From Coleofasciculus sp. B1-GNL1-01 (GTDB taxonomy: Bacteria; Cyanobacteriota; Cyanobacteriia; Cyanobacteriales; Coleofasciculaceae), in the NCBI GenBank assembly GCA_040220235.1, contig JAVJTO010000028.1: a stretch of DNA of 42,254 bases; one strand, 5' to 3'. Both the position numbers and the translations under genes were made by a program. The notes under the pieces are model-generated. The model had not been told where the DNA came from, did no database searches, and saw only the letters and a program-made list of their open reading frames with translations. Below are positions 1 through 42,254 of this stretch, piece by piece (position 1 is the stretch's first letter; each line of letters begins with the position of its first letter).

Positions 1-274
1 TAAATTCACTTAGTACCGTTGCATCAAATCCTGAATCCGTTAAGTTTAATCCCAAAGCATATTTCCAATCTATTCTACTCCTGACTGCATCGGCGGCTTG
101 TCGATCAGTTAAACCTTCCGCAAATTGCATTATGGTGATTAATGCTAATCGAGCTGGTGAGATGGCTGATTGTCCACATCGGACGGGAAATACATCGACA
201 AAGTCTTTGTCTTTGTATAGTGTCCCTAATTGATCATACATTTTCATGTATACATTTCCTCTTGGGAAAGATGC
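1..274 (-). mobile_element. IS1182-family transposase, N-terminal part (runs off window edge; 5' end apparently truncated)
   Basis: Manual translation from 274: ASFPRGNVYMKMYDQLGTLYKDKDFVDVFPVRCGQSAISPARLALITIMQFAEGLTDRQAADAVRSRIDWKYALGLNLTDSGFDATVLSEF, typical of the IS1182/DUF772 N-terminus. In-frame TAA at 275-277 lies directly upstream. Confidence 0.85.
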
Positions 275-1091
275 TTACCCCCTAGAGGGCGCAAGCTGAT
301 GGGTTCCTCTCAACGTGAACCCTGAATGGACGTCGGCGGTTAACTAATTATCTCCACCTTTTCTAGGTATAAATTCATATCAATTCCTACGTTCAAATGT
401 TCGCAGTACCAATCATTTTGGCGAATTGGGATGATCCAAATCACAAAACTAATGTGCTTCCTTACTTGCACATCAAAAAAATAGAACTTACGCAATTTGA
501 GGATGCAAACTCTATTGATAGTGGCAAGGTGGACATTGCCCACCCTACAGTCTTGAATGAACAAATATCTGGGCTTATTTCCAATCTGATCCGGACGTTT
601 TTAATATTTTTTAACCCATTGATGACTTTTATTAAATATCTTTACATTACTTTATAAGTCGGGTAGGACTCTGCCACGCTGTCGTTGTCCCTCTAATCCA
701 TACGGTCAGCCGACTTCATTCATTGATAGCCCTTGAACGGAATTCTTTTTTCCTGCTTTTTCCCTTCAATCTTTACTCTAACTTTATTTGTTTAGTCAAT
801 TCTAAATGAAAACTTGTTAAAAACTTCATCATTTTATTCCTACAATTAATAGATAGAGTGTGTAAAAAGGTAATGTATCTCGATGAAACAGGCAAAAATA
901 AATTTCTATCTACTAATTGTCGCAAGCTTTAAGTATTTTTGTCAACAATGATACAGATTAGCTAATTGAATCCTTTCTCGCAAATCATGCATCACTTCCC
1001 CTGGAAACCTTACGATCTATCTCATTTTTTGGCTTATCTTATGCTTTTTTCCAATTCCCGATATCCCCCAGTCTCTCCCCAAAATGCCTTA

Positions 1092-2930
1092 ATGGGTCAG
1101 CAAAACCCATTAAACTTGAATAAGAATTTATCCGAGATTTTCCCTTTCACCTGGATCAAAGAAGGCATTCGCAACCTCAGCATATCTCATAAAATTAGTT
1201 ACGGCTACGCCTTGGCGATCGGCTTATCCATTCTGGGAACAACCGGAGGATTAATTCTCGGTAATTATTACCAAGACCAAGCCCAACAACAAGAACGGGT
1301 TGCTGATCAGCAGCACCATCTCCTCAGTAACCTGGAAAATGCGACATTGGCTGTGCGATCGCATCCGCAAGAATTACTTACAGCCTCGGTGAACTCTAAC
1401 CAGATTGACGCCCAAAAGAATCAGTATTTAGCCGATGTGGATCGGATGAAACGCCTACTCTCGGAGTTAGATATCTTCATCCAAGACTATCCCGATGGCT
1501 TAGACGTGAACACGGCTGAATTACATCATCTGCTTCAGGAGTATGAAGCAAATATAGACGCCTACAATCAGGTGATTGAATCACTCTGGCAAATCAGTGA
1601 ATCGGAGAACCTGAAGCCAGAGGAGGTTACGGCGATACAACAAGAGTTATTAAAGGCGCTGCATCACCCTTCTACCAGCCAAGTGATGGCTCAATTCAAT
1701 CACCTATCTGATCATGTCGAGGATGCCAAAACTAACGCAGAAGCGCAACAGTCTCAGGTACATCAACAACTAGCACAAGCAGAAGCCTTACGCCTGCGAA
1801 TCATCGTCAGTAGTTTACTGCTATCGGTGGGTATCGCGGTACTTTTAGCCACGATTACCAGCCGTGCGATCGCGCATCCGATTGAAACAGTAACTCACGT
1901 TGCTAGTGCGATCGTCAAAGAATCCAATCTGGAGATTCGCACTCCCGTCACCACCAACGATGAAGTCGGTTCATTAGCCACATCTCTCAATCAGCTTGTC
2001 CAGTGGGTAGACGACTCAACCCAAGAATTGACACAAGCGCGTCAAACCTTAGAACAGCGCGTCGATGAACGAACCCAAGAATTGACGCAAGCGCTGCGAG
2101 AACTCCAACACACCCAAGCCCAACTGATTCAAAGCGAAAAAATGTCCAGTTTAGGACAGATGGTGGCGGGGATTGCCCATGAAATTAATAATCCGATTAA
2201 CTTTATCTACGGCAATCTAGATTATGCCAAGCGATCGATTAACGACTTACTGATCTTGCTAGAACTGTATCGGCAAGAGTATCCTCAGCCTAACGCCGCG
2301 ATTCAAGAACAAAGCGAAGCGATGGATTTAGATTTCCTCATCGCCGATATGCCCAAAATGCTGTCGTCCTTAAAAAGTGGGGCTGAACGAATCCAGGAAG
2401 TTGTCTTATCCTTGCGGAACTTCTGTCGTCTGGATGAAGCGCAGTTAAAACGGGCAGATATCCATGAAGGACTTGAGAATACCCTCTTGTTGGTTAGTCA
2501 TCGTCTCCAACCAAACATTAACCTGGTCAAAAAGTACAGTCAATTACCCCGAATTGATTGTTATCCGGCTCAACTTAATCAGGCGTTTATCAACATTATC
2601 AGCAATGCCATTGACGCCTTAGAAGAGGTTCAGGGTAAAGCTATACCGACAATCGTCATTCGTAGTGAAACCATCGATAATCGTTGGATTCGCGTGTCAG
2701 TTTGGAACAACGGTGCAGCGATTCCAGGGGACGTTAAAGACCGGATATTCGATCCCTTTTTCACCACCAAGTCTGTAGGCAAAGGCACAGGGATGGGATT
2801 AGCCATTTGTTACCAGATTGTGAAAAAACACCAGGGTAAAATTGAAGTCACCTCTGAACCTGAGAAAGGAACCGAATTTGCAATTACGCTACCGATTCAA
2901 ACTGAACAAGAGATGGCACTATCTGCTTAA
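1092..2930 (+). CDS. Membrane sensor histidine kinase (TM-helical sensor-TM-HAMP-HisKA-HATPase)
   Basis: Two hydrophobic segments, HAMP (PIETVT...DEVGSLATSLNQL), H-box EKMSSLGQMVAGIAHEINNP, N-box NIISNAIDA, FDPFFTTK and GTGMGL. The track starts at TTG 966; ATG 1092 is more plausible. Confidence 0.93.
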   Translation: MGQQNPLNLNKNLSEIFPFTWIKEGIRNLSISHKISYGYALAIGLSILGTTGGLILGNYYQDQAQQQERVADQQHHLLSNLENATLAVRSHPQELLTASVNSNQIDAQKNQYLADVDRMKRLLSELDIFIQDYPDGLDVNTAELHHLLQEYEANIDAYNQVIESLWQISESENLKPEEVTAIQQELLKALHHPSTSQVMAQFNHLSDHVEDAKTNAEAQQSQVHQQLAQAEALRLRIIVSSLLLSVGIAVLLATITSRAIAHPIETVTHVASAIVKESNLEIRTPVTTNDEVGSLATSLNQLVQWVDDSTQELTQARQTLEQRVDERTQELTQALRELQHTQAQLIQSEKMSSLGQMVAGIAHEINNPINFIYGNLDYAKRSINDLLILLELYRQEYPQPNAAIQEQSEAMDLDFLIADMPKMLSSLKSGAERIQEVVLSLRNFCRLDEAQLKRADIHEGLENTLLLVSHRLQPNINLVKKYSQLPRIDCYPAQLNQAFINIISNAIDALEEVQGKAIPTIVIRSETIDNRWIRVSVWNNGAAIPGDVKDRIFDPFFTTKSVGKGTGMGLAICYQIVKKHQGKIEVTSEPEKGTEFAITLPIQTEQEMALSA

Positions 2931-2939
2931 TCTAACAAA

Positions 2940-3123
2940 AGGCAGAGGTGTGGAGGTGCAGGGAAGCTGGGGAAGCAATGTAGAGACGTGCCATGGCGCG
3001 TCTGGGAGCTGGGGAAGCTGGGGGAGTCATCTTCCAGAGGTAATGAAGCATCTGTCTGTAGGGGCGGGTTTAGGGACTAATATTGATTGTTATCCCTAGC
3101 TTGGCTGCAAAACCCGCCCCGAC
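2940..3123. repeat. Intergenic repeat cluster: GGGGAAGCT STRR units, GTAGAGACG REP, and REPIN TGTAGGGGCGGGTTT...AAAACCCGCCCCGAC (3057-3123)
   Basis: Tandem units and inverted arms are visible directly. The same REPIN family recurs at 8802, 8887, 25729, 26741, 28870 and 37898. Confidence 0.8.
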
Positions 3124-3181
3124 CATAAGACGTAGCTTGCTTCTCGCGAAGGGAGTATGACAAATAACCAATGACCAATCA

Positions 3182-4075
3182 CTACTTTAACCAAGACGAA
3201 AGGTCTCGTTGAATTAAATCTTGTAACTTGAGAATATCGTCTCGATAGAGTTCGATCAGTTGTTGGCGCTCCTCTGGCGAAAGTGGAGCCGCTTTCTTAT
3301 CTTGAGAGTTCATTTGAATCAGGCGAGAACGAATCGTTTGCCTCATTTCCAGGGGTAAAATTACTCGGAGTCCAGCCCTGACTATCGTTCTCAATGGATT
3401 TTCTTGGCGTAACATCTGATTCACTGCCGTATTTTTGGGGACTTGAGCAACTTGAGCTTTTTTAGAGACATCCGGTGAAAAGGTATCATCGACGCCAACA
3501 AACTGATACATAGTTTGCATGAATTTAACTGGGTCTTTCGCCAAGTCATCATACAAATAAACTCGAATTTGCTCTCGGTCAAATTTGTTATAAAAATGCT
3601 GCAAATGCTGACAATAAAATCCCTTTAGCAAAATAAACGATTTATCAGCCCGGTATTTTATTTGGTCAGACAAGCTGTTTCGCCTTCCTTTGTCAATGGC
3701 ATCTCGGATATGCATTAAATAATCCGAATAGGCTCGGTCAACTGGATTTCGCAAGACCGCAATTAACTTGGCATTGGGAACGTAACGCTTGATCCGCTCT
3801 GAGGATGATTCATAATGAAACAGATAATTAGGAGAGGCTTCCCCAATCGCCATTTCATCTGTTACCCCTTCAAAAAGTTGACAATATTTCTCAAAGGTGT
3901 CAATCTTGGCTTTTCGTTGCGTTTCAAGTTCTTCCCAGTTCTTTTCTAAAAAGTTTGTTTCTTTAACGGGACTCATGTAAATTTGTGGATGTTGTTTCAA
4001 ATAGTTATAAATTGAGGTTGTCCCAGCTTTTTGAACACCGATAATTAGAAAAGTAGGAAGTTTCATCGAAGTCAC
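3182..4075 (-). CDS. Sulfotransferase (PAPS-dependent)
   Basis: 5'-PSB motif IIGVQKAGTTS, KETNFL, GEASPNY, 3'-PB motif LRNPVDRAYSDY. Confidence 0.92.
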   Translation of the reverse strand: MTSMKLPTFLIIGVQKAGTTSIYNYLKQHPQIYMSPVKETNFLEKNWEELETQRKAKIDTFEKYCQLFEGVTDEMAIGEASPNYLFHYESSSERIKRYVPNAKLIAVLRNPVDRAYSDYLMHIRDAIDKGRRNSLSDQIKYRADKSFILLKGFYCQHLQHFYNKFDREQIRVYLYDDLAKDPVKFMQTMYQFVGVDDTFSPDVSKKAQVAQVPKNTAVNQMLRQENPLRTIVRAGLRVILPLEMRQTIRSRLIQMNSQDKKAAPLSPEERQQLIELYRDDILKLQDLIQRDLSSWLK

Positions 4076-4101
4076 TCCTTATTGAAAAAATAAAGTTATA
4101 C

Positions 4102-4218
4102 TAAGTAGGTTTGTGGAAATAAACTTAACTAGATTAAGTCATGTAAACAAGCCTCAAACCCTTACTGTTCCCTGTTCCCTAATCTCAACCGTTAACTGTA
4201 ATTGTGTCCACCCACTTA
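4102..4218. mobile_element. MITE family A (TAAGTAGG...CCCACTTA ends, internal GGGAACA/TGTTCCC repeats)
   Basis: Imperfect terminal inverted repeats; its reverse complement aligns with 31060-31183. Confidence 0.8.
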
Positions 4219-4281
4219 AACAGTTATTAGTCAAACCCGCCCCGACAATTAAGCTGTGACCGATAACTTATAGCTTATAGC

Positions 4282-4980
4282 TTATGACTGATGACTGGCT
4301 GCAAGTCGCTGACGCAGAATAAACTCCGCGATCGCTAAATCCATGGGTGTGGTTACCTTGAGATTCGTCTCTTCCCCTGCCACAATCTGTACAGGTAGCC
4401 CACAGCGCTCAAATAATGCCGCATCATCGGTAACGTCCCAATTCAATTTTCGTCCTTGATCATGACATTGCTTCAGCAGCGACACCTCGAATCCTTGAGG
4501 CGTCTGGGCTGCCCATAACCGTCGCCTGTCGGGTGTATCTTGGATAATATCCGACTCATCAACGACTTTAATCGTATCCTTAACCGGGATCGCGGCAATC
4601 AAACCCGGACAATCTCTGAGGTGTTCCGCACAGCGATCAAACAATTTGGGGGTAGCTAAACATCGGGCGCCATCGTGAATCAGTACCCGTTCCGCCGTTG
4701 GGGGTAAAGCTTGCAAGCCGTTATACACGGATTCTTGACGAGTTGCGCCCCCAGGAATCAGTTGTACGGCTTTCGTCAGGGCGAGATCCGCCAGAATTGC
4801 CTGAATATCCGTTTGATCCCCTGGCTGTCCAATAATGCCAATGTTGGTAATTTCCGTCGCCGCTTCCGCCGCCAGTAGCGTCCAGGCTAATAGGGGTTTA
4901 CCCAGTAACGTGAGCAATAGCTTATTGCGATCGCTCCCCATCCGTCGTCCCATTCCCGCTGCTGGAATTAATAAATGCAC
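4282..4980 (-). CDS. ispD: 2-C-methyl-D-erythritol 4-phosphate cytidylyltransferase
   Basis: PAAGMGRRMG, GGATRQESVYNGL, VLIHDGARCL, AQTPQGF, TDDA, NLKVTTPMDL. Confidence 0.97.
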   Translation of the reverse strand: MHLLIPAAGMGRRMGSDRNKLLLTLLGKPLLAWTLLAAEAATEITNIGIIGQPGDQTDIQAILADLALTKAVQLIPGGATRQESVYNGLQALPPTAERVLIHDGARCLATPKLFDRCAEHLRDCPGLIAAIPVKDTIKVVDESDIIQDTPDRRRLWAAQTPQGFEVSLLKQCHDQGRKLNWDVTDDAALFERCGLPVQIVAGEETNLKVTTPMDLAIAEFILRQRLAASHQS

Positions 4981-5240
4981 AAGCTTCCGCCTTATGATGC
5001 CAAATCTCTAGTCCCGACCAATCTAATCTAATATGCTACTACTGGTTCATCCCATGAAACCACTAGGTATAATATCATGCGTAACGTAATCCCATAAGCC
5101 AAATCGCAATGGGAGCAGGGGTGTAGCAGTTCACCCCGTCAAGGTTTCCTTGGCAAACTCGTTTCCGGAAAATTCCGTGAAATTAGGAACGACCAGTCCA
5201 TTAAAATTGAGCTGATATACAAGCTCTAATTATATTTGAG

Positions 5241-6203
5241 ATGAGAATATTAGCCCTTGTTCCGGGAGGAATCAGCGATCAACTGCTGCTCTTTCCGACG
5301 TTCGATGACCTAAAAGCCAATTACCCCGACGCTGAAATCGATGTGATAGTCGAACCCCGCGCCAAAGGAGCCTATCGGGTTTCCGGTTCAGTCGATGAAG
5401 TATTACCCTTTGACTATAAAGACCGCAACGGTTTAGCGGATTTTGGTAACCTGTTGGGGATTATCCGCGATCGCGAATATGATGCGGCAATTGCCCTAGA
5501 GCGTCGGTGGTCAGTGGGACTATTGCTCTGGATGAGTGGTATTCCCATCCGTATGGGCTACGACAATAATCAGGGTAAGTGGTTTTTTACCAATACTGTA
5601 CCGCTGAAAACAGAGCAGTATGCAGCGTATATGTATCATGACCTGCTCACCGGGTTAGGGATTAATACCTCCTGTCCAGAACTTGCCATTCGTGTACCAA
5701 AATCCGATCTGGATTGGGCAGAAGGTGAACAAGCCCGTCTGGGTATCCCGGAAAGCGGTTACATTATGATCGACGGCGGCTCTAACCACCTCGATCAGTC
5801 ACAGGACATTGATAAAGTTTATCCCGCCCATAAATGGCAAGAGGTTATTGAAGACATCCATCAAAAACAGCCTGACCAAACTCTGGTTATGCTGCATGGT
5901 TCGGAGGATACTGAGTTAGTCGCCGCTCTCACCCAAGTTTGTCCTAATTTACAGATGACCTCACCTCCTGATAGTGGTAAATTAGCGGCAATGATTGCGG
6001 GGGCGAATTTACTGTTATGTACAGATAGCGCATCGATGCATCTGGCTGTTGCTGTGGGAACGTATACGATCGCGTTGTTTGGTCCTACTGAGGCTGACAA
6101 ACTCCTACCCCCATCAGAACGCTATATCGGTATTCAATCACCCACTCGTTGGATTGCCGATATTCAGCCTGATGATGTATTAAAACAAGTTTGGCGGGGC
6201 TAG
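5241..6203 (+). CDS. Glycosyltransferase family 9 (heptosyltransferase-like)
   Basis: N-terminal ILALVPGGISDQLL and C-terminal TDSASMHLAVAVGTYTIALFGPT, the GT9 signature. Confidence 0.92.
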   Translation: MRILALVPGGISDQLLLFPTFDDLKANYPDAEIDVIVEPRAKGAYRVSGSVDEVLPFDYKDRNGLADFGNLLGIIRDREYDAAIALERRWSVGLLLWMSGIPIRMGYDNNQGKWFFTNTVPLKTEQYAAYMYHDLLTGLGINTSCPELAIRVPKSDLDWAEGEQARLGIPESGYIMIDGGSNHLDQSQDIDKVYPAHKWQEVIEDIHQKQPDQTLVMLHGSEDTELVAALTQVCPNLQMTSPPDSGKLAAMIAGANLLLCTDSASMHLAVAVGTYTIALFGPTEADKLLPPSERYIGIQSPTRWIADIQPDDVLKQVWRG

Positions 6204-6254
6204 GGAATGGCACTGAAATAAGCCGTTTTAGAGCGTCGTAACCCTTGATATACC

Positions 6255-6305
6255 GTAGGGTGGGTTTCGGCTTCGCTCAACCCGCTTGGCTTCGCTCAAC
6301 CCACC
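6255..6305. repeat. GTAG-type REP carrying a duplicated GGCTTCGCTCAACCC unit
   Basis: gtagggtgggtttcggcttcgctcaacccgcttggcttcgctcaacccacc. Confidence 0.65.
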
Positions 6306-6336
6306 AGCATATCAGTCAGTACCCTTCTACCTATTT

Positions 6337-7287
6337 ATGACACGATGGTTGTTATTACTCATATCTGTAGTCACCACACTGGTGGTATACCTATCGACTA
6401 CCTCTAGTCCTGCCATCAGTCAGACAACAGATCTGTGGAACATTTATGATCGTGTCCTCAAGCCAGCCAAATATGTGGATTTGACTCATTCGTTCAATCC
6501 AACTATCCCAGTGTGGCGCGGATTTGATCATGCAACCTTTAAAACAACAATAGCGGGATCGGATCTACCGGATTATATTCAATCTGGACAGGAATACACC
6601 TACGCGGATCATGGGTTTATTGCCACCGCCTATGAACTGCCCACGGATCAGTATGGGACACAACTTGATCCTCCCGCTCACTGGGATGAGTACGGTGCAA
6701 CGATCAGTGATTTGCCTGCTACGTATACAATTAGACCCTTAGTCGTCGTTGATATTCATCAGAAAGTAGCCGACAATCCGGGCTATCACGCCACCGTTGC
6801 GGATATCCAGGCGTGGGAAGCCAAACACGGTCAGATCCCCCAAGGATCAGTGGTGATGATCCGCTCAGACTGGTCAAAAAAATGGTCTGAGGTTGAACGC
6901 TTTAATCAAAAGCCGTTTCCTGGTGTGAGTCTGGAGGCGCTCAAGTTTCTACATTTGCAGCGTAATATCCTTTTTCATGGTCATGAGCCGTTGGATACGG
7001 ATACAACACCCAATCTGGAAGGCGAATATTGGCTGTTGCACAATCATTATACTCAGGCAGAAGGTGTAACCAACCTCGATAAAGTGCCAGAAGCGGGTGC
7101 TTTAATTGCCATTGGTTTTGCCAAGCCAGAAGGGGGAACTGGGGGATATGCTCGCTACGTTGCGATTTGTCCACCCGATTGGCAGTATGGTATATCGGTG
7201 TTGGACACCCCAGGAGCGCCATTGCCGAAACAGCCTTATCCGCTACGGCGTGATCCCAATGGTGTGTTAAAGCCAACACCAAGATGA
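6337..7287 (+). CDS. Secreted cyclase-family (kynurenine formamidase-like) metal hydrolase
   Basis: Signal peptide MTRWLLLLISVVTT..., VDLTHSF, QYGTQLDPPAHW (variant of HxGTHxDxPxH), GHEPLDTD, EGVTNLDKVP. The track start at 6286 lies in a REP; ATG 6337 is preferred. Confidence 0.85.
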   Translation: MTRWLLLLISVVTTLVVYLSTTSSPAISQTTDLWNIYDRVLKPAKYVDLTHSFNPTIPVWRGFDHATFKTTIAGSDLPDYIQSGQEYTYADHGFIATAYELPTDQYGTQLDPPAHWDEYGATISDLPATYTIRPLVVVDIHQKVADNPGYHATVADIQAWEAKHGQIPQGSVVMIRSDWSKKWSEVERFNQKPFPGVSLEALKFLHLQRNILFHGHEPLDTDTTPNLEGEYWLLHNHYTQAEGVTNLDKVPEAGALIAIGFAKPEGGTGGYARYVAICPPDWQYGISVLDTPGAPLPKQPYPLRRDPNGVLKPTPR

Positions 7288-7337
7288 ACCACCATCTGTA
7301 TACAGCGTCTGTGGGTAAGCCCTCACCCCTCTAAGTC

Positions 7338-7829
7338 TCAAGTTCTTTTTGGGGGAAACATTAGCTGAAACAACGTATCATCGAGTTCATACCCTAACAT
7401 TTGAGCCATGGATTTGAGGCGCGACTGGTTAGGCAAACTAATTTGTTGTAACCAGTTATTCACCACAAAAACCTTTTGCATCATGAAAATTTCTAAGGCT
7501 TCTGGGTTATATTGAATCCCTTCCGTGCGATTGAACTGATGGGGGACAAGCATCGCCGTGTAGCGAGCGAGTTCCCCAGCTTTCCAATCCAGTAAAAACG
7601 GTAACCACGGATACTGAACATCCAAGCGGATAAACCACAGACGGATCTCCGGAATTTCTGACCATTCCCGTGGATCATTGGGTTCGCGAGGGTAGTTAAA
7701 CTCAAAGCGTAACTGCTGCTCATAGTTTGCGATCGCTCCCTCGGTCAACCACTTATCAATCACAGTCTGGACGGGCGATAGGTCTAAATCATTGATGGAA
7801 TGGGAATTGAGTTTAATTGTGATTGCCAC
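7338..7829 (-). CDS. crr6: CRR6-family NDH-1 (NdhI) maturation factor (DUF1817)
   Basis: DPREWSEIPEIRLWFIRLDVQYPWLPFLLDWKAGELARYTAMLVPHQF is characteristic of CRR6/DUF1817. Confidence 0.88.
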   Translation of the reverse strand: MAITIKLNSHSINDLDLSPVQTVIDKWLTEGAIANYEQQLRFEFNYPREPNDPREWSEIPEIRLWFIRLDVQYPWLPFLLDWKAGELARYTAMLVPHQFNRTEGIQYNPEALEIFMMQKVFVVNNWLQQISLPNQSRLKSMAQMLGYELDDTLFQLMFPPKRT

Positions 7830-8246
7830 TAATCTTTATCCGCTCCACAACACTTGGACGTAGAAACGCACTGTTACAGCGTCTGTACATTGCCTGGATT
7901 ACTTCGGTCTTTCATCGAAGTCGAAGGGTCAACCAGTCCCCAGGCTTAACCTCGGATCAAGCTTACCTTAGTTTTCATTAACACAATCAATGCTACCCGA
8001 CTTGATATCAATCCACAGTAGACAGACTCAAACCATCTAAGGTAAAGTGGTAATGAGTTTGCCTTACAGTGTCAGATGCTAAGTCATTCAGACCCAAACC
8101 TGAACAAAGCTTGGCAAAAAAGATTATATCCGCAAACATAATGCACTTGTAACCAGTGCATGACGGGATTTCTATCAGGCTCCCCTTCAGGGTAGAGCTT
8201 GAAACTACTCCCCATACAGCTAACCACCCTATTCAACGTATCGACT

Positions 8247-8699
8247 ATGCAGAAAGAAGCGGCAGTTGTCAAACCAATTCGCTCATTGGAAGACGCCCTC
8301 AATCGATGTCAAGCGTTAGGAATGCGCTTGTCGCGTCAACGCCGCTTAATTTTAGAATTACTGTGGCAAGATCGAGAGCATCTCTGTGCCAGAGAAATTT
8401 ATGATCGCCTGAATCAGCAAGGCAAAGAAATTGGTCATACTTCTGTGTACCAAAATCTAGAGGCGCTATCGTCTCAAGGCATTATTGAATGTATTGAGCG
8501 ATCCGATGGACGGCTTTACGGGAATATCAGCGATGCACACAGCCATGTTAATTGTGTGGATACGAATCAGATTATGGATGTATACGTAGAATTACCAGAG
8601 GAACTAATCCAGCACATTGAGCAACAAACTGGCGTTAAGATTACTGAGTATCGGATTGACTTCTACGGTTATCGCAACGGTCAAGGGAATGATAAATGA
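8247..8699 (+). CDS. furC: Fur-family regulator, FurC/PerR-type
   Basis: KPIRSLEDAL...GMRLSRQRRLILELLW...GHTSVYQNLEAL...HSHVNC closely matches Anabaena FurC (Alr0957) as I recall it. ATG 8247 is preferred over TTG 8199. Confidence 0.88.
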   Translation: MQKEAAVVKPIRSLEDALNRCQALGMRLSRQRRLILELLWQDREHLCAREIYDRLNQQGKEIGHTSVYQNLEALSSQGIIECIERSDGRLYGNISDAHSHVNCVDTNQIMDVYVELPEELIQHIEQQTGVKITEYRIDFYGYRNGQGNDK

Positions 8700-8801
8700 T
8701 CACCAATAATGGCGGCGGTTCCTTTTCCTGCGATCGCGGTAAAGAAAGGTTATCACACCTGAGTGCGATCACCCAGAGATGATCAGCTCTGATTAGGATT
8801 A

Positions 8802-8953
8802 TGTAGGGGCGGGTTTAGGAACATAATTAGGATGTTACCCATACCATTTCAACAAAACCCGCCCTTTTTCAATTATCGGGGATTCCGTCGGGGTGGGTTT
8901 AGTCGCATCCCTTGCTAGTTAGAAACGATAGTCGTAAAACCCGCCTCTATACA
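8802..8953. repeat. Two REPIN copies (GGGGCGGGTTT...AAACCCGCCC family) between convergent genes
   Basis: Inverted arms at 8802-8864 and 8887-8953. Confidence 0.78.
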
Positions 8954-8994
8954 GGCGCTATACCCTCTTTCCCAAGTGAAGGGTGGTAACTCTC

Positions 8995-9870
8995 TCATCC
9001 CTGATTCTTTGCCAAAAACTCTCGCATATACTGATTCACTAACTGCGGCTGTTCCTGCTGTACCCAATGGCTACAATTCGGAATGTAGCGGATTTGCAAA
9101 TCTGGCACATAATTATTTGTATTATAGGTCAATTCTTTGCCCAAAGCCGTATCATTTTCTCCCCAAATCAGTAGAGTTGGGATGGGCAGAATATCCCACT
9201 GATGCTGCTTAAATATCCCCTTAAAGACATTACGGTAGTAGTTAAGCATGGCAGTCATAGCACCCCGTTTAGCCGCCGCATCTTTATAGGCGTTTAAGTC
9301 TACTTCCGAAAAGGCACGTTTGTCAATTGCCATATCGATAAAACTCGACGCAATCAGTCGATAGTCATCCCACTGAAACAGTAACTCTGGGAGTAAAGGG
9401 AGTTGAAAGAAAAAGATATACCAACTTCGCAGGAGTTGTTGCGGATTACTGCGTAACGCTTCTGCAAATTTGGCGGGATGAGGAATATTCATGACAATTA
9501 ACTTATCAACCAGTTCGGGATAAGTATAGGCAACATACCAAGCAATCATTCCTCCCCAATCATGTCCGACTAAGAGACAGCTTTCATACCCTAATCCTTG
9601 AATAACTCCTTTAATATCGTTAACTAACTCGCTGATCTGATAAGCTAATATATCTTTGGGCTTATCGCTGTCATTGTAACCCCGCAGATCAACGGCAACA
9701 ACTTTATAATCCCTGGCAAATTCAGGGATTTGATGCCGCCAGGAGTACCAGAATTCGGGGAAACCATGCAACATCAGCATAAGTTTACCTTCTCCCTGAG
9801 TGACGTAGTGTAGTTTGACACCGTTGGTGATAATATAATCCTCTTGCCAGGAGTCAGTTATTGGAGACAT
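8995..9870 (-). CDS. Alpha/beta hydrolase, epoxide-hydrolase-like
   Basis: HGFPEFWYSWRHQ, DLRGYNDS, nucleophile motif GHDWGG, WGEND, HWVQQEQP. ATG 9870 is preferred over 9960. Confidence 0.92.
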   Translation of the reverse strand: MSPITDSWQEDYIITNGVKLHYVTQGEGKLMLMLHGFPEFWYSWRHQIPEFARDYKVVAVDLRGYNDSDKPKDILAYQISELVNDIKGVIQGLGYESCLLVGHDWGGMIAWYVAYTYPELVDKLIVMNIPHPAKFAEALRSNPQQLLRSWYIFFFQLPLLPELLFQWDDYRLIASSFIDMAIDKRAFSEVDLNAYKDAAAKRGAMTAMLNYYRNVFKGIFKQHQWDILPIPTLLIWGENDTALGKELTYNTNNYVPDLQIRYIPNCSHWVQQEQPQLVNQYMREFLAKNQG

Positions 9871-10072
9871 GGGGTTTACCTGATTGTAGTTCTCGATAAA
9901 GTTAATTATCTCATAGTTCGCTAGTTTGTAGTTGCGCTTTAGCGCTATAAACACGCGCATCGTAATTTAAAAGTATAATACAAACAAATCCAGCTTAAAT
10001 GTTGACTAAAAAAAACAACTTAAAGACTATCCATATAAATTCAATCACCATCAATAATTGGAGTCAAAAATC

Positions 10073-10819
10073 ATGGGATTACTGGATCACTTTCATCCAC
10101 CGTTGAGTACTCGTCGTCACTGGCACGCTTTCCATAATGCTTGGGCAACGTATATCGCTTCCGATTTAAACCGTCAATTACCAGAAGGATACTTCGCTGA
10201 ACCCAATGTGCAATTTGGGATTGAAATTGATGTGGCAGCATTTGAAGAGATATCATTACTAACCAGTCGAGTATCCGAGAATGTCGTTCAACTCCCAACC
10301 TCCTCTCAACAGGAATGGATACCTTCGTCACCCACGCAAACTGTTCCATTTTCTCCGACAACTGAGGCGGTGGAGGTGAGTATTTTCAATAGCGAAGCGG
10401 GTCCAACATTAATGGCAGCTATCGAGTTGGTGAGTCCCGGTAATAAAGATAGACCCGCGAATCGTAATACTTTTATCGCTAAGTGTCAAACCTACTTACA
10501 GCAAGGAATAGGATTAGTCATTGTGGATGTGGTGACGGGACGAAATGCGAATTTACATGAGGAATTATTACATCAGTTGGCAGTTAGAATGATGCCTCTA
10601 AATACACAACTCTACGCCGCCGCCTATCGGGTTGTGGAACGTCAGGGACAGCCGAATTTAGACATTTGGCAAGAAGCATTGGCGGTGGCAAGTCCCTTGC
10701 CTATAATGCCGTTGTGGTTGCGCGGTGAACTTTGCTTACCTGTGGATTTGAATGCCACCTACCTGCGGACTTGTCGGGAACAGCGAATTGAGGTTGATAC
10801 AGCTAAAATTGTGGAATAG
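10073..10819 (+). CDS. DUF4058-family protein (PD-(D/E)XK nuclease-like fold)
   Basis: MGLLDHFHPPLS...WHAFHNAWA...LPEGYFAE, AAIELVSPGNKDR, LVIVDVVT, LPIMPLWL. Confidence 0.78.
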   Translation: MGLLDHFHPPLSTRRHWHAFHNAWATYIASDLNRQLPEGYFAEPNVQFGIEIDVAAFEEISLLTSRVSENVVQLPTSSQQEWIPSSPTQTVPFSPTTEAVEVSIFNSEAGPTLMAAIELVSPGNKDRPANRNTFIAKCQTYLQQGIGLVIVDVVTGRNANLHEELLHQLAVRMMPLNTQLYAAAYRVVERQGQPNLDIWQEALAVASPLPIMPLWLRGELCLPVDLNATYLRTCREQRIEVDTAKIVE

Positions 10820-10937
10820 ATTTGACGTTTAAACCGGGCGCACGTCGGTGCGCCCCTACAATTCTAATCCACCAAATAAGGTGTGCCACGCCGCCATCGT
10901 GCGTTAGCGTAGCGTAACGCACCATTTTTTAAGGTTT

Positions 10938-13900
10938 TTACCAAGGACTACCAATTAGAGTAAAACCAGCCCAATAGTAAGGATGAGATAAATCACTTTC
11001 TGGGCTATTTACTAAGCTTTTGGCAACGCTTATATTCCGACTGGTTCCAACCAACTGACTTGATTCGATTCGCACTTGAGAACGCAATAGGGCAAGCTGG
11101 GCTTGTCGCAATGCTTCGGCTTTAATCAATACATTCTCGTTGTTAAGTTGCTGATAAAATTCGGTCATTACCGCTAACGTCCCTAAATCATCAACTTTCC
11201 AGAGGCTGGCTAGGGCTGATTTTACCCCCGCTTGTACAGCTAATCCGGCAAACCCCATTTCGGCTTGTTCATTCCCCACAGCGGTTTCACAAGCACTTAG
11301 GGTTAAGAGTTCTACGGTTGGCGGGGCGTACCATTTCACTTGTCGTAATTCGTTTAATCCGACTCGTTGCTGCCAAAGTTGAATGTAGGGATTATAGTTG
11401 CGATCGCGGGGAAATGAGGCGTGGGTAGACAGATGTACAATATCAAAGGGGGTGTCTCGGCGCTGAGTCTTGAAATTCTCTAAAGTAAATTGGTCATTTA
11501 GCAATAATTTTCCTTGCCCAACTTCCGCTAAAATTGTGGATAATTCAATCGGAACAGCAGGTAATGGAGAAAGGGTGGAATCCGGAAACTCGGCAGCCCC
11601 CATAGCTAAGATAGTTGCGTTGTCTAAACGTTGGTAACGGGTATCAGTTAGACTAACACTGGGGATTAAACCAACGCTATAGGTTTCAATCAGAAATTGC
11701 TGTCCGTCGTGTAAGGCTGCTAGGGGAATTGTGCGTAATCCCGCGTCCATTGAGAAAATGAGTGTATCAATATTGAGGGCATCGAGTTCCGTTGCTAAGG
11801 GTTCGATTAGCCACTGGTAGAGTTGTTGAGAACTGGATAAATACCTGTTACTGGTGTAATCATTGAGGGTGTGATAAAATTTCTTCACTTCCCGCCGTAG
11901 GGTTTGATAATTGGCTTGGGGAACCTGTTTAGAAATAGGAGAACCTTCGGGTGGAACGAGAACCAGTTGTAATCCATCGGGATGAGACAATGCGTAAATT
12001 ACCACAGCCCGTTTTCCGGTTTGGGTTTCCATGGTTTGTAGCCTGTTTTGTAGGGAAGCGGTGGTGACTTTTTTCTGGGTAAGATCTTCGCCTAAATAGG
12101 TTTCAAATTGCGCTTCTAATAATTGGTCAATTACGGTGACAATATCCTCGCCGGGATTAATGGGTAGTTGCTGGGGAGAGTCTTGAACGTAGGGGACATT
12201 GAGTGATAATATTTGTTGATTGGGTATTTTCCAGGTAAAGGTGTAGTTTCCGGTTTCAGCATCTTGATTGATTTGAGGATTGACATCAAGAGTATCGCCG
12301 ACAAGAAAGGCGAGAGATTCTAGGGGATTGGGGTTAGATGGAGTCTCTGGAGTTGATTCAGAATTAGAACTAGAGGGTGATGGAGAACCAGAGGTTAATT
12401 GAGGACTAGGATTGGGTTCGGCTGGAAGGGGATTGGGATCAGGTGGCGGGGGTGAAGCCGGAGAGACTGATATAATCTGAATGCGATCGCGGTCTTGTTT
12501 GTGAGTGTGTAGATAGCTTTGTGTGGGGAGAATCTGGCTTTCGGGATTATCGTTTCCTCGCGTTATCGCGCCTTCAGTACCATTGATATCAGCATTCCCG
12601 ACAATAAATGGGGTAATTCCCTCTCCACCATGGCGAATGAAAATTGATCCGCCGTCAGCCACCCCAGCCGTAGAAATACTTGTCTGATTTCCATTTTGAT
12701 CAAGAAAAGTATCCGTAGCTTGGAAAAATTGTCCCGTACTAATCTCAACCGCGCCGCCATTCCCATTCCCTAAACTTTGGCTATCAATTTGACTCACGCT
12801 AATATTACCCGGTGCTTTAAGAGTAATATTACCACCATTATTCAATGCCGAGGTATTTAGACGCTGGGTAGTGATACTTCGTTGATGACTTGTGAGGCTA
12901 ATCCCACCCGGTGAGGTAATATCTTCTGTCAGAATCCTGTTTAAGGTGGTGATATCGATACCCGATGAATTGGTTGTGGTGATCTCACCTTGAACCTGGA
13001 GGTTATTTAAGGGGGTTAAATGACCCACGCGATCGTTAAATTGCACAACTCCTTGTTCTGAAGTTAGGGTTAAATTATAGCCCCCGTTGACGTTATCGTT
13101 AAAGATAATACCACCAGACTCTGATGTAGTCAACGCGACATTATCCGCTAAGGTGACAGGCGCATTCAAGGTAATATTATTTTGGTTGGTTTGAATATCT
13201 CCGCCAATTGTAATATCAGTCTCTGCACTCAGATCAATTTTGCCACCCCTGTCCATAAACGATAAGGCATTAACTTGACCCATGGTAATATTATCCGCCG
13301 CATCAAGGGTGATATTACCACCTAAACCCTCTCCAGACGCCGTAATTAATGCACCCGTGCTAGTGTTAATATTTGCCTCGGTACTTGTGATACTAATATC
13401 GCCGCTATCACCACTAAAGCCACTTAAAAATACAGTAATCGTTCCCGTATCAATATTACCAGGAGCAAGCAGCGTAATATCACCGCCTTTGATACCGCCT
13501 GGAGCGCTAATAATGCCGCCCGTTGTATCAATAATACCACCACTGGTTAGGGTGATATCTCCAGCATTCATAAACCCATGGGAATTGATTGTTTTACCGC
13601 CAGTAATAATATCACCATTTGGTGCATTAAGTAGAATTGCACCGCCTGATCCTGAGGATGAAGATGAATCCAGAACATGGGTGGGTAACTGAGTTATAGG
13701 CTTTAATAAATCAGCGAGTTCTGGATAATCCTCGATCGGTACTAAATCAACCAAATTGAATAGCTCAGATAAATCAGAATTCAGGGCATTAATAGAACCA
13801 TTAGTAACGGTTAAACTAATTGTTCCACTACCAATTTTACCTGAAGACATCAGGTCGCCTGTTATCAGGTTATTTCGAGCGGTAAGCCTAATGTCATTAC

Positions 13901-16172
13901 CTGTGCCATTGAAAGAAAGTGAAGCAATATTACCAGTATTGATGCTGCCATTGGGGGCATTAATGGTTACTTTACCACTCGTTCCACTGAAAACAGCCGA
14001 GCCAAGGCTACCGCTTGAAATATTCCCTTGCTCACTGGTCAGTGTGACGTTACCCGTATCACTCAATCCGGACAAAGAGGCAATAGTTCCTAAAATTTCA
14101 ATATTACCTGTCGCTTGGACTGTAATCTCCCCCCCATTTCCCACAAGGCTTAATGAAGAGATACTACTATTCTGTTCCGTGCCTGTAATTTTAATATTAC
14201 CCCCATTAGCGGTTAGGTTAATCGTTCCAGCATTACCGACACCTCTGTCAATACTACTATTTACTTCACCCAATACTTCAATATTACCATTATTCGCGGT
14301 AACATTAATATCACCAGCATCTCCGAAAGTGGCAAGAGATTGGGCGGCAATCGCACCTGTATAAATGTTGCCTCTATTAGCCGTGAGGGTAATAGTGCCA
14401 CTATCTCCTACTGTTCCGCTTCCCCAGGATCTAAGAATACCCGTGTTGATGTTACCTCCATCGGTCACAATCGTGATATCACCACCATGGCTAAACAGAG
14501 AAGCGATAACGCCACTGGTATTGATATTGCCTACATCAACGTTGACTCCCGCAATGGTAATTGCTCCTCCTTTTGTCGTGATTTCATCCCCTGAATTCAT
14601 TAAAAAATCACCAACACCATTGCCATCGGCATCAGCTTTAAATGTGATAGTTTGACCATCAAGCGTCTGAAGATTTAAGCTGTTACTAGCTATATCCTCA
14701 ATGGTAATATTGTTTGTTGCTTCTAAGGTGAGGTTACCGGATAAGCTTTCCAGTTTTCCTTTAGAAAGGGTAAAGTTATCGGTGGTTTCGTCTGAAAAGA
14801 GAATTGTATTATCATTCAACTCATTATCATTAGCAGCAGGACTCTCTTGATCGACTATCGTGATATTGACCGGATCAAGTAGTACGTTGCCAGCTTGACC
14901 ATTAGCTGCCATGACATCGACAGTTCCCCGAAAAACTAGATTGTTTTTCCCGGAAACTTCCACAAATCCACCATTTCCGGAATTATTCCCGCCACGAGCG
15001 AGAATAGTGCCGTTAAATGTAGTATTATTGTCTGCCCAAGCAATAACACGCCCGCCATCACCATTCAGGAAACTATCAGCCTGAATAATCGAATCCGAAC
15101 TGATAAATGTGTTTTCAGCATTGGGGATGGAACCTTGACCTTGGTAATCTCCACCAATCCGGACAATACCTCCATTATGATTACCAGAGGCATTAATATC
15201 GGCATCGACGAGTCCCACGTTTTCACCAATAATAGTAATGGATTGATTGGCGGGAATGGCAGAGAAGTTGGCAACATTGAGACTGCCAGAAATAATCGAG
15301 GTTCCGGGTTGATTGGGTAAGGTTATCCCGGAATTAGCTAACTGAACGGTGTTATCCGCAGAAACAGTTAATTGGGTGTCTAATTCAGGTGGTGTACCCG
15401 TGAGGAGTTCAGCTAAATCTAAGGGGGTTACGGGGAGAATATTTCCCTGAGTATCCCGGGGCGGTTCTAGTTCTAAACTGAGGAGGTTTCCCGATTGAGC
15501 AATCTGGACTAAATTAGAGCCAGGTACAGCAACAACGGTAATGGTTCCGCCCGGTGCGCTTAATTCACCTGTATTAACCACTTGACCCGCTAATAGGGTT
15601 AAATTGTGGGGGGCGCTGACGGCTAAGTTACCTGCGTTGATAATACTGCCAGAATTGGAGTGATCAAAGGCAAATTGATTAGGAGTACCGATGAGATTTG
15701 AATAGTTATTGTCGCCAAAAGCATTAAACCAATGGTTCTGGTTAAATCCAATCCCTGTGGCGGTGGTGGCGGTAAAATTGCCGGGGACGTTTAATTGGGC
15801 GTTGGCACCGAAGATAATACCGGATGGGTTGATTAAAAATAAGTTGGCATTACTCCCGGTAACTTGGATTAAGCCGTTAATGATTGAGGGATTATTGCCA
15901 GTAACTCGGCTGAGAATATTCTGAATATTGGGCGAGGAGAGGAAGTTGGCAATTTGCTCAGATTCTAGTCCAAATTGCTGAAAACTGTGGAAAAGATTGG
16001 TATTATCGGGGGATAAAGTGCCGCCCGTGATGTCAACGCGATCGCCTGTGGTATTAACGACGGTTCCGGTATTGTCGTTGGCGGGGATTATGGGTTGGGC
16101 GAGGGTAGGGGGAGAGGGGTTTAGGGTTAAGAGGGCGAGGAGAATTGTTGGGGGGAGAAGATGGGGTTTCAT
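10938..16172 (-). CDS. Large secreted filamentous-haemagglutinin (TPS domain) beta-helix protein with C-terminal CHAT caspase-like protease domain
   Basis: Signal peptide, NLFHSFQQF / NILSRVTG / LFLINPSGIIFG (TPS haemagglutination domain), long G/N/T/I-rich repeats and a Pro/Ser linker. CHAT motifs IPLAALHDG, VHLSTH (His), LSACETAVG (Cys), SLWKVDD, HPYYWAGF. Confidence 0.93.
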   Translation of the reverse strand: MKPHLLPPTILLALLTLNPSPPTLAQPIIPANDNTGTVVNTTGDRVDITGGTLSPDNTNLFHSFQQFGLESEQIANFLSSPNIQNILSRVTGNNPSIINGLIQVTGSNANLFLINPSGIIFGANAQLNVPGNFTATTATGIGFNQNHWFNAFGDNNYSNLIGTPNQFAFDHSNSGSIINAGNLAVSAPHNLTLLAGQVVNTGELSAPGGTITVVAVPGSNLVQIAQSGNLLSLELEPPRDTQGNILPVTPLDLAELLTGTPPELDTQLTVSADNTVQLANSGITLPNQPGTSIISGSLNVANFSAIPANQSITIIGENVGLVDADINASGNHNGGIVRIGGDYQGQGSIPNAENTFISSDSIIQADSFLNGDGGRVIAWADNNTTFNGTILARGGNNSGNGGFVEVSGKNNLVFRGTVDVMAANGQAGNVLLDPVNITIVDQESPAANDNELNDNTILFSDETTDNFTLSKGKLESLSGNLTLEATNNITIEDIASNSLNLQTLDGQTITFKADADGNGVGDFLMNSGDEITTKGGAITIAGVNVDVGNINTSGVIASLFSHGGDITIVTDGGNINTGILRSWGSGTVGDSGTITLTANRGNIYTGAIAAQSLATFGDAGDINVTANNGNIEVLGEVNSSIDRGVGNAGTINLTANGGNIKITGTEQNSSISSLSLVGNGGEITVQATGNIEILGTIASLSGLSDTGNVTLTSEQGNISSGSLGSAVFSGTSGKVTINAPNGSINTGNIASLSFNGTGNDIRLTARNNLITGDLMSSGKIGSGTISLTVTNGSINALNSDLSELFNLVDLVPIEDYPELADLLKPITQLPTHVLDSSSSSGSGGAILLNAPNGDIITGGKTINSHGFMNAGDITLTSGGIIDTTGGIISAPGGIKGGDITLLAPGNIDTGTITVFLSGFSGDSGDISITSTEANINTSTGALITASGEGLGGNITLDAADNITMGQVNALSFMDRGGKIDLSAETDITIGGDIQTNQNNITLNAPVTLADNVALTTSESGGIIFNDNVNGGYNLTLTSEQGVVQFNDRVGHLTPLNNLQVQGEITTTNSSGIDITTLNRILTEDITSPGGISLTSHQRSITTQRLNTSALNNGGNITLKAPGNISVSQIDSQSLGNGNGGAVEISTGQFFQATDTFLDQNGNQTSISTAGVADGGSIFIRHGGEGITPFIVGNADINGTEGAITRGNDNPESQILPTQSYLHTHKQDRDRIQIISVSPASPPPPDPNPLPAEPNPSPQLTSGSPSPSSSNSESTPETPSNPNPLESLAFLVGDTLDVNPQINQDAETGNYTFTWKIPNQQILSLNVPYVQDSPQQLPINPGEDIVTVIDQLLEAQFETYLGEDLTQKKVTTASLQNRLQTMETQTGKRAVVIYALSHPDGLQLVLVPPEGSPISKQVPQANYQTLRREVKKFYHTLNDYTSNRYLSSSQQLYQWLIEPLATELDALNIDTLIFSMDAGLRTIPLAALHDGQQFLIETYSVGLIPSVSLTDTRYQRLDNATILAMGAAEFPDSTLSPLPAVPIELSTILAEVGQGKLLLNDQFTLENFKTQRRDTPFDIVHLSTHASFPRDRNYNPYIQLWQQRVGLNELRQVKWYAPPTVELLTLSACETAVGNEQAEMGFAGLAVQAGVKSALASLWKVDDLGTLAVMTEFYQQLNNENVLIKAEALRQAQLALLRSQVRIESSQLVGTSRNISVAKSLVNSPESDLSHPYYWAGFTLIGSPW

Positions 16173-16206
16173 GACTTTTGATTGAGTGGCTATCGGTTCA
16201 TGTTGA

Positions 16207-16251
16207 TTTAACGCAGAGGTACGCAGAGGTAAGCGCAGAGGGCGCAGAGGG
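16207..16251. repeat. CGCAGAGG tandem repeat element
   Basis: tttaacgcagaggtacgcagaggtaagcgcagagggcgcagaggg; an inverted copy lies at 37779-37823. Confidence 0.75.
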
Positions 16252-16323
16252 TTTGTAGGTGGAGGAGGGTGGGTTTAGTTCAGGGATTGGTTGTTGCGGA
16301 AAGGGTATCGGTAAAATCTGCCC

Positions 16324-17625
16324 CTATCGGTTTAATTGGTGTTCAAGGTTCTGAATCTGTTCGGAATAGCCGAGGGTTTGATATCCTTGGAGGGCGAGGG
16401 TGAACCAGTGCATGGCTTCGTCGTGATTACCAAGTGCGGTTTCAATGCGCCCTAGGTGGTATTGGGCGTGGGTTTTTTCTTCGATGTCGGTGGTGTGGGA
16501 AAGTTCGATCGCTTTTTTGTAGTAAGGTTTAGCTTGGGGGGGAAGGGCGAGGTGATAGAAGTAGCGATCGCCTATTTTGCGATAGATGGCTGCACTTTCT
16601 ACGCCGTCAGCAATCAGGGATTCTAAGGATGCGATCGCTTGAGTATGAAGTTGATGTTTACTATAGAGTGTGGCTAAAGCTAGGGCTTTGGCAGTTTGAT
16701 TCCAGGGTTGCTGGGTAATTTGGGTGGCTTGAGTGCGAATCTGTTGGGCTTGTTGTTCGTCGAGTCGGCTGAAATTTAGTCCGCCAGGTAGGGGGGATTC
16801 ATCCAGTGAGGATTCTCCGGTATCGGCTTCAATAATGAGTAGATAATCACCACCGGGTTGCAGGGGGGGTTCTCCTGGATAGGTGATTTGGGTATCGCTG
16901 ACTTGGGTTGTCCATTCGATTCCATCTCCCTCCAGGGTGACAGTATAGCTGTTGGCGTCAGGTAATCCATTCCAGTGTAAGAGGGGTTTATCGGTGAGAA
17001 TCGCGGTGCGCCGAGGAGTGATAATATAAGGAATCCTATTGTTCCAAGCGATATCGCCACGATGGGGACAGTTATAAGTACCTGGGGTACATTCGGTTTG
17101 TTCAGTAGCGGTGGGACAAGGATTGAGGCGATTGTTTCCAGAGGATAGGGTTTGGCTTGATAAGTCTGCACATTGCAAGATTACTTCGGAGGCGTTGGCG
17201 ATGGATAATTGATCCTCTGGATAAATGTCTGTACCAATTTGCGGTTCAATTCTACGTCCACTACGCTGAATTTGTACATCACCTGTGATCTGAAGAATTT
17301 GTCCGTTAGTAAGGGGTTGAGATGGCAGGTTTAACGCAGAGTGTAGGGGATATCTAGGAACCGACTCAATATTCCCTTGATCCCTTACCAATTTTTCCCT
17401 GTTCGTAGTCGGCACTTTAGTGCCAGAATTACAAACGCCCTGAGGACAAAAGCTAACATTAGCGACAGTCTGGTCAAAAAAAATCCAACGAGATAAAAAT
17501 TTTTGATCCTCTAAATCTTGTCGGCGTTCTACCTGTTTTATGACTCCCTCATTCCCAACACCCAAGGCATTCCCCTCAAGGAGAAGGAAAATCAAACTTA
17601 TCAACGTCACAAGTTTCCAGTACAT
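16324..17625 (-). CDS. Secreted protein with FecR-like beta domain, DUF928/Ig-like middle region and C-terminal TPRs
   Basis: Signal peptide. GQILQITGDVQIQRSG...GTDIYPEDQL...VILQCADLS resembles the FecR-type domain. PYIITPRRT..LTDKPLLHW..YTVTL..YPGEPPLQPG is followed by TPR-like helices. Confidence 0.72.
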   Translation of the reverse strand: MYWKLVTLISLIFLLLEGNALGVGNEGVIKQVERRQDLEDQKFLSRWIFFDQTVANVSFCPQGVCNSGTKVPTTNREKLVRDQGNIESVPRYPLHSALNLPSQPLTNGQILQITGDVQIQRSGRRIEPQIGTDIYPEDQLSIANASEVILQCADLSSQTLSSGNNRLNPCPTATEQTECTPGTYNCPHRGDIAWNNRIPYIITPRRTAILTDKPLLHWNGLPDANSYTVTLEGDGIEWTTQVSDTQITYPGEPPLQPGGDYLLIIEADTGESSLDESPLPGGLNFSRLDEQQAQQIRTQATQITQQPWNQTAKALALATLYSKHQLHTQAIASLESLIADGVESAAIYRKIGDRYFYHLALPPQAKPYYKKAIELSHTTDIEEKTHAQYHLGRIETALGNHDEAMHWFTLALQGYQTLGYSEQIQNLEHQLNR

Positions 17626-17806
17626 GATACATCTACTCCTTTAACCTGGTGTCAATGTTTCAATTGCTCGGATCACCTCCACTACCATTTATACTGCTTT
17701 AAGTCTGTGTAGTTAAAGCCAAGCAACGAATCGTAATATGCTGTAATACACTCTAGTCAAGGTGGTTTCGGGTTGTACTTTAAAATACATCATTACTTAT
17801 TCCTCC

Positions 17807-19594
17807 TTATTGTGCTGACAAATACTCTTGAGCTAAACCCATACACTTATCTTGTTCGGGAACATTATAATTTGAGTATTTCAGTGTATTTTTCCAAGCT
17901 ACTCTTGCCTCTTGCTGGTTGCCTTTGGCTTCTAGGACTTGGGCTAATAAACAATAAGCATGAGGGCTATCCACTGCAAGTGCGATCGCATTCCTTAAAT
18001 CGGCTTCAGCTTCCTCTAATCGCTGTTGTTCCCATCGTATCCAACCGCGATTCTTTAAGCAAGCAGCTCTTACCCCATCATAATCGCTATGTTCTAAACA
18101 CTCCCAGGTTAGTTTCAGTGCAATTTCCAGATCTCCCTGTTGCAAATGCAAGCGAGCCAATTCCGCGTAAGCATCAGGAAGTCCTCGCAGGGCGGCTTGA
18201 TTAAACCGTTGTTTAGCACAGTCTATATCATCAAGACTCTCATCACATAACCAGGCTAAATTATAATAGGGTTGAGGATAATTTAGATTGAGCCAACTAG
18301 CGATATGATAGTAGAATTGCGCCCTTAATAACTGGTTGTTGTCTTGATTTTTTATTCCCCACTTATTCGACAAAACTGCCAGTTGTGAACCGAATGAAAA
18401 GTAACTGCTAATCACTCCCGCTAAAACAATCGCCACCCATTTCGATAAACTTTTCCAGGGAATCTTTGTATCTTCCTCTCCCCCATTAACCAAGGGTTTC
18501 CAACTGGGTGGAATTACAGCCGGATGTTGACAAATGACGGGTAGCCAACTTGCGCCTGGTAATTCATGTTCTAATCCCCGCAGTTGTTCTCTCGCTTGGC
18601 GTACCGATAAATGAAACGGTTCTCCGGTGGCAAAGTTTTTTAAGAAGTATTTCAAAAAGGCTTGTGCCACTGGATCAGCGACAGGTTCGCGCATGACAAT
18701 CATTGGCGGGAGAGGAATCTGATCCGCCGCCAATTCTCGGACTAATCCCAACCCATCACAGGAATTAAAAATGGCTAATTTTAATCCGTTATCAACGGCT
18801 TTTCTCATCGCTTCCTTGACTTCACCCATTCTCAGGCTATTATTCTGTTCATTTTGATTGATGTATAGCCGTCCATGAGTGCTATTATTATCACTTTGGG
18901 AATGTCCAGCAAAGAAAATAATATCCCAGCCAGCTTGCCAAAGTTGTTCAGTCAATTCTTGTCGATCCGGTTCAACCAACCAGGTAATTTTAGCTCCTGA
19001 TAATTGTTTCAGTAATTCCCGATCTTTCTCCAAATTGATCCCGGCGCTGTTGCCTAAAATAGCTAATATTTTGACGTTAGCCTTGCGGCGGTGGGGAATA
19101 ACTGAACTGGCAGGTGGGGGATAATCTGGTGTACTGAACGCTAATTCCCCTAGGCGATACTCGGCAAAAAAGTCCCAAAGATGCCACGGTAATTTCCAGA
19201 CTTCTGGATCATCGCTTTCAATAATGACCCGCACGGGTTCAGCGGGATTTAATTGAGTTCTTAGTTCTGATTCAATTTTGCGAAATCCTTCACTCTTTAA
19301 CCAAGTATTAATTTGAGTTTCTAACTGCTGAGAAATATGATTAAAATCTCCCTCAGAACAATGGGTGATACCTGATTCAACAATATCTATCCCGCCCCGA
19401 TAGCTATGACTTTGATAAAGTGCTGTATAGAGGAGCCGCCAATCTCTGAGGAGTTGCGGAATATCGGGGGCTGGTGGCAAACTTCCTGTGAATTGCATAT
19501 AAAGATTCCCCACTTCTCCCAACCCTGCTGTCACCGAACTAAATCCAGAGCTGAAGTTACCTGAGCCGAGATTTAAAACAACGATTTTACTCAT
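17807..19594 (-). CDS. Membrane-anchored CHAT (caspase-like) protease with C-terminal TPR domain
   Basis: LPWHLWDFF, IIFFAGHS (His), LAIFNSCDGLG (Cys), MIVMREPV, ASWLPV. TM segment WVAIVLAGVISSYFSFG, then Cys-rich TPRs. ATG 19594 has an AAGGAG RBS; the track's TTG 19720 start lies in a MITE relic. Confidence 0.88.
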   Translation of the reverse strand: MSKIVVLNLGSGNFSSGFSSVTAGLGEVGNLYMQFTGSLPPAPDIPQLLRDWRLLYTALYQSHSYRGGIDIVESGITHCSEGDFNHISQQLETQINTWLKSEGFRKIESELRTQLNPAEPVRVIIESDDPEVWKLPWHLWDFFAEYRLGELAFSTPDYPPPASSVIPHRRKANVKILAILGNSAGINLEKDRELLKQLSGAKITWLVEPDRQELTEQLWQAGWDIIFFAGHSQSDNNSTHGRLYINQNEQNNSLRMGEVKEAMRKAVDNGLKLAIFNSCDGLGLVRELAADQIPLPPMIVMREPVADPVAQAFLKYFLKNFATGEPFHLSVRQAREQLRGLEHELPGASWLPVICQHPAVIPPSWKPLVNGGEEDTKIPWKSLSKWVAIVLAGVISSYFSFGSQLAVLSNKWGIKNQDNNQLLRAQFYYHIASWLNLNYPQPYYNLAWLCDESLDDIDCAKQRFNQAALRGLPDAYAELARLHLQQGDLEIALKLTWECLEHSDYDGVRAACLKNRGWIRWEQQRLEEAEADLRNAIALAVDSPHAYCLLAQVLEAKGNQQEARVAWKNTLKYSNYNVPEQDKCMGLAQEYLSAQ

Positions 19595-19616
19595 AGCAAC
19601 TCCTTTGATGAATGGG

Positions 19617-19728
19617 TTAGGGAACAGGTAGGGAGCGTCATTCGTAATTTGTCCTTTGTTCTTTGTAAGAGGTTGATGTTCTTTGACAAAACTTAATCCA
19701 GTTAAGTTTCTTTTCCTCAACCTACTTA
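19617..19728. mobile_element. Degenerate MITE family A relic
   Basis: ttagggaacagg...acttaatccagttaagtttcttttcctcaacctactta matches one end of the 4102-4218 element. Confidence 0.6.
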
Positions 19729-19930
19729 GTTGACCGATCCATTAATTATTTCACCCAAATTATACTATAACTTTGATGAATAGGATTAAAAATGTAATCC
19801 GTAGGGTCGTTAGCAAAGCGTAACGCACCATTGTTTAAGTCGGTTCGCAAAAATCAAATCAACGACATTAAATTTCGTCAACACACCTCAACCCTTTACC
19901 AATGACCAAAGACCAATGACAAAGGACAAA

Positions 19931-20932
19931 TTATAGTGTAAAAGATTCGGTAACACTGACACCATTTAACACAACCTGCAAACCAAAATTAGTGCCTGGT
20001 TCGACTCGAAATTGTCGGAGTTGAACCCATAAATCTAACCCTCGCGATTGTACCGCTTGTAGCCTATCTCCAGACTCTGAAAGTAAAGCCAATGTCAGAT
20101 TTCCAGGTAAATAGCGATCACCCTCCGTAGGATGGACTTGAACGAACACACTAACCTTGCGATCGCGTTCTTGAGTTAGTGCCATCACCAAAGCCAGACG
20201 TTGACCCCCCAACTCCATGCCCAAATCAATTAATTTAGCTCGCATAATATCGGCATCTGGAAAAAGTTTAACGTCAGTTTTAAATCGACGAAATGCAGGT
20301 AAAGTTTGTCCTGATATCGACGGCTCACTGTCAGACTCTAATAACTCTTCAAGCCGTTGCCAACCCGCCGCAAACTGATTAGCAAACCACTGATTAAGAT
20401 TGACAATCGGGTTAGTTAATTGCTCAAAATACTCGAATAACGCATCAAGGGGTTGTAACTCTGGCAAAAACACCTGACCTATGCCAGCCGTTTGGGTAAA
20501 TCCCAACAGTCTAGATTCTTTTCGCTTCGGATCAATCGCCACAAAAACATAGCCAATGCGTTCCTGCCAAACCTCTGGCGGAATCGAGCCAAATTCGGGA
20601 ATCCAGCGATTGTTTTCAGAGCCTGAATAATTCTCGAATACTTTCACCGGACGACATTCTAACGTCCCCAACCCTTTAACCTTAAGATCTGCTACATCTG
20701 CCCCTAAACAGACAACAGGATTGGCAAAATCACTGTGTTCAATATCAGTATCGATTTCCATCAGTTCCAAGTAATCCCGAACCGCCCAAACTGCCAACGT
20801 ATTCAAATAAACTTGTTCTGCTTTTTCGGCTGTCGGTTGTTTTTGGGCAAACCCTTGTGCCATTTGGATTATTTTGGGCATAATGGGCATGGGCAAAGCA
20901 TTCTTTAAAAGTAATTCTACGCTAGTCATCAT
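19931..20932 (-). CDS. DUF1822-family protein
   Basis: KAEQVYLNTLAVWAVRDYL, DVADLKVKGLGTLECRPV, RIGYVFV..LLGF, VNLNQWF...GWQ, RAKLIDLG, VQVHP...YLP.NL.L.LLSESG. Confidence 0.88.
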   Translation of the reverse strand: MMTSVELLLKNALPMPIMPKIIQMAQGFAQKQPTAEKAEQVYLNTLAVWAVRDYLELMEIDTDIEHSDFANPVVCLGADVADLKVKGLGTLECRPVKVFENYSGSENNRWIPEFGSIPPEVWQERIGYVFVAIDPKRKESRLLGFTQTAGIGQVFLPELQPLDALFEYFEQLTNPIVNLNQWFANQFAAGWQRLEELLESDSEPSISGQTLPAFRRFKTDVKLFPDADIMRAKLIDLGMELGGQRLALVMALTQERDRKVSVFVQVHPTEGDRYLPGNLTLALLSESGDRLQAVQSRGLDLWVQLRQFRVEPGTNFGLQVVLNGVSVTESFTL

Positions 20933-20980
20933 TCGCTCCTTTCCAGTCCAATTATTGTTACGACATTAATTAATGATTCT

Positions 20981-21607
20981 CTATAAATATCCTTGCGATT
21001 CACCAAATTTGCGTAATAAGGGAACACAATGACGCTGGTAAAATGTTGCCAACGTGGAAACCTTACAATTAAATTCTGCTTCTAGTTTTCTCCATTCTGT
21101 CTCTGGTGGTAAGCGACGTAAGATTAAAACTTGACAAGTTATATCGGGACGTCCTCTAATATGAGAGTTGGATAATTCCCCCTCTGGATCAGATTCTGCC
21201 CACTGTCGGGTTTCTGCCAAAATCGGCGGAATATCAGGGTGGGTATCCGGCAAATTCTCAATCGGATCAGTTTGATTTTCCCAGTCTGGAGGCGGTTGAG
21301 CTTCATGATGTTGTTGTTGAGATTGTTCTCGGAATAAATCCTTCAGTCGTTTTTTAAGATAGGCATCCAACCAAGTTGTCACCGTGGCTCTCGCTGGATC
21401 ATAGTTCTCGATATTGCGGCACAGATACAACCAGGTGAGTTGTAGTGCTTCTTCATAATCAGGGGTATGCTCCCGCCATAGTTTCCCCGATTGTGCGATC
21501 GCCCGAATCAGTTGATCCAAGCAGCGACGCCGTTGCAGACTGCGCCGGGGATACTGGCAGGTTTGAGCGACAAGCTGACGCAGTTGTTGATCAATATCCA
21601 CACCCAT
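20981..21607 (-). CDS. Sigma-70-family (ECF-like) RNA polymerase sigma factor of the DUF1822-associated type
   Basis: Region-2-like YEEALQLTWLYLCRNIENYDPARATVTTWLDAYLKKRLKD and C-terminal HTH-like EWRKLEAEFNCKVSTLATFYQR. It lies immediately upstream of DUF1822. Confidence 0.78.
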   Translation of the reverse strand: MGVDIDQQLRQLVAQTCQYPRRSLQRRRCLDQLIRAIAQSGKLWREHTPDYEEALQLTWLYLCRNIENYDPARATVTTWLDAYLKKRLKDLFREQSQQQHHEAQPPPDWENQTDPIENLPDTHPDIPPILAETRQWAESDPEGELSNSHIRGRPDITCQVLILRRLPPETEWRKLEAEFNCKVSTLATFYQRHCVPLLRKFGESQGYL

Positions 21608-21980
21608 GAAATCACCTGAACTCGTTGCTATTGGTTTTGGAGCGGGTTGTTACCCTTTCATCCTCGGTTAAACTCATCCTTAATCATCATGTCAATTGAG
21701 TCTTGCACTCAGTTATCGCCACAACTCTCTAGTTTTTCGCAAAATTCACCATTTTTTGTGCGATTCATCTTGTCTGACATTTTTATATATATAGGGTACG
21801 GCAATGCCGTATCCCTACGGAATCTAGTTAATTCAACGATATCTTCAACGCTCTGGGGTTTTATGTAAAGGTTTGTAACGATTTTTCCCGGATTGCGAAA
21901 CTTTGAGAAATACCACCGATATCTCAGCAGAGATTTAGAAAATTCATCGACGCGACTTGAATTTAGGAGAAATTTGAACA

Positions 21981-22676
21981 ATGACTAATATCTACCAAAA
22001 ATTAGCCCTTGCCACCGCTGGCACAGCTTTAGGTTTGGCTGCGGTTGGAGTTCATCCAGCTCAGGCATCAAAGATAACGTTTGATGAGTTAAATTCTGGT
22101 GTAAGTAGCTTTTCTTTTGATGGTGATGGAAATGGAATTAACGACATAGTTTTTAGCACGACAGATTCGGCTGGGTTTAACACAGTCGGTCCAGGTTCAT
22201 TTATGAGCTATATCCAAGAACCTGGACTTGAGGGGACAACATTACTGGATGTTGATTTGAGGGCAGACTTTCTATTTGGAGCTGAAGACTACCTCACGTT
22301 TGGGTTTGCCCTTGATGACTTCTTTGAAAGTTCGGATACTTGGGCTGCCTTGGAAGTGTACGATAGTGATGGTAATTTGCTGGCTTCTGATTTCGAGTTT
22401 GGACAATACACATCACCAGATGGTATAAGTCAAGGCAATTTCCCAGAAGGTATTATTGAAACCAGCTTTACCGGAGTAGCCTCTTACGCCTTGTTCGACT
22501 TCAACAATGATAACAGTGGTGGTCAACGCTACATTATTGACAATTTTGAAGGAGTATTCGGCGATACGGAGGTATCTTCAGTACCCGAACCTTTGACTAT
22601 TCTCGGTTCAGCCACAGCTCTCGGTTTTGGGGCTTTATTCAAACGGCAACAGTCCAGAAAGCAAAAAAAAAGCTGA
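21981..22676 (+). CDS. PEP-CTERM exosortase-sorted surface protein
   Basis: Signal peptide ending PAQA, acidic Gly/Phe-rich body, C-terminal VPEPLTILGSATALGFGALF plus basic tail KRQQSRKQKKS. Confidence 0.93.
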   Translation: MTNIYQKLALATAGTALGLAAVGVHPAQASKITFDELNSGVSSFSFDGDGNGINDIVFSTTDSAGFNTVGPGSFMSYIQEPGLEGTTLLDVDLRADFLFGAEDYLTFGFALDDFFESSDTWAALEVYDSDGNLLASDFEFGQYTSPDGISQGNFPEGIIETSFTGVASYALFDFNNDNSGGQRYIIDNFEGVFGDTEVSSVPEPLTILGSATALGFGALFKRQQSRKQKKS

Positions 22677-22715
22677 GTCATTACTCACCTGTCTTAGTAA
22701 TGGCTGCCTCCGTAT

Positions 22716-22837
22716 AGTAGGCATTGTCTATCTAATTGTTAGATGAAATAAATGCAGTTTTAATAGAAAATGCCTACTCGCATCAATAGTACACATAATT
22801 ATTGTTATAACCCCGACTTATTCAAGAAATCGGGGTT
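22716..22837. repeat. Two palindromic elements between convergent genes (possible bidirectional terminators/REP)
   Basis: AGTAGGCATTGTCTAT (22716-22731) and ATAGAAAATGCCTACT (22763-22778) form a 16-bp IR with 1 mismatch. AACCCCGA...TCGGGGTT lies at 22809-22837. Confidence 0.6.
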
Positions 22838-22866
22838 CTGATTTAGAGGTAAGGGAATGGTAAGCG

Positions 22867-24924
22867 TTAATCCTCCATCTGTTTATATTCGGTGATATCG
22901 ACGCTACAGCCAATCAACCGATAAGGCTTATCTTTAGCATCTCGCACCGCTACACCACGGGAAAGAAACCAGCGAATCGTGCCATCTTTTTGCACCATCC
23001 GGTGTTCCATGCCATAGTGAGTTGTTGACCCGTCTAAATGAGCATTGATTTGATTTTCAACCTCTTGGCGATCATCGGGATGAATGAGATCTAACCAAGC
23101 CGCTTTACTATTCGCAATCTCCTGATCCTCATAGTGCAGCATGGTTTTCAAATTGGACGCCAGGTAGAATTCACCATTCTCCAGATTCCAATCCCAAATT
23201 CCCACATTACCCGCTTTTAAGGCGATCGCTTGGCGTTCCTCACGGCTGCGAAGATCGACAACCATTTGCTCCTGTTTCGCCAATTGCTCTTGTAGCAGGG
23301 TATTGGCTTGAGACAGTTGGGCGGTTCGTTCCTGATCCCGTTTGGCGGAGGCGGTTTCTAGCTGCTTGCGCTGGCTAATATCTCGCTCGATCGCCATCCA
23401 GTGGGTATAGTCCCCATTTTCATCAACCACGGGGACAATATTCAGTTCCACCCAAAACTCGGAACCATCTTTGCGATAGTTGATCAATTCCGCCCGTATG
23501 GGTTCCCATCGACATAGGGTATCACGAATTTTATCGGCTTGGGCGCGATCGGTTTTGGGTCCTTGTAAGAAGCGCGGTGTTTTGCCAATCACTTCTTCTG
23601 GGGTGTACCCTGTCATCCGAGTAAAGCCTTGGTTGACATACACGATTCGAGGACCGGGTTTGTCAATGGGGTGGGCTTCAGTAATCACGATCGCGTCATT
23701 AGCATTGAATACCGCCGATTCTAATAACCGCAACCGTTCCTCAGCTTGTTTGCGTTTGGTAATATCCCGAACAAAACTCAGGGACACTAAGCGATCGCGA
23801 TATTCAATCACCCGCGAACTAATTTCCACCTGCACCGGAGAACCATCTTTACGCCGCAGTGCATGTTCAAAAATAATACTCCCCGTTGCTTGCATCCGTT
23901 GACTGATGGTGCGTTGGCGATCCTCACCAATCGGCACATCTATATCACGAGTCTTCAGATTCAGCAGTTCTTTGCGGGTGTATCCTAGTCGTCTGGAGGC
24001 ATTCTGATTCGCATCTAAAATCCGACTGGTGGATAGGTCAATAATGAAGATGGAATCATTGGCGTATTCAAATAAGTGACGGTAATTCGCTTCCGATTCC
24101 CGCAGCGATTCTTCAACTCGTTTGCGTTCAGTAATGTCTCTAGCCGTACATATTACCGCTTCCACACTCTGGTGGTTACCCAGAATCGGACTTAGGATGT
24201 ACTCGTAATGACGCACACCCCCAAGGGTGGGATAACTGATTTCATCGGTCAAAGGGCGTCGAGTGGCGAAGACAACTTCCCGTTGGTTATTAAATAGTTC
24301 GAGTCCCTCAGGCGGTAGGTTTAACTGCTGCACCGTTTTGCCCAAAATTTCCGCTTGGGATAAGCCAAACAGTTGCGCGATCGCCAGATTGACGTAGGTA
24401 AATCGTCCCATGCGATCCAAGACGCAGATAGGATCAGGAGACGCCGAGAGAACTTGGTCAAAGATTCGCGCTTGCTGCTGAATCCGCGTCGTCAGTTCCC
24501 GCAGTTCTGACTCATCCTGTTCCTGGGCAATGATCGCATCATTCAGATCCAGTTGGGCGACTTGGCTAGGAGTTTTCCAGGCTTGATCTGTATCCCCAAT
24601 TTGATGATGATTAATCGTTCCAGTCACCAACGTGCCAGGGATGGCTTGCTGAACCGTTTGATAGGGTTGATTCGCTGTCTGAGTTTCTTGTGAGAGTTGA
24701 TTAAGCTGTTCTTTTAACTGCTTGTATTTTTTGTCTAATGTAGTGAGTTGTTCCTGAAGTTCCTCAATCGTTGTTGAGTGCGATTCCTCAAGCGGGAAAC
24801 CAAATGCCTGCTTGAGTGCCTCAATTACGACCGCCGTCCGATCCCGACCTGATGCCTCAGCCCGAGACCGAATTTCCTGACTTAGTTGTTCTGGAAGTCT
24901 AAATGTTGCTATTTTACTGACCAT
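22867..24924 (-). CDS. One-component regulator: N-terminal ribbon-helix-helix-like domain, coiled coil and four PAS/PAC domains, no catalytic output domain
   Basis: IATFRLPEQLSQEIRSRAEASGRDRTAVVIEALKQAF (RHH/CopG-like). PAC ends RDITERK, RDITKRK, RDISQRK and VDITEYK. The ORF stops right after the last PAC. Confidence 0.85.
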   Translation of the reverse strand: MVSKIATFRLPEQLSQEIRSRAEASGRDRTAVVIEALKQAFGFPLEESHSTTIEELQEQLTTLDKKYKQLKEQLNQLSQETQTANQPYQTVQQAIPGTLVTGTINHHQIGDTDQAWKTPSQVAQLDLNDAIIAQEQDESELRELTTRIQQQARIFDQVLSASPDPICVLDRMGRFTYVNLAIAQLFGLSQAEILGKTVQQLNLPPEGLELFNNQREVVFATRRPLTDEISYPTLGGVRHYEYILSPILGNHQSVEAVICTARDITERKRVEESLRESEANYRHLFEYANDSIFIIDLSTSRILDANQNASRRLGYTRKELLNLKTRDIDVPIGEDRQRTISQRMQATGSIIFEHALRRKDGSPVQVEISSRVIEYRDRLVSLSFVRDITKRKQAEERLRLLESAVFNANDAIVITEAHPIDKPGPRIVYVNQGFTRMTGYTPEEVIGKTPRFLQGPKTDRAQADKIRDTLCRWEPIRAELINYRKDGSEFWVELNIVPVVDENGDYTHWMAIERDISQRKQLETASAKRDQERTAQLSQANTLLQEQLAKQEQMVVDLRSREERQAIALKAGNVGIWDWNLENGEFYLASNLKTMLHYEDQEIANSKAAWLDLIHPDDRQEVENQINAHLDGSTTHYGMEHRMVQKDGTIRWFLSRGVAVRDAKDKPYRLIGCSVDITEYKQMED

Positions 24925-25254
24925 TTTTTAGTCGATTTAAATTATTGAGTTTACCGTTGTACAAGGGCGGGACGCTGAATCTCTGCTGTGAATTGAGAAA
25001 TCTTCGCGTTAGCTGATTGTACAAATGTCGTGGGTTAAACTCCTTGAATTCCCAAAACCGCTTTTTATTTTGATTCGGAGTTATCGAGCTAACCAGGATT
25101 GCCCATTGCTTCCACTATAGCCGTTCTCGGCATCTGTGGTATTACAGTATTACACCATTACCAGAGTTGATCAATCTCCGAGTTGGCTAAGACAATACAC
25201 CCTGAAAGGATTGGTAAGGATAGATGCTTTCCGTACTGTTCTAATCTAAAAAAA

Positions 25255-25346
25255 CAGGACTTACGCTTTTGTGCTAACGATATCCTGTTTGGCTTGTATG
25301 CAGGATTCATCGTTAACCCTCTAAGCGAGGTTGTGCGTAAGTCCTG
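25255..25346. mobile_element. 92-bp MITE with perfect 12-bp TIRs CAGGACTTACGC / GCGTAAGTCCTG
   Basis: TIRs at 25255-25266 and 25335-25346, with an internal hairpin AACGAT-ATCCTG...CAGGAT-TC-ATCGTT. IS4-like origin is from recall only. Confidence 0.75.
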
Positions 25347-25484
25347 AAAATGGGTTTCGGTGCTCTTGTTCAATTTTCCTTCCTCCGTCTATTAAGATGC
25401 CTCAGCAATATGTCTTAAATCTTTACGTGGATTAACGTAATAATTTGTCACAGTTTTTAGCTGAACTGTTGCCCAGCGAACACG

Positions 25485-25506
25485 AAAAACGCCCAGGCTG
25501 GGCGCT
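25485..25506 (-). terminator. Rho-independent terminator-like hairpin
   Basis: The minus strand reads GCGCCC-CAGCCT-GGGCGT-TTTT. Confidence 0.6.
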
Positions 25507-25604
25507 GGTCTAGGGTGCATTACTCTATCTTAGTTTAGTCGATGAGGGGTATTACCCCCCACCCCCTTAGTAAAACAACACACAGTTATTAAGGTTGGGT
25601 GCGG

Positions 25605-25792
25605 AGGAGCAGGGGGAGCAGGGGAAGATGGGGAAGCTGGGGGAGATGGGGGAGATGGGGGAGATGGGGGAGATGGGGGAGATGGGGAACACCTCGACTT
25701 CGTTCGGTGTGTCAGATGGGGGAAATTGTGTAGGGGCGGGTTTCACTACTATCTTTTCGGTTGCACCCATAAGTAACTAAACCCGCCCCGAC
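25605..25792. repeat. STRR tract (GGGGGAGAT)n plus REPIN (25729-25792)
   Basis: Direct 9-mer tandem repeats followed by TGTAGGGGCGGGTTT...AAACCCGCCCCGAC. Confidence 0.85.
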
Positions 25793-25819
25793 TCAGGTTT
25801 CTAGACTTCCCATCAGCAG

Positions 25820-26677
25820 TCAAGAGGGTGGTAATTCTAGTGCGATCGCGCCGAGTAGTCCTTTGCGAAAATCATTCAATAACTGTCGGGCAGCACGCTC
25901 CCCGTCGCCTTGGTAGCGCGTCTGTGCCAAGTCCTGTAAGTAGGATTCACCCGTGATCCCCGTTGGATCTACCTCATAACGGTTGTGTAAGGAAGACGTG
26001 GATGTGCGATCGGCTGTAGCCAGATCCGGCAATCGTTTTAGCAAATCTACAAACCCAGAAGCAACCCGCTGATTATCGTAAGACGCCTCACCAATGTCAT
26101 CACAAATAGCTAACTTTAGAGCATCCTCTTGATTGTGTAGCTTGGCGGGGATAACACCGGGCGCATCTAACAGTTCAATCTGATCGCTAATCCGCACCCA
26201 ACGCAGTTGACGGGTGACACCCGGACGGCGGGCGCTGTCCACCACACGCCGCCCCAAAAGTCGATTGATCAGAGCCGATTTTCCCACATTGGGAAAACCA
26301 ATCACCACCGCACGCACCGGACGAGGCTGCATCCCGCGATTTTTGCGCCGTTGATTCATCTGGACTCCCGCTTGCTGGGCGGCTTGGGCTACCTCTCGAA
26401 TCCCTTTTCCTTGCTGGGCATTTGTCCAGTAAGACATTTCCCCTTGTGCTTCAAACCAGGATGTCCACAACTGCTGCACCTTGGGCGTGATCAGATCCAT
26501 GCGGTTGATCACTAAGACTCGGCTTTTATTCCCCACCCACTCAGCGGTTTGCGGATGATGAGTAGTCAGAGGAATCCGCGCATCCCGGACTTCCAGCACA
26601 ACATCCACTCGTTTGAGCTGTTCCCTGAGTTGCCGTTCGGCTTTAGCAATATGTCCGGGATACCATTGAATGGTCAT
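25820..26677 (-). CDS. ylqF: Ribosome biogenesis GTPase YlqF/RbgA
   Basis: IQWYPGHIAKA, EVRDARIP, GFPNVGKSALIN, PGVTR, LLDAPG. Confidence 0.96.
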   Translation of the reverse strand: MTIQWYPGHIAKAERQLREQLKRVDVVLEVRDARIPLTTHHPQTAEWVGNKSRVLVINRMDLITPKVQQLWTSWFEAQGEMSYWTNAQQGKGIREVAQAAQQAGVQMNQRRKNRGMQPRPVRAVVIGFPNVGKSALINRLLGRRVVDSARRPGVTRQLRWVRISDQIELLDAPGVIPAKLHNQEDALKLAICDDIGEASYDNQRVASGFVDLLKRLPDLATADRTSTSSLHNRYEVDPTGITGESYLQDLAQTRYQGDGERAARQLLNDFRKGLLGAIALELPPS

Positions 26678-26884
26678 TGGTCATTGGTCATTGGTCATTG
26701 GTCATTCGTCATTGGTCATTGGTCATTCGTCATTCGTCAAGTCGGGGCGGGTTTAGTTACATCTGGGTGTAACCAAAAAGATAGTTGTGAAACCCGCCCC
26801 TACACAAATTCCCCATCTCCCCCATCTCCCCCATCTCCCCCATCTCCTGATAACTGATAACTGCTCACTGATAACTGATAACTC
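26671..26884. repeat. STRR heptamers (TGGTCAT/TCGTCAT)n, REPIN (26741-26804), (CCCCATCTC)n and (GATAACT)n
   Basis: Tandem units and inverted arms are directly visible. Confidence 0.85.
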
Positions 26885-26892
26885 CCTCATCA

Positions 26893-27303
26893 TTACGGTA
26901 CAACCAGCACGGGACAGGGTGACAAATTAATCACGCGATTGGTAACGCTTTCAGAAGCACCATCCTCAGTTAATCCCAATCCGCGACAGCCCATAATAAT
27001 TAGATCAGCATTAATTTCGTCAGCGACATCACAGATTGTAAATGGGGGTGTACCTTCCCGACTTAGGGTTTCAGTCTTAATACCATACTGATTAAACATC
27101 GCCTGAGCGCCTTTGAGTAGTTCGGCAACCATCTCCGGGGACATGATGTCCGGATTTGGCGATGGGTCATCTGGGTTGGGTTTTTCGACAACCGAGAGCA
27201 GAACTAACTTACTTTCATACTTTTGGACGATATTGGCGACAACTTCCGCCGCTTCACGGGCTTCTCGGCTTTGGTCAAGGGGAAATAAGACAGTCTTAAA
27301 CAT
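26893..27303 (-). CDS. Universal stress protein (UspA family)
   Basis: MFKTVLFPLDQS...ICDVADEINADLIIMGCRGLG...SVTNRVINLSPCPVLVVP. ATG 27303 is preferred. Confidence 0.95.
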   Translation of the reverse strand: MFKTVLFPLDQSREAREAAEVVANIVQKYESKLVLLSVVEKPNPDDPSPNPDIMSPEMVAELLKGAQAMFNQYGIKTETLSREGTPPFTICDVADEINADLIIMGCRGLGLTEDGASESVTNRVINLSPCPVLVVP

Positions 27304-27493
27304 TGTAATCACCTTGAAGGACACGGACTCCGGTAAAATGTGGACGGGAAAAGAGAATACATACTCTTGATCCTAATGATTGAGTTGATTGCTCTATAGA
27401 TGCAAGTCTGGGGGCAATCATTAAGCATACAACCACTGGCACGCGATCAGATCGCAAAGCATCAGATACAGGCAATTAGAGGAGAGTATTACT

Positions 27494-28699
27494 GTGTCCA
27501 AAAAAACTGTAGCAAATTTAAATGAGTCCGATTTAGCGGGAAAACGGGTATTGGTGCGAGCCGACCTGAATGTGCCACTAGATGAGAATGGTACGATTAC
27601 CGATGATACCCGCATCCGGGCAGCGTTACCGACGATCCAGGATTTAATCAAAAAGAATGCCAAGGTGGTTCTGTGTAGCCACTTAGGGCGTCCTAAAGGA
27701 CAAGTGAAGGACAGCCTACGCCTAACACCCGTAGCGAATCGTCTGTCTGAATTACTGGGTCAAACAGTGGTCAAGTGCGATGACTGTATTGGCGATGGGG
27801 TTAAATCTCAGGTTGACAGCCTGAATAATGGTCAAGTAGCGTTACTGGAAAATCTCCGCTTCCACCCAGGGGAAGAAAAGAATGATCCGGAGTTTACCAA
27901 AAAGTTAGCCGCCCTAGCTGATATTTACGTCAACGATGCCTTTGGTACGGCACACCGCGCCCATGCTTCAACCGAAGGAGTCACTCATCACCTACAGCCC
28001 TCTGTGGCGGGGTATTTGATTGAGAAAGAACTCCAGTATCTGCAAAATGCGATTGAAAATCCCCAGAACCCCTTAGCTGCGATTATTGGTGGATCTAAGG
28101 TGTCGAGTAAGATTGGCGTGATTGAAACTTTACTGGATAAGGTGGATAAACTGCTGATTGGCGGTGGCATGATTTTCACCTTTTACAAAGCCCGTGGCTT
28201 GAGTGTCGGTAAGTCGCTGGTGGAAGAGGATAAGCTGGAGTTGGCAAAGTCCTTGGAAGCTAAGGCAAAGGAAAAAGGGGTTGACTTACTTTTACCCACA
28301 GATGTTGTCGTTGCTGATAACTTTGCTGCTGACGCCAATTCTCAAACTGTGAGTGTTGAATCGATTCCTGATGGCTGGATGGGGCTAGATATTGGGCCTG
28401 ATTCCGTGAAAGTCTTCCAAGACGCATTAAGTGATTGTAAGTCGGTGATCTGGAATGGTCCGATGGGGGTATTCGAGTTTGACAAGTTTGCCGCTGGCAC
28501 CGAGGCGATCGCCCGGACTCTAGCCGATCAGACTAAGAAAGGCACAACCACGATTATCGGCGGTGGTGACTCGGTTGCGGCTGTGGAAAAAGTGGGTGTG
28601 GCTGATCAAATGAGCCATATCTCCACAGGTGGTGGGGCGAGTCTGGAATTACTCGAAGGTAAGGTACTTCCCGGTATTGCCGCATTAGATGACGCTTGA
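27494..28699 (+). CDS. pgk: Phosphoglycerate kinase
   Basis: [59 protein letters not shown]. Confidence 0.99.
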
Positions 28700-28842
28700 T
28701 GGTATCATTGCACGTCTTTACCTGATTTAGGCATGAGGGCGGGTTTTGTTGGGTGCATGTCAACGCAAGTAGGTTGGGTTGAGGAATGAAACCCAACGCC
28801 AGCAGGCTAGCGTGAACATTATATTTTCCCTGACATGCTCCC

Positions 28843-29044
28843 GTTTTGTTGTTCATTTATCGGTGAGATAGGGCGGGTTTTGTTGTTCATTTATCGGTGA
28901 AATAGGGCGGGTTTTGTTGTTCATTTATCGGTGAATAGCTGACTTTAGTCCCTAAACCCGCCCCTACAGTCCCTAAACCCGCCCCTACAGTCCCTAAACC
29001 CGCCCCTACAGATTCCCTAAACCCGCCCCTACAGATTCCCTAAC
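28843..29044. repeat. Amplified REPIN: 34-bp-period left-arm unit x3 (first partial) and 19-bp right arm CCCTAAACCCGCCCCTACA x4
   Basis: GTTTTGTTGTTCATTTATCGGTGA at 28843, 28877 and 28911. Right arms at 28950, 28971, 28992 and 29015. Confidence 0.88.
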
Positions 29045-29150
29045 TTGCACCGCTATCAGGGAAAATGTATCACTGCTTGCCCTGCTTCTAGACGTTCCAC
29101 CGGAACGTCTCTACAACCCCTGCTTCCCCACACCACTTATTCAGCCGCCC

Positions 29151-30215
29151 CTAGTTATTGGTGGTACTGAGACCTTCGACTAAAGCATGATAAGCTGGTT
29201 TGGGACGATAGGATTTATCAAAGATTAAGGGCAAGTCAGGCTGACCGACAAAGCCGGGAATCCAGGTAAATTTATCGGTAAATCCCCAGGTGGCAAATGC
29301 AGTACAATTAGGCGCTTTTAGACAGACGCCTAACATGTCCTGATAAACCGTTGCCTGTTTGACTAATCTCTCTTCTTCGGTTCCTGTACCGTTGTGGATT
29401 TGGACATCCATTTCAGTAATATGTACCTCTAGTCCTAACTCCTCCAACCGCTGGATATTGGCGGCTACGTCTTCGGGTTTAGGCGGATTTTTAATACTTT
29501 TGTGCATCTGCAAACCGACGCCATGAATGGGGACATCTTTCTCTAGCAAATCCTTGACGAAGGCGTAGATTGCATCCGATTTTTCGCCTAATCCTTCTCC
29601 ACCATAATCATTATAAAATAAGAGCGCGTTGGGATCAGCTTCATGCGCCCAGCGAAACGCTAACTCAACATAGTCTGACCCAATTCCTTGCTGCCAAATG
29701 GTTTTTCTGAGAGAATCTTTATCACCAACGGCTTCATTGACGACATCCCAGGCAACAATATCACCTCGGTAGTGACTGACTACGGTAAAGATATGTCGCC
29801 GCAAAATCTCCATTAATTCCTCCCGCGTCCACTCGGTTTCAGTTAACCAATCAGGTAAACTGCGATGCCAAACCAAGGTATGACCGCGTATCTGCATTTG
29901 ATTGGCTTTAGCAAAGGTAACGATTTCGTTAGCAGCGGTAAAATCGTAGCGATCGCGTTCTGGATGAATCAGCTTAAATTTCATCACATTCTCAGGCGTA
30001 ACCATGTTGAACTCTCGCGCCAATACCTCTCGATAGGTGGGATCGTTGCGAAGGGCTTTTATTGATACGGCTGCGCCTATGTAGATGTTTTGTTCTTGGG
30101 CTAAAGCACGCAAAGTCATATCGCCTGGTTGGGAGATGGCAGGGATAGACATGAGTAATGTTGCTGTTAATCCTAAGAGAATTAAGGCGCTAAAGCAGAG
30201 GATTTTTTTAACCAT
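29151..30215 (-). CDS. Secreted endo-1,4-beta-xylanase, glycoside hydrolase family 10
   Basis: Signal peptide, TPENVMK, RGHTLVWH, WDVVNEA (acid/base Glu), YNDY, GLQMH, ITEMDV (nucleophile Glu), WGFTD. Confidence 0.93.
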   Translation of the reverse strand: MVKKILCFSALILLGLTATLLMSIPAISQPGDMTLRALAQEQNIYIGAAVSIKALRNDPTYREVLAREFNMVTPENVMKFKLIHPERDRYDFTAANEIVTFAKANQMQIRGHTLVWHRSLPDWLTETEWTREELMEILRRHIFTVVSHYRGDIVAWDVVNEAVGDKDSLRKTIWQQGIGSDYVELAFRWAHEADPNALLFYNDYGGEGLGEKSDAIYAFVKDLLEKDVPIHGVGLQMHKSIKNPPKPEDVAANIQRLEELGLEVHITEMDVQIHNGTGTEEERLVKQATVYQDMLGVCLKAPNCTAFATWGFTDKFTWIPGFVGQPDLPLIFDKSYRPKPAYHALVEGLSTTNN

Positions 30216-30387
30216 TTGAATCTAATTTATTTAAGTAACATATTATGGTACAATACAGAGTTTACTATCAAGCTGATCATTCAATATTTGTATCAATTTT
30301 GTGGGCAATGTAGTTGAGCAGATATCACTAACTGCTAAAATCCTTACATTTCTCTTATCTCTAAGCGGTAATCAAATACTTTTTCCC

Positions 30388-30762
30388 TCATACACCTGTT
30401 AAACTGGGTACTCGGTTAGCTTGGGCTTTTTGTAAATCCACGGTAAGATTTTCACCACTGCGACGCGCTTCCCAGGAACCGGATTCACCGCTACCGATAC
30501 TCCACTGTCCGTGCATAAAGTCTTCCGATTCCGAGATTGTACCAGTGTAACTAATGGGATAGTTGGAACTCGCTAAATAGCGTTTAATAAAGCTAATCCG
30601 GCGTCCAATAACTTCCCCCGTTAGTGAGGCTTCGCCCAAGTAGCTGTCATCTAAGATATTACCCGTCACGGTATTGCCACTATGTAGCAGTGTTGCCTCA
30701 AATCTCGTGGGAACGCCCCACTGCCAATAGGTTCCCAGCCAAGTACCATTTACATCTGCCAT
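30388..30762 (-). CDS. Hypothetical small beta-rich protein
   Basis: 124-aa ORF with plausible composition (NGTWLGTYWQ...ISFIKRY...YTGTIS...GQW). Confidence 0.7.
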   Translation of the reverse strand: MADVNGTWLGTYWQWGVPTRFEATLLHSGNTVTGNILDDSYLGEASLTGEVIGRRISFIKRYLASSNYPISYTGTISESEDFMHGQWSIGSGESGSWEARRSGENLTVDLQKAQANRVPSLTGV

Positions 30763-30842
30763 TGGTGAAACGTTTAGAGGATAAGGGATGCGATCGCTAT
30801 TTTAACTAAATCCAACTCAATTCTGAAACCCATCCACCTAAA

Positions 30843-30992
30843 TTAAACAATCATCGCTGGTTTTCTCCAAATGGGAATAATATTATTAACTGTGAATCGA
30901 TTAGCACTCAAACGTTCTTGCGAGTGGCAATATTTACATTGATAGTTAGCACGTTCTCGAACAATTTGTCTGGTTTCTTCGTGAATTGCCAT
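30843..30992 (-). pseudogene. Truncated HNH endonuclease
   Basis: Manual translation MAIHEETRQIVRERANYQCKYCHSQERLSANRFTVNNIIPIWRKPAMIV*. The CxYC motif is present, the expected DHIIP reads NNIIP, and the remainder is lost. Confidence 0.75.
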
Positions 30993-31059
30993 GTTGGGCT
31001 GCAATCATCGCATTGATATGAGTAAAAATACGATCAAGTTCTCCAATCGCATCGAGTTC

Positions 31060-31183
31060 TAAGTAGGTGGACACAATTAAAGTGAACGGTTGAGATTAGG
31101 GAACAGGGAACAGGGAACAGTAAGGGTTTGAGGGCAATTTGCAAAACTTAACACAGTACCGTTTTCTTTTGTCCGACTACTTA
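31060..31183. mobile_element. MITE family A
   Basis: TAAGTAGGTGGACACAA...TTGTCCGACTACTTA with internal (GGGAACA)3; homologous to 4102-4218. Confidence 0.82.
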
Positions 31184-31184
31184 C

Positions 31185-31290
31185 TAAGTTGTCATGCATT
31201 TAAATTGGGTATTAGTAGCGAGCAAGATGCTAGCACTACTACAAGGATTGCGCCATTATTGATATTAAGGTTTAAATGCCGAACAGCTTA
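31185..31290. mobile_element. MITE family B (TAAGTTGTCATGCATTTTAAA...TTTAAATGCCGAACAGCTTA) containing a GTAG REP
   Basis: Imperfect TIRs and an internal gtagcgagcaagatgctagcactac hairpin. Confidence 0.78.
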
Positions 31291-31692
31291 TCTCTTCAGG
31301 TGTGAGTTGGTCAGCTTTTTTTTCTCTAAAAGCTTTTCCATGCGAATTTGGAGGCAACCGCTGAATTTAAACAGATTCCACTGATCAACTTTTTTCAGGC
31401 GAATTTCATGTAAAAGTGAGGATGGTTTAGTAAGGGTTGTAACCATTTTAAATTTTCGCAGGTGTCAAGGTTTAGTGCTAATTATTATAGTAGAATTGAG
31501 CCAACTCCTGAAATAATTATCTATTATATCAATCAGGAGCCTAAGTGGAGCAAGACGGCACAACCCAAAACAATAGGGGTCTGAGAATTCTGCCGCGATC
31601 GCTAAATTGTTCATGGGTGTCTCTGCCTTTGAGCCTTCTTGTACTAGAGCGATCGCGCTTATAATGCAGATCAGGGAAAACAATACAGATGA

Positions 31693-33303
31693 ATGAGCAA
31701 TTATCCAGATTTTGACCAATACGGTTATCACGTTATTCAAGAGCTAGGACGCAACCGCGAAGCCGGACGGATTACTTACTTGGCAACAGCCCTTAATCAA
31801 AAGCAAAAGGTTGTGATAAAAGAGTTCCGCTTTGCCTTAGCGGATGCAAGTTGGTCAGGCTATAAAGCCTATCAACGGGAGATTGAAGTTCTGCAACAAC
31901 TGGATCATCCCCGGATTCCCCGTTATTTAGATTCCTTTGAAACGCCACAAGGGTTTTGTTTAGTACAGGAATATAAAAATGCCCCATCTTTAGCCGAACG
32001 ACGTAGCTTTACTCCCCAACAAATTAAGCAAATAGCGGTGTCAGTCTTAGAAATATTAGTTTATTTGCAACAGCGAGTTCCGCCGATTATCCATCGGGAT
32101 ATCAAACCCGAAAATATCTTGGTGGATAAGCATTTGAATGTTTACTTGGTTGATTTTGGCTTTGCCCGAATTCGGGGTAAGGAAATGGCACTCAGTAGCG
32201 TGGCGGCGGGAACTCCCGGATTTATGCCACCGGAGGAACAATTTGGGCGTTCCCTGACAGAATCTGCTGATCTTTATAGTTTAGGGGTAACATTAATTGG
32301 CTTACTTACAGGTACGCGATCGCTCGATATTGGTAAATTAATTGATGATAACTATCGCTTTGATTTCAAGGGGCTAGTTCCCCAACTTAATCCCGGCTTT
32401 ATCGCCTGGTTGGATAAAATGGTGGCACCGAATGTAAAACAGCGCTTCGATAATGCGGCTACTGCTTTGGATGCGATAAAGTCAAAGCAATGGGATGATA
32501 AAGCTAATAGGTTAGAGAGTGTAGTCAGTGCCATAAAAGGTAGGAAGCTAACGTATGTATTGGGGTTAGCTACTCTCGGTATTGTCGCCTTGGTGGGGAC
32601 AACGATCATAGTTCCTCAGCCGGATATAGTTCCTCAATCGGATCGGCAAGTTAGGCAGTTGCTGGAGAGAAACGAATGCGTCAGATGTAATCTCCAGGGA
32701 GCTAACCTGAGGGCTGCCAACTTGAGGGATGCCAACCTGGAAGGTGCCAACTTGAGGGATGCCAACCTGAAGTATGCCAACTTAGCGGGTGTCAACTTGA
32801 GTGATGCCATCCTGGAAGATGCCATCCTGGAGAATACCTTTGTGTGGGGTGCTAACCTAAGCATTGTCAACTTGAGGAATGCCAAGCTGATAAATGCCAA
32901 TTTAGGGCTTGCCAACCTGAGGGCTGCCAAGCTAGAGAATGCCAACCTAGGGCGTGCCAATCTGGGGGGTGTAGATCTAACGGCTGCCAACCTGGAGAGT
33001 GCCTTCCTAGGGCATACCCACCTGTTAGATGCCAAATTGTTGAATGCTAACTTAAAAAATGCCAGTCTACTGAATGCTAACCTAGGGCGTGCCAACCTGG
33101 AGAATGCCAACTTGAGGGATGTCAACCTGGAAAATGCCTTCCTAAGAGATGCCAACCTAAAGAGTGCCAATCTAGAGGATGTCAACTTAAGGAATGCTGA
33201 TTTAGGGAATGCCAATCTAAAGGATGCCCACTTAGAGGGGGCTAACTTAGAGGGTGTCAACCTAAAAGATGCAATTATGCCCGATGGAACCAAACATCCA
33301 TAG
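31693..33303 (+). CDS. Hanks-type Ser/Thr protein kinase with TM helix and C-terminal pentapeptide repeats
   Basis: VVIKEF, HRDIKPEN, DFGFA, GTPGFMPPE, DLYSLG; TM segment YVLGLATLGIVALVGTTIIV; long A(N/D)Lxx repeats ending MPDGTKHP. Confidence 0.95.
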   Translation: MSNYPDFDQYGYHVIQELGRNREAGRITYLATALNQKQKVVIKEFRFALADASWSGYKAYQREIEVLQQLDHPRIPRYLDSFETPQGFCLVQEYKNAPSLAERRSFTPQQIKQIAVSVLEILVYLQQRVPPIIHRDIKPENILVDKHLNVYLVDFGFARIRGKEMALSSVAAGTPGFMPPEEQFGRSLTESADLYSLGVTLIGLLTGTRSLDIGKLIDDNYRFDFKGLVPQLNPGFIAWLDKMVAPNVKQRFDNAATALDAIKSKQWDDKANRLESVVSAIKGRKLTYVLGLATLGIVALVGTTIIVPQPDIVPQSDRQVRQLLERNECVRCNLQGANLRAANLRDANLEGANLRDANLKYANLAGVNLSDAILEDAILENTFVWGANLSIVNLRNAKLINANLGLANLRAAKLENANLGRANLGGVDLTAANLESAFLGHTHLLDAKLLNANLKNASLLNANLGRANLENANLRDVNLENAFLRDANLKSANLEDVNLRNADLGNANLKDAHLEGANLEGVNLKDAIMPDGTKHP

Positions 33304-33423
33304 ACTTGGCAAAGAAGATACTTGAGGAATAGGTTTTAGGGAAAGTGCTGTTTGGGTTTATTTGAGCGATAGCTTGTATATTAGGCATTCTTCGTAAAAT
33401 ACAGTCAATAGTACAAAAACACC

Positions 33424-33501
33424 CCCGCGATCGCATCCTTACGTGAGTCTTCAGTTTAGTCTGGGTTGTATGATTTAACAGGGAGAAGAGATGACTTTAA
33501 G
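33424..33501 (+). repeat. HIP1-anchored ~80-bp direct repeat, copy 1
   Basis: cccGCGATCGCatcc...gtgagt...gggttgtatgatttaaca.gga..agagatg.ctttaag, shared with 35709-35788. Confidence 0.85.
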
Positions 33502-33514
33502 GAGGAGAATCCTA

Positions 33515-33769
33515 ATGACGTTGCCAGAATTACAAAAGCAAGCTTTACAATTACCGATTGGCGATCGCTGGAAATTAGTGCAAACTCTGCTGGAGTCTTT
33601 ACAATGGGAAACTCGTTCCGTGGTGAAAAAGGGTAACTTGTCTCGGTTGCGAGGTATTGCTAAAAGTACAAATAAGTTGAGTGATGAAGACATTACCACA
33701 GATTATGTTAACTATCTCACTACAAGTCCGACTAAATTAACAAAGGTAAAATATGACGGTTCAAGATGA
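33515..33769 (+). CDS. Small antitoxin-like (addiction-module-type) protein overlapping the restriction endonuclease start
   Basis: AGGAG RBS then MTLPELQKQALQLPIGDRWKLVQTLLESL...LSRLRGIAK...DYVNYLT. The family call is by resemblance only. Confidence 0.6.
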   Translation: MTLPELQKQALQLPIGDRWKLVQTLLESLQWETRSVVKKGNLSRLRGIAKSTNKLSDEDITTDYVNYLTTSPTKLTKVKYDGSR

Positions 33770-34418
33770 TCGTCGAGAAAACGAACTAATTAAGCTCTTT
33801 CAACTTCAAAAACCTGCTAACGCGACTCGCAGCGGTATAGATGCTATTCTCTATTTCAATGGATGCTATATCCCCTTTGAATTGAAATCAACAACAAGTT
33901 CTTCTATAACAACTGCTCGTGATTTTGGGTTAGATCATATTCAAAAATGGCAAGGTAAACACTGGCTATTTGGTTTCTACAATAAGACAGGGACAACATT
34001 AAACTATTGCCTGTACGGTTCTCCTCAATCCATGGAAAAATGGATCAGTGATAAAAAAGCGTATATCTTACCGGACTATACACTCGCTCAATTTGCACCT
34101 GAATTGCTAACTCTTAATCTACTATACGAAATTCTAGGGCAAAAACAGGTTTATACACTGGAAGACGCTCGCCGTCTGCAAAAAAAGCAGTATACAATTC
34201 AGCAGTATCGTAACCAGATGGATCTAAACCAGGGTTATTCACCTGAAAGAATGCTTTCCATCTTAAAGGATAGATGTCGGTATTTAATCGAGAGAGGTGC
34301 AACCTTAAATAATCCTCACATTCCAGCATCTTATTTTCAAGATTGGGAACGGATCACCGAAAATCATGCTCAACGTCTGCGCGAACTGGTAGCAGAAGCC
34401 CTTCAGGATAAAGCTTGA
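33753..34418 (+). CDS. Putative Type II restriction endonuclease (PD-(D/E)XK)
   Basis: GIDAIL...PFELKST catalytic-like motif; convergent with and overlapping a C5 methyltransferase. Confidence 0.75.
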   Translation: MTVQDDRRENELIKLFQLQKPANATRSGIDAILYFNGCYIPFELKSTTSSSITTARDFGLDHIQKWQGKHWLFGFYNKTGTTLNYCLYGSPQSMEKWISDKKAYILPDYTLAQFAPELLTLNLLYEILGQKQVYTLEDARRLQKKQYTIQQYRNQMDLNQGYSPERMLSILKDRCRYLIERGATLNNPHIPASYFQDWERITENHAQRLRELVAEALQDKA

Positions 34419-35599
34419 GCAATAGACACAGCTACTCGATATGCCATTGGTGGAGGAACAGCATTACCAATTTGACCTAAAGCTTTATAAACAGCACCGT
34501 CAAATGACCAATATTCAGGAAAACCTTGCAAAATGGCGCAGTCAGGTACAGATAATCTAAAATGACTATTATCTGGCACAAATAAACGCGCCTGTTCTCG
34601 ATTTAAAGCTACTCCATTGGGCCAAATTTGTAGTTTTTGCCAAATTTTCTGGGCGGAAACACTACTCAATACAGATGTGGTATGACGGGGACCCGTTAGA
34701 GAACTGCGAATAGTAGGAGATAAGGAATCAAATCCGATATCAGGAAGTCCTAATGCTTCACGCACGCCCATACATGATTGTAAACTGTCGGACTGATCAA
34801 GCAGCGAAAAGAGATCAAGCTGAATAGGATTTTTAGTATTATCCGTAGATAAATGATGCCAAACATGGGTGGGAGAAGGATGCTGGTAATTGGTCGCCAT
34901 TTTTTCTTGACGAAACCCTACAAAAAACACACGCTTTCTCTTTTGAGGAACTCCGAAAGATGAGGCGGATAGGATAACTTGAACCACTGTATAGTTTTGA
35001 CTCAGGGGACGTTCGATAACCTCTTTAAGATAAGATGTAAATTTTTTGCCCACCAATGCGGTAACATTTTCCGCAACAAAAGCAATTGGTTCAATTTCTA
35101 ACACCGCCCGGATGAATTCTGGAAACATATCTCGACTGTCTTCTTTCCCTTTCTGACGACCGGCGACAGAAAACGGTTGACAGGGGGGTCCACCATGGAT
35201 TACATCAACCAAGCCTCGATAATCTCGCCAGTCTACCTGTGTCACATTCCCAGCTTCTCCTGCAAACACTGTCCATTCTGGTTGAGCATTTCTCAACGTA
35301 ACACCAGACTCAGGTAAAATATCGTAGGATGCAACATGGGTAAATCCAGCGCGATCAAAACCCAAGTCTAGACCACCACCACCACTGAATAAAGAGAGCG
35401 ATCGCCAACCGTTATTCGCTAATTGTGGCATTAAATCTTCAGGATTGAGTCGAGGAACATTAATTGGATGAACCGGAGTTCTTCCCTCACCTCGGATAGC
35501 CTTGGCTTTGGCTTGACTCGACGCCTGAGAACGTTTCCGGTAAATCTCTCGTTCCTCATCAGTAATGTCCCAGCCTTGATGCCAAGATGATTTTGTCAT
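34403..35599 (-). CDS. DNA (cytosine-5) methyltransferase
   Basis: Motif I LFSGGGG, IV GGPPCQPFS, VI ENV, VIII PQKRKRVF, IX/X RLSV...LQGFP...QIGNAVPP. Confidence 0.96.
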   Translation of the reverse strand: MTKSSWHQGWDITDEEREIYRKRSQASSQAKAKAIRGEGRTPVHPINVPRLNPEDLMPQLANNGWRSLSLFSGGGGLDLGFDRAGFTHVASYDILPESGVTLRNAQPEWTVFAGEAGNVTQVDWRDYRGLVDVIHGGPPCQPFSVAGRQKGKEDSRDMFPEFIRAVLEIEPIAFVAENVTALVGKKFTSYLKEVIERPLSQNYTVVQVILSASSFGVPQKRKRVFFVGFRQEKMATNYQHPSPTHVWHHLSTDNTKNPIQLDLFSLLDQSDSLQSCMGVREALGLPDIGFDSLSPTIRSSLTGPRHTTSVLSSVSAQKIWQKLQIWPNGVALNREQARLFVPDNSHFRLSVPDCAILQGFPEYWSFDGAVYKALGQIGNAVPPPMAYRVAVSIAQALS

Positions 35600-35708
35600 C
35601 TGTCGTCTACCTTGTTCTAACTAAAAGAGTTCACCTTGATTGAGTATAAATCTATTACAGAGTTATATTCAACGGCAGGAAATGATTATGATGACCAATA
35701 ATAAAGTT

Positions 35709-35788
35709 CCCGCGATCGCATCCCTATCTGTGAGTATTCTGCTCAGCAGGGGTTGTATGATTTAACATGGAGGAGAGATGGCTTTAAG
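35709..35788 (+). repeat. HIP1-anchored ~80-bp direct repeat, copy 2
   Basis: Aligns with 33424-33501. Confidence 0.85.
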
Positions 35789-35839
35789 AAAGCCAGCAAT
35801 CACTTGAGCGTTGGTTGGCTACACGCAGTACCTTTGCTA

Positions 35840-35953
35840 GTTAACACCAAATGTGCTAAAAAACTACGTCAAATACAATCCATAGTACAAGAAAATCAGC
35901 AAATGTTGTTGGAGGTGTGGGATAGGTATTTTGGCGATTCGAGCCGACGATAG
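35840..35953 (+). pseudogene. DUF4160-like gene, C-terminal remnant
   Basis: AKKLRQIQSIVQENQQMLLEVWDRYFG resembles the DUF4160 C-terminus. The N-terminal part is absent, and it precedes a DUF2442 gene. Confidence 0.65.
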
Positions 35954-36194
35954 AGTTAAAAACGTCTACTTTACAGAGGAAACAATAACTGTAGATCTCA
36001 TGGATGGGCGGGTAATTTCTGTTCCTCTCACTTAGTATCCAAGATTACTAAATGCTACGTCTGAACAACGGGGAAAATGGGAAGTATGCGGTGGAGGTTA
36101 TGGGATTCACTGGGAAGAGATAGATGAGGATTTGAGTACAGAAGGAATGTTAAGGGGAGCGTTTGCTCCCAGAGCATCCTTGGCTAATGGCTAA
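35922..36194 (+). pseudogene. DUF2442-family gene with lost start codon and internal stop
   Basis: (ATA)GILAIRADDRVKNVYFTEETITVDLMDGRVISVPLT*YPRLLNATSEQRGKWEVCGGGYGIHWEEIDEDLSTEGMLRG. TAG at 36033 replaces the conserved W; GGAGG RBS at 35911. Confidence 0.82.
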
Positions 36195-36347
36195 GACAAC
36201 TTCTGACGCGATCGCACGCCGCACTCTCCGCAATTCCCCAAGTTAAGTTGGCAACATCTAATCAGATATTGGGTATAATCTTGACTGCCCCCATAATCGC
36301 TAATTAAAATATAAACAAGTAAAATTTTTTAGGGAGACTAGCGAGGT

Positions 36348-36848
36348 ATGAGTTCAGTTGCTGACAAATTAGCTAATAGTCCGATTGAACGGTGGGTTAA
36401 GAAAGTCGAGTTTGTTAGTTCTGCTAATCTTGAAGACATAGAGGGCAGTGCATCGGGTGTGTATACTTTTAATGAACTGGTTGAAGTTACAGACAGAGAA
36501 CAACTAGCGAAACGCTCTAAGCCCTCCTATTATTGGCAACCTGACGCTCATGAAAGATGGTGGCGTATTTGGTTTAAGGAGTCTAATCTAACAATTACGA
36601 TTGATTTACATTCCTCTGGCGGTAAATATCAAACGAATATGTATGAAATTGACTTGGAGCGGTGTTCAAGTGCAACAAGCTTTGTTGAGTGGATATACGC
36701 TGCAACCTTACATAAGCAGTGGGCTTGCCCAGAAATGCTTTGGGCTGTCATGGAAGTTGCTGACGAGATAAGCTACAAACGATTTGGAGAATCTATCTCT
36801 GATGCTTATTTGGCAAAAGGAGAATTAAACTGGGCAAAGCCTAATTGA
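36348..36848 (+). CDS. Hypothetical protein (166 aa, Trp-rich)
   Basis: GAGG/GGAG upstream, TATAAT upstream and a clean ORF; no family recognised. Confidence 0.65.
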   Translation: MSSVADKLANSPIERWVKKVEFVSSANLEDIEGSASGVYTFNELVEVTDREQLAKRSKPSYYWQPDAHERWWRIWFKESNLTITIDLHSSGGKYQTNMYEIDLERCSSATSFVEWIYAATLHKQWACPEMLWAVMEVADEISYKRFGESISDAYLAKGELNWAKPN

Positions 36849-36998
36849 GTTGGTGGGTGAACTAGGTAGGGCTTACTGAATAAGTTGTGAGGTGAGCAGG
36901 GGATGAGTAGATGGGCAGATTGCTCCCTCTATCCTTGCTTTCTATTTTAGCTAGTTTGGAGTGAGACGTTTATTGTTCATTTATTTATGTCTAAGAAC

Positions 36999-37331
36999 TT
37001 AGTAAATTTCCAGACAATCGAGTGAAGCATTTCTCATGAATTCTTGAATTGTCTCAGCGCCAGAACGAAGCCTTGCTTCCACCCTACTTGTTGGTGCATT
37101 ACCACAGCGTAACCAAAGCACTTTCGGGGGTGAACCATTAAGACGGCTACGCTCAGCAAAATCAGCATCCTGCGTCACAATACAAAACTCTTGAACTTTG
37201 GCAAATTCCCAAATATCACTGTCATCGGCTTCAGTCATACCCTCAAATTGAACATGACTAGAATCGGGGAAAATATCTGCAAGCCGAGTTACCAGTTTAC
37301 GGCTTAGGTTTTGGTCAAACAATAGCTTCAA
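36999..37331 (-). CDS. DUF5615 PIN-like toxin (VapC45-like)
   Basis: MKLLFDQNLS, DSDIWEFAK, IVTQDADF, PPKVLWLRCGN. Confidence 0.9.
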   Translation of the reverse strand: MKLLFDQNLSRKLVTRLADIFPDSSHVQFEGMTEADDSDIWEFAKVQEFCIVTQDADFAERSRLNGSPPKVLWLRCGNAPTSRVEARLRSGAETIQEFMRNASLDCLEIY

Positions 37332-37558
37332 GTATCACCTACCACAACAATAATACGACGTTCCCGATCAGCGGCAAATTCCAAACACGCTCGGATATCT
37401 TCCTCTGTCAGTTCCGGGAAATCATCTAAAATTTCCGCGTGGGACATTCCCGCCGCCAACCAGCCCAACACATCATACACGGTAATCCGCATTCTTCTAA
37501 TACAAGGCTTCCCGCCACGCTTACCGGGTTCAATGGTGATGATGTTTCTATAACTCAT
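37328..37558 (-). CDS. DUF433 antitoxin
   Basis: GKRGGKPCIRRMRITVYDVLGWLAAGMSHAEILDDFPELTEEDIRACL; 4-bp overlap with the toxin. Confidence 0.93.
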   Translation of the reverse strand: MSYRNIITIEPGKRGGKPCIRRMRITVYDVLGWLAAGMSHAEILDDFPELTEEDIRACLEFAADRERRIIVVVGDT

Positions 37559-37694
37559 AACTCAGTTAGATTGAGTAATCTTGATTATCTCAGTCTAGCC
37601 CAAAGGAGCACCTAATCAATAAGTATTTAAGTTAAAGGTTCAAACTCTGGGCTAAGATCAACTGTTTATTAAAATAGACTAAAACTCAAAATGC

Positions 37695-37961
37695 AGTCGC
37701 CTAAAGACGACTTTCGCTTTTAGCCTTGGGTTTAAACCCAAGGCGGTTGATGAGATGATGAAACTATCGCCCCAAAAACCTCTGCGTCCCTCTGCGTTAA
37801 CCTCTGCGCCCCTCTGCGTTAAAAAACACATCGCTTCCCAGGAATAAAGCCCCAACAACAACCCGACTTCGCTTCCAAAATCTAGAAACCTGTGAAAGTC
37901 GGGGCGGGTTTAGTCACATCTGGGTGCAACCGAAAAGATAGTCGTAAAACCCGCCCCTACA
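37695..37961. repeat. Repeat cluster: two hairpins (37695-37712, 37723-37744), CCTCTGCG tandem (37779-37823) and REPIN (37898-37961)
   Basis: GCCTTGGGTTTAAACCCAAGGC is a perfect palindrome. The REPIN is near-identical to 26741-26804. Confidence 0.8.
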
Positions 37962-38061
37962 GAGGCATCACATACCGTGAACAGCAAGAACAACGCCCCC
38001 TCACAACCAATGGCAGAGGCAGCGCTAAGATCATCAAGGACTATTACCCGCCATTGCCCTC

Positions 38062-40998
38062 ATGTCTGATCCAACCCCATCCCTCAATGGAAACCAACCC
38101 CCCAGCCAAAACACCATCCGCATCCGGGGTGCCAGACAACATAACCTGAAAAACATCAACCTTGATCTCCCGCGCGATCGCTTAATTGTCTTCACAGGTG
38201 TCTCTGGTTCCGGTAAATCCTCCCTCGCCTTTGATACCATCTTCGCTGAAGGACAACGCCGCTACGTCGAATCCCTCAGCGCTTATGCGCGTCAATTCCT
38301 GGGACAACTGGATAAACCGGATGTAGACGCCATTGAAGGCTTAAGCCCTGCGATCTCCATTGACCAAAAATCCACATCCAATAATCCTCGTTCTACCGTA
38401 GGTACGGTTACCGAGATTTACGACTACCTGCGCCTATTATTTGGTCGAGCCGGTGAACCCCACTGTCCGATCTGCGATCGCAACATCGCCCCCCAAACCA
38501 TTGACCAAATGTGCGATCGCGTCATGGAACTCCCAGATCGCACCAAGTTCCATATCCTCGCCCCTGTCGTCCGAGGCAAAAAAGGTACACACAAAAAGCT
38601 ACTCTCCAGTTTAGCCGCCGAAGGATTTGTTCGCGTCCGCGTCGATGGCGTGATCCAAACGCTTTCTGATCCAATTGAATTGGATAAAAATTATACCCAC
38701 ACCATTGAAGTCGTAATTGACCGCCTAATTAAAAAGCCAGGACTCCAGGAACGTTTAACCGACTCCCTGGCAACCTGTCTTAAACTTAGCAGTGGAATTG
38801 CGGTAATTCAGGTATTAAATGATTCAACCGAAGTCCAACCTAACTCAAATTCTAGACCTCCTGACGAAAAAAATACAAGGTCTTCCGATCAACAACTTCC
38901 CCAAGAAATCGTCTTCTCGGAAAACTTTGCCTGTCCCGAACATGGCGCGGTGATGGAGGAATTATCTCCCAGACTCTTTTCCTTTAACTCCCCCTATGGC
39001 GCTTGTCCTCACTGTCACGGATTAGGCAATTTACGCACCTTTTCCCCCGAACTCGTTGTCCCCGAACCTAGTCAGCCGATATACTGTGCGATCGCGCCTT
39101 GGTCAGAGCGCGATAATTCCTATTACCTGTCCCTACTCTACAATATTGGACAAGCTTATGGTTTTGAACTGGGAACACCCTGGCAGAAACTGAACCCCGA
39201 ACAGAAACAGGTGGTTCTCTATGGGGCGGATAATCCAATTTGGATTGAAGAGTATAACGATTACCGCCGTTATCGGGGGGTAGTTCCCATCCTGCAAAAA
39301 CAATATGATGAAACCAGTTCCGATACTTATAAACAGAAATTAGAGCAATATTTAGTCGATCAACCCTGTGAAGTCTGTAAAGGGAAACGATTGAAGCCAG
39401 AAACCTTAGCAGTACGGCTGGGACAATATCGGATTACCGATTTAATTGAGGTTTCCATTAGCGAAAGTCGCCAACGGATTGACCAATTAAATCTATCATC
39501 CCGTCAGGCAAAAATAGGTGAACTTGCTCTCAAAGAAATTAAGGCACGATTGCAATTTCTCTTAGATGTCGGCTTAGATTATCTCACCCTAGATCGGGCG
39601 GCGATGACTCTTTCTGGTGGAGAAGCCCAGCGAATTCGTCTGGCGACTCAGATTGGTGCAGGATTAACAGGGGTTTTATATGTATTAGATGAACCGAGTA
39701 TTGGCTTACATCAACGGGATAATGGACGGTTATTAGCCACCTTGCAGAAATTGCGGGATTTAGGGAATACTTTAATTGTGGTGGAACATGATGAAGAAAC
39801 CATTCGCACTGCTGATTGGATTATTGATATTGGTCCCAAGGCGGGAGTTCATGGGGGCGAAATTGTGGTTCAGGGAGATTTCACGGAATTACTGAATAGC
39901 GAAACATCGTTAACGGGAGCCTATTTATCCGGACGCCAGAGAATTGAAACCCCAGGAAAGCGGCGGGAAGGAAACGGGCGATCATTAGTTCTTAAAAATG
40001 CCCACCGCAATAATCTCAAACATATTGATGTAGAGATTGATTTAGGCAAATTAGTTTGCATTACTGGGGTTTCCGGTTCGGGGAAATCTACATTAGTGAA
40101 TGAACTTCTTTATCCGGCGTTGCAACATCATTTAAGTCGAAAGATACCGTTTCCCAAAGAGTTAAGTAAAGTTAAAGGATTAAATGGCGTCGATAAAGCG
40201 ATTGTGATTGATCAATCTCCAATTGGTAGAACCCCTCGTTCTAATCCCGCCACCTATACTGGGGTATTTGATGTGATTCGCGGACTCTTTGCGGAAACCA
40301 TCGAAGCCAAAGCCAGAGGGTATAAAGCTGGACGGTTTTCATTTAACGTTAAAGGCGGGCGCTGTGAAGCCTGTGGCGGACAGGGCGTGAATGTGATTGA
40401 AATGAATTTCCTCCCCGATGTTTATGTGCAATGTGAGGTTTGTAAAGGTGCAAGATATAACCGAGAAACCTTACAGGTGAAATATAAGGGATATTCGATT
40501 GCTGATGTTTTAAATATGACAGTGGAGGAGGCGCTGGAGGTATTTAAGAATATCCCCCGTGCGGTGAATCGGTTACAAACCCTCGTGGATGTGGGGTTAG
40601 GCTATGTACATTTAGGACAACCTGCACCCACATTATCCGGAGGAGAAGCGCAACGAGTAAAATTGGCGACGGAGTTATCGCGACGGGCGACAGGAAAGAC
40701 GTTGTATTTAATTGATGAACCGACAACGGGATTATCGTTTTATGATGTGCATCATTTATTAAATGTGTTGCAGCGATTGGTGGATAAAGGGAATTCGGTG
40801 TTGGTGATTGAGCATAATTTAGATGTGATTCGCTGTAGTGATTGGGTGATTGATTTAGGTCCTGAAGGGGGAGATAAAGGTGGAGAAGTGATTGCGGTGG
40901 GGACGCCGGAGGATGTGGCGGAGAATGAACAGTCGTATACGGGGATGTATTTAAAGGAGGTGTTGAAGGAGTATCCGCCAGTTACTGGTAATGTTTGA
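38062..40998 (+). CDS. uvrA: Excinuclease ABC subunit A
   Basis: GARQHNLKN, two GVSGSGKS Walker A motifs, two LSGGEAQR signatures, zinc fingers, LDEPSIGLH and IDEPTTGL. Confidence 0.99.
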
Positions 40999-41025
40999 GA
41001 TATCGTTTAGCCAGTTGGTAACTGA

Positions 41026-41619
41026 ATGGTTGAAGAACATCCACATCTAATTGTAATCGCTGGACCCAATGGTGCAGGAAAATCGACATCTGCTCCCGCT
41101 TTGCTTCAAGGAACTCTCGGTGTCACCGAATATGTAAATGCTGATACAATTGCCCAAGGATTATCTGCATTTGCACCCGAAAGAGCCACATTTCGCGCTG
41201 GACGAATTATGCTAGAACGATTACAGCAATTGGCAAACGAACGAGTTAACTTTGCTTTTGAAACCACGTTAGCCAGCCGCAGTTTTGCACCTTGGATTGC
41301 TAACTTGCGTCAGAACGGTTATCGGTTTCATCTATTTTTCCTGGGATTGCCCAATCCAGAGTTAGCGATCGCTCGTGTGCAAGAACGAGTAAGCCTTGGC
41401 GGACATGATGTACCGGAAGAAACCATCCGACGTCGTTACCATGCAGGTATCCGTAACTTTTTTCAGTTGTACAGACCCCTGGCAGATTCTTGGTTTTTCT
41501 ACGACAATGCCAGTATGGAAGTACCCCGTCTCTTAGCGGCTGGCGAAAGAGAAGATAGTGTTTATGTTGCACAACCCCTAATTTGGCAACGAATTGAGGA
41601 AGACTATTATGGCAGATAA
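41026..41619 (+). CDS. Zeta-toxin-like P-loop kinase/ATPase (COG4185 type)
   Basis: IAGPNGAGKST, VNADTIA, FAFETTL, RVSLGGHDVPEETIRRRY, YDNA. Confidence 0.88.
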   Translation: MVEEHPHLIVIAGPNGAGKSTSAPALLQGTLGVTEYVNADTIAQGLSAFAPERATFRAGRIMLERLQQLANERVNFAFETTLASRSFAPWIANLRQNGYRFHLFFLGLPNPELAIARVQERVSLGGHDVPEETIRRRYHAGIRNFFQLYRPLADSWFFYDNASMEVPRLLAAGEREDSVYVAQPLIWQRIEEDYYGR

Positions 41620-41806
41620 TTTTGGGAACGATAGAATTTCAGAACTTTTGGCTGATAGAGAAAAAATTAACCAAGCATTGGCTAAAGCTGTGCAAGATGC
41701 TTTATTAAAACACAAACAAGCGGGTAATCCAGTGGCTATTTGGCGTGATGGGAAAGTTGTCTGGATACCTCCAGAGGAAATTTTAGCAGAGAAACATAAA
41801 CCGTAA
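41609..41806 (+). CDS. Small partner protein of the zeta-like ATPase (putative antitoxin)
   Basis: Overlaps the upstream stop; AVQDALLKHKQAGNPVAIWRDGKVVWIPPEEI is typical of partners of these ATPases. Confidence 0.78.
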   Translation: MADNFGNDRISELLADREKINQALAKAVQDALLKHKQAGNPVAIWRDGKVVWIPPEEILAEKHKP

Positions 41807-41873
41807 TTTGCTGTTAAGTATCTGGTAATAAGAGAAACATAAACCGTAATTTGCTGTTAAGTATTTGGTAATA
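41788..41873 (+). repeat. 43-bp tandem duplication (1 mismatch)
   Basis: agagaaacataaaccgtaatttgctgttaagtat(c/t)tggtaata at 41788-41830 and 41831-41873. Confidence 0.92.
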
Positions 41874-41954
41874 TTTGATACAGTTAATGTTATTCTAGCT
41901 AATCAGATTAAATAGCTATACTTGATTGTCTAATGAAACTAGAGGTATCTAGAT

Positions 41955-42119
41955 ATGCGTGATTTATTTCCTGGCTACTACCAACCAACACCCGAAGAGT
42001 TTGAGACGCTTTGGCAAGAGGCTATTTTTTCTTTCGATGCCAATATCCTATTAAATATATATCGTTATAGTGCGGAAACCAGAGAAAGGCTTTTTGAGAT
42101 TATTGAACGCCTGATATAG
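41955..42119 (+). pseudogene. PIN-like domain protein (PIN_8/DUF4935 type), 5' fragment interrupted by an insertion
   Basis: MRDLFPGYYQPTPEEFETLWQEAIFSFDANILLNIYRYSAETRERLFEIIERL, after which an IS-end-like sequence supplies the TAG. Confidence 0.78.
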
Positions 42120-42254
42120 CAATCCTAAATAGATTGTGGCAAAATTCCGTACTGAAAAATTTTTGGGAACTCGAATATTTGACCATCAGCAAAAAACTTA
42201 AATAGCCACTTAACTATTTTAAAAGAGCTGCAAAGATGATAAAATTGTCTAATG
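42115..42254. mobile_element. Left end of a probable TA-targeting (IS630-like) IS or MITE; continues beyond the window
   Basis: TATAGCAATCCTAAATAGATTGTG resembles a common cyanobacterial IS630-type terminus (recall) and coincides exactly with the ORF break. Confidence 0.65.

Follow-up and report, generated by a model that had tools for sequence, protein, structure and literature searches.

The FecI/FecR system relays an outside signal to an ECF sigma factor. In the HetF-PatU3-HetZ system of Anabaena PCC 7120, heterocyst development is controlled by PatU, an inhibitor that is cleaved and is co-transcribed behind its sigma factor, HetZ. HetF, a CHAT-TM-periplasmic TPR protease, cuts PatU3 between R117 and S118, i.e. 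after an arginine with a serine next to it, and the fragments are then degraded (PMC9457339; PMC13342950). HetZ, which is highly divergent and carries three insertions in about 390 aa, proved to be a true sigma factor, and hetF is not linked to these genes, its product acting at the divisome (PMC9457339; PMC13342950). In type III-E CASP, the CHAT protease Csx29 is activated in the cytoplasm under RNA guidance and cuts the sigma inhibitor Csx30 outside its sigma-binding N-domain; later degradation has been invoked (PMC10028731). DdvA of Myxococcus xanthus couples TPRs and a CHAT domain to the ECF sigma DdvS across the membrane; in the available part of the source, this CHAT domain lies in the periplasm, lacks a complete active site and forms one protein with an anti-sigma that binds both sigma regions of DdvS (PMC11506125). 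Kaur, Iyer, Burroughs and Aravind (2021) catalogued by computer neighbourhoods in which an EACC2-caspase, with a constant N-terminal domain, a caspase and variable sensors, stands beside an ECF sigma and DUF1822; they describe DUF1822 as a TPR protein and suggest that the system is activated by autopeptidase activity (PMC8195603).

The window analysed here is the whole stretch of 42,254 nucleotides from the mat-forming cyanobacterium Coleofasciculus sp. B1-GNL1-01. An earlier note on this DNA had described five co-oriented genes and a divergent PEP-CTERM gene, and all six ORFs were found where it had placed them. The five genes lie on the (-) strand and encode a divergent sigma-70-like protein of ECF size (208 aa; 20981..21607), a DUF1822 protein (333 aa; 19931..20932), a membrane CHAT protein (595 aa; 17807..19594), a secreted protein with a beta domain, an Arg189-Gly linker, a DUF928/FnIII-like domain and TPRs (433 aa; 16324..17625), and a TPS exoprotein with a Pro/Ser linker and a C-terminal CHAT domain (1744 aa; 10938..16172). 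All five genes were confirmed together with their domains and with the two His/Cys dyads whose motifs the note had reported (H231/C279 and H1584/C1628), and its interpretation is partly supported by the computations.

As in the EACC2-caspase neighbourhoods, a CHAT protein with a variable C-terminal sensor is encoded next to sigma and DUF1822 genes, and the supplement, in the part available, includes a locus with a beta-rich and TPR gene and a TPR-caspase gene downstream; the neighbourhood itself is thus already catalogued (Kaur 2021, PMC8195603). What its authors proposed, in the available sections, is autoproteolysis and not cleavage of an anti-sigma. An anti-sigma role, a cut site, a PatU link and a DUF928 link do not appear in those sections (PMC8195603). 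New here are the predicted sigma binding, the candidate Arg215, the likeness to PatU, the split forms of DUF1822, the DUF928-like protein with its Arg-Gly, and an upstream motif. Type III-E CRISPR and FecI/FecR, which the note had taken as models, are replaced by the cyanobacterial HetF-PatU3-HetZ as the nearest mechanism. In contrast to type III-E CASP with its RNA-guided activation, a scan of 26 window ORFs detected no Cas family. The same scan found no TonB-dependent receptor, no FecR domain was detected at the locus, and the candidate inhibitor, in contrast to FecR, is soluble. In contrast to DdvA, as far as the available part of that source goes, the CHAT domain is predicted to be cytoplasmic and has an intact active site, with a soluble candidate inhibitor that is a protein of its own (PMC11506125).

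The 208-aa protein has the ECF (group 4) layout, with regions 2 and 4 only in about 200 aa. It matched Pfam Sigma70_r2 with 25.2 bits (cut-off 24), its family profile matches RpoE (2q1z) in both regions (E 6e-5), weakly so in the region-4 stretch, and one paralogue passes the TIGR02937 cut-off. Among the short-class proteins encoded upstream of DUF1822, Sigma70_r4_2 was detected in just 7/35 and Sigma70_r2 in 2/35. Membership of the HetZ family was rejected, as the HetZ model (NF037963) gave no match and the profile comparison with HetZ reached P 2.8% over 59 columns. Searching the solved structures by sequence with the 208-aa protein produced no clear match.

The Pfam DUF1822 domain is assigned with E 1e-63, and the model of the protein comprises an N-terminal PD-(D/E)xK-like domain, a disordered linker and a C-terminal Ig-like domain. 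No TPRs are present in the predicted structure, in contrast to the TPR protein described in the available sections of Kaur 2021. No clear match came out of sequence searches against solved structures, and Foldseek gave weak Ig-like matches only. The complex of DUF1822 with the sigma-like protein was predicted with a score of 0.88 in three runs, the best control scoring 0.00; the score mark used is reached by 116/157 solved complexes and by 2/215 mismatched pairs. The runs agreed in at least 90% of contacts, with a partner pLDDT of at least 81, and place residues 11-170 of DUF1822 against residues 21-63 and 127-208 of the sigma-like protein. DUF1822 is predicted to hold sigma via its nuclease-like fold and to be a sigma-factor inhibitor, in line with the binding role that the earlier note had given it.

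The C-terminal domain of DUF1822 resembles that of PatU weakly but reciprocally. Profiles of the two C-domains, whose limits were set after the likeness was seen, match with P 67% and E 5e-5; reversed profiles gave E 0.048-0.071, and none of 12 unrelated pairs did better than E 0.038. Each was also the top Atlas match of the other (0.80 and 0.85, scores below 0.9 being leads only). Both are Ig-like in the models, and 13 entries are common to their two 50-entry fold lists, Ig-like folds being common in general. The full-length profiles match weakly (P 1.8%, E 0.027), the two families do not cross-detect in HMM searches of the 19,639 ORFs of the genome, and PatU is helical where DUF1822 is nuclease-like. 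As judged from these profiles, DUF1822 is likely a distant relative of PatU. None of the openly available papers listed in a literature search links the two.

The longest frame of the membrane CHAT gene opens at TTG 19720, and ATG 19594 has AAAGGAG just upstream. The 595-aa product given in the earlier note is the better call, because of this upstream sequence and because it matches the starts of the paralogues. The protein comprises a CHAT domain (E 4e-13), TPRs and a constant N-terminal domain of about 160 aa which is common to all six paralogues, its EACC2 name resting on architecture. The note had proposed a TM segment, and one modest helix is indicated, with a best 19-residue hydropathy of 1.56 at residues 389-407; the values at this segment in nine orthologues are 1.3-2.0, with Lys/Arg on its N-terminal side. 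The CHAT domain is predicted to be cytoplasmic and the TPRs outside, and the dyad is intact in 65/67 DUF1822-linked CHATs.

This CHAT-TM-TPR layout with a His/Cys dyad is that of HetF. The membrane CHAT matches the genome's own HetF with P 98.4% over 229 columns, and a quick tree groups the DUF1822-linked CHATs with HetF, apart from the secreted CHATs. Nevertheless, the 595-aa protein is not HetF itself, since it scores 26 bits on NF045509 against a cut-off of 1200; the best match in the genome, on contig C74, reaches 941 bits and is itself below this cut-off. As the genome has its own hetZ-patU (C154) and hetF (C74), the window genes are not those orthologues, and the 208 aa of the sigma-like protein contrast with the larger HetZ. 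A sequence search of solved structures with the CHAT alignment gave nothing clear. The membrane CHAT is presumably active and arginine-specific.

The linkage of these genes was surveyed at 96 DUF1822 loci. A sigma-like gene is directly upstream of DUF1822 in 83/96 and a CHAT gene directly downstream in 61/96, the full core being present at 50/96 loci (32/48 genomes), which is far above chance and bears out the linkage that the earlier note had proposed. The cassette is widespread: in five other genomes, 17/21 EACC2-CHAT matches have a DUF1822 match at most 3 kb upstream, and genomes hold up to 10 DUF1822 matches. Coleofasciculus sp. B1-GNL1-01 has six triplets, with TPR, CHASE2 or periplasmic-binding sensors; nSTAND-WD40 is also among the sensor types fused C-terminally to CHAT. 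DUF1822 also occurs in split forms, the N-domain-only proteins following a sigma gene (3/3) and the C-domain-only proteins preceding an EACC2-CHAT gene (3/3). At 28/96 loci, a cytoplasmic CHAT is absent within 8 kb downstream. Tree-like co-variation of the cassette genes (Mantel rho 0.48-0.67, 35 triplets) was not used as evidence of contact, because linked genes are inherited together; within genomes, the correlation of sigma and DUF1822 distances is not significant (rho 0.29, p 0.28, 16 pairs).

The candidate cut site is Arg215 of DUF1822 (codon 20288..20290, (-) strand), within a disordered linker of variable length (residues 202-219, pLDDT <50). An arginine is found there in 77/102 diverse and 80/83 close homologues; the next residue is most often a serine, and is an arginine (R216) in the window protein. 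A hydrophobic-Arg-Ser motif is present in 44/102 linkers, compared with a shuffle mean of 6.7, and in 23/51 compared with 3.6 after clustering at 50% identity. Arg215 falls on Arg255 of PatU, the arginine cut by HetF, in a global profile alignment; the PatU arginine is kept in 33/34 sequences, with a serine next in 18, and in both families it is a conserved residue of a flexible loop ahead of the C-domain. Some DUF1822 members have a helical insert after the linker arginine. At the CHAT-less loci, the arginine is kept at the column in 14/28 and a motif is present in 23/28, which may mean that it is cut in trans or has a different function. The membrane CHAT likely cuts DUF1822 at this conserved arginine, as far as sequence comparison can indicate. 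The release of sigma by cleavage, as put forward in the earlier note, gains a candidate site but would need an additional step, since the predicted cut is outside the predicted sigma interface and would not by itself free sigma. Csx30 shows the same gap (PMC10028731).

The 231-aa divergent surface protein (21981..22676, (+) strand) matches cyano_PEP with E 2e-16 (TIGR04155). A bipartite motif found before these sigma genes (21862..21901, (+) strand) faces this gene and ends 80 bp ahead of its start. It consists of a perfect RpaB-type (HLR1-like) direct repeat (21862-21879), a 14-bp spacer and a second box (21894-21901), and it is repeated before tandem divergent genes in three relatives (L072, L073, L075). 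As it contains an RpaB-type repeat, it need not be a promoter for the 208-aa protein. No genome-wide regulon emerged: motif scores above 13 bits gave 107 matches compared with 101 in the reversed genome, and the core pattern stands ahead of 1/65 PEP-CTERM-like genes genome-wide. A gapped 4-mer motif search gave nothing above shuffles. The PEP-CTERM gene is a candidate target at this locus, where the conserved motif faces it; PEP-CTERM neighbours are not the rule, being present at 6/96 DUF1822 loci.

By analogy, the best reading of the cassette is a signal-gated version of HetF-PatU3-HetZ, with exchangeable sensors on a similar working scheme. DUF1822 would hold the ECF-like sigma through its N-terminal domain and dock on the protease through its Ig-like domain; a signal would trigger the outside TPR domain, the CHAT domain would then cut DUF1822 after Arg215, and further degradation would free sigma, whose targets may be the sigma genes themselves and, here, the PEP-CTERM gene. 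We give this switch a probability of roughly 0.55. The gene order, domains, dyads, arginine and linkage come from sequence; the complex, linker disorder and folds are predicted. The autoproteolytic receptor put forward in the available sections of Kaur 2021 (PMC8195603), in which CHAT would cut itself or act as a scaffold and signal to sigma-DUF1822 by binding or sequestration, without DUF1822 as a substrate, seems rather unlikely to us. It fits the persistence of the arginine without an adjacent CHAT and the C-domain travelling with the CHAT gene, which suits docking as well as cleavage, and self-cleavage was also raised for DdvA in the part of that source at hand (PMC11506125). Nevertheless, it leaves unexplained the hydrophobic-Arg-Ser motif in a disordered, length-variable linker and its match to the site in PatU at which the related HetF cuts. 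That DUF1822 is a co-activator or stabiliser of the sigma-like protein, or that the latter is a DNA-binding regulator and no longer a sigma, proteolysis then turning output off, appears improbable. The weak sigma profile matches, the RpaB-type repeat and an ECF-like core that alone is not enriched genome-wide (23 matches compared with 11-22 at other spacers) point this way, whereas the predicted interface covers both sigma regions, as does that of DdvA on DdvS in the available text (PMC11506125), the match of the family profile to RpoE extends over both regions, and HetZ, likewise highly divergent, is a true sigma. Slightly less credence is given to a conflict module in which cleavage would free a latent PD-(D/E)xK nuclease, the sigma-like protein being its inhibitor or targeting subunit; this is very improbable. 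The best fold match of residues 35-177 is I-Ssp6803I (Z 8.4, rmsd 3.4, 118 aligned, a Z near the level common to unrelated models), followed by Holliday-junction resolvases (Z 7.7, 6.7), and D82, E92 and R94, which are not among the named residues of the predicted sigma interface, are conserved among the close homologues (83, 82 and 80 of 83). However, D82 and E92 are kept in about half of the diverse set (48/102 and 49/102), the catalytic Lys position is mostly Arg, and the predicted sigma interface also lies on this domain.

The extent of the system was also considered. The three-gene core may be the unit, with the PEP-CTERM gene and the genes of both secreted proteins as loose neighbours without a signalling role, which is doubtful but has some weight: the exact five-gene order is found at 2/96 loci, PEP-CTERM-like genes number 65 in the genome by pattern and are seldom adjacent, and no TpsB transporter gene is present among the 26 window ORFs scanned. 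In contrast, the gene order is kept in 5/6 Coleofasciculus loci, and the DUF928-like gene and a secreted CHAT occur together at 25/42 CHASE2/TPR-sensor loci compared with 3/26 other-sensor and 0/28 CHAT-less loci. A more speculative and rather doubtful extension is a trans-envelope caspase-like cascade of two proteases, of which the heterocyst switch would be a special case: the secreted CHAT would cut the DUF928-like protein at Arg-Gly, the product would trigger the TPR/CHASE2 sensor, and the cytoplasmic CHAT would cut DUF1822 at Arg215, sigma then switching surface genes on. On this view, CHAT proteases would have one group of substrates cut at arginine, to which PatU, DUF1822 and a third PatU-like protein linked to HetF would belong. 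HetF-PatU-HetZ would be one developmental branch of a signalling class spread across the cyanobacteria, at up to about ten copies in a genome.

The DUF1822 cassettes belong to the larger of the cyanobacterial signalling families that await experiments; with a candidate substrate, residue and partner, they can be tested by two point mutants, C279A and R215A. Kinship of DUF1822 with PatU would place the heterocyst-commitment switch HetF-PatU3-HetZ in a family and indicate where it came from, and the paralogues with sensors would give access to the question of what triggers HetF-type proteases. A fixed protease-inhibitor-sigma core that accepts exchangeable sensors could, in addition, serve as a synthetic signalling part.

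With respect to the secreted neighbours, the 433-aa protein is a DUF928/FnIII-like and TPR protein, the TPRs being found by domain scan. The FecR-like label of the earlier note was dropped, as FecR was found in 0/33 family members and the FecR model had no match at the locus. Its N-terminal beta domain gave only a weak retention-module match (E 0.009), and the arginine of Arg189-Gly is present at this column in 25/35 homologues. The TPS exoprotein matches PF05860 (E 4e-44), TIGR01901 and CHAT (E 2e-65), its signal peptide being judged by eye. It groups with the secreted CHATs in the quick tree, together with the TPS-CHATs of loci L130 and L131, and eight ShlB-family genes lie on other contigs of the genome. 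Generic promoter and terminator scans of the locus were uninformative; metatranscriptome contigs of a related strain, which are mute on strand, start and level and may derive from DNA, cover 30/30 locus bins in four runs.

The five minus-strand open reading frames, namely a sigma-like gene (20981..21607), DUF1822 (19931..20932), CHAT-TM-TPR (17807..19594), a secreted 433-aa protein (16324..17625) and a secreted TPS-CHAT protein (10938..16172), and the divergent PEP-CTERM gene (21981..22676, plus strand) were all found where the earlier note had placed them. Pfam and NCBIfam agreed with its domain calls: Sigma70_r2, DUF1822, CHAT with TPR, TPR, TPS with CHAT, and cyanobacterial PEP-CTERM, respectively. 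The His/Cys dyads of both CHAT proteins are present (H231/C279 in the membrane CHAT, H1584/C1628 in the secreted one). The FecR-like label of the 433-aa protein was dropped, as it gave no FecR match. The start codon of the membrane CHAT gene is most likely ATG 19594. The hydropathy of the sole membrane segment of its product is moderate (1.56; 1.3-2.0 in orthologues), and basic residues precede this segment, which fits the topology predicted from the sequence, the protease being on the cytoplasmic side of the membrane and the TPR domain outside. The closest homologues have Coleofasciculus as their named source. Palindromes and short repeats occupy the intergenic stretches 19600-19930, 16170-16320 and 10790-10930, on which metatranscriptome contigs accumulate as multi-copy elements.

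The cassette is real, and its gene set is already catalogued rather than new: the consulted part of Kaur et al. 2021 (PMC8195603) describes EACC2-caspase genes with variable sensors, mostly adjoining ECF sigma and DUF1822 genes, and proposes their activation as autopeptidases. Six of the eight DUF1822 matches in this genome belong to sigma-DUF1822-CHAT triplets. The CHAT proteins of these triplets differ in their C-terminal sensor, which is TPR (one, in the window), CHASE2 (three) or periplasmic-binding domains (two). Across the phylum, 139 of 201 genomes had a DUF1822 match, in many cases a weak single one in a small genome. Neighbourhoods were surveyed among the best 150 matches, beyond which lie 155 weaker ones; after removal of six own-genome rows, every third of the other 144 was left out, giving 96 loci in 48 genomes. 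The linkage that the earlier note had expected is conserved, all three genes being adjacent at 50 of the 96 loci, a count that, like the others, includes related genomes and is hence not of independent cases. With HMMs iterated from the genes of this genome, a sigma-like gene stands immediately 5' of DUF1822 at 83/96 loci, a call backed in part by Pfam (Sigma70_r4 in 27 of 48 long-class members, Sigma70_r4_2 in 7 of 35 short-class members). A cytoplasmic-type CHAT gene lies immediately 3' at 61/96, within 8 kb at seven more, and is absent at 28, of which three are close to the end of a contig. Conversely, by coordinate comparison in five genomes, 17 of 21 EACC2-CHAT matches have a DUF1822 match at most 3 kb upstream. 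The exact five-gene order is rarer than the core triplet (2/96); it is kept at five of six Coleofasciculus loci, with the fourth gene shortened in one.

Other arrangements were also observed. The stretch examined at C17:8948-11733 in this genome holds a long sigma-like gene and DUF1822, whose linker keeps Met-Arg, but no cytoplasmic CHAT; family f5 (L083-L091) has many pairs of this kind. A secreted-type CHAT gene is directly 5' of DUF1822 at loci L106, L108, L109, L110 and L119, and at L106, L109 and L119 it sits between the sigma and DUF1822 genes.

The best-supported mechanism, with a probability of about 0.55, is that the cassette is a sensor-gated version of HetF-PatU3-HetZ, the protease, cleaved inhibitor and sigma of Anabaena PCC 7120. 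The N-domain of DUF1822 would hold the sigma until the membrane CHAT, gated by its sensor, cut DUF1822 at Arg215, after the manner of HetF on PatU3. The literature searched mentions neither this substrate role of DUF1822, nor its cut site, nor a link to PatU.

Sigma binding, although predicted from models, is the firmest part. The DUF1822 model (mean pLDDT 86) comprises an N-terminal alpha/beta domain, a disordered segment (202-219) and a C-terminal beta-sandwich, which is Ig-like by fold comparison; PD-(D/E)xK nucleases are the nearest fold for the N-domain (I-Ssp6803I, Z 8.4, rmsd 3.4, 118 aligned). The sigma:DUF1822 pairing suggested in the earlier note is favoured by complex prediction, with 0.88 in three runs against 0.00 for the best control; the mark for this score is attained by 116 of 157 solved complexes versus 2 of 215 mismatched pairs. 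The runs share at least 90% of their contacts, partner pLDDT is at least 81, and DUF1822 residues 11-170 are predicted to contact both sigma regions. As a sequence search found no solved DUF1822 relative, the risk that the prediction passes by memory of other sigma complexes is lower, but not zero. Split forms agree with the N-domain as the sigma binder: in stretches fetched from the five genomes of the coordinate comparison, proteins with the N-domain only follow a sigma gene (3/3) and those with the C-domain only precede an EACC2-CHAT gene (3/3). This genome encodes a fourth protein with the C-domain only, and it lacks a neighbour of this kind. In the split forms (L253, L254, L255; L246, L247, L248; L006:6329-7177), either the N-domain carries a short helical tail and the gene comes after a sigma gene, or the C-domain is joined to other N-termini.

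Cleavage at Arg215 ranks next in firmness. This residue, within the predicted disordered linker, is conserved in 77 members of a diverse set of 102 homologues and in 80 of the 83 close ones, exceeding every other linker column, and Ser follows it in 46 of the 77. Hydrophobic-Arg-Ser occurs in 44/102 linkers versus 6.7 in shuffles (23/51 versus 3.6 after clustering at 50% identity). According to the part of Xing et al. 2022 (PMC9457339) consulted, HetF, in which a TM segment joins CHAT to periplasmic TPRs, cleaves PatU3 between R117 and S118; we placed this site through homologue L181, which bears the residues given there for positions 116-121. The corresponding arginine is conserved in 33 of 34 PatU proteins and lies in a low-confidence loop of the PatU model. 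Against the cut-site reading, the residue after Arg215 in the window is Arg, the arginine is still present at 14 of 28 CHAT-less loci, and Arg215 is outside the predicted sigma interface. For Csx30, Strecker et al. 2022 (PMC10028731) report a cut that likewise falls beyond the domain that binds the sigma.

The cassette proteases are clearly related to HetF: the window-type CHAT matches the HetF of this genome in profile comparison (P 98.4%), and a quick tree places the cassette CHATs on one side with HetF. Homology between the C-domains of DUF1822 and PatU is fairly probable, each supporting line being weak. The C-domain profiles of DUF1822 and PatU align with each other (P 67%, E 5e-5, against E 0.038 or worse for reversed and unrelated controls), and when the C-terminal halves are aligned globally (P 13%, E 5e-4), Arg215 coincides with PatU Arg255. 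In the Atlas, PatU clusters rank first for DUF1822 175-333 when DUF1822 clusters are excluded (0.80), and PatU 230-398 retrieves DUF1822 clusters ahead of any other named cluster (0.85, ten of ten). At the C-terminal end, both models form Ig-like sandwiches that are similar in extent, and their fold lists have 13 entries in common. The two families do not cross-detect in HMM searches of the ORFs of this genome. A third family strengthens the arginine-site pattern: a protein of 202 aa, encoded next after a HetF-like CHAT gene (C95:10447-12880, locus L213), aligns with the helical part of PatU (P 82%, E 1e-5), and its family has arginine at the PatU site in 30/30 members, Met-Arg in 29/30 and a detected CHAT gene at 20/30 short loci. 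This CHAT protein has an FHA-like C-terminus. The two form a candidate third protease-substrate pair, for which 60 of 81 genomes in the order yield matches. The genome also carries, unlinked to the window cassette, hetZ-patU (C154:3332-5612), two more HetZ-like genes (C168:51257-52513 and C63:109561-110733) and a hetF orthologue (C74:2676-5237).

The secreted cascade is the boldest part of the proposed mechanism, and we regard it as unlikely. The middle of the 433-aa protein is similar both to DUF928 (P 47%, E 2e-4, against E 0.19 for the reversed control) and to FnIII (E 3e-6). Its Arg189 is conserved in 25 of 35 homologues, mostly with Gly next, and an arginine is kept in 38 of 39 DUF928 proteins. 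Of the loci with CHASE2 or TPR sensors, 25/42 have a DUF928-like gene together with a secreted CHAT, compared with 3/26 for other sensors and 0/28 for loci without CHAT. Matches to the dyad motifs are present in 41 of the 44 secreted CHATs. These observations suggest that the secreted CHAT may process the DUF928-like protein into a ligand.

With regard to output, a bipartite motif was found 5' of short-class sigma genes in a discovery set of 41 regions, those of this genome included. Under a matrix built from other genomes, the best-scoring positions in this genome are at two paralogous loci, followed by the window site in third place. In the window the motif (21862..21901, plus strand) faces the PEP-CTERM gene; in relatives it recurs before tandem divergent genes. 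Its spacing appears to resemble that of ECF promoters. The first half reads as a perfect HLR1 repeat on the reverse strand, and HLR1 is described in the literature as the RpaB site. Three of the 13 perfect HLR1 repeats in this genome are at these cassettes, and exactly these three are accompanied by the second box. The motif may serve as a sigma promoter, as an RpaB site or in both roles. Another PEP-CTERM-like gene, at C157:6735-8492, has an HLR1-like repeat and second box upstream, and a 529-aa ORF on C119 near 17490, possibly a duplicated fragment, has a start resembling the C119 sigma and the same upstream motif.

Elsewhere in the window, 22867-24924 encodes a four-PAS protein of 685 aa in which Pfam found no output domain. 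A C5 DNA methyltransferase converges on an unannotated 221-aa ORF (33753-35599), and a zeta-toxin-like AAA protein is encoded directly behind uvrA (41026-41619).
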